A DNA stretch of 64,000 nucleotides from assembly GCA_030141605.1 (NCBI GenBank), contig JAQGDQ010000172.1, forward strand, positions 372,001 to 436,000. The letters are read 5' to 3'. Of this stretch, positions 1 through 64,000 are shown in pieces. The translations under genes and the position numbers were made by a program. Source of the DNA: Tubiluchus corallicola (lineage: Eukaryota > Animalia > Priapulida). The first letter of the stretch is position 1. Every line of letters begins with the position of its first letter. The notes below the pieces were generated by a model. The model did no database searches, was not told the DNA's origin, and saw only the letters and a program-made list of their open reading frames with translations.

Positions 1-1
1 T

Positions 2-820
2 ACACTGCTTGACGATGAAAATGTCACTGAAGAAGACAGAAATTCACAGTTCCTCGTGGAACCAGCAGATGTTGGTAAAAATAGGGCACTCTGCTCCGTG
101 GAGAGGACTCAGCAACTGAATCCGATGGTCATCATTGATGCCGACACACAGAATGTCAGCGAAAAAAGTGACCAGTTTTTCCACAATTTCGATGTTGTTT
201 GTCTCACTGGCTGTGTCAAGGAACAGTTGATCCGTGTTAACAATATATGCCACTCACAAGGGATCAAATTCTTTGCAGGTGATACGTTCGGATATTATGG
301 TTTTCTGTTTCTTGACTTATGCCATCATGATTATGTTGAAGAAGTTCGTCATGTTATTACTAAGGATGATAACAGTGGCAGCAAGAAGCAGAAAGTAGAT
401 GAGACCAAACTTGTGAAACGATCCGAAACTTACATTACTTTCCAGGACGTGTTGGAGTTTGACTGGTCCACTCCCAAAGCTGTTAAGGGACTCAAGAAGA
501 CACCGTCGACTTATTTCCTTTGTTTAGTGCTATTGCAGTTTCGCTGGTTGCATGGAAGATTGCCTTGTCATGGGGATCACGACCAACTGCTTGCGGTCAA
601 GCAAAAAGTTTTGGAAGAACTGAAAGTTGACAAGAACATTTTGTCCGACTCATTTGCTGAACATTGTAAAGGTGAACTGAGTCCAGTATGTGCTATTGTT
701 GGAGGCATTTTAGGCCAAGAAATAATCAAGGCTGTATCGTGTAAAGATGCGCCTCATAATAACTTTTTCTTCTTTAATGGTATTGAAGGCAGTGGGCTTG
801 TAGACTGCATCGGCAAATGA
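2..820 (+). CDS. SAE1: SUMO-activating enzyme subunit 1 (Aos1), 5'-truncated by the window edge, no introns in the visible part
   Basis: Frame is open from base 2 (TLLDDENVTEEDRNSQFLVEPADVGKNRA...QQLNPMV...FDVVCLT...IKFFAGDTFGYYG...ELSPVCAIVGGILGQEIIKAVSCKDAPHNNFFFFNG) to TGA at 818-820. These are characteristic SAE1 motifs. The track's start at 56 is an internal GTG. Confidence 0.93.
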   Translation, partial: TLLDDENVTEEDRNSQFLVEPADVGKNRALCSVERTQQLNPMVIIDADTQNVSEKSDQFFHNFDVVCLTGCVKEQLIRVNNICHSQGIKFFAGDTFGYYGFLFLDLCHHDYVEEVRHVITKDDNSGSKKQKVDETKLVKRSETYITFQDVLEFDWSTPKAVKGLKKTPSTYFLCLVLLQFRWLHGRLPCHGDHDQLLAVKQKVLEELKVDKNILSDSFAEHCKGELSPVCAIVGGILGQEIIKAVSCKDAPHNNFFFFNGIEGSGLVDCIGK

Positions 821-2933
821 CGAGCTCTCCAGAATCCACAGGAATATTTGCCTTGCAAAAGCTCAGTTATTGTGTTTACATGTTAACTGTCATCAAGCAT
901 TCACTTTCAGAAAGTAATATCATGATCTAACTAATTACAATGTAAAGCTACTTATTGAAGAGAATTTTGACATTCAATACATATTGCGCTATTATGTAAA
1001 CTGTTGTCCTCATGCATCACTTATAGAATAATCTGCTGCAGTGGCAGATATAATATGTATAATCTGTAATAAGTATAAATATTCAAGTGTATAGGCTATG
1101 CGAGTATACATACACTGCTGAACAGTGTCAGATGAATGGGGCTTATAGTAATTCTTGTGAATGTGTCCTGTCAATTTAAAATACTAACTTGTAAAAATTT
1201 CTGAAAAATGCAATATAACAGCACGAATGTCAAAACAAATAACACATCATTCAGTATGGTATATAAAATTTCAATTGAAACATTTGTCACAGTCTTAGAC
1301 AGATAAATAATATTAATAACATTATTAGTTGAATACAAAATAGGCCATGCCATTTTTGCAAAATACATAGTTGGAAAATGCTTATGAAGTTTATAAACTT
1401 TTGGCAATATTGTAGATTATATGTTCCTATGCCCAGTCCAATAAAGAGAGCTGCTGTACAACCACTAAATAAGCTTAAACATGTAATAACATAAATACAC
1501 GTACTCGCCCACAAAAATAAAAAGTATAAGTACAGTGTACAAAGATGTGTAAAAGTTTTCAAAGCAGTTTTTAAGTGGACTAACAAAACTGCAATTAGTC
1601 AAGCTATAGTAACTTGAAAAGAACATTTTCTGTTACTAAGATTTTTCAGACAGCAAATTTTCTGAAAGTTTTGTCAAGTAGAACTTTCATTTCAATAAGT
1701 AACGAAAGGTGAGCAACAAATTTGCATTAAAATAATCTCACTCGTTACCTAGTCCCAGAATCGTAATTGTAGGTGTTAATTTCTGTAATAAATGAGTACT
1801 ATAAAAATGAGTCACTGAGTTAGACATAATCAGTAATCAGTACAAGACCTATGCCATTTTTTACATATACACAAATTTACAAATCTTTATTGTCCTTTGC
1901 TGCCGTTTTTCTCAATAGGAATCTCAAATTCTAACAAATTGCCCCTAAATGTTGCATTTTCAACATGAGCAACAGTCATCTAAATACATGTTAAAATTTC
2001 TGGGCAGTAAAGTTCGAAGTATAGAAATAGTGTCTTTCATAGATTAAACATATTTTTCGTGTGTGCGTATAGGCCTACAGTGTTGTTTGACTAGCAAACA
2101 AATTTATAATTTTAAGCATAATAGTTGAGTAATACAGTGTTACAAAGATAACAAATAAAAATCCTCCATTCCTGAGGAAGTCCTACTTAAATGTATTATC
2201 GTAAGCCTGAAGTTTTGCTCGATGTACAAAATTAGAATGTACATATTTTTATTATTTCAGATAAGCATGAAATAAAGTAAAGATGCTATGTGTTTTGCTG
2301 GCCCAATTGCGAGTAAAAATGTTAGCAGGGCATTTCTAAATTTCGAAAAACTCGCTTCTGACAACAAAATTCAATGTTATACGAAGCCAGACTGCATGAT
2401 TTTAGTTCAAAGAAAGAAACCTTTTATATCACATTTTCAGTTCTAGTACTAAAAAAAAGTGAGAAAGTAATTCAGATTTCCATTTAATGCATACCCACAT
2501 TATCATAACAAGTTTTAAGAAACTTTTAACCATAAACTAGTGAACTGGTAAAGAACAACCATAATATCTCTGACAAAAATAGCTACAACTGACACCAGCT
2601 GAACTTAATCAGTAAGCTAAATGAGTAGCTGGAAACTCTCCACTTGACTCAACTTTGGCTAATCTACAGCTCAAGCAAAATAAAATTTAAAAACTAGTTT
2701 GTCAGTGTCTGCACTAATAATGCCAAATGGATCACAAAGCTCGTGCAAGTATAGAGACAGTGGAAAATCGTGTGCTTCAGTTTTTCACACATTCCCTTCA
2801 TGACTGCACGGGCATCCAATGTGCATGGCTCATTGTATTAATTCATAAATATTGTCATCTGACATTATTGGCAGATGCAGTAAGTGTCCACCTTGATGCT
2901 AAAAGTGAAAGGCTCATAACGCTTTTTGGAAAA

Positions 2934-5900
2934 TTACACCATTGAGTTCGATTCGCCAGCTATCCGATTCACTACCTGCAAGATGTAATACTAGATTGCA
3001 TTGCAGTATAAATCAATCAGAAGCACTACATCATTATAAAAATTCATACATGAATTTTAAAGACATCATTCAAAAAGTATTCCGAGAATCTATTTTGAAA
3101 TTGTTTTAACTTTTAAACTCTCGTGTAAATGCCAAAAAAGTAATCGTGCTGCAGCAGCTCAATCTTAGCAGAAACTAAAGTTATAACTACTAAAATACTA
3201 TTACTATGTAGCTGTTATTCATGCATTTTAATGAAATCCTGAGAACTGTAGCCTGTCTTACAACATACTACAAGTTGCAATAAAATTAGGAATAGATACG
3301 TTACAAATGTAAGGAGATTAACAGGATCAACAGCAATATAAAAATCGAGGATTACCGCCTTTGTTCGTCATATAGCAATATCCACATCATGGAAAACCGT
3401 TGAAGAAGCTGAGTAACAAAGCAGCAGAAGCAAAAAATTATAACTTATATGGTATTTGTTAAGTCACCTGCCACTGTTCAAAAGTGGAAACTGCTACAAC
3501 AATAAGCAAAAGCGGAAATCAAGTTGGTGGAAAATTGATGCAAACATCGAAGTGTCGTGATTTTGCTCCATTACTCATAAAATTTTCATACAGATAGAAA
3601 CAGCTAATGAGCCACTATGCCACACAAATTATTCAAGTTATTTACATTTACTTACTGAGCTTATAAACGGAAAATTGAGAAATGTGCCTATAACAGGTAC
3701 TCTTCGTAAAAAATTAACAGCCACTGGAACAAATCCACTGTAAAAAATAGAAAGTATTTTACTAGAAGTAAGTTTGTTAGCTATTATAATTGAATAATAA
3801 TGTCAAATAAATATTGATAAACAGTCCTAATATTGATAAATATTGAGTAATTCTCCTGAAAGAAGAAAATGCACACAAAAGCTCCCAAATCCTGGAAGGG
3901 TTTTGCCAGTTAATTGCTGCCTAAGGGAAGGTTGTAATTGCTAGGCAAACATAATTCGTAACAATGAACACTTAATGAAAACTGGTATGTGAGTTTCAGA
4001 TAAAGAATAAAACATCAAAAAGATGAGAAAAAATGACACAAATATGGGAGCCATAATAGCGAAAAATTAATAGTTAATAAAAGGATAAGTACAATTCACT
4101 TATTCTTTTAATCACTTTTGCCTTGCAGCTCTCTGTCTTTCTGAAAACTTTTGCACTTCCACAGGTACCCAAACCCAAGACTGTGCTTTTCAGGCAGCTA
4201 TCCTAACCATTACTTACACCACAGAAACACTTGGTTTTTCAGATGCCTTTTTTGTTTTAGGAAAATGAAAAAATAAGCAAAGCCAAAACTCATAAAAAAA
4301 CTTGAGAGTCAAGTGATGGTGAAGAAATCCTTTATATCAGTAATCACACTTTCCAGGCTATGGTGGCTTGGACATAAATTTACAATAAGCTAAGCCCAGG
4401 AGCAGTAAGGGTATTATTTTGGAGAACTACTACTATTTTTTAGAAATAATCAATCTGTAAGCAAATAAAAATGTGGTGGGTTTCTACAGCACAAGAACAA
4501 AAATACACTTTTAGGTGTGATCGTTCAATGAAGGAAGAAAAACAAAATTAAGCAAGTATAAAAAATGCATTTTATGAACGATCACTAATTGTCATAGATC
4601 AAATGTCCTTGAAAAAGAACTGGCATAAAATTTTGTACAAAATATTTGCCACAGAAACTATTGCCTTCCTTACAGACATAGACATTTTATTTATCTCCTC
4701 ATTTACACCAGAATACAAATAGACTATTATTGCTATAGTTATTAATTAAACAGGATAAATTATGCATAAAGGAAAGAGTTAGGGGGTGCAGGAGAAAAGG
4801 TAGCGATTATCTATATTCTGTTATTATCAACATTATTACAGACTGCTATTAGTGACAGTTCTTTCTAGTCATCACTGGTAGCCCGTCCAAAATTGTAATT
4901 AAACAGCATTTTTAAACTCAGAAAATAACTGAGCAAATATTCCTTAAATTCTCAAAAAATGTCCAACAATGGACAGAGCTTGAAATGAAATGTTTTTCTA
5001 AAATATGACAAGAAATAACTAGTTGATCAATTAATGATCAGTAGTTGTTAGCCACTCCATTCTACTTACCTAAATAACAAGAACATTCCGTACAGTTCAA
5101 CACACATGCCAACGACAGGCCAGCCTAGTAGAACTATGAACATTCCAGCAAAAAAGCAGGCTGTAGCTCTTAGCTTATGAGACTGGAAGAAAAACCGCAG
5201 AGTTCGTTCAACTCCAATGACAAAAATTAAGCCTGAGATGAAGAGTATCTAAAAGCATTACAAATAAACAATATTTATTATACTTTGACTTTCACAATAT
5301 ACTTATGAATTGGACAAGAACAGAACAATAATTTGGCGTATCCATATTTTGTTACATCTGACATACATCTGATACACTGATCATCGGAATTTACTATCAA
5401 CTAGGAGCTTGCTTAAAAATTTTTTAGCTTTGTGCCAATGTTGGTTGATAAGATCTGCCTCAACTCCTCAATCACATATTCAAGTCTCATGAATTCCCTA
5501 ATATTCCCAAGAAGAACTCAGTACTACCAGCAAAAGGCAAAAGTATGGTAAATCTGAGGTTCAAAATTTCAAATTGTTTGCCGAGTTGATCCACGTCTTC
5601 ACGAGATTATCGTGACATTGTGATTGAGTTGTGTAATTGCACTACTGCTCTGGAATAGCACATATCATCTGTGCAACATGTGTCTCAGAAACAGGCATTT
5701 TTAATTACTTTTTGTCCATTTAAGCAGGAATGGTTTGTTAGCATGGAACTTTGAAAAACTAATGAAACTAGGCCTTACAAAGTAATACAAATAGTAATTC
5801 TTGAATACAAATCATTCTTAAAAAAGTACAATATTTGCACTTAACATATTTTAGAGTCAGTTCAAGCTGGTCAACAACTGAGTCTCATTTCTTTGATTGG

Positions 5901-6736
5901 TACATATAAAAATAAAGAAATTGTACACTTACAGTACTTACATTTCCTATAGCAAGTAAACCTCTATCAAAGAACATTAAAGTACCAAGCATTAAGAATG
6001 CAATACCAAACCCGGCTAAACCAACTCCAATTTCTGAAAGAAAGAAAGTTGAGCAAAAAACTGAGACAAAACCAACAATCGATAACGGAGCAGTTAGCCA
6101 TGTCCTATCCGTTCAGTCAGTCAGCTATTTAATAAGTTAAATAAGCTAATCAGTAATTTGTCAAATGATTAAAGTAATTAGCAGTGGTGTTTCTAAGATA
6201 TGTACAACTAACGCATTGCACAGACAATCCTCAGAATTTTCTTTGTTTGACAACAATTTTAATATGTATCAAATATTTGAAACTAAGGTCCTAGCTTTTG
6301 ATTTTTCATTAATTACAGTGAACATTTAATAATTAATGAATTAAACATTTACTTAGAGTTGTCTTTATAAAGTACTTATAAAATTAATGTACTAAGCAAA
6401 TAGCGAGATCTAAAAATTAGCTGCACAGTTTAAGCTGATCACTTAAAATGCCTTTGTAATCAGTTAGCTAACCAGTAAATTAGTTAATAAATTAATGAAT
6501 TAGTGCCAATGGGTAATTTTGCCAAAACTCCTGTTTAAATAATCATAAGTTACTTAGTTGATGCAAAACTACTGTTTTGGCATGTCTCTAGCATTCGGAC
6601 ATGTCTCTTAACATCTAGCATAAAAGCTAGAGCAAAACATTTCATTACAGATGTTAATTTACAAACTAAAAGCTTAAGATATGGCCATGCCGGGGCAATC
6701 AAAATACTCACTCTGAAAATCTGTCACTTCAATCAT
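2934..6736 (-). CDS. GOLT1B: Vesicle transport protein GOT1 (Got1/Sft2 family), 5 coding exons, 139 aa
   Basis: Hand-spliced exons 6736-6712 (25 nt), 6033-5942 (92), 5248-5070 (179), 3737-3656 (82), 2975-2934 (42). All introns are GT-AG and phases are consistent. Protein: MIEVTDFQKIGVGLAGFGIAFLMLGTLMFFDRGLLAIGNILFISGLIFVIGVERTLRFFFQSHKLRATACFFAGMFIVLLGWPVVGMCVELYGMFLLFSGFVPVAVNFLRRVPVIGTFLNFPFISSVVNRIAGESNSMV*, closely matching recalled GOLT1A/B. Confidence 0.93.
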
Positions 6737-7633
6737 TGTTGTGTTTTTGTTTTCTCATACAAATCTGTAATCACAGTAAATCCTGTTAACAAGTTTACCT
6801 GCCATTTTTAATAATATTGTTCAAAGGCCATGTAGCCTATTACATAAAGGGTATTCCTACGAATGTGAGAACGCAGACAACATATTAAGGGATGGGGTAC
6901 TTTTTGAGACATATCCAGTAATCCGCAAACAAGACTTTTCAACACCAAAACCTAAATGCAAATGTATTAAATTTAAACACATGTCCAGATACAATGTCCT
7001 GAGTGCAATAGCTATGACTTCCACCATTTAACTCGTTTTCACGACTATGCAGGAGCAAGTCTACTTTATAATAGCAACTCTGCTGCAGAATAGAACACAA
7101 ATGCAGCACAAATTTATTAGAAGGTTAACTTTCAATTATGTGCCCCAACTCAAACAGTAAAATTTAGTAAGAAATGGGTCAGCTTTGGCCAGACATGTGA
7201 AATTTGCTATAATAATCCATCTCTTTATCTGACGAGAGCAAAACTAAGAAAAAATTGGCAATGAACTAAAATCATCCGTATGAAGTAAAGGATATTTTAA
7301 AGAAATTAAACAGTTTCTACACATACAGACGCACTCTGTTGTCAAATATGTTCAACTGTGAAACACATAAAACTCAGCATTACACATTATTTATAGATAC
7401 AACTACAAATAATTTTTTACAAATCAGTGTATTAAACATTAAACATTTACACCATACTGGTCTGTATTTAATAATCAATGAATATCAGTTTGAAATCTTA
7501 TTACAAAAAACTACACAATATATACGATACTAAATACATATTTTAAAGCAGAATTTGCAGCTAACACAGTTCCCGTTTGACTGCAGTTACTTTGTCTTAC
7601 TTTTTTATATGGAATCTTTTAAAGTAGCTGCTG

Positions 7634-8527
7634 TCAACCTACACATGAGGACCAGTTTGGTACCTCAAAATTGACAAATTTTTTTACACGTTCAACATAG
7701 CAGTTAGAAAACTGGACATCAGAGTGCCCAGCTCCTGGTATCCATAGATGTGTTACCCTTTGTGGACATTGCTCGTATATAGTCAGACCATGCGAAAAAT
7801 CAATAACTTCGTCATCTATGCCATGGATAACAAGAACTGGAGAACTCATAATCTTCTGCACTTTATCAATATTTGTAAAAACATCACAGCGCCAAGTGGA
7901 AGTTACGTTAGGAAAAAGTGTTCGTAAACCAGACATCAGTGGACTACATAATATAACACCTGCCACAGAAACTCTTGTTGCAAGATCTACTGTAGGAGCT
8001 GTGCCCAAGCTATATCCACACAGAATAATATCTCTGGGATTAACACCATACTTAGTTTGCAAAGCAGACAAAGCTGCATCAATGTCCAAATATAAATTTT
8101 TTTCTGAGGGTTTGCCACTGCTGCATCCATATCCAGAATAATCATAAGCAAAGATATTGCAATTTATATCACTACCAAAGTCGATATAAAAACTGATCAA
8201 TTGTCCTAGATCAGTAGCATTTCCATGACTGACTAAAAAGGTGTATCTTGAGTTTGTAGTACACCTTATAAACATGCAAACTATTTCATTACCTTCTCCT
8301 GTACGTGCCAAAAACAATTCCACATTCTCTAGCTCCTTTTCAGTATGTCGAAATTCAGCAAAATCGTTCAAAAGGCATTTAAAATTGGGACTTGTTTCTT
8401 TTGGTAGTAATGAGTAGCTTGGTTCTGGTGGGATAAAAGCGAATTTTTCTGTAACTTTTGACGGGCATGGGGGACAACAAAATATGCAGCACATTGTTCC
8501 AAGAAACCCACCACACCGTCCACACAT
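7634..8527 (-). CDS. ABHD17: ABHD17-family alpha/beta hydrolase (protein depalmitoylase), intronless CDS, 297 aa
   Basis: First in-frame ATG at 8527 (the track starts at an upstream TTG). Cys-rich N-terminus CCIFCCPPCP, SHGNATDLG, YDYSGYGCSSGKPSEKNLY, nucleophile GYSLG, HGIDDEVIDFSHG (Asp), GAGHSD (His). The Ser-Asp-His triad is intact. Confidence 0.92.
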   Translation of the reverse strand: MCGRCGGFLGTMCCIFCCPPCPSKVTEKFAFIPPEPSYSLLPKETSPNFKCLLNDFAEFRHTEKELENVELFLARTGEGNEIVCMFIRCTTNSRYTFLVSHGNATDLGQLISFYIDFGSDINCNIFAYDYSGYGCSSGKPSEKNLYLDIDAALSALQTKYGVNPRDIILCGYSLGTAPTVDLATRVSVAGVILCSPLMSGLRTLFPNVTSTWRCDVFTNIDKVQKIMSSPVLVIHGIDDEVIDFSHGLTIYEQCPQRVTHLWIPGAGHSDVQFSNCYVERVKKFVNFEVPNWSSCVG

Positions 8528-8641
8528 CTTAGGTTGCAACCGAGCATTACTGTACTATCAATCTTTTCTGTTTACAGTTTCACTTTCAGCAAATCATATT
8601 TGCAACTGCTCATATTTTTTGGTACAAATTAATTATTTTAG

Positions 8642-8740
8642 CTGCGTGTTACATAATAAAATTAATTAAAATGCACCAAGTGAAGCATTTTGAGAAAACT
8701 TTATTTTATCAGGAGAACATATAAGATAGAATAAACTTAC
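8642..8740 (-). other. Probable 5'UTR intron of the ABHD17-like gene (99 nt)
   Basis: Minus strand reads ATT|GTAAGT at 8740 and ends ...TATGTAACACGCAG| at 8642, 114 nt upstream of the ATG. Confidence 0.5.
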
Positions 8741-8919
8741 AATGAACAATGAGAATGCACTGGCATTGTTTTCACGATTTAGATTTTTTTCATGAACAGG
8801 CTGTTATTTCTCATATGTAGCAATACGTTTTATTCATTCTGTTAAGTTCCTAGTAAAAGAATAATCATATCACCACTGAAATAACGAAAACGAATTCAAT
8901 GACTTAACGTCGAATATTA

Positions 8920-8980
8920 CACGTGGAAGTCGCCATTACTGGCTGACGATTTGTTTGAAATGGATTGTACATTGGATTGG
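8920..8980 (-). promoter_or_regulatory. Putative housekeeping-type promoter cluster (E-box, ETS, YY1-like, tandem CCAAT)
   Basis: CACGTG 8920-8925 overlaps GGAAGT 8925-8930 and abuts CGCCATT 8931-8937. ATTGGATTGG at 8971-8980 is two CCAAT boxes on the minus strand. The patch is locally CpG-richer and lies just upstream of the predicted first exon. Confidence 0.45.
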
Positions 8981-9789
8981 ACGCATCGCGTTGAGAGGTT
9001 TGGTTGCCTGCGTGCACTCATGTCTCGCTTCAGAATTGTGGTGATTTCTGCGTGAATGGTGATGATGAAAATACAAGAAAATTTTACAATACAATAATAC
9101 GTCGGTTTGCAGTACAAAAAAGAACATTATAGTCTATAAAGACTATTTTCCGGCATAAATACAAAATCCTAGCACCCTAAATTACCTAATTAAAATACAT
9201 TAAACCACTGCAGCCTAGAGAATACTAAATTACAATAGAAGCATACAAAAAAGTTCATTTATAAGATTAAGAGAGAGATGGCTATAAAATTGAGATAAAA
9301 AAACTAGAGTACCTTAAGTAAAGAAACATATCTAGATAATTAAAAATATAATACACACATAATAAAATAAAAAACCCAAACTACATACATAATAAGATGC
9401 ATAATTACAGAAACAAGTTGACTAACGGTACAATTAAGAATCTTCAGTGAAACATAATTATTTACTTGATTAAAGTACATATTTTTGCATTGCTATGATT
9501 ATAAGAAATTTCGTATACAATTAAGACACAAAATTAAATTTATAAAATGTACGAGGTTTAAAATTATAAAAGGTATTTGCAATTAATTTTTACAATAAAA
9601 TATACGGTATGATAAAATATGGGACTTGAATGCAGTATCTAAATATGATTGCGGTTAGCTCTTGAGAAGCTTGAGCAGTAAATGCTGAGCAAAGAATTAC
9701 AAAAAATAAGAACAGAAATGGCACAGAAGAAACACATAACTGAATAAGGACAAAGTGATCAAGCAAGAAGAATAACAAAGCGGTGGAAT

Positions 9790-11900
9790 GTATAAAATGA
9801 CAATGGAGGCTGGATTAATAAGATTTAAAAGAATTTGGGAATTAAGAAGAAGGGCAGAAAGAAAGAGGAACGTTGCACTATAAGGGACAATGAGAAAATG
9901 ATTAGTGACTGTGAAGAAATAAAAAAATACAGGAACTATTGCAAAGAATTACTTACAATGAAAACAAATTTCTAAAGTTGAAGAAATGGTGAATAAAATT
10001 TTTAAACAAATTGTGAGAACTAGGAAAACAATGAGAAATTAAAGAAATTACAATGGAAGAAACAGAAGAAGCTGTTAAGAATTTAAAAAATGAAAAGCAG
10101 GGGATATGCAAGGGTTGACAAGTGGAAATGATAAACAGATTATATATGTACGACGTGATCTAAAGCAAAGCATATAGTTACATTTTAATAAAGTAAAAAA
10201 TAATTATTATGGAGTTCCAAGTTTGTGGAAAGAAATGAAAATAAAGTCGTTAACTAAAAAGGCGGAAGTAGACATGACATAACTAATAGAAGAGGCATAT
10301 TTTAACAAATGGATTAATGGAGTTATTTGAGAGAACTCTGCTGAAAAAATGAAAATTTTTTAGAAAATAGAATAACACAAAATCAATGTGGTGGACGAAA
10401 AAACATGGGAACAGTGTATCATATATTTACTATAAAAATATCATTTTATAGGCTAACCAAGTAACATATATGGATTGGATAGGAATTTAAAGTGATTTTT
10501 AGATACTTAAAAGTGTTTCAATAAACTATGGCTGGGGGACTGTTTAACTGAAGTATGGCTGAAAGGAATATCACCTGAAGAAATAAATGTGATACATCAT
10601 ATGAAAAAAGAGGGGGAAGCAAAAATTGAGTTACCAGTTGGGGAGGAAACACAGAGGTTAGAATTAAGTGAAATTGCGCAGCAAGGGACAGTCTGGGCTA
10701 CCAAGACTGTGTAGTGTAACAACAGCTAGAATAAATAATGTGGGAGAAAATGTAAATGTGGCTATCGGATCAGAAAAACGAACAAATGCCAAAATAGATG
10801 TTGATGATACCATAGGTATGGGGGAAATGAACAATTGATCAGTATGGCAAAAATTTGTAAATATTTTGAGCAAAAGAAAAATTTGCTTTTAATATTAAGA
10901 GTCGCAGATATTAAAAACAGTTTAAAAGAAGCAAAAGAAATATAAAGAAAATTATACGGCAATTGTAAGAGTAAGAAGCGAATAATTTCTGAAACAAAAT
11001 GGTACAAGTATCTAGGAGATCGGAGAAAAGGTCGGAATTTTGGTAAAAGAAAATTAGTGTGGGGTAACATAAAGAGAGTTGGGGAATATGCTGTGGAAAC
11101 AAATATTACATTTGACTGAGACAGTAATTACACCAAGTGTGATATACAACAGAGAAATTTGAGAGGAAATAACAAAAAAGAGTTAAAGAAAATGGAAAAA
11201 AATATAAAAAGGGATGTTACAAAAATATTTCTACAGAAGGCATCAGCAAGTTATTGCGGAATGTTGATAGAAACAGAGGTCTGGCCAATGGAGCAGCGGG
11301 TAGATTATAAAAGGTTATGTAGTAATGTAATTTACAATCTAGTAAATTCAAAAGAATCTAGAGATGCTTATAAAGCTATGAAAGAGATGTGGAGAAAAGA
11401 AATTAAAAGTGGTTGGACTCAGACTATAGATTGATTAGCAAAAAATATGATTTAGAAATACAAAATGACTATTTTAATACAAGTACAAAAATCATCGTGG
11501 AAAAAAACAAGTTAAAGAAAGTATAAGGAAAATAATAAAAGAAAATGCCGCGGAAGAGATAAGTTTAAAAACAAAGTTAAGATTTCTGCAGTATGAATAG
11601 GACAACCCAAAACACTGCATAATAGACTTAACACCAGAGTAAATAAAATGAGTGCCAGAAATGAAATTAAATTTTTACCACTAAATAATAATTACAAGAG
11701 CTGGTTTAAGATTTGAGGTGTCCATTATTATAAAAAGGAAGAGGATAACAGCGAGCATCTGTTTGATTGTGATATGGCTAAAAACAGTACCAAAACAAGA
11801 AAGAAATTTCCAAGAAATGATAAAGTCAGATGATCCAAAAGTGCTAAGGAAATATTGCTGAAAATAGAGCAGATGGTTGAGGACACAATGAAACAATGAG
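9790..11900 (+). mobile_element. Decayed non-LTR retrotransposon (RT plus C-terminal zinc knuckle), many stops and frameshifts
   Basis: A-rich coding relics in the expected order: EITMEETEEAVKNLKNEKAGD, NRRGI, QCGGRKNMGTVYHIFTIK, KCFNKLW, QQGTVWATK, WYKYLGD, GMLIETEVWPMEQRVDYKRL, CP...EEDNSEHLFDC. Boundaries are approximate. Confidence 0.8.
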
Positions 11901-12624
11901 CACTGAGATAAAGCTCCAAAAAGAAGAATAACGGAAAATAGATTATTTTACAGCAATATTCAGTGCGACACATAAGTAAATTCTTTAGTGCATATTTGAT
12001 TATGTGTCAGAATGCGTGGACACCGAGGAAACCATGAAACAAAGAAAACAGAATGAAAACCAGATTTAGAAGAACCCTCGGTAGCTTTTTTCGCTACACA
12101 CATACATTTGAGCAATCATTTGTCATTTGATCAATTTCACAGTTTCTCTCTTTCTCAAAGTTTTCTATCCTCTCCTTCACTGGCCTGTCTGTTAGAATCT
12201 TTTGTTCATTTGCTCATACTTGTTTCTTTACAATAAACTGTGGAAACTCAATAAATGTGGTTGCTTTATAATTTGTAAGATCGTTTTTCTCATACATGTA
12301 TTTTATTGTGGTATAATATAAAATAATAATCACGTTTTGTAAGGCCTGCTTAATTTTTGTGATAATGTCTTGCATTTATGCTATGCTGTCTGGTATTATT
12401 TAAGTGTTCGTGTTTAAGTGGTCCAAAAAGAAGAATTAATTGAAATGACTAGAATTAACTAACAGAAGTGATATAAAGGCCATGACGAAAAAACTCATAA
12501 TAACACCAGCAATGATAATGACACCAAAGATGTTGATGATGACGATCAATTTCAAATGGAAATAATTTGTGAACTCGATAAAAGCAGCACAAAACAGTAT
12601 AACAGGTAATTTTGCTTACGAGTA

Positions 12625-12692
12625 TCATCTTTATCACCATCGTCATCGTCGTCGTCATCACCGTCGTCGCCGTCATCGTCATCATTATCATC
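12625..12692. repeat. (CAT/CGT)n trinucleotide microsatellite
   Basis: catcgtcatcgtcgtcgtcatcaccgtcgtcgccgtcatc... It produces the spurious H/R-rich and M/T-rich ORFs. Confidence 0.85.
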
Positions 12693-13844
12693 CATGTATG
12701 TGCTATGACATTACACTTGTTAACAGCATGTACCACTTGTTGACGCCGAGCACTTCTGTAACTGCTTTCGATCCACGCTCCTTCCAATATAGAGCTGTAC
12801 TTTTACTTGCTAATTAAATCCCGTCAGCAGTTGGATTTTCTTGTTGATTTAAGAGCTTGATATTTTCTTATAATGCTGTAGAAAAAAGAGATACCTGGGG
12901 CAACTGTAATGCATGTCTAGGAAAAAATGTAGTCTTCTCATTAGGATTTACTTATTCTATGGGTCTTTATTTACAACGTCATACAAATTATCATTCGACA
13001 TTCTGTCATTCCATTTGATACCTAATATCATTCTCTAGCGACATCTTTGAAAAACCTCTATTTCTTTCTATTGTTAGCTTTTATTGTCTATAGTTAGGCA
13101 ATGTGTAAAATAACAGGTTCAACTGAACTAGAGAAAATCTGTTGTTTTTGAAAACCACCGTGAGATCTGAGTAACAGGCTGTAGGACAATGCTGGAATTC
13201 TCCTCTACATTTTATGTCAGCTTTAATGTCTAACAACCTGAAAACTTATTCCTTCGCCGTTACCAAATATAGGTCATTTTAATCAAACGTAACAGCTTCC
13301 CAATGTAAATCATTCCACTTTCAGGGCACCTGTAAAATAAAACTGGGATTAGGTTTAACCTGCACTTAATGTTGCTGCATTCGAGAAAGTCGAAAGCATA
13401 GAAGTCATCAAAAGATCCTTGGATATCAAATAATGAAATGTGACTGCCATGTAAACACGACTGAATGAATTATAATCCCAAATGCGCGAGTATGGTCGTG
13501 TTTTCACTTCTTATGCCGGGTTCAATGTGTTTCGCTTTTTCCCTTTTTCGCTTATCACGTTTTGGCTCTTACCTCACACCTCGGACTCTTAAACAATCCC
13601 AGCTTTCTTAACCGTATTATTGTCTCTATCACAGGCGTGTACCTACACAAGTTTTCTAATTCTAGCTGGGCTTCCGCGTTTGCATATGCGACAAATTAAA
13701 AAATCTAAAGTCGACGCATAAAAAAATCAGCCTATAGGCCTACATACTCATAGATTCGCATTGTTCCGGATAAAAATGGAGTAGATTAATGCTGAGGACG
13801 ACCTAGCTGCTTATGCCTATGTGCAGTGAAATTGGCGTCGGTTT

Positions 13845-13945
13845 ATTCTCTAAACTTATCCTTTCTTATTTCTTTAAGACTGATATAAATGCTCATTCTC
13901 TAAGCTTATCCTTTCTTATTTCTTTAAGACTGATATAAATGCTCA
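13845..13945. repeat. 50-bp tandem duplication (2 copies, 1 mismatch)
   Basis: attctctaa(a/g)cttatcctttcttatttctttaagactgatataaatgctc at 13845 and 13895. Confidence 0.9.
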
Positions 13946-15357
13946 CTGCCTACTCTAACTATACACAAAGCAGTACATAAAAATAAATTCGAAATCAGTA
14001 CAGTAATATAATATTACTACGCTCTCATTATACATACCGTACATTGAAAATAATAATAATCATGCTAAGGAACAGTGAATGATGCATAATAATAATTATT
14101 ATTATTAAACTGACAACAATATTTAAAACAATTGGCAAACCTATTTACACAAATGCATTTTACGTAAAGAAGCCTATGGTGTGAATTAGTTGACTTAATA
14201 AAGCGACTAAGTAAGTTATAATAAATACCTACATATTTACACTGTATGCATGAACAATAAATAAATGAATACATACAAAGTAAAGTAAAAATAAATGTAT
14301 GTTGTAAATACGACTATAAATCAGATTATATAACTATAAGTGTAACAAATCGATAATGTTTTGATTAACATTAAGTGATGCATTGTTTTATTTATTGTGC
14401 TGTTTGCCATTAACTTCATCAGTTATATATATCACCCTGTTCTGTTGACTAGAGTAGAGAAAATAATTTCATACGTTTGAAAACTTAGAAAAGAAACAAA
14501 TTACCTGTAAAGAATACACATTGCACTGTATATTCTATAAAACAAATATAATACGAACAATTTATCTCGGTGTATTGCTCGGTGATCATAAATAATTGGC
14601 TAATTTATTTTGAAATTAAGGAGAATATAATATCAATGCTCTTTTACAGAATTTATTTTAAATGCTTAACTTTGCTGTGTTCGTCTCGTGAGAATTATCT
14701 TTTGTGACACGGAAAGTTTAAATTTCAAACGAGGTGCAACAATATAGCCGAATTCTGTTAATAGTATAATACATAGTTCTTTCATGAAGTATTCATGAAT
14801 AAAAAATACGACCTGTCTATACAAATATTTTCGCAATCTAATATGTAGTCTATCATTACTTAAAAAACTGCGTAAAGACAGTAATTTGACTAGAAAGTAG
14901 CTTTGGTGATTATTGTGCAGAAATGCATTATTTAAAGTAATTTAACAAAATAACAACTTAATTTAAAAGTTAAATTGCGTGATGGTATAAAACTTTACAA
15001 TTTATCACACGATAATAATTGCCAGCAATGATGCCTGAAATTCAATGTATTAATATCTAATTAATAAATGTTTCTATTACTTAAATATAGATCTTATACA
15101 CAAGGTACCTATATTACGGCGCATCTTCAACTTTGTACTTACTAAATGTGTAAAGGTGGTACCTATAAGCATATAATTTTACCTCATAATTGGTAGCCCC
15201 ACAACCACAGAAATAAGCCACAGGGATCATTATAGCTATTACTATATAAATTATCGATTCTCATAACACATGTATACAATATAACCCATATGTTCGTCAA
15301 TATTACAGATTCTGTATCAAATTAACAGGAAAGTATCCATAGATATATCTGATTACT

Positions 15358-15529
15358 TCATCTGCTATAGCTGCGGCTACGGCTTCGGCTATACCATGGT
15401 GTTATTGAACGGCTACGACTGCGTGAGTATGATGCTGACGTCCATGACCCATATGGGCTCCAACTGCTCTCATCATCTGAAGGGGTTGGGGGCGTTTCTC
15501 TTCGGTAGGGCACAGGTCTCTTCCTTGCA
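15358..15529 (-). CDS. Terminal exon of the SRRM4-like gene: second half of eMIC and RS tail
   Basis: TTCTAATTCTAG| at 15530, then (S)ARKRPVPYRRETPPTPSDDESSWSPYGSWTSASYSRSRSRSITPWYSRSRSRSYSR, stop TGA at 15360-15358. Confidence 0.88.
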
Positions 15530-18500
15530 CTAGAATTAGAAACCAATAACTCTGCATTAACTCACACTACAAAACACAGAACAAATCTGGACTAAGAGTG
15601 TTTTTAAAACTTTATAGTTTAAACTGCAATAACGAAAATATGGCTATAGAGACTCTGACTAGGACTCTACCGATTTTAGATGCGAATGAAATAAATAATG
15701 AAAAAAATACATCATTATTATGGTCTTCTGTATGTTTTCTTTTTTCTATTAAAATAACAACTTTACTTAAACCCTAAAAGCAAAGCATTAAAAAAACATC
15801 CAGGCTTCTCGACTGCAAACATATAGTCTTCATCATTGGACTGTTTTGTGTTAGAAGCCATGTAGGTTTATATAGGCTAATTGCTTAGAGTAAGTGTACA
15901 TATGACTAGAAGCCCATTGATGAGGTGTAAACAATGCAGATACAGCATTTAGACAGAAAGTACAATGGTACTATAAAAATAAAGATAATTGAGATTGAGT
16001 TACCTTGCATATCGAGACAGGGCGCATTATTGTGTACTGATAGACTTTCTTCCTTTAAATAAGAGATCATACTTCTGCCGCTGAACAAACTCGTGACTGC
16101 AGTCATTTCAGTACTGTCTATGCTAGAGCTAGAAATGACTGTGATCTCTTAATTAAAGAACGTCTGTCAATGTACAGCAACAACCCCTCCTTTAATGTTC
16201 AAGGTAGTTCAACCATCTTATCTTTGTTTTCATAATACCCCTGTACTTACTCTAAATAGTTGTTATATCTACTTATTTACATACCTACCTCATCAATTGG
16301 CTACTAATTATGCATAAACTTACTGTAAGCAGTTAGGCCTATATAGACCTTCATGTCACACAAAAGAGTCCACTGCCAGCTTTTTGCAGTCGAAACTTTT
16401 GGACGTTTTTTGTGCTTTGCTTGCTTTTCTTTGAGTGTTTTGCAATGTTGTTACTTTAAAAAAAATATTCATTCACTGTCTGTTTACTGGTTTTCCTTTT
16501 TTACCTGAAACTGATAGACAGCAGTATGTTGAAATGTCTTTGTGTCTTTCAAATCTGTTTACTTGTACACCCAATTTTCATAAGAAACGCAAACATATAT
16601 ATGTGCAATTACATCTAGCAATATCATGAAATCCACATGCAGTTATAGCAACATAGCGACAAACTAAGTTTTACTGATAGTCTGTCTAAATATTATCTGT
16701 AAACTACAATGTTAGTGTGTTATTGTAGACTAAACTGGCGACATTTGCAGAAATTGCATATAATTATTAGTAGGCTACCATATTGTAAATGACAGCATAT
16801 AACTAACCTTAAGTAATAATTTTGAAATGGTAAGTGCACATTGAATAGCACTCAACGGGTTTGCTATTTGTAGTTAAGTGCTATTACAGTATTAGTCACT
16901 TTATTAGTGTTTTAGTCGCGATAAATTAATTTTAGTTATTAATTCTTATTACATATATTTAATTAAAATATTACTGCTCGTATATGCCTCATTGTATTGC
17001 TTGCGTATAGGCTAGGTAAATCTGTAAAAAAAACAATTTTTACGTTGAAAAAATAAGTAATAACTTTTGTTATAACGAGAAGAAAATCAAAATTTTCCTC
17101 ATTATATTGTAATCTACAGTTCGTAATAATTTTTATGCAAACCTGGTGATTCTTCTTCTGGATTTGAAAGACGGTGAAACTCTTTTGCGTAGAGGGCGTC
17201 GCTTTCTTGGACTAGTTGAACGACTGCAAGTTGCTGAACGAGATTGCCTGGCCCTAGATGCTGATCTTGACCTTGACATCCTAGCTCGTGACCTTGACCT
17301 TGACGAAGAGTGATGACTACTTATTTGTGACCTGCAAATTCACCAAACCACTGACATTACAATTTTTGCTTTCTGTGTCACCTTTTGTTAAAGATGTTTT
17401 TTTCTGTGAAATCTGGCACCTGACGATTAAAAAAATTGATAATTTGTGCAGAAGATTTATTAGAGATGTTCATTGGGATAAACTTTTGGAGAGGTTATAA
17501 AAATAAAAATAGCAAGATTTTACTTACTGAAACTTTGACTGCTTTGACATTGAAACTTTGACTCAAAAATAAGAGCATCATTTAGCAGTTAATCAGCAAA
17601 AAGGATGTGAAATGGAGAGGGAAGAAAAATAACAAAAAGTACAGGAGGAAATTTAGAAAGAGAGAGAGAGAAAGAGAGAGAGATGATAATACTGAATGCT
17701 CAAATCATGCCCAATGTGGTCAGAATCAGATGCACAACCTCAATTATAGCAAAACACACAGTATGCTCTAATTTTAAATAACTATTTCATTCGTACATTA
17801 GAAAAACATTATTAAAACACAGCTTAAATTAGTTAACACAATATTTTTGACGTGGTCGTCATTTTGATTTTAATGAATTCTCATTGTTTTATTTTTGTAG
17901 GAATTGCACTTAGCAATGAAATCACTACTTGTAGTATTTTTTCGACAAGTGACCGTAGGTCAAAGATCTGCCAATCTCCTGTCAACTTATACCATTCATT
18001 TCACCCTATCGAGGCTTTCCTTTGATACACTAGAAGCTAGCGTCGTTTGATGCTAAAGCATTTGTCTCCCCGAACCCTGCTTTGCCCCCTAGTTGGGTCA
18101 CACGACAACCCGTTTTGCTGAAATTTACACCGTTCAATTCGTCTCATTGAAACTTTTCATTTTATCTCCTGCAAGCTATTGTCGATTTACATCTGAGCCA
18201 TTTCCGTCCTCACCTCCAAATTTTGGTTTTTGCCCTCTAGCGGAAAGTACTCCAATATCTACGTGCCCATATTCAGCCATGCGCAAGACCTTGATCCAAT
18301 TTAGTCATATGCTAAAAATTGTAGCAATAGCTCAAAAACTTTAGGAGCAGATAGAACCTAGCGAACCTATCCCGTTCGCTCTGCAACGTTTCACCCGGCA
18401 TTGTCGGGTCACTACCTACATAATTCTTTTAACTTAAGGAGTGCGCCCTGTGAGTTTTGCGTCCCTAGCCTTTTACTGCTGCTTGGCAATTTTTTAAAAC

Positions 18501-21500
18501 CCTGGGGTGCGCATTTACCCCCAGGTACCTAAATACTTGTGAAAAAAATAAAAAATATTCTGAAATACCTGAAAGGAAGAGTTGAATCACAATCGTAAAA
18601 TTGACCTTCGTCTATTGACATTAACCCCTTGATTAGATGTCAAAGGTCAACCTATTGCTGCCCTTCTCCCGTCCAGAACTACCCTCCCTGTGAGTTTTGC
18701 AAATTTAGAATGCAAGGCTAATGAGCGAAATGTTTGTGGTGTGTAAAAGTTAAATAACTGTATGAGATTCAAGAAGATTTTTTTAGCAAAACTTTAATTA
18801 TACCTCGAGCGAGATCTTGAGCGACTCCAGGTTTTTGATTTCGATTTTGCTGCTCTCACTGTGTGAGGTGGCGACTGTGATCTTGATACACTCCTGCTCC
18901 GCGGCTGTAGCTTATAGGCAACTGGAAGAGGAGGCGGTGAATTACTCGGTGATTTCGCCTCCTTCATTTCTACTAACGGCCTAGGAGAGATATCTAGAAG
19001 CGGGGATGCCAGAAAGGTAAAGGGAGAATCCCAACCGTTTACCTTTTCGTTTCGAGATGACGTATTTGATAAAGGAGGCGCATTTCTTGCATCTAAAGGT
19101 ATTTTTAGTTTGCTTGGTGTGATGGACCGTGTACTTCTTGCTGAAGCTGTTGAAGACCTCGAAGAGTCTGATGCAAATCGAGACCTCATTAACTGACGTA
19201 TTTTACTGCTCGAGGTACTGGAAGTAGACCTAGAGGAACGCGACCTTGATCTGGACCTTGACTTTGATCTTGAATTTGATCTTAATATTGGTTTAAGTTT
19301 AGGGCTTGAGCTTAATATTGAACGTGATCTGGAATGCATTCGTGGAGATTTTCTCTTATACTTTGCTTTCTGGACTGTTGCAGTTAAGTTTGTCAAAGTC
19401 TTTCTCTTTTCTCCAGAAACTTGTAAAAGTGGCGAATTACTCTGAAAAATATATTATGTAGTCGTAAATGCTGATACAGACATCAGGAGCTGATACAACA
19501 AGGTTTCCAAAACGAAAAGTAACAGAACTTACCAACAAATGCTGTAACCATACCACTATTATACCATACAAAGCCAATAAGTAGGGTCATACCAAATTAT
19601 AGCGGAAAAGTTGGAATTATATAAATATAATGACATGTCACAATGATGAAATCCAGATTCATTTTGAGGTATTTCTTCAGCATGCCTCAGAACATCAACA
19701 TAATAAACCTTTCCAGCGATTGATGATGATCGTGAAAGGGTCAACGGCTAAGTGTACCAAACAACTTATTCGTGTACACTTGAAACGCCTCGCAACCCAT
19801 GCTATTGTAACAGTAACAGTTTTAACAGTTACATAGAACCTTACCTAGTTCATTTTTTCTTATTCACAAGCAAGATCCTACTAGTAAGTCACTCTACTCA
19901 CAGACTAATGAATAATTAAGTAAAGTCCACATAAAACAACGGAAGTTTACTGAACTGATGTGCTTTACCCCTATGGCCACATGTCACGTGGCGGTTGTAG
20001 TTAAGACCGCTTGTGGTACACTCAACCTTTGACCTACAGCAACTGCGCGTGTGAAAAGGCTTATTTAATTTCTACTGCACTGTTCCTTTTGAAACACCCA
20101 GTATAATACATAATGAAAATATTCATGTAGCATGTACCTGTCTAGAATTTGAAACGCCACATTTTCCATTTTCAGTCTTGACGTCTTTTTCTATTCCATC
20201 AAATTAATGTTCAAGTAAGTTTTACATTAACACAGCCTACCGTGAAAAGGTCACGGAGTCGTAACATAATGCTCTATTTAGCAAATTCGCTATCGTGACT
20301 AAGTCATAAAAAGTAGTCGTTCAATGATGCTTTCTATTTCGTTATTGACGTTGATTAAACACACTATTGTGAATTATGGTATAACTTACAGAGTGCATGA
20401 TAATTTACAAATTTTCATGAGTTCATCCAAATTAGCCTTGGACTAGATGTTAGACTAGATGTTGGACTAGCATTAGATGTTTAAACAGTAACAATATATA
20501 GATAATAATAACAACAATAATGCGCTCACTAACTTTTTCAGTTGTCTTTACAGCTAAGTAGGTTTTCTGTTGAAACTCTGAACATTTTTTTTACATTTCT
20601 TAACAATGAAAGATTTTTTAAGCGCCATATATTGTATTCGATAAATATCATTACGTACACTATGATACAAAATTTTCGGCAGACATACTTTTGACTTTTC
20701 CACATTATGAGAATGACTGTGATTCCTGCTTGAAGATTTCCTTTTTCTTTTAGGCTTTTTTCTTTTCAGCAACTGAAAAGCAATACAAAAAAGCACATTA
20801 TATCAGGAGCAGTGGAGTTGCCCAAGTAAATGCAGGCATAACAGTTTTTGTGAAACAGTGGACTGTTTACGTATACTGTAGTATGACTCTTGAAATTTGT
20901 AACTTTTATTTTTTCTTGTAAAAAATGGCCGTCAAACACTGTCAACCATTTTCTCTCACTTTAGAAATAATTGAGGCATACCTTTCCATTTTCGTCTCTT
21001 TTGCGAAGATGATCACCCTCTCTTCGTCTGCGCAACTTTTTTGGCTTCTCACCTGAACCTTGACCAGTTAAACTGCTGAAACGATCAGAGAATTGATCTG
21101 GATCAGCTAACAATGCTACAAATCGCCTAATCAGTATTCACAGTATACTTGGTTTGGTGTAACACACAACAAATTACACATTTCGTCTCAAGTCACCTCA
21201 TCTCTCAGATCAGCTCACCTCATCTCACGTGCCTTACTTCATTTGACATAAACTGAAATGCTCACTCATTTTACCGTTCTTTTCTCTGTGTACTCTCACT
21301 TCACATTTTCTCCCTTATCTCACATGGCTTCACGCCTTCAATTCCGTACCTCATGATCTGATTTCGCTAGACCCCATTTTTTCTCACGATTTCATTTCTC
21401 ATCTCAACAGATAATCAACGGTTAAATTTAGGAGAAAGACGGCTCTGAAAATTTGGAGTTCAAGATTCGAACTCCGAGCCTTGCGATATCAGGTCACAGG

Positions 21501-24500
21501 TCACACGTTTTATCTAATTGGGTTATCAACCAACATGGCCTGAATTCTCGTACTTATCACGCGCAATAAATCAGAGCCACCTTTTCGTAGTAAAGAACAG
21601 CTAATTAATTAGTAAGGTTCCTTTGGGTCCTTAGCAGGGAACACAAATAAAGTACATACAGCACCAGATTACAGTACTTATATAATGGACAATTAAATTT
21701 AGAAGGAAGAAATTTAATTTGAAATTTATATTATATGTAAATTCCAAATATACATGTAGCTTGACTCTAATAATTTTTTTATTAATGTTTAGTGAAAAGC
21801 CATTGTACTTTTTTAGATAGCCTACCTTTTGCAAATTTTAATTAAACGTCTTTTTTTCCTTTTGTGTTTGTGGTCACCTGCCCTGTATACATTAAATATC
21901 CCCTTGTAAGTGCAGGATTGTAATTGAAAGTTTCAAATAAAACACAGAAACGCACATTTTTAATGAAATCTACTAGATAGTTATTTTACAATACAGTACG
22001 TAAAGGAAACGTAGCAGAATTTCAGCTCACAGTAGATTTTCAGTGAAGCAAACTGAAAATACATTCACGACAGTGAAATTGATAGAGAAATTAAAGAGAA
22101 GGCATGCATTAATGTAAGTGTGATGTTTGACGGTACTCTTTTCAGAAAGTTGTAGAACAATACCTCTAAATTGAACTGAATTCATAAGCAGCCAGAAAGT
22201 TCGGCTTTTGGCTGGATTTAAATCAGTGCGCTAACTGGTTTTTTTAACAGACTCCATTACAGACACTGTAAACCCACAGCAATACAATGAAATTAAAAGA
22301 CCAAAAAACAGATACATATAATTATAGGAAAACTAAAAGGGCATGCAGACAAGAGTGTGATATTTAATTAGTGCAAAAATATGGACTGCCTACTACATAT
22401 TTGAGGCGATTTTTACTTTTTTATACAGCTTAACGTGCAAAAAACATTCTGTCACTTTCAGAGCACAGCAACAAAAATTCTGATTAAAAGCTCTGATCCT
22501 ATTATTAATAACAAATGAAATCGATTAGCCGTGGAATAAACACTTTTTCTTCAACGAAAATAAAAAAATCGCTTACTTTCTACATGGAAGATTGGTTAAG
22601 ATGTACACCCAAAAACCAATTAAATACGTTCATTTTGTAATACTGACTACTTTTTATAAACATTTCAGACATACAAATCAGCTCTTCCACCTTTACTTAG
22701 CTTTTATAACAAAAAAACTCTCATGTGCTCAGGGCTGGATTACCCTACAGTCTGGTATAGGCTTCAGCCTAGAGCCCTTCAAGTATGGGGCCCATACTTT
22801 GCTTTGCTGACTTTAGAAAAGGAGGCCAGGAAATCTGAAAATCCAATTTTAAAGTAGCTTCTCTTATGAGATAAAGAATCTCTGTTTGAGGCCTTTTATT
22901 TGAGACAATGAGCCTCTGTTTGAGACCGTTTATCAGAGATGTTCCTCTCTTTGAAGCCCTTTATTTTAAATAAGGGGCCGCAGCTGTGCAAATGTTGCTA
23001 AAATATATCACAAGTAAAAATATTCGAGACGAGTACGAGCAAATTAGAGAGTAGCTCCGTTTGAAAGGAACCTCATAATTTCATTAGCCTAGGCCCCAAA
23101 AGGTCATGATCTGGCCCTGCACGCGCTACACAAATGTGCTTATTGTAGGCCTATATTATTGTGACGTTTACAATCACAAAATAATTATGATGTAATAGGA
23201 AATCCACAAAACAGCACCTGCGCAACAAGCTGTCCATTAACTGTAGAATATAATTATGGAAGAAAGAGTTATGTATGCAACAAAATGTTGACTTTTGAAA
23301 ACCGTCAAAATATCTCATCAAAGGCCGCAATAAGACTCCATAAATCTTTCCAGCGAAATTTGAATATTACATTCCCCACACTTGATGTCCGAGAACTTGT
23401 AATTTGGCTGTTAATTCCGAACGCTTTTTGGCGTGCACATATTTGGTATTTAAGAAAGATTTGCGACGAGCAATTCAAAATTTATCTAATTTTTATAAAA
23501 ACACAAAATTCCAAACGCTGTACATCATTAAAAATACAAAAATCATACCTACCACCATACAAAGAATTGTCATCATCTGATGTCGTTTGCGGGCTAAGGT
23601 ATAGTAATAAACTGTTATAAAATGAATTATTGCACACCGCTTTAGAATTCCTAATGTCTATGTAATGATATCGGCTGTGTGCATATTTAAAACCAGTAAA
23701 CGCAATGTTATGACTCTGTAAAACAACCAGCTTCACCTATTTAACTGTATTTACAGTGTATTTAAAAGAAAAATGCTAAATAATTCAACAAAAAATAAGC
23801 CAATGTATAGCCACTTTTAAGTGTTTTACACGGATCACACCTGAAACAAATTGATGCAATATGCAGAACATATAATAGTTAAAAAATATTATCTATCAGT
23901 TATTATACTGTCATGGATACGTTAATCGCAAGCTTACCTTATTTTATATTTTACACGTTTTTTCTTGCGTTTTATTTCTGTAGACCCGTCAACATTCTCT
24001 GCATTATCACTCGTATTCCTCTGTTTCCTTTTTGATAATGACCTTGACCTGGATGCTGATGTTGACCTTGACCTAGTAATATCATAATTTCATTACTTTG
24101 TGCGATTGCACTATAACGTTTTTGGGTCATATGTGTTACATTTGTGCTGCTATCGCAGTTTCTTACGTTGTCACTTCCCAAAGTCTCCAACGGGACATTG
24201 AATGCCTTGCATTAGTTCGATTTTTCCTCCTCCGTCACCCTTTGTAACAATACACTGCGTTAAGTGTAGCTTCCAGTATCTCAAAATCCCAAAATTTAAT
24301 TACCTGGCCTAAGTGTATGATCTTGGAAGCCATCCTATAGTTAGGGCAACCAATATCAATGCAAACACCTTGTGACCAATTGTAGAAAGTGCTACAGTGT
24401 GGCACCACCTAATCAAATATGTACCATTAGAATTTTCTAAAAGGTCAGCTCCTAAACATCGGCTCTTGTGTATAACTTTGGGTAAAATTGTAAAGATAAC

Positions 24501-27500
24501 AAAACGGTAACGGTGTGATACAATAAAAACAACAAGCTGCGATCAACAATATAGCTAACATATTATTTCTGCATATATTTTTCCTCAACTCGTTATCTAA
24601 TGGTAAACTATAGAATGTAGAATATTTATTAGATGCGTGCAGTGGAATCTACTGGGTGTACCAAAAGTCCCAAATTATTTTTAAAAAGCATTTTAATTTT
24701 TCAAGAGAAACCAAATGACAATATAGTTGTTGAGTCTACCAGTCACGAGAATATTGACGGCATCAAAACTGACTTCATAGGTCTATTGTAGCGATTTTCA
24801 CCTATGTGTGTCATGCTCTTTTTTGTATGTAGCCAATGCAGCGAATTAGTACTCTACTCTGTTCTGAGGAAAATAAAAATGTATACTAAACAAGACTGAA
24901 TTAATTTAGCTCCAAATCCATGAGCGCAACGCCATGACCGCGTTTACACCTGACTATACCTTGCCGAGAGTGGGTGACTTATGTCAATACGTGTAAATTA
25001 CTACTCTCCATCATTACTAATCAGTGAATCAGTACGTACGGTTCTCTTGACTAATTAACAGTTTACTGTCTCGTAACTAACGACGAGTTTAGTTACTACA
25101 GTTTTAGAGTCATTCATTGCTATGTATTGAAATCCGCCATCACGACGGCGTTTGTGACTTGACTGTGCTTTGTCAGATGTCACTGGCCCAGCCCTTTTTA
25201 ATTACTGAGTACTAGTTTTTCACGAGATCATTGCCGATTAGCTCAGAAGAAACTTGAAAACTAAATTAATGAGGGACTTGTGAGAAACACCCTGTACTGA
25301 TTTTGAAATGAGCATACCTGGAGCGCTTAAGTTTGGCTTGAATGTGCTGTTTTTGGGTGTCTGATTTATCATCGGTGTCATCATATTCATCGTCATCCTT
25401 GATTTTAAGTTTTGTCGCTGCTGGGGAACACGACAAGTTTCTATGCTTTGACCCTAACCTACAGATTTATTTAAAAACTTTAACCATGTCTGGATTATTT
25501 ATTGTATTAATACAATAACGCATTTACAGATATCTTACAGATCGAGTTGTTTTTGTTTGAGAAATAATCAAAAGATATTAATGCATAAAGCAGAATATTA
25601 AATTAAATATTCATGCAATTACTGTAAAGACAGAGGGTTATTAATTCTCAACAGAACAGAGATATTAATAATAAAAACACTAACGGGTATAGCATTTTAA
25701 GTGGGTACCAAAGAAAAAAGTTACTACCACATCCAACAATTGAAATTACACCGTTTCAACTATTTCCAGAATTTTTAGCGAAGAAAACTTTAAGAATTTT
25801 TTCTGAAAACGTTTTTCAAACACCCTGTTAACTACCAACTTACCCTAGATTTGAATCCAGAACGAGCAAAGAATTAACAAGGGGAAATACTTATTAGAAA
25901 TATATTGTCATCACAAAAACTATTGTACGAAATTTTATACAAAATGACATATATCTGTGGTAAAAATTTTAGTTAACACAAATTTAATACACATGATTTA
26001 CGACACTGATATGTTATATGTTGCGTATTTTTGTACAGTAATACTTATTTTTAGAATAAAAGAATTCATCGCAATTTACAACAAAATAGTGAGCTATTTC
26101 AGAGCTAGATAAATAACATAAGAAACTAAATGTACGTGAGCTTAGCCCTGTTGGAAAAAACTAGCAGGGATATTTACAGATAAGCTGATTTTTGTTCTTT
26201 GCATTGACTATTAAAGGAGAAATAAAATTAGACCTGCTATTAAGCCTGCCCATGCATTTATTGAATTTTATTACTGCGTTTTATTTATTGAATCGAAAAG
26301 CATATTATTGAAACTAGCCGAATAAGCGGTAAGCCCAAACAAAATTTTGTCTTTTTGAAAAATACAACCATAACTATATATCTGTGCAACAGACTGCTCA
26401 TGCAACAGGCTTGAGCAGTCTCGCAGTGTTAAACTAAAATGTCAAATATCAGCTATTACGACATTGCGTTGATTTAAAAGCTATGTGCTGATTTTTTAAC
26501 TAATAAGTTTATTTTCAATCCACTTAACAAAATTATATTAAGTTTGAATACCTTATCGTTTTGCTTGCTTCGGTTTCAATTTCACTCAATTTTTCTGAAG
26601 GTCTAATCTTTCTGAAATGTTCCATATAGATGCTAGTAATACTCATACATACATTTTTATACTTACATAGAATTTTAGCTTAAGGGCAAAAAACTATGTG
26701 CCTTCTTTTATCCCCATTTACAATTATTTATAATTTTCAGTTTAAATAGTTTATTCGATGTCAGTAATAGTAAATTAAACTAGGAATCAGTAAATTATAT
26801 TTAAACGTTGAGGCGATTCAGACGGTCAGAAAGTGTTTTTTGAAAACAAGCATGTTGCCCTATACATTTTTCATAGTTCTTCCAGTCTTTAAAATATTGT
26901 AAGTGTAACAAAGATAAACATATTAAACAACAAACAATAAATATAAGAAACCCTAGTTGTTTTGTACAGAGGCTTGTAAACTGACTATAGTTATACTTAC
27001 AGGCCTACACATTTTGAAATGTTAATAACAGTTTTTTTCACATTTAGTTAGATAAAAAATTGATAAAAATATGCAGAACGTGCCATTAACATTGAACAAC
27101 AAAATTAATTATGGCTTTTCAGTTAAACAAATTGCTGTTGTTTTTCAATCATATTTTTGTAATAATATTTTATTATGTTGGCTACCTTTTAGCATCTTTG
27201 ACCAAGTGATGATGCATACGGCGTTTTTTCTCTTGTTTGTTTATATCTTCTAGTGACTTCCTGTAAATTAACGATGTAATCATATAACTGCAGCGACAAG
27301 ACTATTACTCACAAATTTCCTGGTAAAGAAATGTCAAAGAAAATAATTGTTGAATTTCTTGTAATGTTGAACATCTATTCTTAACTGGTAGAAGCAAAGG
27401 TTTCATTCAATTTTTCTAGCAACTTTTTATTATCGAAGAAAATTTTTTATAAAATACAGTGATAAAGTTACTCATAAAGTTTGACAAAACTTGTTTCATA

Positions 27501-28299
27501 ACTCGTTATCTAGTCAAAGGTCTGCGAAAACGTTCATGTCTGATACATAAATTGTAAGTTTTTTAAACCATTCTAGATAATATTCTCATTTGTCTGGCTT
27601 TACAAAATTAAAAAATTAATGAAACTATTGAGCCGTTCTAGCCACATTTTAACTAATAATAATAATGATGATAATAATTTTTATTTGAAGTCGGCTTTTG
27701 TGTGAACAATTAACCTGAGCTCAAGGAGCTATTATCGCGCATTTTTAACCTAAACACCACGCGCCAGGCGAGGCAACAGCAGGTACCATTTTTGAAGTCT
27801 TTGACCGGCCGCTGTATCGAACTCACAACCTCCCAGACGCAAAGCAGACGACGCGTTACCAATAAGCTAAACCGACTCGTCTAGTTCAGAGAAGTGTTAT
27901 AAGGCATAAAATACGCTTTTAACTACTATAAATGCAAAAAAAACATTTCAGCAAATCAAGTTTTTAATGTACTCACTTTAGCAAGTTTTCCGTGGAAATA
28001 GGCCTACTTTTCTTTCTTTTGTCTTTAATGAGAGGTTTTGCATAATCTTTTTGATAAATTCTGGAAGGAAAAAACATAAGAATAACTTTCATTTAACAGT
28101 GACTGATTACAGAAAGCCACCATTGCAGAAAAAATACTTTTAACGTTGGAGGGCTTAATCACAAATTTATATTGTTAAAACATTTAATAAATTTTTGTAA
28201 TGAACAAATTCTTATAACTTACATCGTGATCTCATCACTGCTAGCTTTAAGGTTATCTGTTGCTCCTACAGAGGAATTTCTTCTAGTTGGGTTGTCCAT
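15358..28299 (-). CDS. SRRM4: SRRM2/3/4-family (Srrm234 / SRRM4-like) splicing factor with C-terminal eMIC (SRRM_C) domain, ~15 coding exons, ~646 aa
   Basis: Phase-consistent GT-AG chain: 28299-28223, 28060-27977, 27260-27186, 26611-26552, 25458-25318, 24072-23938, 23593-23549, 21882-21826, 21075-20982, 20772-20689, 20566-20530, 20190-20138, 19441-18804, 17331-17143, 15529-15358 (1941 nt, no internal stop). Lys/His-rich N-terminal half, RS repeats, then ...SPSFKSRRRITS|ARKRPVPYRR...YSRSRSRSYSR*. The family call is strong; small internal exons, the start codon and one-to-one orthology to SRRM4 are less certain. Confidence 0.8.
17143..17331 (-). CDS. Penultimate exon of the SRRM4-like gene: RS tract and first half of eMIC
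   Basis: TTTGCAG| at 17332; encodes SQISSHHSSSRSRSRARMSRSRSASR...RVSPSFKSRRRIT; phase-2 donor AG|GTTTGC at 17142. Confidence 0.85.
17940..18745. mobile_element. Probable non-autonomous Helitron/Helentron-like relics in an intron
   Basis: Short hairpin cacccggcattgtcgggtcacta at ~18392-18415, internal repeat ccctgtgagttttgc at ~18446 and ~18686, GC content above the flanks. Classification is tentative. Confidence 0.35.
18804..19441 (-). CDS. Large RS-rich exon of the SRRM4-like gene (638 nt)
   Basis: TTTTTCAG| acceptor at 19442 in frame with track ORF 18794-19396; AG|GTATAA donor at 18803. Encodes SRSKSRSRSRSRSS and NGWDSPF. Confidence 0.85.
22730..23119 (+). mobile_element. hAT-type MITE (390 bp)
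   Basis: TIRs CAGGGCTGGAT...ATCTGGCCCTG with an 8-bp TSD catgtgct / cacgcgct (two CpG-type differences). A second copy lies inverted at ~40097-40519. Confidence 0.8.
24650..25295. mobile_element. Tc1/mariner-like non-autonomous element
   Basis: Left end tactgggtgtaccaaaagtccc, right end gggacttgtgagaaacaccctgta: an imperfect TIR of the TA-CAGGGTG type. Confidence 0.5.
27654..27881 (-). mobile_element. tRNA-derived SINE with a Meta-like core
   Basis: Minus strand: A-box TAGCTTATTGG, B-box GTTCGATAC, core GGTCAAAGACTTCAAAAATGGTACCTGCTGTTGCCTCGCCTGGCGC resembling the Meta-SINE central domain, and a (TTA)n-type tail. Confidence 0.7.
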
Positions 28300-28960
28300 T
28301 CTGAAAAATAGAAACATACCTTCACATACCGTTAAAATGCAAACAAATTAGGATGAAATTTGGCACAAAACTAGGATGTGTAATTAAAAATTTTTCCGGA
28401 TCGAAAAGCAAATCTTAATGAGCTTAGTAAGCGTACATCGTTTAGAACATCTTTTAGGAAACCTAAAATATATACCAAAAGAAAATGACAAGTCAACAGA
28501 GCTCTAAAGGCTTAACAGAGTAATTGTAGTTAGTAACTTGAAATAAAGTACAGACAATGCATATAATAATCCTAGAATATAATTTCAGTCTCAAATTCTA
28601 AACTTGGCGATACGTGTTAAAGTTCAAGTTACGCTGATGAGGACTTTGTGATTAAAATGCTGTCACAAAAATGCATTGAGACTTGGATAATTTAGTTTTA
28701 CTTCTACAATCATAATGGCAAGTATTAAGAGAGTACTCAATTTCTTGGCCTCTATGGTTTTCCAGATGACTCAGCCTATATTACACACTGATCTGATGGC
28801 ACACATTCATTAATAATAATATTTTCTGATAATAATCTTTGTGTAAGCTCGTAGCCCTGGCGAATCCTACTGTGTTTTTCATTGGCTAAGCGGGACGGAA
28901 TACCGTTAGATTCGCTAGGAGCACGTGGCGTTCCGGATTGTTATCACTGCAGGTGTACCT

Positions 28961-29030
28961 AACAGTAGCCGAGGGCGGACTCAGGTGCAACAGTAGCCGA
29001 GGGCGGACTCAGGTGCAGCAGTAGTCGAAA
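28961..29030. repeat. 28-bp tandem repeat (~2.4 copies)
   Basis: acagtagccgagggcggactcaggtgca repeated. Confidence 0.85.
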
Positions 29031-30150
29031 GAGATTCAGGCAGCGATTAGTACTAAATATAGCAAAATCCAAATTTGTTAAACATAAGCACTTTTATATT
29101 ATCCCAATTCCAAAATATTTTTTGTGATATCAGTTTGCTTGATGACAAAACAGTAAATCACGCGACTATGAAACGCATACCACAGTAAATTTAAAAGGCA
29201 AATATTTTGATGTTGATCTCTCAGTTTTATATACATTTATGCGCTTAAATATTCTGGAATTATTTGGCAAATAGTTTTTTGTGCAAATCGATAGTTATTA
29301 ATACGAGTTATTGTTACATTATTGTTATATATTATTACATATCCTTTTCATACAAGCTTAAAAACAGACCTGTTTCTTTATTTGCTCGACAATGCCTTCC
29401 TCACTATCCACACTTATACATATGATCAAAACAACTCCTAAAATGAAAAAGTATTTTGACTAATTATTATTACCGTTTATCAAAAAGCTACAATGTTAGC
29501 ATTAAAAGAACCACAAATAATACGTTGAATATTTTTTGTATGAATAGTTCCTAAAATTACAAGCAACTATAATCTTTTACACCATTGTATACTACAAAAG
29601 CCGTTGATTTCAAATTTAATTCCACGCAATTCTTACAGCAAGCAAAAGCTGTAGCCCTTGTGTGCTGTATGAGTGATTATTGCAAGCACAAGATCGATAA
29701 TGTATCGATTCGAAAATGTAAATATAGGCTATGCTTTACCCAGCTACCGATACTTGTGTGTGACTACAATGACGTTGTAAAACAAAAAATCTCAAGAACA
29801 ATAACATTGATTTCTGAAATGATGCTTTTTTCTTAATAATTTATTTATTAAAATGTTCATGAACGATTAATCATGAAATTTCGTGATGCACAAATACTGA
29901 AAGCGAAACAGCAGGCAAATGTGTTACAATAAACAAGTTTTTAATTTCTCTATCAATTAAGCTTTATCGAACAATTATTATTGCAAATTGTTTGATGTCT
30001 ATAGGCCTGCCATCGTGGTAAAACAAAGAATATCACTTAAAGATACCGTGCGCACCTATAGTAACACTGCAGCCTCCTGTTTTTCTCATTTTGCCAATGG
30101 AAAACATATAAACTTATTGATGATTTGCTAGAGCAAAAATCCATACTTAC

Positions 30151-30330
30151 CATTCTTGCGGCCCATAAATGGTACTCGTTTTTTCAGCACCTATTTGTTT
30201 TTCATTCCATCCAGTACACTTTTTCATGCGAATGTATGAGAGAGAGAGAGAGACAATGGAGCTGTTAAATATGGACAGATGTTACAATAATTTGCATAAA
30301 ACGTCGCGCGCATGATGCAGTAGCTTCTGT
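30151..30330 (-). other. Probable first (5'UTR) exon / TSS region of the SRRM4-like gene
   Basis: Strong donor ATG|GTAAGT at 30150, with a (CT)n tract and a CpG patch at 30240-30312. When spliced to 28300, its ATGs give only short uORFs. Confidence 0.45.
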
Positions 30331-30984
30331 ACAGATCAATGAGATGCTATTGATCGTAATTATTGTGTATTCCTGCCGCTAGACGGAAGCACATTGCAGT
30401 TCGCCCAAAGTTGAATTATTTTCTTAAGTTTTAAACGAGAAACAAAGCTCGTCGTACTTCCGCTAAAATTTATGCATAACCAATATTTGACGTTAATATT
30501 GTCTAGCGTGTTGCGTCTTTTGTCATTGAACGTGTGTGTTAGCAACTTTTTTGCCAATATGACACAATATTAGAATGTCGCATGCAATTCGTAAATAATT
30601 CTATAAATAATTACTAATTTCACTGGTGTTTTGTTGAATTTTATAATTGTCCGAATTTTGGCCTATAATAAAATTAAATCGATTGGGCTTATTATTATGA
30701 AAATATTATTATTACACCTTCGTATTGATGTTATTGTGATAATTAATTTAAATATTTATTTTTAAACAATATGTACTAATTTATTTCGTTTAAATATTAG
30801 CTTCATAACATCAACAATTTTTCGGAAACATGTTGATGTTTGCACCCGTGTTGCTTAGTTTTTGAAGGTGCCTGTATGTTTCTATATTCATGAATGGCAC
30901 TAATTACTTAAACTTATAACAGTAATGAGCCATTGCCAAAGTACATAAGTGAACTATAACGAAGACCATTTGGACTATGATCCA

Positions 30985-31285
30985 CTTTCATTTCATGATC
31001 CACTTTATTTCACTTCACTTCATTTCACTTCATTTCGCTTCATTTCACTTCATTTCGCTTCACTTCACTTCACTTCATTTCATTTCACTTCATTTCACTT
31101 CATTTCGCTTCACTTCACTTCATTTCACTTCACTTCATTTCATTTAATTTCTTTCACTTCAGTTCACTTCACTTCACTTCATTTCACTTCACTTCATTTC
31201 ACTTAATTTCATTTCACTTCACTTCATTTCACTTCGCTTCACTTCACTTCATTTCACTGTACTTCACTTCATTTTACCTTACCTC
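30985..31285. repeat. (TTCAC/TTCAT)n pentanucleotide microsatellite
   Basis: Directly visible. It generates the spurious FTSLH ORF. Confidence 0.95.
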
Positions 31286-32929
31286 GCCCACATCACCACA
31301 TGTTACTTACCACACCTCGTCTCTTCTTGACTCACTTCAGTTTTACCTAACATTGTTCACTTATTTTAAGGAACTTCGTTTCTTAGTCATTATGCGAAAT
31401 ATAGGTCCATATTTCACCGAACATTTCAGCAATGATACTTATTGCATAACCTATGATTACGTGTATATCTCCTTTCACGTTGTGGACATGAAAGCTTGCA
31501 AGTGTTAAATACGCTTCACCAATGTATCGTACTGAAGCCACGCGCTGGTCATGCAATCTATCTTTTCGTTTCACTAATCACGGGAAAGATTTAGCTCAGC
31601 AATACGCTACTCCATTTGATAAAATGGCACAGTTACGTCTAATGAGTAGAACAGTGTCATTTTCTTAAGTAAAATTCTCTAATGTTTCTCAGCTTGATCT
31701 CTTAATGGGTATTCCATTAAACCTCTGAACGTACTCCTTGCTCTTCTTGCAGGCCAATGCATGCAGTCTCGACTGTATTTCATCATTTCTCAGATATCAG
31801 AATGTTGTGTGGTTGACGTTTAGGAATTGTTTTGGCTCTTATAGAGATAACTACGACAAAAGATAAAGGTATTTTTAAAGCTAGAAATAGCATCATTCTT
31901 TTAGCATGGCAACAACTCACGTACGATAAAATACTATAAGCTCAAATTGCAATGATGGGAGTTTGATATAACAGCACATGCGCACGTTTGGTTTGAAGGT
32001 CATAAGTGAAGCCTAACAAGACAGTAATTACAAATTTTGTCTACATGACGTTTGACATGAAACAACGTAAAATGTGTGGGCGGTTGCCTAGAGCTGCGAT
32101 GAAACGAAATTGATGATGACTCTTTGAGTACAGTGTTACACCTTGACGAGTTAGGCCTATAAGTCAGTTTTTCGTATGTAAGAATTAAAGAAATGTATGT
32201 AAAATCCGATTAAACGATAAACACTACAGTCGGCCACCTCGCTTTAAACAAAAAATATATTATTATATTAGCTAAACACTAGGTTAAAATTTCTCATATA
32301 AATTTACTGAAATTTATGTGGCATTTGAAAAACTTCTTCTGTTACTCATTAGACTATATTCGTTAGTTTATATTCTTTGCTTTGTTTACTTTCACAGGGT
32401 GAGATAATCTAACAAGCCCTGCTTTTTGATTGCCCCGCAGCGCATTTACATTTATATATAGGTAGGCACGAGTGTGAGGCTTTTTTGATCAGAAACAGTA
32501 AACAAAATATACCGTGTTCATCGTAGGCCTTTTCATTGTATTTTCGTACACAAAATTGTTGTAAATGTGTTATGTGAAATAAATGACTTATGATTTATTG
32601 TGACTTACTAGACCAATACATAGAATGTCATATATCATGGCCAACTCGCAACTTTCCAATCTCGCGGGCGTTTTTTAAATGGGACTTTGTAAGAAAAAGG
32701 AATATTACATCTGCTTTTCATCCAATAATATAATTGTTTAGTTGAATTTTCTAAAATATCATAATCGAATGCATGAAAGTATTAGTTATGAATATAAATT
32801 ATATAGCCGTGCCAAATAATTTCCGAATTGCTTTTTCATTATGCAAAACACCTTTATATTGTTGTTCCACTTATTAATCTATAGCTTAACTTAGTTAAAT
32901 TAACCTACCTCGATTCACTGAACTTTCTT

Positions 32930-33770
32930 AAGCGAGATGCATATACTTGGGTTAGATTTGTTAACGATATCTTTAGCTTTACCGGATTTTGGCAAATCTG
33001 GGATAATCAGCACAATAACAATATAAATAAAAAAAATTGTTGCAAACGCTTAAATTAACATTTGAAAGTAAGTATTTATTCAAATTGATAGATGATATCA
33101 ATAGAGTATCTAATAATGAAAATCCGGAAGGAAAAAAGTTGAGAACCTACTGCAAAGCAAAAAACGGTTATGGAAAATTATTTGCTCACCAACATTTTGA
33201 CTCCAAAACTAAAACAGCTTTTTGTAAACTATGAATAAGTGCCCATAGTCTAGCCATTGAAACAGGCACGCATCATAAATGGTACAAGTTACCAATAAAC
33301 GAAAGAATTCGTAGACAACTAAGAGGAAGATGAATTGCACATGATGCTTTTCTGCCATATATATAAGCATAGTAGGCAGAATATGTTCGCACAAATTAAT
33401 TCTTTATGTCCTGGTTTTCTAGATATGCCTGGTAAAGATAAACTGATTTTTCTAATTGGGACCAATGATGTGGATATTTTAAATATAGTGTGTAACTATG
33501 TAAAATATTGCTTTACAAATAGGTCAGGAATTTAATTGTTGATGTCTAAAGGGATGCTGCACCAATAGTTTAAATTTTGTGTTTATATTATTTTATATGG
33601 GTATTATACAACAACATGTGATATTTGTGAATGTGTAAATATTTTGTTTTTTTATAAATGCTTTAATTGTACTCTTGTGAGCGTGTGCGTTATGTAAAGG
33701 AGGGCAAAAATTTGTATTAATATTTGTATACGTGTTCTGCTATCCATTGAATATATCAAATATATCAAAA
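32930..33770 (+). mobile_element. 5'-truncated LINE 3' end (C-terminal domain plus 3'UTR), decayed
   Basis: KKLRTYCKAK...TAFCKL*ISAHSLAIETG...ERI...EDELHMMLFCHIYKHSR...NYVKYCFTNR, the typical SAHxLxIETGR and EDExH---C motifs. Confidence 0.8.
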
Positions 33771-36700
33771 AATATTAAAGGAGTAGTACGCAGTTGAAAA
33801 ACCAGTTGAAAAGAATCTACCGTGCTTCATCAGGCTTCTTGATTTTTCCTGGATCCTCCACATGGCGCCAGCATCTTTTTGTATTGTTGTTTTTACCAGT
33901 GTCATATGTTGGTTGGTTGTACAACGGCTGATATCGTGTGGTAAGATATTCTTTGGGTGATGTCGATACTGGTTCGTTTTGTAACTAGGTGACTTTGTTC
34001 GTACATTTGTTGATGTGTATTCTCTTCGATTGCCTTGCTGATTGTTTCAATGGGCACTTGCTACCTGTTGGATACTTGTAGGGGCATTCTAATCAGCTTT
34101 GGAGGAACGTGCTGAGGCTGTTTGGGTTATCGAGTCCAACTAACTTCCAGTAATTAACGTACTGACACCAAAATGCCGTTAAACCCAATATGAAATGATG
34201 ACTTGCCACCCATGCAAAGACTCTTTCAGTATGGGTTTTTTCGTTGGGCGTACAAACCCAGTTATACAAGTCCTATGTTTTTTTTGTTAAAATGTGTAAA
34301 CATTCCAGTTGTTCGGGGGTTATGGCGACAATTCGTATGGTTTGGTTATACAGTTTTGCAGCTTATGATGAACTATACGGATGTATTTGCTTTCGTCTAC
34401 GTTTACATTGCATATAATTTGTCATAAACCTGCAGGATCTATCAGATCTACAGTCGCCTCATTTGCTGACTTAGAGCAATGTCACTACCATAACCGAAGC
34501 CACAGTTGCAGTAATTGCACCGTTATATGGAGATCAAACAAACCAAAAGAGGCGCTGGCGTTATTGTTATTACAGCTTTAAACAAAGAAAATATGTAACT
34601 TTACGTAAAATCCCCAAAACCCAAGTTTTTAGAAAGTCGGAAGCTTTGATTGCTAAGGGTGCCTCGTGGTACACAGTAATAAATTACCTCAGTTAGAGAG
34701 TCACATTCAAACTGAATTGTTTCTTACGTTTTTCAATATCACGATTTTTCTGCGTTATTTGCGCACTGAATAACTTATATATCCGATTAAATTATTGAGA
34801 ATGTTGTAGTCGTTCCTTAAGTCATTTAAAGGGCAGTACAGCCTGTCTTTTGTTTTGTTTCCCTTCCCTCCTTAAGTGAATTAGGAAAAATAATTTAATC
34901 AAGCCTAGCAAAGCACATAGTTTTTTGCAAACGTTGCACAACGTAATTCTTTTTGGGCAAAAGTTGTGTAAAAGAAAAAAGTTATTTTAAAGAAAATTTA
35001 TGGCTTTTTTACCAAAAATCAACTTCAGACAGAACCAGTGGCTTTGAAAATCGCCCAAAACAACGAATTCATTTCAAAAACATTGAACAAAGAACCAGAA
35101 CCATGGTTCAAGAATTTTTAACAAAATCTTTCCATGCAAAGCCCATTGCCTTTTCACAAAAATAATCGAGAGCAAAGTCCTAAAGTAACTGAAGCAGTAA
35201 TAACATCTTCACCACGTCAAATTGCCTTCATCCGTTTTAATCAGCTTTACTTTACTTATTTCTGAAGGTTAAACAAACCAATGAAGATTCACATTGATAT
35301 TTAACCCATAGTCACTGCTCACTATAATAGTACAGGAACATAGTTCACTTTTTTGCAAAACAAAAATTCTGGCCTAGCCAAAAATTGGAATCAATGTCTT
35401 ACATTTTAGCCCCGCCAATCTCGTCCAGTTGTGTGAAGTAACCAACTGAGCTCCAATCATCAGATCTCTACATCCTCTATACCCTACTTCATCACATTTA
35501 CTGTATTTTTAAGAAGTCAGAAATAATACAACAGTGTTTTATGTGAAGCTCTGCAAAGCCAACTGCCAGTAAATCTTTCTATACAGGTAATGAAAAGAAG
35601 CCAGCAATTGATTAAAGGTAAATGCATAGTTCAAGGTTCTGTATAATGATGGAAGTTTGTATACAGAGAAATAAATCAGTTTCATAGCTGAAATTTAGTG
35701 AGTTCTTTGCATGAGATTAAAATTTGATATTTTTACAAAAGAATGTAATAACATGACTATCAGAATAACATTCACTGGATAAATGTATGTACATGCTATT
35801 GAAAATCATGACTTATTATAATAACGTCATAATCAGTTAAACAAATTGATAGAATCATGAGCTTCACGACATTGATCACTATACTCCTTACAGCTTTCCC
35901 ACCTTTCACATCGTCATGTCCTTCCTCCTCCTCATCTTCGCCCCAGCCAGGCATTGAGTTTCACTACAAGCAAAACTTGTCCCAACGACAGACATAGTAA
36001 CTGAAAATTGTCCTAAGTGAAGCCTACGCCTTTCTTATCCGAAGCGAAACTCTACCTGCCTTCAATGAAGCGCAAGGCAGTAGCTGGCGTTATGATGATG
36101 AACATGATGATAGACACCGGGGAAGTGAGATAAAACCGCAAGCATTGTGCATCTGTAACTCTTACAGTTCAGAATGCTAGACAGATATTGGCGAGAAGCT
36201 TGGTAAACCTGAAATACGTATATGTGTGTATTAATCAATAGCAATCATCGAGCTGAGATTAGAAAAAAATCAATACAAGTTCTGCATGGTAAAAATAATA
36301 ATAAAAGTTATACTGATTAGTACTTGATGATAAGAAAATCTATAAAACTTTATAACCTATCGTTGGTTAATATTGATGCACGTTTCTAGTTTTTATTTTT
36401 TTATTTTTATTGAGTTATTATGGAACGTACAAAGGCGCAGGCGTAACGACGGGCATTATAGCAGCAAGGCACAGAAGCGCATGCATTCTCTATAACCGCA
36501 GTTACTGCAAAGCTGATTGCCTAAGTATATTAGTGACTGCCTGCAACAGTGCGAAATTAACTTCTGGAAGCCTAAAAGAATCATTTCACTGGACGCTTTG
36601 TCGATCTTTTGTAAGTGCATGGAAAAAGACGAAAGGAGATAAGTACACTATTCAGGTATTTTGCACGTTTACAGATTTCTAAGGATGATTCTTTATTTGT

Positions 36701-37440
36701 TCGCTTTCCGTAACAAAGTAATTAGTTTTCTGAGAAATAATCCATGTAGTAGCATAAGTTATGAATAAGCTATATAAATTTGCTAGCGACACTTTAATTA
36801 CTTATTCATGGAAAAATGCAGTTCACGTCCAGGCGTCGGGTCACATGCACAGTTAATACAAGCATTACTGGATACGAATATTTACAAATAAAGCCATTCT
36901 CAAAAGTCAAGTAGGCAAGCAGGCAATCATGCAAACAGGTTGCCTGGCAGAAGGCAGACAGGTAAGTAGGTAGGCAGATAGGCAAACAGGTAAGGAGGCA
37001 GTAGACGAGTAAACGAGCAAGCAATCAAGTAACATCTATTGCTTATTAAACGAACGTGTATTAAATTATTTTTACCACCTATTAACCTTCGGGGTTTGTG
37101 ATTGAAAAGTTCAATGGTTAAATATTTTCAACAAGCAAAAAGAAATATTGTTGTCCTAAATCTGGACATAATCTTCCTAGTCGATAGAGCTTAACGGCGT
37201 TAAATAATGACGAAACTATTTGTACCACAAATTGCACCCGCCGTAACACAATAAGCTAAAATTATTCTGCGACAAAACCACTGTGAAAAGTGTGTGATAA
37301 CATAGTTATACTAATACTCTGTCATCTCATTCAAATTCTAAGAAAGCTGCTGGATGAACTACATACTTATCTAACGTTCTTAAGAATCCTTTTAAACTTT
37401 GTATTGTTCGAGATCAATTAAGTGAACACGTTTTCAGAGT

Positions 37441-38746
37441 TACTTAAAAACCTTGTTAATTAAATACAGCATTTTTAGAAAACGCAGCCTATTTAATTTT
37501 TGTGTAAGATGTTTTGTTACATAAATTAGCCAATTATGTCCTATTCTCGCACAGATGTTTTCGTTTATTCGGGCTATCTGAACATTTGATTATACACATC
37601 AGTGATTTGCGCCCTGTCTTTTGTGTTCAACTTATATGGTTTCAGGATTATTTTCTTATTAAGCCGTATGCGTTTTGTTGTATCAGCATTACTACACATA
37701 TTTAAGCATGCGCATATATATATATGTATATATATATTTGTACTCAACGACATACTTTATTTATTATGTTGAAAATTCTGGCTGTACCGCAACTTCTTTT
37801 TAAACATATTCCCAAAAACGCGGCACTGGACTGGGCTCAACCGACACAAATGCCTTTACCCCATTTACGTAAGTGTACATCGTCTCTTGACAACTGAAAT
37901 AGACGGAGTGGTATTACATATCATCAGTGAAACAGATTTCCTGCCTGTCGCCCATTTATTTACTAACAAGGTTTGACGTTACTTAACTGCCATCGCTAAA
38001 ATAAGCACGGTGACCACACAGTTATCTCAGCTTTTTGTCTTACCTTCGCTGACCACAACGTAAAGGAAACAGATAATTTATATATGAATCTGGACTCGAA
38101 GGGATAGGGCCTCGCTCATAGGAAGAATTGCTTGACCAGCGAAGGTGACCAGCGTGACACTACCGCCTATTATAGGCCCTCTATGCTTGAGATGGAGTAA
38201 GAACTTGATGAAAACTGGCACTAATCACGACACCACTCTGGTCTTAGTTCTTTCAACGTAAAAGCTCATATCACCCATTCAAAAAGAGGAATTATTTACT
38301 GGAAGATGTGCAGTTCGAGATAAAGGCAAAAATGATACAATGTATTTGCCATCGTTTTTCGGTTTTTAAAAAATCTGATATCCAAGTAAATTCTTGTTTT
38401 TTTTTAAGTAAATTAATGTTAGAATCAGCGAGCGTAGACCTTTATCATCAACCATATCATTCAAGATAAATATAAATGTCTAGATATACATGTAGTAATA
38501 CTTATACAACAAAGCGCATACAGCATTGATAACAAAATAATCCTGAGACCATATAAGTTGAACACAAAAGACGGGACACAAGTCACTGATGTGTATAATC
38601 ATACCTGAGATAGCCCGAAGAAATGAAAACACCTGCGTAAGAATAGGACATATTTGGCTAATTAGCACAAGAATATATTCTATACTAAAACTAATAGGTT
38701 GCCTTTTCCAAAATGTGCTGTTTTTTAATTAACACTTTATTTAAGT
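37441..38746. repeat. Inverted duplication with ~270-bp arms (37441-37710 and 38476-38746)
   Basis: The arms are diverged reverse complements. The ORF track shows this as IIHISDLRPVFCVQLIWFQDYF (+) versus IIHISDLCPVFCVQLIWSQDYF (-). Confidence 0.85.
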
Positions 38747-39079
38747 GTGAAAGCAAAAAAAGTGAAATAAAGGACAATGTGAAATTTTTCGAGATGTTAT
38801 GCCACTTGAACTAAATAAAATTTTATGCAGTAACTATCATAATGATATTGGTGTAGGAGACAAATAATTTCCAAAATTTGAAGAGAAGTTGTTTAAGTTT
38901 TTGATGCACAAGTTCCAAGTTCTGTTATTAATGTTAATTGTTATTACTTAACAAATCAGAGATGCTGGATTTATTTTAAGCCAAATGATGTTTCAGATCA
39001 CTGGTGTGGTTTATCATCAGGTGAAAAAAAGAGGAAAGGGGAAATATTTAGTAGCTTAATGTGATTATTTTCCCCGTTT

Positions 39080-39960
39080 TTCTGTTGTTTTTACCCTCAT
39101 TATATGCAGATCGGTGTATTAAATCATTACGAGCTTCAAAACTAGGTTGTTACGTATATTATAAGTATGCAAGAATTGTTTGTTATGCCGACGATATTTT
39201 ATTAATGGCTTCTAGTATTAATGTTCTGCAAAAAGTTCCAACAATATGAGTTATATGCTAAGACGTGGGATATTACTTTTAATAGTCATTACTATTGTGT
39301 TTTGGTGACAACACAGCTATCGCAACAAATATAGTTTAGATGGATGCAATTTAGTTAAAGTTAGATATTTAGGATACGATATTGTATCAGGAAAAGAATT
39401 CTCGTGCGATTTAACTAGGCTCAAAAGAAATATGTACTGTAAAATGAACAATATTTTACGTACACTAGGTAAACGAAAGTCGGAAATGACAACATCTTTT
39501 TTAACGAACACTAGCTGTTTACCAACTGTAATTTATACTTCAGAAGTGAGGTCAGTGAAAAGTAGAGACTTAGACACTGTCAAAGTTGCGTGGAACACTG
39601 AAAACGATAGATTGCTTCAGTACTTCTGTAATATGATGCCACTAAACTATTTAATCGATTTAAGAGAACTTATATTCTATATAAGTCTTATGCTTCACAC
39701 AGATAGCTATATTGTTAGAGTCCTCTATGAAATTAATAAGCTAGATCAATCGTTCGTACGAAATATAAGACACCACTGAACTTGTCTTGTATTAATGCAA
39801 AACGTCTAGTAGAAAATGAATTTTTTTGTAAGAACCTAAACACCAGAAATCTTATATGAAATAACAAACTTGTATATATTGTACTTTATTTTAGATGTGA
39901 ATTTTTTTGTGTTGTATTTTTATTGTATTTTATTGTACCCTTTTTGTGATGTACTGTATC

Positions 39961-40040
<80 letters not shown>
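39080..40040 (+). mobile_element. 5'-truncated LINE (RT C-terminal half) ending in a (TAT)n tail
   Basis: LGCYVYYKYARIVCYADDILLMASSINVLQK, VRYLGYDI, MYCKMNNIL, CLPTVIYTSEV, followed by a T-rich UTR and (TAT)n at 39961-40040. Confidence 0.8.
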
Positions 40041-40044
<4 letters not shown>

Positions 40045-40096
40045 TACAGAATGCACCAACTAAAACATGGTCCGGACTTATTATTCTCTTACCATT

Positions 40097-40519
40097 AGGG
40101 TTATGACCTTTTGAGGCCCCCAGGTTAACGAAATTATGAGGCCCTTCAGACGAAGCTATCCTCTAATTTGCTCGCACTCACTCTTCTCGAATATATTTTA
40201 CTTATGATGTATTTCAGCAACATTTGTATAGCTGGAGACCCATAATTCAAATAAATGGCTTCAAAGAGGGCCCGTTATCTTAAATAAAGGACCTCAAACA
40301 AGGACCCTTTGTATCAAACAAAAGGCCTCAAACAGTGACCCTTTCTCTCAAATGAGGAGCCACTGTAAAATTGGATTTTCAGAGTTTCTGGCCGCCTTTT
40401 TTGCAGTTGAAATTTTATTGTAAGTTATATGAATTATTCAACAACGCAAAGTATAGTCCCCCAAGCTTGAGGGGCACTAGGTTGTAGCTTATGCTAGCCT
40501 GTAAGGTAAATCAGCCCTG
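40097..40519 (-). mobile_element. Second, inverted copy of the hAT-type MITE at 22730-23119
   Basis: Collinear reverse-complement similarity (ttatgaccttttgaggccc, ctctaatttgctcg, aaattggattttcaga, tcagccctg). Confidence 0.75.
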
Positions 40520-43500
40520 CTCACGATACTTATTCTTAGGAAGCATTCATTGAGTAACATGAGTTTTTGTGGATGCCAGTAAAGTGAATGTTGTCACGCT
40601 ACATTTAGAGAACAATCAATTCACGTTGTAATAAAAGCAACTTTGCGTTTTGCTACGCGTTCATAAGTGAGACGGTGAAAACATGTTCCAATATTAGCCC
40701 TAATGAGAACTAATAGCTTGCCTCTGCATCAAAGCTTTATTAACCTTGAATCAAATTTAACCACGTTTAGCAGTTTGACGAAAGCACTAAAACTATAGTG
40801 TATATAATAACTAAACGTTCCAACAGACTTTATCGCAACTCTGTCCAGACGTGGGGCTAGTTTTTCTTTGTAACGTTGAAAATCTTACTAATGTACAGGT
40901 ATTTTAGCTCAAGGACGGCGTAACGAGAAGGAAAAGTGGTAAAGAACATATTTTTGTGTTGGATGACTAAAATAAACAACTTTTAAAAAGTGCCTGCAAT
41001 TTTATACTTTGACATTTCAATATAGGCATTTTTTCAAAATAACCACTCTTCAAACGTGTAAACATTCATATTACAAAATATTAGACATTAATTTTAAAGC
41101 GTATAATATGTCTATACGATCACTAAGTTTGCGTGGAGATATGAGACGAGGGATTATGCTGGGTGGTAAGGGTGTGAGCTTGGCTGGACAGTCAAATAAC
41201 TCTAGACTTAATTAATAAACGGACGGGTGACTATCGGTTGAACGGCGTCATCTGCCCTACTACCCCCATTATTTATCTCTTTCAAGGGGGGGAGTATACA
41301 TTTGCAAATGTGATTTAGATACCTTCCGTCGATTCACTGTCTCATCTTAAAAATATCATTGATGTTGTAATTGTTAATGAACAAGGTTCCGATCCCGCCT
41401 CAATTACCTTGCATTAAGCTAGTCTGCTGTCGATTGTTGGGTAGTGATCTGTGACAGATAAAGGACAACTGACGGGCTTTCAAGCTACAGTAGCTAAGAA
41501 AACGATGTGTTCTGCTCAAGAATTCACTGACTAGACCCACTCGTTCGGGTTCGAATCCCACTCTTGTCGGAATGCTTTGAGGCGCTTGCTACTTGTACAA
41601 GACTCTTCCGTCGTCATCCGAGGCCTAGTCAGCCTTACTTGAAAACCCGAAGGATAACGCTTCTCAACGACGCACTAGCCATCTGAGCTTCGTGTGTGCT
41701 GAGGCTTCGTAAATACCGTGCAAATGCCGCAATCATTTATCCCAAAGCTAGACACGTCTGGGGGCATTCTCCTTCTTCTTCTCGCTCTTGTTTCCCCTCC
41801 TTAGGAGCGTCACATATTTCCTGTAACAAGAAGAAATATAAAACATTTAATATTCAATATTATATGTAGCATACCATCACTGCTGCCAGCCTCAAATGAG
41901 AAGTTAGCGTTGCTGTGGCTAGAAGGAATATTGACAGCTTCAGCCTCGCTGCATCTTCTCGCGTATAGGCAGAATCTTAGTGAATATCTGGACCAGATAG
42001 CGTGGACACCGTGGAAACAACGAAACAACAACGCCGAAGGACGTGAACCCTAGTTTGGCATAGTTAACTTAGTCTCATCTTATCCTTAACCCAAGCCTCT
42101 AAGCAGAGGCGAGGGAATGAGCAATGCTAGGCTGTGTTAGTGAATGAATGGGCGACCGATAGAAAAGCTACTTCTACTAATGTCATTCACACTTCCCATC
42201 CTTTTTCTCTGTTGAAAGAATGCTGTACGTACACACCCATCTGTGGCTGCCAGTTCAATATTTGATCCTAGATAATGGGAGTCACCTTGATAATGAGCAA
42301 GACTCTAGTCTCAAGACAATATAGAATAAATGCTAAAAATCGACTTGTGCGTTAACTTCTAAACCGTAATTATAAAAACGCTAGATAACCTGAAAGTAAC
42401 CGTAGCATAGTTTGAAGCCAATTATACTTCTCTTTTAATGTTTACTTATGTTAGCACTAATTAGGCGTCCAACGTACCTAAGGATGCACGGTTTAGGCCC
42501 GTGTTGTAGTACAAAGTTTTAATTAACTAATTACGCTACTGCATGTGGCAAAATCTGTTTGATTCGCGTGCTTCAAGGAAACGGTTTCTGCGTGTAAGTG
42601 AACCTTTTTCTATAAAATTTACGCACAAAGCTATCTACATCTTGGATATAGAATTACAGTAACTGCAGCAGTTTCGCCGGTAAAAATTGCATAATAGAAC
42701 CTGTGGGAGTTAAGATTACGTCGTATATAATCTTAACCAAGCACTTAAACGGCGTATCAGTTCTTTAATTTACTGAGAAAAGGTAAAATCCTTGCAAGTT
42801 CATCAAGCCACAGCTTTCACGCTGCTTCACGCAGCATCGGGATAGGTTTAAGGGAAATAGGTGTTATAAATGGCCAGTTTGTTGCCCTCGAATTTGTAAC
42901 AGCACAGGCCCAGACGTTCCCTTTTCCTCTTCGTCAAAAAACAGACATGCACAAGGGCAGTCATTACCTGTTGCTTATTTATCCCCTTTTCTAGAACATT
43001 TATATTACGCTTTGCCAAAGCTACTTATGATGTATTAAATCTTGTGATGTTTTGGTATATATGTATTAAATCTAATGGTCTTTTGCCTACAGCTGTTTAT
43101 ATAACTAACGCTTTGGAAAATTGATTATGGTGTATTAAACTTGGCTATAAGAGCATTGCCTGTAAGTATTATTCAGCGTCTGCTTGTGTATATGTAAGCT
43201 CCTGAACTCGGCCAGTAGTTCAAAAAGACACTTGCACTTATTTTACGGTTCATGCCAAGAATTCAACATTTAAACATTATATGTTTTGTAATGGAACTCG
43301 ACGTTACCTCGCTTAGCTCGCACGTTTAGTGGTTTAATCAGTATTTACGATGATGACGTCAGTAGCTGAAGAACTGTAATGGGTGAACCTCAGACTCTGA
43401 TGCTAAATTATTGCAGTAGGACTATACGATTGCCATCATTAAGCTGATACATTTCACACTATTTTTAAACCCTTATTGAAATTCAGAATAAGTAATAGAC

Positions 43501-46500
43501 TCACTTGTGGACGTATAATGCGCTGGTAATGACTCGTCAATGCAGGCGTTGACAACAGATATAACAATGTTTAGAGTGCGCTATCTAAGACTTTGTTTTA
43601 ACCATAAGTGGCCATTTTGCTAACATCTTTTTAAAAAATATGCAACACTCCGATTTTTACGTATTTTTTTTGAGTTCTATACTCAACGTATGACTTCGTT
43701 GTCTTGCATATGTTTGCAAAGGGCTGCATCAAACACATTCAATAGTATTAAACATTATTTGCTAAAACAGGCCGTCAAATGAGCAAATTATCTGGAAAAG
43801 GAATCGAGCGAATGTTGCTGAAAGTTATAGATTTGGCGCCCATAAATACATGAGTAAATAAATATAACTAACGGATACGTTGATGATGTTCAGCTTTTTG
43901 TTTACCCTCATAATTAATCTTTCTAAATTTTGGCAGATTTCGCATTCATATGACAATAAGCGGCATACCTTCACATTTGAATTAAAACTACAAAACAGTT
44001 TGTACTGCCTTAAGCGTGTGAAATGGGCACCAAATCCCATTTTTAAGTAACCAACATTTTACTTTAGTGTAGTTTTTGTAAGTAAATTGTAGTCTGGTTG
44101 CATTGATGGTTAGTGAAATTCTGGTTTGTCTAGAGTCACCTACATTAAGGTAGATTCTACCATTGAATGCTCCATCCCCGTCTGCATGGTAACGAATTAT
44201 GGAAAAAAATCGACTACAAACTTAAATTTACTCCACAATAGTAAACTATAGAAAATCGACTACGCTTATCCATCCATTTATTTTCCAGGCTAAGAATTAT
44301 TAACTTTGGTTAAGCACACACTGCTACCACTTCCATTCGTCTTCCCTCATCTATTGTTTCAAAAACATACCAGCCAGCAAATTTACTTTATGCAATCACA
44401 GTTTTTGTTCAGAACTTTCTCACCAAATCAGCTTCAAGGATTTAGGTTCCAGTCACACATGCTAGTTTTGTTTCTTGTTAGTGGCAGCTAGACGGACTCC
44501 TGCAGCAAAGAAAAATAAGTTTTATCATATTAATTTAGAAACGTTTTTAAAGGAAGACCGGACAATTGTTTAGACTCAATCTCATTTTAATTTACTGCTT
44601 AAAACATACATTTTCTTGCCTATAAAAGTTAACAATTGTTCCTTGTATTTGAATAATTAGCTTAGAAAGTTATTTAACGGCAACCGATCACAGCTATTGC
44701 CTACGTCAGAAACTAACCACAGTTTGTGCAATGGCAGGTGTCTTCCCTTGCGCGTCAAGCACATTTGCATACGTGTTACAGTACTGCCTAAACGCATGAT
44801 GTCCCGAAAAATGGGCTTTTTATCATATGACGTCATGAAATTTACACAGCAGTTCATGATCATGGTTATCACGGTACCGCCTTCTTTTTGTCGGGTACGC
44901 GCACGTGACAAAAAGGCGCCGTTGCCAATCTTAGTAGATTCACTGAGCAGCAGAACTTGAAAGTTTAACGAAATTTGAGTATCCGAGGTAATTATTATTT
45001 AATCTAATCTTTGGTTTCAAATAAGCTATTGTGGTTTTCAATATTTTAGAGCATTCTTTATTCTGAACTCGTGTTTACACAACCATCCGGTTTTCCTTTA
45101 AGGTGCAATTAACGACTCTTAAATTTATAATAAATATTACTTTAGAAAATTTGTTAGGTATGTACTGATGTAGGCATAAAGTATATTTAACAAACAAAAT
45201 TAAATAAATTAAGTACTGTATTGTATGAATATACAGGCAATCTGTAAAATACAACGTGCTCAACGAAATTATAAATTTTAAGGAATGCACGTGATCTTTC
45301 TTTCTAAAAATTTTAAATAGCGTTTTAGTCGCACGAAGTGATTAAGTTCTAAGGAAGAACGGCGGAGAAAACGTTCAATTGATCCCTTTTTCAATAATTC
45401 AATTACGTAGTCTTTTCATATTGCCACTTCTCTAGATTATGACAAGTTTTATTTATGCTGTAATGAGATTAACTTTGGAAAACGGGAATAAATTCTAAAT
45501 CAATTCGCATCTCAGATCTAATGTGCATCATCTCACAGAGAAATATTGGCAAGGCAAAGCACTGCAGTAAGGCGTTTTGTATAGGGGGGTAGTGGATGGG
45601 AGCAGATAAGGACTAAGAAGCCAAGGAAGCAGCGCTGGTTCGCTTTTAAAATTGAAAAAGAAAAGACTCGTTGTGCAATTGTCTGCTAGCCAATATCTTC
45701 ACTTCGTATAATAAGGAACAAACGTCAGTGTAATTGTCGTAAATAATTCTGGATCCTCTGGGTTTGCTGCAGTAATATGTTAGTAAACGTACTCGTGATG
45801 TGTGTTAATTTTTCTCAGCGTTAATTGATGATTTTCAAGCGGGATGAAACCAAAATGTTGTTTACTTGATGTACAACACATGACACAGTTTAGCCATGAA
45901 TTTAAGTTTCTCTAAACTAATGAAACGTAAATCAAATTATGAACAGTAGCCGCCACGCCCCACGAAATCAGACTAGTTATTTAGTTTAGCAGGAATGGGT
46001 ACCAGCAGCAAAAATGGCTTCGTTAAGAACTAGGTTGACAATCCCGTTATGATCCGACCATTTTAGTTTCGTGATAATAATAATCGTGTTTTGACCAAGT
46101 TAACTATGTGGAAAATGGGTGAACAAAGAGCTCGAAAGTGAACAATTTTGTCCCAAAATACTTACTACAGGGGCAAGATGGGCTTTGTTTAAGAGGGTTT
46201 AACTTACTACGTACGCATTTCTGTCTGCACGAACAATGAATGCATTCTAGTAGCCCCTTGGGAATTCAATTCAAGAGCGTCTGTTAGTAATCAAATTAGG
46301 AAACTGTGAAGTATTATCAGTTGGAATTAAATAAAAACCCCATTTAACCTAGCACTGCAATGTCATTGTCACGTATCGGCGAGTCGCGCTCTCGATATCT
46401 GGCGTGCTAGACGTGTTGTTAGTTGATATCAATCTGTTTTTCTTGTGTTGGATTGTTTTTAATTCAATTTGTCAACACCAGTGCTGGAATTTTCTAGCAC

Positions 46501-47345
46501 TGTCGTTTTATACCTTGTGTTGGGTAATACGAATTTAACCTTGAGCACTTTGTGAAAAGTAACTAAAATGTAAAACGCCTATCCAAGAAAAGTAAATACC
46601 ATATTTCCAAATTATACTATATGCAAACTAAAACTCATTCGTGCAATTAATTTTGTTTTAGTAAAAACGTTTAGGCTAGTTTGTCAGTGTTGTTTAAAAT
46701 TTAAAAATTTTAATTTCTTTAAATTGAAAAATCCAAAACGGCTGCCAGAAAGTCGTAGAATATTAAGCTTTTCATTACATAGTTGTATATGAGCTTAATA
46801 TAAGTATTATAGGTATTCCTATTATAAGTAAGCAGTTTAAAAAACATTTCGCTTGGTTTTCTTATCCAATGCGCTTTTCTCCCGACAGAACTTTTAATAA
46901 ATCGCATTGATTCTTTTGCTTATTAACTCTTTTGCTTCAGCTTGCTTCTATAATTGGAAGAATAGAGAAAAACAACTGACAGTCGTGAAAACTAATAAGA
47001 CTGATTTAAACTAGCGAGTGTAGCTAAAAGTAGAAAGTTGATCGAGAAAGCAAATGATGACAGTAACGTGACAAAGCTGTATAGCTAACCTCTACCTTTA
47101 ATTATACAAGGAAGGTGCTGATTTCGCAAAGTGCACACTGTGCAGGATACCGTTGGGTTATCTAAAAGCACTGTTTCACAGCTGTATGGTTAGAGGTCAT
47201 TATAATAAGGAATGCTTTTTTCACTTCAGCTCAATTCAATTCTTTTTAAATTCTGCAAATGGCACATAGGCACATAAATCTGTGTTACTCTCTGACACTC
47301 ATTGCCTATAGACGAGAACTCACTATTTGACTCTCGAGAACTCGC

Positions 47346-47505
47346 CGAGGCGTTCACACTAGTAGCTCGTAGGAAATCAACTCGCAGCAACTGTCGAAAA
47401 AATTACTTTAACTTACCGACAGTAACTCGCAAAGCAGTTCGCTCTTACCATTTTGCTGTCAGAAAGAAATCTGGCCACAGAAAAATAGCTAGTCTGAACG
47501 CGTCG
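47346..47505. mobile_element. Degenerate Harbinger-like MITE
   Basis: Ends cgaggcgttcacactag...ctagtctgaacgcgtcg, similar to the TIRs of the element at 52475. Confidence 0.5.
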
Positions 47506-48819
47506 TTAATTAGGTGAATCACATATTTGAGGGCGCTAAAAAATAGCGTAATCTGACGATGCCCTCACATTGTTTTACACGTATCTTAGTGTGTACATTA
47601 CCAAAGAAATTAAAACTAAATAATACTAGCAAACTTTAAAATTTAATATCAAAGTCAGTAGGAGGTTAACTCATAAGGCATTGATGTTGGCAACGACAAG
47701 AATAGTTTTGAAGAATACGTTATTCAAGTTGTCAGGAAATGACAGCATCAAAAGCACATGGTACTGAAAGCGACCTTGAATATAAAGAGTAGGTGCTCCG
47801 ACTGGCATAGAAGCGGGTTTGTGAATATAATGCCATGTCTGTACGTTCTTATGTACCGAATAAATTTTAATGAAGATACTGTATATTACAGTGACAGTAT
47901 AACACGAAGAAGGGGCTTTTGACAATAAAATAATAAATTCAAGTATCGCGCGACTTTCCTGACATGTACAAGCATTGAATGCACTAACCTGTAATGTCTT
48001 AAGAGCACTGGCTGGTTTAACTTGAAATGTTCTGTCGCGTGTATCAGTAATTTCATTGGCATAACCACGTGAATTACTAAAGCTTGAAATGTGTATCATT
48101 CAAGATGAAACAAAGGGGACATTAAATGGGAATCTAGATGTTAATAAAAAACGCTAATCCTCGCTGTTGTTGCTGTTGTCATACTGCAGTATATAAATAT
48201 GGATTGCAGACACATTCCTTCTTTAATTACGTTACTAAAACTAATGTAGGTTACAAAGTGTCACTTCGTAAAGACAATACTGTCAAGTTTAACAATATAC
48301 AAAGTATTCAGAATAATGTAGATTGCGTTGTGCAAATAAACAGTATGAGCTTTTGTTAAGATTCTTACTAAACTATGTAAACTATTGAACTTGAGCACCC
48401 ATTCGTTAGCACAGGTCACCAAAGCTAAATCATTTTAATGCAATTTCGATTGTTTTCCCAATGCTGATTTTATCTGTTTTTATTTTGCAAAATAAATATC
48501 ACATAATAATTATAGGTCCTTTATTATTTATTTAATCCATATAGAATCTGTAGCATATGAGTAATTAACTTGATCCAATCTTCATCAAATTACTAGACCT
48601 TCTTTCTTATTTTTCATACGCCAAAGATTCCGATTCTAAAACAACCGAATTTTTATTTTCATATATTCGCAAATCTCAGTTAATTTGTTTAGTTTTTTAC
48701 GACTTCGTGTCAAGTTTTCTGGAACATTTTTAAGAACAAAGTCTTTCCAGCGCGTTTTTTGTAACAATTAATCTCTGCTACCTGTCTACCTAATTACCAA
48801 CCTACTTATCTACCTGCCT

Positions 48820-48939
<120 letters not shown>

Positions 48940-51900
48940 TGTTGTGCCTGCCAATTTGTTTACACCCAAAGCGACTAACACCGGCAGCGATGATAACCTT
49001 CTACATTTAATAACAACAAGCATAATAAAAAATATGCTTTACCAAATAAGATACTGTGCAGCGGCTGTGCACGTGAGCCAAGAAGTGTTCACCTGGGGCC
49101 TTCGTGCAGGTGCATTTGCAGCCTGCACTTCATTAGTAAATGAGAACTTACTCGAATAGCACATTGTCACCCTTTGTGAATCGGCAAAAACTTGATTCGT
49201 TCAATTAATTTTCTACAATAGTAACTTTCTTGGCTCTATTGAATTTGTTGTTGATTAATTGTAATACATGTCATTACTAAAACTCATAACTGCATATCCA
49301 TAGATCTTGTAGCGTATGAGTTATTGACTGTAGACTGCTCTGCCTAAAAATGATACCTTTCTACTGTTTATGTTCCTGTTAAAGATTTTAAATGTGCTGA
49401 AATACACCTTCAAAAATTTAATTAAACATAAGCTGAATTAGCCCTGTCGGGTACAATTGCCTTACTGCATGAATCTAATCTGTAACACAAACAAAATTTT
49501 AATTAGATCTTAAGAATTTTATGTAGGGAAGTATAATAACTAAAACTATGCAAATAAACTATTGAAAGTACAGGTGATAGCTAAAATGATACGTTGCTTA
49601 ATAACAATAACTGACAAAGTTGTTATTGTTAACATTAAAAAATTCTAGTAAAATTCTTAACCTTTTCTACTCGTTTCATCTTCGTGTATGAATGTTTTAA
49701 TATTGGTATCTGTAACGCCAATTAAATGCTTCAAATAGCTTATAATTTAAATTACGATGTTTTAAATAATTTATTATAACAAAATTTGCTAAAGAGGAAG
49801 AAAAAGGAATTTCGAAGCATATCCAAAAAAATTTCAATACAAAGTTATATTACTTAGCATTAGCATTATGCTTACCTGTTTAAAATGGCAAAAAATCTTA
49901 ATAATTGAATATGTTCGTGTCAACTGGTAAAACGGAACTCTGTTACCATCCCAGTGTGCAACACTGCCTCAAGAAAAAAACACTATTGAGCTTACTGACA
50001 AAATAAAGTAATTTAAACTTTTGCTTAGTTACCAGAGAGTGTGCTACGGATTCTCTGATCACTTTTTTTAAAACTTTATGCAATGTTACCTAAACTTTCA
50101 AACGTCAAAATGGCTGCACCTAACGGTCATCGCAGGAGTTTAAATTTACATATTTTATACAGCGTTCGCTGCTAAAGTAAAGCCCTGTATGCAATAAAAT
50201 AGCACGCAAGTGATACAAAAGGTTCAAGGGTGAGTTTTATTTATGAAGAGCGTTTTCTGTGATTTAAGCATTCTTGCACAAGTTTTGTTATTTTAATTAA
50301 GCTTCCTCCGACTGAAAGGAACTTTTAATCTCAAGTATTTTATACGTCTGACCCAAGACCAGACAGCAATTCTTCCATGAATCTCAGTCAGCAGCTGCAT
50401 TTTGTAAGCGGAAATTATCGCGGCTTTTTCCATAATCACATCTATATTATTACCTGCTGCTTTTTATGTTAATGTGGTTGTTTTTCATTAGATGGCGAGC
50501 ATCTCTACGCTTTTAATACGCCGTCTTTTCATTGCACAGTAATCTCTCATGTAGGCATCGCACAAATCACGTTTCTCTAGGGAACGACGACCATATTTCC
50601 AGCTGTCGCTTATAGTCCATTCGAGTTGTAGTAAACGCATCAAGCCCGTCAGTAGAGTAATTGCACATTTATATCAAAACAAGTCAGAGATTAGTCTTCG
50701 ACGAGTCACTTAGGAGGATAAATAATGACGCACATGTACAGTTAACCCTGCAGCAGCCGATTTTAGTAAATGTACCTATAATTAATGAGGTATACCTTTA
50801 GGCAGTACTTCACTCTACAAATCAATTTTCATTTTTAATCCTAATTTAATATTTCGTATCTTTAGCAAAATTAACACTCATGGATTTTGAGGATGCCTTC
50901 TTAAAAAATAACATCACAGCGTACTAGTGACATTAGTGCCAAATGCTACATCTGCTGTCTATGCTAATGCCAATAGCAATAACAAGTCACTAGTCTTGAT
51001 CAAGTAATAATGCTGATTGCGTAAATTTTCCTATAATTCATTTCCTTTTTGTAAGCCCGGATCCAGCACTCAATGGCAGTGTCTTCTTACTGGCGACCCG
51101 AATTTAGTTAATTGTAAACGATAATGCTGTAGGATAAGATACTAAACGTGCGGAGGTGACTTCAGCAGATAGCGTTGCTCGAGCAGGTAGGCATCTTTGG
51201 CAGATAAAAGACGAAACCACCAAGAAGTAGTTTTCCTGGCCATGTACTCCCCAATCAACTTCATGACTAGACTCCCTGTTGCTTAGCTTTGGTCACTAAG
51301 CTCACGCTATGACCATATAGCAAAAGTTCTTAAAGAAATTTTAGTGCAATTTAATTTCTTACAAGACAACGATCATCTTCTACTGCGTCTTTTGTATACT
51401 ACTGCAAACTCTATCATATCCAACTCTAATTACATCTTTCAGTTGCACCGTTTCAGAGAGCCAAGCTGTGATAATTTGCCAATTTGACCTAACGCTAATC
51501 ATTGCTATTTAGACTAATCATTACTTCTCGGTGCTGCTATTTTTATTTGACACTTTAGTGTGTTAGCTAGTTCTTTTCGCATTAGAATTCCGGCTAAAAC
51601 AAATACAGGATACTTAAATTCTATTCCTTGTTTCTAATGGGATGGGAATACTTCCTAACAGAATAAGAAGAGTTTGCGAAACCAATAGAGAAACTTAAAA
51701 TTTGTTTCTCTAGAGAGAATTAGAAATCTTCGCCTTTTGTGGCTTTTTGCGAAGAACTTGCTCAAACTCAGATATCGTTATCAATTGAAGATTTTAAAGC
51801 ACTCTTTAACCGAACAATCTGTGTCGACTAATAGAGACGGATTTTCGATCCGCCATTTTTAAATCAAGAAGGCGGCAATAATTTTCGAAAATGCCTAAAG

Positions 51901-52474
51901 CTATGTGAATCCACAATGGATCGTCATTTTCTTAGTCGCAGGCTTTTTTTCGAAAATAATGATGTTACCGTTCCCTTGAATTAAAAATCGGATTAAAAAT
52001 CTGTCTGTTGATGCAAAATTAGTTTTACTATAATCTTCTGAAGTTTCAAAACAACCCATTGGTAATGTATGGAACACTTGGCTTTTTAAAAGGTTATTAC
52101 TAGGGTGTGTGGTTGTCTAATCATTATAATTATTATACGTCTGCCAATGAAGTGAAAAACTTAAGGCATTTATTAACCATTGATTATTAAGAAGAGAAAG
52201 ATGGCGAAGCAACGTCGCCTTTTTTGCACCAAAAGCATAATCTAGCTCGAAACTCTTCCTCCTGTAGGTACGCCGCCGAAAAACCATCTTCGTCAGTCAT
52301 TGTACAGCTCAGCACTTAGGCAAAAGTATCACATATATAACTTTAAAAATTTAAAAAGTTTCATATAATAAGGGTAAACGTATGTAACAATACGATTACT
52401 CTACTAGAAGTATGTGCGAATCATAGTATACCATACTTTGACATAGTATTACTCAAGAGTAAGTACAGTTCTAA

Positions 52475-52669
52475 TGGCGCGTTCAGACGTAGAGACTTCT
52501 CTCACAACTTGTTGCAAAACTTCTCTCTGAGAGAAATTGCCAAGCCGTTCACACGTTGCAACAAGTTGCGAGAGAAGTTGCCAACCGTGCACGCCTTGCA
52601 ACTTTACTCTCTCTCAGAGAGAAGTTGCCCAACAAGTTGCGAGAGAAGTCTCTGCGTCTGAACGCGCCA
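52475..52669. mobile_element. PIF/Harbinger (Tourist-like) MITE, 195 bp
   Basis: Near-perfect TIRs TGGCGCGTTCAGACGTAGAGACTTCTCTCACAACTTGTTG...CAACAAGTTGCGAGAGAAGTCTCTGCGTCTGAACGCGCCA, flanked by TAA on both sides. Confidence 0.88.
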
Positions 52670-55600
52670 TAACTCTATTCATAGATAGAGTTTTAACTTG
52701 TAGCAGTGTTCTTGTGAGTAGTGTTGTAAATAGTGATTATTTGTTTTATTCAGAATTATATAAAAATTCGTTAAACCTAATATTTTTAAAGTTATGTAAA
52801 TAGTAATTGTTCATGTTTCTTGTATTGTATTGTATCAGAAGAGAATGTCCTTAGGACTGCAAAATATGCTTATAAGATTTTTAGAATGAGGCAAAACAAG
52901 ATATATATTTAATACATGACTTGTCCATTCAGGTATATGTTAAAATTCCATATTATATATTTTCTTTTATTTGATATTCTATGTAAATGAACTGCACAGT
53001 TATTATGTGATAAATTTTCATGAAATTGACTTGTAAGCCCAAGTGGGCTGGAAACAGCTTTAATAACATTTTACAGTATTAATTAACACATGAATTATTA
53101 CATTGTTATTATCATATGTTTATGTCAATAAAGATATTCAATCAATCAATCAATCAAAACTAACTGTTACTGTTATGTATTATATTGTGTTGTATACTTA
53201 CAGTTATTATATTTGCTTTAGTTGCTATCAAAACGTCGCTATCAAAAGAAATGAAACTGCCTGATTGCTGCTTAGCCTAATAGTTTATTTATTTTTATTT
53301 AAAGTTATTTCAGCACATAAAAATGCTATATAAAAAGTTAAAATTTACACTAAAAGCTGAGAAACACTACATTGCAGTATTAAAAAAACTACAAATATAT
53401 ACAAAAATATAATAAAAGTATATACAGAATTTAAAACTACCAACTACCTAGCAACCAAACGTAAACATTCTTCTGTGTATTCATGTTTTACAGGTGCCTG
53501 TAAAGATTTCAATAGGGTTAGTAACCGTATTCTCTTTAACAATTACTTTAGGATAGTTAGGTTACTTAATTGATGGAACTAATTACATTGAGAAAAGCAC
53601 AGGCAAAATTGTCGTTCTTGCATATGTGTACTAAATTTTTTAATGTGGTGAAATAAATGTGCCATTTCACCATTTTATTCTTTCGTTTTTTTTCAGATGT
53701 TTTGTGTTGTATGTCAAACAACACAACAGCTACACAACAACACAAGTCGAACTTGCTACAGTTATTACGTACGTACCACATTAGTAAATATATTTGTCTT
53801 GCAGTAATGGTACATTTCACTAATTTCGTTTCTCTGTGAGTGACAGTTCGTCGGATGTGACCACTAGTCAGTGATCTACAATTTATGGCAGAAACGCCTT
53901 GGAAAATTTTCTTTGTCTTCTCCAGTAGTCAGTAGCTAACGACTGGAACAATGGGGACAAAATTCACACAAATACTGGTAGGGAGCCAAATTCACTAAAG
54001 GTGTGTAGTAACCCAACGGGTGTAGTGTACTCTTAGTTTTCCTCAGACTGTAATACTGAACAACAAAACAAACTTAAGGTTCGTTAAGACGCGAACAAAT
54101 ATGAGTTAAGCGGAAGTCAAAGCCTACTTTGGCCTACTAACGGGGCGCCTAACCTGTGAACCAAATTTGTGACAATTTACAAATTCCTCTTGTAACAAAC
54201 GCTAGATTTTGTCTCACTGTTTATTTTAGCAGCTCTTGAAATATAATTACTCCATTTAAATGTTTCACTTTATCATGTGCTGAAGTGAAATAAACGATGA
54301 TAATAATTAAGTAGTACACTACAATCCGTATGCCATTATCATTTTTACAACTAAAGTGTTTATGGTGCGTTAGCAAGCAGCAGCTAAAAACATTTTACAA
54401 CATTTTTATAAATAAAGTGTTTGTGGTGTATTAGCAAGCAGTAGGTAAAGTAACATGCAGCTTGCAAAAATGAAACGAAATAATTATGTTGTTTCCTTTA
54501 AAAGCCTTTTCTCTTTAACAATATCGTGTCACGGAAATGTATTGGCTTGTATTAAACTATCACTTATTATCCTATGGTTGCCCAGACATAAAATATAAAT
54601 GTCCAATTTTGAAAGCGATTTTGTCTACGCAAAGATGCTTTCGAATTTGAATATCTATAGACTTTCATGTCCTTGGCGACTGACACGGTCACATGTCAAA
54701 ACCATCGCCTTTTATTGGTTATGAGGCTTCGACGAAACCATTTATCTGGACAGCCAGCTTGCATTTGCATTATTGAACTGTCTTTGGTGACTGCAGTAAA
54801 TTTAACTTGGGCAAGGAATATGCTATAACCAAGGCGTCTGTTAATCTAGTAGCTACTTAGTTAGCTAATTATGTAGCCCTGCAATGTAATGAAATAAACA
54901 GATAGTGATTGATGAGGATAATGATTTATTGACCCGAGAGATTCTGGGGTACTTACTTAAAGCAGTAATCATCACAGGCTTACTGAAAGCCAGCAGTCCT
55001 GATGGACTATGTGCGTCAAAAATCTGCAGTGCATTAGGGCCTACATCTTAATTCACTGCATGACTTTGAAGTAATTGTAAAAGGACCTCGAATGGTTGTT
55101 CGTCCATTAAGACATTTTTATAAATACTGTTTCAAATAGTATTTTTTCGGGAAAACTTAGAATAAAAAATAAGTATATAGCTTTGATTAAGTAACTTGCG
55201 CACAAAACGTAGTTAAATGCTTAAGCAGCAAAATTGCTTAAATTTTATTCATACTCTTGGTACATCAAATAACAATAATTATTCATATATATGACATTTA
55301 TAATATGTGATAAACGACAGCGCCCCAGACTTGAAGGTGCCGTAGTATCCCATTTATTAATAATGCATGTAGATATAACGACTGTTATAACTGGTTATAA
55401 CGATTGTTGAAATGGATTTGCTAAAATGGCAATAAACGCAACAGTAACAAAATGCAGAAAAAATATCAAAGTAACGAACAATAAACAGCACAAGAGATAT
55501 AGATTGCATGTTTAAAAATACAACATTTCGACTTAATTATATCAGAATTATTATGATATATATTATGAATAAGATATTCTATGATTCTTCTTATAATATG

Positions 55601-56419
55601 ATTTTTCAATAACTTAACAAGAAGTCATTTACTACCAATTATTTGTAATCATCCATTCCATAGAAAAGAGTTCAGACAGTGCGTTTGTCTTAATAGATTC
55701 AATTAGTTGTATGTTGACATGTTGCTTCATTTGGCAAAAAAGTAAGCGATTGTCTCTAATGTTGCATTTCCTTCCGAGTTTTCAGTTTACTTTCCCGTTT
55801 AACGCTCAAAGGAAGTATTTGGTTATGTTCCGACTGTCTAATCTCATTTTTCATTAATAGAATTATTTGCATGGAGAACATAGAGGGTTTTTTCTACTTC
55901 TGAACAAATACAGATAGAGAAGTAAATAATCTACCGATGTGTTTCGTTTCGTTGCAACATTGTAAACTTTTGACTTCTTGTTTATTATTATAGAACGCAC
56001 TTTGAGCAAAAAAACCTAGCTGTCCAAGTTGTTAAGGATTTTAAGGAGAAAAATCAGGAATGTCAAAACTTCTTGGAATTTAATTAAAACTCTCAACTGT
56101 CATTTGACGGCAGTTAATTGTGGAAATGTTGGCCCATCTGTGTGGCATTTCACTAAAATTCTTAAAGCAAGCAATGGTTGTTCAAAAGAGTATTCTGGGC
56201 GCCTTAACAGTTTGTACATAGTGTCCAATAAGTTTATATCCAAGTTTTAAGTTTATTAGAGAATGTCCAAATCGAAAATGACACTGCCACGTTTTGTAAA
56301 CCCTTAAATTTATCTTTAGCTTTGTTTTCAGTTTCAACTTTATGCACGACTTTTAGCTGCTGAGTTTAGTGACTAAACTGTTCACTAAACAGCATAAACA
56401 GCAGGTAATACTATGCCAC

Positions 56420-56760
56420 TAATACTGCGCATTGAATAACACTGTGATACCGGTTGTACCAACTTAAATGCCTCGGCCATACCATCTGCAACGATTTGAA
56501 AAATAATGAAGATATCGTGAACGAAACGCACTTATTCTATGTCCGTATTAATATTTTAATAAGGAAGCTTAATAATTGCTCTGCTAATGTTAAATCCTGT
56601 CTCTTCAAAATTAAGTGTTGTACCTTCCATTGTTTTTCACTGTGGGTTAATTTTGAATATGTTCTAGAGAAACTTAGGGTGTCATAAAACAATCGTATAA
56701 CGGAATTTTTTAAACTTAAATGTGATTGCTTACAGTGGTGGCTCGTAGCTAAAATTAGTG
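56420..56760 (+). mobile_element. LINE RT C-terminal fragment, decayed
   Basis: QLKCLGHTICNDLKNNEDIVNETHLFYVRINILIRKLNNCSANVKSCLFK...FSLW matches the KYLGH.I..DL.D..DI...R.N.L.RKF..CS..VK..LF pattern. Confidence 0.7.
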
Positions 56761-58580
56761 GGAGTGCTGCTTCAGAAAAATTTTAGCCATTGTTTTAATA
56801 CTGTGCAAAACGTAACAAATATACGTAATTTTAATGTTGCAGTTATATTTGTAGATCGGGTGTTGAACGACCTCTTTTCTTAACTGCAACTTTCTCGTGG
56901 AGAGACAACTGTGAAAAATTAAGCTGTTGTAGCTCACTTACAGTCACAGAACCTATTTCTTGGGGATACAAGGCGTACATCTATACTCTTATATTAATAT
57001 TCTTGGTATATATATATATATAAGATTCGAGGCTACAGCTTCGACGAGGGCACCATTTGCGACGATCTATACATCAAACGAAAGGTCTCGATCTAGTGTC
57101 GTCTCATTGGGGGTTTATTTTTCGAATCGGGCCCACCGGGAGGAACGCCTTAGAAAACTGCCGACGCAAAGGCATTGTGCTGACGTCATCCATTATTGCT
57201 TATAACTTTAATTCAGCAAAAAACTGCTTTGCGTTAGGTAAGTAAACAAACAGTAGGCAGGATGTTACGGGCTTTGTGTTATAAATGAGGACTAGGTAGA
57301 ATGTTCGCGTATTATTGACTATACGTGGTTTTTTACGCAAAATCTTTTGCGGGGCCTTTGCTAGTTATTAAATAATTTATGATTTAAGCGCACACCCTAG
57401 GTTTACACTTTATCACATCCAAGAATATGACAGTACACGGTACACACGTGTGGCAATTGTTACTGTGTTAGAGACAGTACTTTTCTACCTAGCAGCAGAC
57501 GCTAGCGTACAGCGTGTAATCTTAGACATGTGCGCATGGCCGCATTTGCACAACAGCCAAACACCACGTTGCTTGGGCTGAGAAGCAAATTGTACTTCCG
57601 TCACGTGGGCCGGTTTAAAAAAAGAACTCAAGAGAAAAGTCTTATTATATTGAATATTGTCGATAATAATGAGTGAAAACTGGGGGTGCTCCAGTACCAC
57701 AATACCTATACACGAGCCGCCACTGATTGCAGTGTATCTCAAATGTGTATGTTTTTTGTGTGTGTGGACGTCCTTCTTATCTGGCGTGGGTAGCTTTTAA
57801 TATTTGTTGTTGTTGTTGTTGCATATATTTGGTAGAGTTAGTTTTTTATGTGTTTGTCACAGTTTGTGAGGTAATTTATCTTTTTAGTGTATTATAATTA
57901 TGGCAACTTTAATGCTGAAATAAAAAGTGAATTGAATTGAATTGTTCTCATCCGTTAGATGTCCATTTCGTTTTTACCAAGATCCTTATGGGTCATAATG
58001 AGTGCTCGATTATTCAGTTATTTCTGTATTATTTAATAAGTTTATGAATTATTAAGAAAGCTAAGAAATTCGTATAAATGAAATAGACGTGGTCTGGCAA
58101 CCACTTATGATCAACGAGTGTATTAGTAGTTCTAATTAATATTAATTGTTTTTTTGCAATTTTTTTTGAAAATTTGCGCTTAATTAAGTATGATTAACGT
58201 CAAGTATTGTGCTGACTTTGTATAGTTTAGCGTTAAAAAGTCTAATGTTTACCGTTGCTTTTATTCTTAGCAATTTCATTTTCATCATCTCCTAAACAAT
58301 ATTCGAAATGCTTTTGTTTATATTTTATTTTGATACGTACCGGTCTATTATTTATCTTGCAACTGTTGTTGGTTTGATTAGTTCTTTGGTTGGTTCGGTA
58401 GTTAGGTGTTTAGTAGCCTGGAAAGTTTCAACTAGCTAATCAGTTAGCCGATCATTATTTAGTTGCTTGTTCATTGCGCTATTTCCAAATATCATTCCCA
58501 GCATTTAGCCGCTTTGCACGGAATGACAACCTCGTGTCTGGCCCCATTAACAACCTGATTAAGTAACACCTATAGGAAGG

Positions 58581-58795
58581 AGTTTACAATTCCCCACACA
58601 ATTTAAATACACTAACCCTAACCCAACCCTCATCCTGACCCCAACCCTAACCCTAACCCTAATCCTAGCCCTAACCCTATCCCAACCCTGACCCTGACCC
58701 TGACCCTGACCCTGATCCTAACCCTAACCCTAACGCTAACTCCATCCCTAATCTACTTCACGAACTAATTTCTTGTATGCGGGGATTTGTAAACT
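58581..58795 (+). mobile_element. Small inverted-repeat element carrying a degenerate (CCCTAA)n array
   Basis: AGTTTACAATTCCCCAC...GCGGGGATTTGTAAACT encloses ~135 bp of CCCTAA/CCCTGA repeats plus cttcacgaactaatttcttg. A second copy lies at 63481-63585. Confidence 0.75.
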
Positions 58796-59289
58796 TTAAC
58801 CTATCCATAAAACCGGCCTGGGAGAAAAGCGGAATAAATTCTTCTTAGGAAGGTGAAACGTGTACTAACTTCAAATTTTACAAGGTTGTAGAAGAGGATA
58901 ATGTCGACAAATATGCAAACTTTGAAGCTTTTGCTTCAGAAGTTATAGTTCTGAATTTGCATTCCACATCAGCGAAACGCTATACAGAGTGTTGAACAGC
59001 ACCAAATGTGGTATGATCATGAATGGCTTCGATGCAGCTAATTGTTACTTACAGGAAGGTTTTTGTCAAGATTTTGTTTAAAATGCGAAGTCACCTATTT
59101 AAACTCTCGTTGCACTTCCGGTATATAGCGGAAATTCATGGCGCTAACGGAAAACTAGTCGTTAAGAGATGATGTAGCGCTACTGAATGCAATTTTTCAA
59201 AAGTGCCAGAGTTTTGTATCTTATTCCGCGAAAATCTAGATGAATCTTTCAGGAAAAGCAAGCTCGGTGACTTAAAAGAGTATTACGAT

Positions 59290-60280
59290 ACCCGTTGGGT
59301 TAAGTGACTGTTCGGTTGTAAATGTTACGCGTTCAAATACCCTGAGGTCTTCATGTAAGCCTCCCTTAACCGAACAGACCGGCGGCCTTCACGTAAATTC
59401 ACTTAACCAAGCAGATAGACTGCCGTTTACGTAACCCTAACTTACACGGCGGACTAGTCTATATATAATTTAATTTGAATTTATTTCACATCACATACAA
59501 ACAATAAAGACAAACGTTCATATAATACAAATGTTTACATAAAAATCATCAAATCAATGATGTGGGGAGACGCTGAGAGCCAAAATTACCTACTTATAAG
59601 CGCCTATCCAAAAGTAAAAATCTATTTATGTCTACAGCATCTAATCTAGTTTTGAAAAGTTTTGTGGTCTGCGCTGTTACAAGTGGAAATCCATTTACTT
59701 GTGCGGGTTAGCTATTCCAGATAGGGACAACCCCGTTCGAAAAAGTCGCCAAAACCTTTTTTCAGTACGTCTAACAAAGAGTTTGAGTGAATGGTTACTT
59801 TTGGTTTTGTTGGCAATTGCTTTAATAAAAAATTTTTTTAACCGAAGAGACTGACGAGTCTTTACGTCTTTAGGTCTTGATAGATTTTCGCGTAAAGCTC
59901 ACTTAACAAAACTGATTTACAGATCTTACCTCGCTTAACCAAAGAGACGCGTAGGTCTTTATGTAAGCCTCGCTTAACTGAACAGACTGACAGGTCTATT
60001 CGTCTGGAGTCTCACGATATCTGTTTGGTTAAGTAAAAGCTCGGTTGTAAATATTGCTTAATCAATACTGAGGTCTTCCCTCAAACTTTGCTTACACAAC
60101 AAACTGGCAAGTCTTCGTGTAAAATTCGTTTAACCTTACAGTGTTACAGATCTTCACGTAAACATCGCTTAACCGAACGGACTGAATGGTTTTTAGCTAA
60201 ACTTGGCTTAACCAAACAGACTGACAAGTCTTCACGTGAATTTCGTTTAACAAAATAGAGTGACAATTCTTTATCTGATT
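59290..60280. repeat. ~40-bp minisatellite (approx. CTCGCTTAACCGAACAGACTGACAGGTCTTCACGTAAAC), split by a LINE fragment
   Basis: Recurrent cttaacc(g/a)aacagact units at ~59360-59450 and 59835-60280, with short inverted units near 59295 and 60025. Confidence 0.75.
59470..59830 (-). mobile_element. CR1/L2-type LINE 3' end
   Basis: Minus strand NHSLKLFVRR...FSNGVVPIWNS*P...VTAQTTKLFKTRLD (the FFSNRVVxxWNSLP motif), then a UTR with AATAAA. Confidence 0.75.
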
Positions 60281-60303
60281 TCGCTTACGTCCTATTTTAA
60301 GTC

Positions 60304-60517
60304 CTATTTACACCGTGCGCTTCTAATGCATGAATCAGACGCATACGTTCCGATTCTGACGCATGGTAAGCAGAACGCAAAAAGGAAGGTGGAAGGAGGA
60401 AAGAAACAGTGTCAACGCAGGCATCACTGTGAACTTAAACCTGCAAAGTAAACTGGCAACAGTGACATCGATTAAACAAGATCGCCATGTGGGATTTGGC
60501 TTTATTGATTTTTGAAG

Positions 60518-60552
<35 letters not shown>

Positions 60553-60585
60553 CGCGCGTGCGCGCGTGCGTGCGTGCGTGCGTGC

Positions 60586-60636
<51 letters not shown>

Positions 60637-60811
60637 GTAAATCATTCAATATGTTTAATAAAGTAAATATCATTTTGATTTAAATCGATTATTTAGATCA
60701 TTTAAATTAACACTTTTAAATAATGTCTTTTAATAATGCGAATTTTCATTTGGATGATGCAAAGAACGCATTCGTCTTGGACCCCCGTCTAGGACGCACT
60801 GTGTAAACAGG
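60304..60811. mobile_element. TIR element (Harbinger-like) containing a (TG)n/(CGTG)n microsatellite at 60518-60632
   Basis: cctatttacaccgtgcgcttcta at the left versus taggacgcactgtgtaaacagg at the right, with TAA/TTA nearby. Confidence 0.55.
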
Positions 60812-61286
60812 CTCTTACGTGGACTAGTCATATCAGACTAAATATGATATAATGCTATTTGTATCCACTTTAACCTTTTAGAATAATTATCACACAGTCA
60901 ATATGCATATAATGTGACCACATCAAAAATGCATGATTCGGCATGGTAGTTGACTGCATACCAATATTCCATTATAGGAAAATTAACCTCATCAAGAAAT
61001 CAAACAATTACAAACTGAGTGCTCGGAGCTTTGTGTTGCAGCATATTATTATTCAGAAATGGTACATTATATTGATTTGAGTTGGATTAATTTGCAATTG
61101 TAGTAAGAGGATTCATTGTCCGTTGCCACTAGTTACTTGTATTGTGTTGATGAAAAATAAACAAAATGTGAGTTCATATGTAGTCTGAGCAATTTATTAT
61201 TGCCCTAAAAACGAAAATTAAATAACCGCTGTAAATGTTGAATTTTAAACTGTTTTAGATTTATTAATTTAAAAGAATCTTTACGT

Positions 61287-61753
61287 AGGACTAGCGGTGA
61301 TCAGCAGTTACCATGCTTTACCGGTTTTCGGGGCTTAACTGGACCTCCACATGGCTACCCAATAGCTAAGATGTGAAACTATTCTTGTGAAATAGTTTTT
61401 CACCTGCTTGATGTTTCGGTCCAATCGTATCATAAGAAGTGTTGCTTTTCGTTAGATGACTGGAATGATGTCGACATCTTGAAACGTTGTGCTTTGCAAC
61501 TAGATGAGCATGGCTCGTATGTTTTATGTGCAGTCTTTTCGATTGGCTAGCTAATTGCTTCAACTGACCCTTGATACGTTCATTACCTTTAAAGGATTCT
61601 ATTCAGCTTGGAAGGAGTATAGTGCCACTGCTGGGGTAATGGCAGCATAGCAGAATAGTCAGCTAACAGCTTGAGTATAGGGGCGCCACGTGAAGGGTTC
61701 GGTTAAGCTCCGAAACACAGAAAAACATGGTAACTGCTGATGACCGCAGACCT
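61287..61753. mobile_element. Non-autonomous DNA transposon with ~100-bp imperfect TIRs
   Basis: gcggtgatcagcagttaccatg...tttcggggcttaac...ccacatggc at the left mirrors gccacgtgaagggttcggttaagctccgaaa...catggtaactgctgatgaccgc at the right. Confidence 0.75.
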
Positions 61754-63480
61754 TGCCTTATTGCAGCAATTAGAGATTTCTGTGAATTTGTTTTCCACCT
61801 GCGCGGCGTTTTACATTTTTCCTCTTTAAAAACAGTCAATAATCAGAATTCGAATCTTGCCATTGCTCTCTGACGGTCACATAGGTCTCCTGTTTTCTCC
61901 TTCCATCCTTGCATTTAATACCATGTATAATTAACTCTTTCTCTTGTCTGTTGTTTCTCTCTCTCACTCTCTCTCTCTCAGACGTAAAATCTAAGAAAGT
62001 ATAGGCGGGTTAGCACTGTGTTATGGTTTGTTTGTATAAGCAATGTGCAAATAAATACTATTTGCTTAAATACCAGACACGCTATAAAATTACGGAAAAT
62101 TTATTACTTCTTAACATCATAAAAATAATGTTTTACGAAAATTTATAAATCGCCAAGCATAAAACAGTAGAACACATTAGCGGAGGAGGTGTGAAAATTC
62201 GGTACTAAGTGGTAAAAAACTTGGACAAAATTTTAACATTTCTCGAAATTTTAATAAAATTTCATTTAATGTGATATTTATCGTGACACAGTCTTGCATC
62301 TACATATCTTATAAATCTTATTAGTAAAAATTGTTGTCTGGCGAATACATCTAATGAACGTGGATTATTGAATAAGACGTCAATACGTCTTGCATCAAAG
62401 TTACAAACTCTAGCTAGATTTTTGGCACATACTAACAGAATTTACCTAATTCAGTAAAAAAAACGGAGCATACAAAAACGTGTAAGAAATTCAGTATAAT
62501 TTTGTATCGCAAGCTTAGTTTTTATATTAGCCGTTATAGAAAGGCCAGTCGTCAATCAAGATAAATAGTTATGTAGTAGAGTGCCGGACGAAACCAAACG
62601 CTAGACTAGTTCCCTCCCTCCTCTATGTGCGTTTGCAGAAATATATCAAGTTTTATTTTAATTGCCTGCTTTTTTCTTATAGCCATGCCCCGTTCAAAAC
62701 TGAAGTAGCGCAGTCAACATGTATACGACACTATACATTTGTCAATTAATGTGTCAATACATGCACAGACTGAAAGCTAATCTAGGAAAAAACAACCTAA
62801 CAAACGTCCATTACACTTAGCATAAAGTAATTACCAATTTTACGTTCACTTGAGATGCTGTTATCCAATTTTGTCTCTGAAATATCCGAAGATTTCTGAA
62901 ACAGAAAATTTTTAACATCAACTTGGATTCGAAAATGCGTGATGTCACTAAAGTAGAAGTAGCCTTCTTATGCGGAGGTAGTTCTCACTAGCTACCCAAG
63001 ACCTACAACCTAGATTGCTTTATCCTGTAAATTATCAATTGTTTTTTTTCTATCAAGAACATTAATAATTGACCACCAATGACCTTAAAAATGTTCAAGG
63101 CAGTCCAGACAAGGTTGCATGTCAGAACCGGACACAATATGTTGCAGATTATTTACCATCAATATTCGGTTCTTATCCAGAAATAGTCTAGCTGAGCTAT
63201 CGAATGGTAGATTCTTAAAATATCTCTTTTTTAATGATTTTGTTACGTTTATGAGTGCTTAGAAATCGTAGATCTTTCAGCACTGCTATTGACCAAGTAA
63301 AACATTACAGGTTTTAAGCATTACTTTTTAATTTTTTAGTTGTAAGCGCTACTCATTTGATCCAGACAATTTAAACGAAATTTCAATCTGTAAATTGTTG
63401 CTTGTCACAATTTAATTGTTCACTGGAAACAAATCTAACTAAATCCATGTTAATTGGCGTGTTCACACATACACTTGAGA

Positions 63481-63585
63481 AGGAATATACAGTTCCCCAC
63501 ATGCTCTAAATACCCTAACCCTAACAAAACCCTAACCCTAATCCACTTCACGAACTAATTTCTTGAAGGTGGGAATTGTAATCTT
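63481..63585 (+). mobile_element. Short copy of the CCCTAA-carrying element
   Basis: tacagttccccac...taaataccctaaccctaac...cttcacgaactaatttcttg...gtgggaattgta has the same flanks as 58581-58795 with a shorter array. Confidence 0.75.
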
Positions 63586-64000
63586 GAGCATACACTTCTA
63601 ATATTTCAAATCAGTGTTTTTGTATAGAGTCCGCAAGAAGAATGAGTAAAATTGTTTAACCTATTTATTTGTTCAATCTGATGATATTAACCAAAATTGG
63701 CAAAAAGCATCGCCAAATGAGCAGCTCAACCGCCGCTGTTGTCCTGAGTAATAACATTACTCAAGTGAGGTAAACATTAAGTATGTTATACATTCAAATC
63801 TGCTCTAAAAGTAATTGTATATTACATCGTTATAGCAGTAGATTCAGTTAGTGATGATCACTTTAACATAATTACGCATTTGCAAAAACAGTATCAATAC
63901 CACAGCCAAAGACACTTCCTACGGAAAACGAAATTAAAGTCTTGTTCATATGGCTTAGAATTAATCAAGGAAGTAAAACCAACAAACTGCTAGTATAATA

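What the first reader, a model, noticed from the sequence alone, without database searches (positions are those of the whole stretch)
15358..30330. Apparently stand-alone SRRM4-like eMIC gene (no cwf21 found) in an invertebrate-type genome
Seen: a 15-exon phase-consistent ORF ending SPSFKSRRRITS|ARKRPVPYRR plus an RS tail, a likely first exon at ~30.15-30.33 kb, and an ATG at 28299. By eye I found no MYNGIGL...RGSGTNGYVQ start or cwf21 exon in the 34 kb upstream. Known: eMIC (RRITSARKRP[I/V]PY) drives neural microexon inclusion. In invertebrates it is normally an alternative C-terminus of the single cwf21-containing Srrm234 gene, whereas the dedicated cwf21-less SRRM4 is a vertebrate paralogue. 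Inference: this may be an independent duplication, or an internal-promoter isoform, converging on the SRRM4 architecture.
Basis: partly seen in the sequence, partly recalled or inferred. Interest (0 to 1): 0.8.

Follow-up and report, generated by a model that had tools for sequence, protein, structure and literature searches.

The report
Likely stand-alone SRRM4-like gene in invertebrate
An invertebrate carries an intact 15-exon gene for a 646-residue splicing factor that ends in the microexon-enhancer motif but has no spliceosome-binding cwf21 part in the 35 kb before it; it is likely a separate gene copy that would parallel the vertebrate nerve-cell factor SRRM4, though a very long intron of the ordinary gene is not excluded.

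Summary
Observation confirmed. A 15-exon, 646-codon reading frame (minus strand, 28299-15358) ends in an eMIC split at RRRITS|ARKRP. An RNA-type contig of a relative joins the first four coding exons. Profiles built here find no cwf21 or Srrm234 N-terminus in the window (best E about 1), with good power on planted controls.

New support for a stand-alone gene: the shared first half of the eMIC is unusually diverged (KS where 33 of 33 cwf21-bearing relatives have L/M-D/E). The 34 kb upstream lacks the CpG depletion of the neighbouring housekeeping gene (0.89 against 0.36). A CpG-rich candidate first exon puts an in-frame stop just before the ATG.

Against: no genome was available, so cwf21 was never located elsewhere. 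The upstream stretch is gene-free, so nothing bounds the locus. The ATG exon can accept a phase-2 exon. The candidate first exon has no RNA support, and the relative's contig starts at that acceptor, which hints at more than one 5' partner. An eMIC-less last-intron form is not excluded.

Verdict: stand-alone cwf21-less gene about 0.6; ordinary Srrm234 with a giant intron or internal promoter about 0.33. Earlier scan notes list only the ordinary Srrm234 switch, in another genome.

The parts
30150..30600 (-). Candidate promoter and non-coding first exon (donor after 30151); splicing to 28300 makes TGA directly before the ATG
   Evidence: CpG o/e 1.33 [0.93-1.82], like the 8.8-9.2 kb 5' region; two ETS-like and one octamer-like motif (motif meanings recalled); junction translation; no RNA cover
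28223..28300 (-). Coding exon 1, ATG at 28299; 78 nt, could also be an internal phase-2 exon
   Evidence: X2 contig covers 28235-28301 and begins at 28301
27977..28060 (-). Coding exon 2
   Evidence: joined on both sides in X2
27186..27260 (-). Coding exon 3
   Evidence: 716-nt intron skipped in X2
26552..26611 (-). Coding exon 4
   Evidence: joint 26610-27228 in X2, short side 21 letters
25318..25458 (-). Coding exon 5 (acidic stretch)
   Evidence: predicted from splice sites and frame
23938..24072 (-). Coding exon 6 (short RS run, first strong lysine-rich block)
   Evidence: predicted
23549..23593 (-). Coding exon 7
   Evidence: predicted
21826..21882 (-). Coding exon 8 (lysine-rich)
   Evidence: predicted
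20982..21075 (-). Coding exon 9
   Evidence: predicted
20689..20772 (-). Coding exon 10 (lysine-rich)
   Evidence: predicted
20530..20566 (-). Coding exon 11 (37 nt; restores frame only together with exon 12)
   Evidence: predicted; least certain exon
20138..20190 (-). Coding exon 12 (53 nt)
   Evidence: predicted
18804..19441 (-). Coding exon 13, large RS-rich exon
   Evidence: two X2 contigs cover 18802-19117, differences mostly silent
17143..17331 (-). Coding exon 14, RS run and diverged first half of the eMIC
15530..17142 (-). Last intron, at the position where relatives switch between eMIC and non-eMIC ends; read-through gives a stop after three codons; three poly(A) hexamers
15358..15529 (-). 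Coding exon 15, second half of the eMIC, RS tail, stop
30600..64000 (.). Gene-free upstream stretch: no cwf21, no Pfam family at cut-off, no Rfam match, CpG not depleted

Best explanation
[quoted passage not shown] Shown: the frame, the eMIC, splicing of the first four coding exons in a relative, and the lack of cwf21 in the window. Inferred: the first exon is non-coding, so translation starts at 28299 and a lineage-specific N-terminus of about 175 residues takes the place of the cwf21 block ahead of the lysine-rich, RS and eMIC parts. Inferred: it arose by duplication of Srrm234 (about 0.45) or by fission or loss of the cwf21 part (about 0.15), with the core-spliceosome job left to another locus. 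Taken from the family literature and untested here: the eMIC helps SF1/U2AF recognise weak 3' splice sites with a UGC element; the diverged first half may have changed or weakened that activity (about 0.7 that it still works).
For: (1) No cwf21 or N-terminal block in six frames; held-out fragments starting in the first 10 residues beat the best window score in 16 of 16 cases at every length from 12 to 30 aa, and cwf21-region fragments in 55 of 72 (20 aa), 61 of 64 (25 aa) and 56 of 56 (30 aa). The gap needed is over 33 kb, while the 14 introns of the model are at most 1666 nt. (2) In relatives the first half of the eMIC is kept in both eMIC and non-eMIC isoforms; 33 of 33 have L/M then D/E there and this gene has K-S; it matches the majority at 12 of 22 columns against 14-22 for the 33, and at eight columns its residue is found in 0 of 33. 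That fits release from the constraint on the ubiquitous gene. (3) CpG o/e: GOT1B introns 0.36 [0.22-0.51], this gene's introns 0.73 [0.64-0.82], upstream 0.89 [0.84-0.95], 0 of 16 upstream 2-kb tiles under 0.5; low CpG marks broadly expressed genes in honeybee (PMC2975444, passages). (4) CpG-rich candidate promoter and in-frame stop before the ATG. (5) The first 145 residues resemble none of the 120 relatives (best E 3.5).
Against: No genome was held and the genome index gave no near-copy and then closed, so a second, cwf21-bearing locus was never seen. The upstream stretch holds no gene that would bound the locus. The ATG exon is a symmetric phase-2 exon like the seven that follow it. The X2 contig starts at 28301, at the acceptor, which in an assembly graph suggests two 5' partners; one could be a cwf21-side exon, though unspliced RNA would look the same. 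The CpG argument rests on one comparator gene, long introns tend to be CpG-rich anyway (PMC2975444), and about 3.5% of 400-nt windows are as CpG-rich as the candidate promoter. The 33 relatives were picked by likeness to a mollusc-like query, are not independent, and include no close relative, so the divergence may be a lineage trait of a single gene. The lysine-block argument depends on the threshold (residue 177 at 7 of 10, residue 33 at 6 of 10). Reviews describe one Srrm234 gene as the bilaterian state (PMC10551640, passages).
Confidence: 0.6

Rival explanations
1. This is the 3' part of the ordinary single Srrm234 gene. The cwf21 exons lie beyond the window across an intron of more than 35 kb and splice to 28300; the element at 30.2-30.5 kb is an internal promoter (or a stop-bearing cassette exon) that yields a cwf21-less isoform.
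For: Phase-2 symmetry of the ATG exon; gene-free upstream stretch; contig start at the acceptor; an acceptor-like AG near 30262 would make the 'first exon' internal; single-gene state reported for non-vertebrates (PMC8797185, PMC10551640, PMC6800468).
Against: Intron about 20 times the longest in the gene; no CpG depletion over what would be a housekeeping gene body; divergence in the exon shared by all isoforms; in 30 measured relatives the lysine-rich block follows the N-terminal block within 46-133 residues, whereas here up to about 175 unrelated residues would be inserted.
Confidence: 0.33
2. Assembly artefact or decaying copy: a misjoin separated the cwf21 exons from the rest, or this is a duplicate on its way to losing eMIC function.
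For: Diverged eMIC first half; DNA run X1 gives only short pieces and none bridges the upstream region.
Against: Intact 646-codon frame, mostly silent differences from the relative in exon 13, spliced contigs in the relative, invariant core and second half kept; no N in the window.
Confidence: 0.07

Closest known systems
Invertebrate Srrm234 (Drosophila CG7971 isoforms C/F versus A/G; abalone XP_067651386.1 versus XP_067651420.1; sea urchin XP_003726265.1)
   Same: Lysine-rich then RS-rich body, eMIC at the C-terminus, and an intron exactly where the relatives' isoforms diverge, after RRIT (PMC8797185 results section, first of five parts read).
   Different: No cwf21 or MYNGIGL block within 35 kb; unrelated N-terminus; eMIC first half diverged at columns that are near-invariant in 33 relatives; no proximal terminal exon identified.
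Vertebrate SRRM4/nSR100
   Same: Predicted layout of own N-terminus, RS region and eMIC without cwf21. The ESM Atlas gives SRRM4/SRRM_C clusters among the top hits for exons 15 and 13, at 0.83 and 0.82, which is lead level only.
   Different: SRRM4 arose from duplications in vertebrates (PMC6800468, passages) and has its own N-terminal domain (figure legend in 10.1101/2021.09.08.459463); this gene would be a parallel, not an orthologue. Neural restriction is untested.
Vertebrate SRRM3
   Same: eMIC and RS region.
   Different: SRRM3 keeps cwf21 (recalled; the legend seen lists cwf21 among the srrm3/srrm4 domains without assigning it).

Membership tests
Srrm2/3/4 family, eMIC-bearing | eMIC core and second half | tested here: met
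   blastp best E 5e-8 to relatives; profile 16-19 bits against 10.0 for the best of 500 shuffles
Srrm2/3/4 family, eMIC-bearing | Conserved first half of the 39-residue eMIC | tested here: inconclusive
   SPSF and RRRIT kept, but 12 of 22 columns match the majority against 14-22 in 33 relatives; K-S for L/M-D/E
Srrm2/3/4 family, eMIC-bearing | Arg/Ser-rich region | tested here: met
   49 RS/SR dipeptides in residues 316-560 and 16 after
Srrm2/3/4 family, eMIC-bearing | Pfam SRRM_C (PF15230) at cut-off | tested here: inconclusive
   No hit on the single exons; the domain spans the intron and the joined protein could not be given to the Pfam tool; three relatives pass
Single-gene invertebrate Srrm234 | N-terminal MYNGIGL block and cwf21 in the same gene | tested here: inconclusive
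   Absent from the whole window; sequence beyond 64000 could not be examined
Single-gene invertebrate Srrm234 | eMIC completed by an alternative last exon | tested here: inconclusive
   Intron at the switch position; read-through stop and poly(A) hexamers present, no clear proximal exon, no RNA cover
Vertebrate SRRM4 | No cwf21 in the gene | tested here: inconclusive
   True within the window only
Vertebrate SRRM4 | SRRM4-specific N-terminal domain | not tested
Vertebrate SRRM4 | Neural-restricted transcription | not testable with these tools
   Only contigs of one run of unknown tissue; the CpG profile is indirect
Vertebrate SRRM4 | Promotes microexon inclusion | not testable with these tools
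   Needs a minigene or knock-down assay

The most novel reading that the evidence does not exclude
An invertebrate lineage (priapulid-like by earlier scan notes) independently repeated the vertebrate move: it duplicated Srrm234, dropped cwf21 from one copy, gave it a new N-terminus and its own promoter, and so controls its neural microexon programme by transcription of a dedicated SRRM4-like gene instead of by last-exon choice. Its naturally altered eMIC first half would mark residues that serve the core-spliceosome role and not microexon enhancement.
Probability: 0.4. Interest if true: 0.72.

Novelty: new variant of a known kind. Interest (0 to 1): 0.5.

Why it matters
The published picture is that non-vertebrates restrict the eMIC to neurons by 3' end processing of one Srrm234 gene and that only vertebrates do it with separate, transcriptionally controlled paralogues (PMC8797185). 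A second, independent cwf21-less eMIC gene would show that this split is repeatable and would give a natural comparison for how an alternative isoform becomes a gene. The K-S substitution at two otherwise invariant eMIC positions is directly testable in the established fly-cell microexon assay. If the locus is instead ordinary Srrm234 with a giant intron, the finding is minor.

Tried and rejected
Whole-genome search for cwf21: no genome held; the genome index does not take proteins for animals, returned only short repeat matches and no near-copy for a DNA query, then answered busy six times and closed. No RNA holder was listed; X2 came by species label. X2 does not cover the candidate first exon, coding exons 5-12, 14 or 15 at 88% or 80% likeness: no evidence either way. 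Exon 13 residues 95-212 found no longer homologue. Exon 15 against 1.8 billion representatives gave one spurious repeat protein, P0121. No PDB match, no Rfam match. A degenerate cwf21 in coding exons 2-4 was considered and rejected: negative profile scores. The best tblastn hit of N-termini (E 0.055, 22948-22820) lies in a repeat also present at 40.1-40.4 kb. A 6-nt UGC-type microexon in the last intron (16510) was rejected as unremarkable: the pattern occurs 10 times on each strand of the window. The promoter scan is bacterial and uninformative. Spliced-leader trans-splicing at 28300 was considered; the paper search gave nothing usable (listing only). The 2019 paper that defined the eMIC is not held, so any invertebrate duplicates reported there or in its supplements are unseen. 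No structure or complex prediction was run: the protein is low-complexity and no partner sequence was on hand. The taxon was not tested; an ABHD17 search gave about 60% identity to arthropods, molluscs and others alike.

Full report
Gene model. Reading the minus strand and testing splice sites by script gave 15 coding exons from the ATG at 28299 to the stop ending at 15358, 646 codons, all 14 introns GT-AG. The first eight introns are phase 2. Two small exons (20566-20530 and 20190-20138) keep the frame only as a pair and may be skipped together. The protein runs: about 145 residues with no similarity to relatives, a lysine-rich part, an RS-rich part, the eMIC, and a short RS tail.

RNA evidence. 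No RNA holder was listed; one run, X2, came by species label and is RNA by guess. One 294-nt X2 contig joins coding exons 1 to 4 at about 86-88% identity, so it comes from a relative or a distant population. Two more contigs cover 18802-19117 of exon 13; of the 24 differences listed (40 in all), 18 are at third positions, 16 codons silent and 6 changed. The gene is therefore real, spliced and under purifying selection. The contig begins at 28301, one base into the acceptor. Contigs here are 200-300 nt long, so a break at that exact spot is unlikely by chance (my estimate, about 1 in 100) and suggests a branch, with two sequences feeding this exon. Spliced first exon plus unspliced intron, or two different upstream exons, fit equally. 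The candidate first exon and the eMIC exons are not covered, which is no evidence either way.

Is cwf21 in the window? I collected cwf21 N-termini from metagenome contigs (114 loci, 112 translated, 45 distinct used) and 120 longer cwf21 proteins. Three profiles of 123, 174 and 197 positions found nothing in 4711 six-frame fragments: best E 1.2, 1.4 and 3. With nine sequences left out of training and eight of them cut into fragments, fragments from the extreme N-terminus beat the best window score in 16 of 16 cases at all lengths, and cwf21-region fragments in 55 of 72 at 20 residues and 56 of 56 at 30; the variable linker was detected less often (17 of 48 at 20 residues). So an ordinary cwf21 start would have been seen. 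All 137 stop-to-stop frames of 55 residues or more upstream of 30.3 kb were scanned against Pfam: six had weak hits, none at a curated cut-off. The upstream 34 kb is gene-free, which leaves the locus unbounded.

The eMIC. Of the 120 proteins, 33 carry the first half of the eMIC and 15 the second half (one of the 15 with an insertion). Isoforms without the second half diverge right after RRIT, for example abalone X2 against X4, which is the position of this gene's last intron. The model matches these proteins only at the eMIC. The first half has diverged: an unconstrained search gave LD 30, LE 2 and ME 1 of 33 where this gene has KS, and the upstream serine-proline-isoleucine-glycine pattern is lost; 12 of 22 columns match the majority against 14-22 for the relatives (nine of those columns were fixed by the search pattern). 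Because this exon is shared by all isoforms of the ubiquitous gene, such divergence suits a copy freed from that role. The caveats are that the 33 are biased towards conserved sequences, include related species and isoforms, and contain no close relative.

CpG profile. CpG loss records germline methylation (PMC8821070, passages; it predicts methylation in Priapulus) and marks broadly expressed genes in honeybee, where long introns are also CpG-rich (PMC2975444, passages). Here GOT1B introns are at 0.36, this gene's introns at 0.73 and the upstream stretch at 0.89, with 0 of 16 tiles under 0.5 (an earlier pass, included non-intron sequence in the GOT1B set and gave 0.38). The upstream DNA thus does not look like the body of a housekeeping gene. 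This is one comparator and is suggestive only. The 30150-30600 region is CpG-rich (1.33), like 8.8-9.2 kb (1.37), and carries two ETS-like motifs (motif meaning recalled); 3.5% of windows are as rich. Splicing its donor to 28300 creates a TGA in frame directly before the ATG, so if used it is 5' UTR or a stop-bearing cassette.

How it likely works. Transcription likely starts near 30.3-30.5 kb, a non-coding exon likely joins the ATG exon, and the product would be a cwf21-less RS protein whose eMIC would help SF1/U2AF assemble on weak 3' splice sites of short exons (mechanism from passages of 10.64898/2026.09.14.751627 and PMC10551640). cwf21 is not needed for microexon inclusion (PMC6800468, passages), so such a protein could work alone, while the cwf21 role in the catalytic spliceosome would need another locus. 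Whether the gene always completes the eMIC is open: read-through of the last intron gives a stop after three codons, like relatives P0153, P0173 and P0179, and poly(A) hexamers lie at 16963, 16905 and 16196.

Literature. Seen: PMC8797185 (first of five parts of the results) and passages of its preprint; passages of PMC6800468, PMC10551640, PMC12992808, 10.1101/2021.09.08.459463, 10.64898/2026.09.14.751627, PMC8821070 and PMC2975444. These describe one Srrm234 with an alternative last exon in non-vertebrates, three paralogues in vertebrates, and eMIC loss in nematodes. Searches listed no paper on a cwf21-less invertebrate eMIC gene; most listed papers were seen as listings only. The defining 2019 paper and its supplements were not available and may bear on novelty. 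Earlier scan notes call this genome priapulid-like; I did not test that. One note describes the ordinary Srrm234 switch in an arthropod.

Verdict. A real, intact eMIC gene without cwf21 in the window. Stand-alone gene 0.6 (duplication 0.45, fission or loss 0.15), ordinary Srrm234 with a giant intron or internal promoter 0.33, artefact or decay 0.07. New variant of a known kind if it stands alone. Interest 0.5; 0.72 if the full SRRM4-like convergence holds.

Noticed in passing
window 7634-8520, minus strand: Intronless, intact ABHD17-like hydrolase (about 60% identical to animal ABHD17s, 90% to unnamed P0001) just upstream of the GOT1B start codon at 6736. The spacer is CpG-depleted and the nearest CpG-rich region is 8.8-9.2 kb, so it may be a retrocopy inside a 5' UTR intron of GOT1B, sharing its promoter.
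   Followed up: partly
window 2-823, plus strand: Uninterrupted 272-codon ThiF-family frame (SAE1-like by my reading) running off the window start, tail to tail with GOT1B; possibly another intronless copy.
   Followed up: partly
window 2935-6736, minus strand: Five-exon GOT1B-like vesicle transport gene, identified by eye from its translation; used as the housekeeping comparator.
   Followed up: partly
window 25606-25871: An X2 contig matches this intronic, low-copy stretch end to end at about 93%, closer than the coding exons, at depth 71. No long frame, no Rfam match, no repeat in the window. Could be a retained intron, the 3' end of a short isoform, or a conserved element.
   Followed up: partly
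window 16505-16510, minus strand: 6-nt microexon-like stretch with an upstream TGC inside the eMIC-splitting intron; inclusion would insert two residues into the eMIC. The pattern is at chance frequency in the window.
   Followed up: yes
window 58612-58751 and 63512-63585: Degenerate telomere-like hexamer repeats inside the scaffold, in a repeated element.
   Followed up: no
window 9200-12000 and 39055-39776: Purine-skewed, broken frames that look like LINE debris; weak reverse-transcriptase hit at 39055-39246.
   Followed up: no
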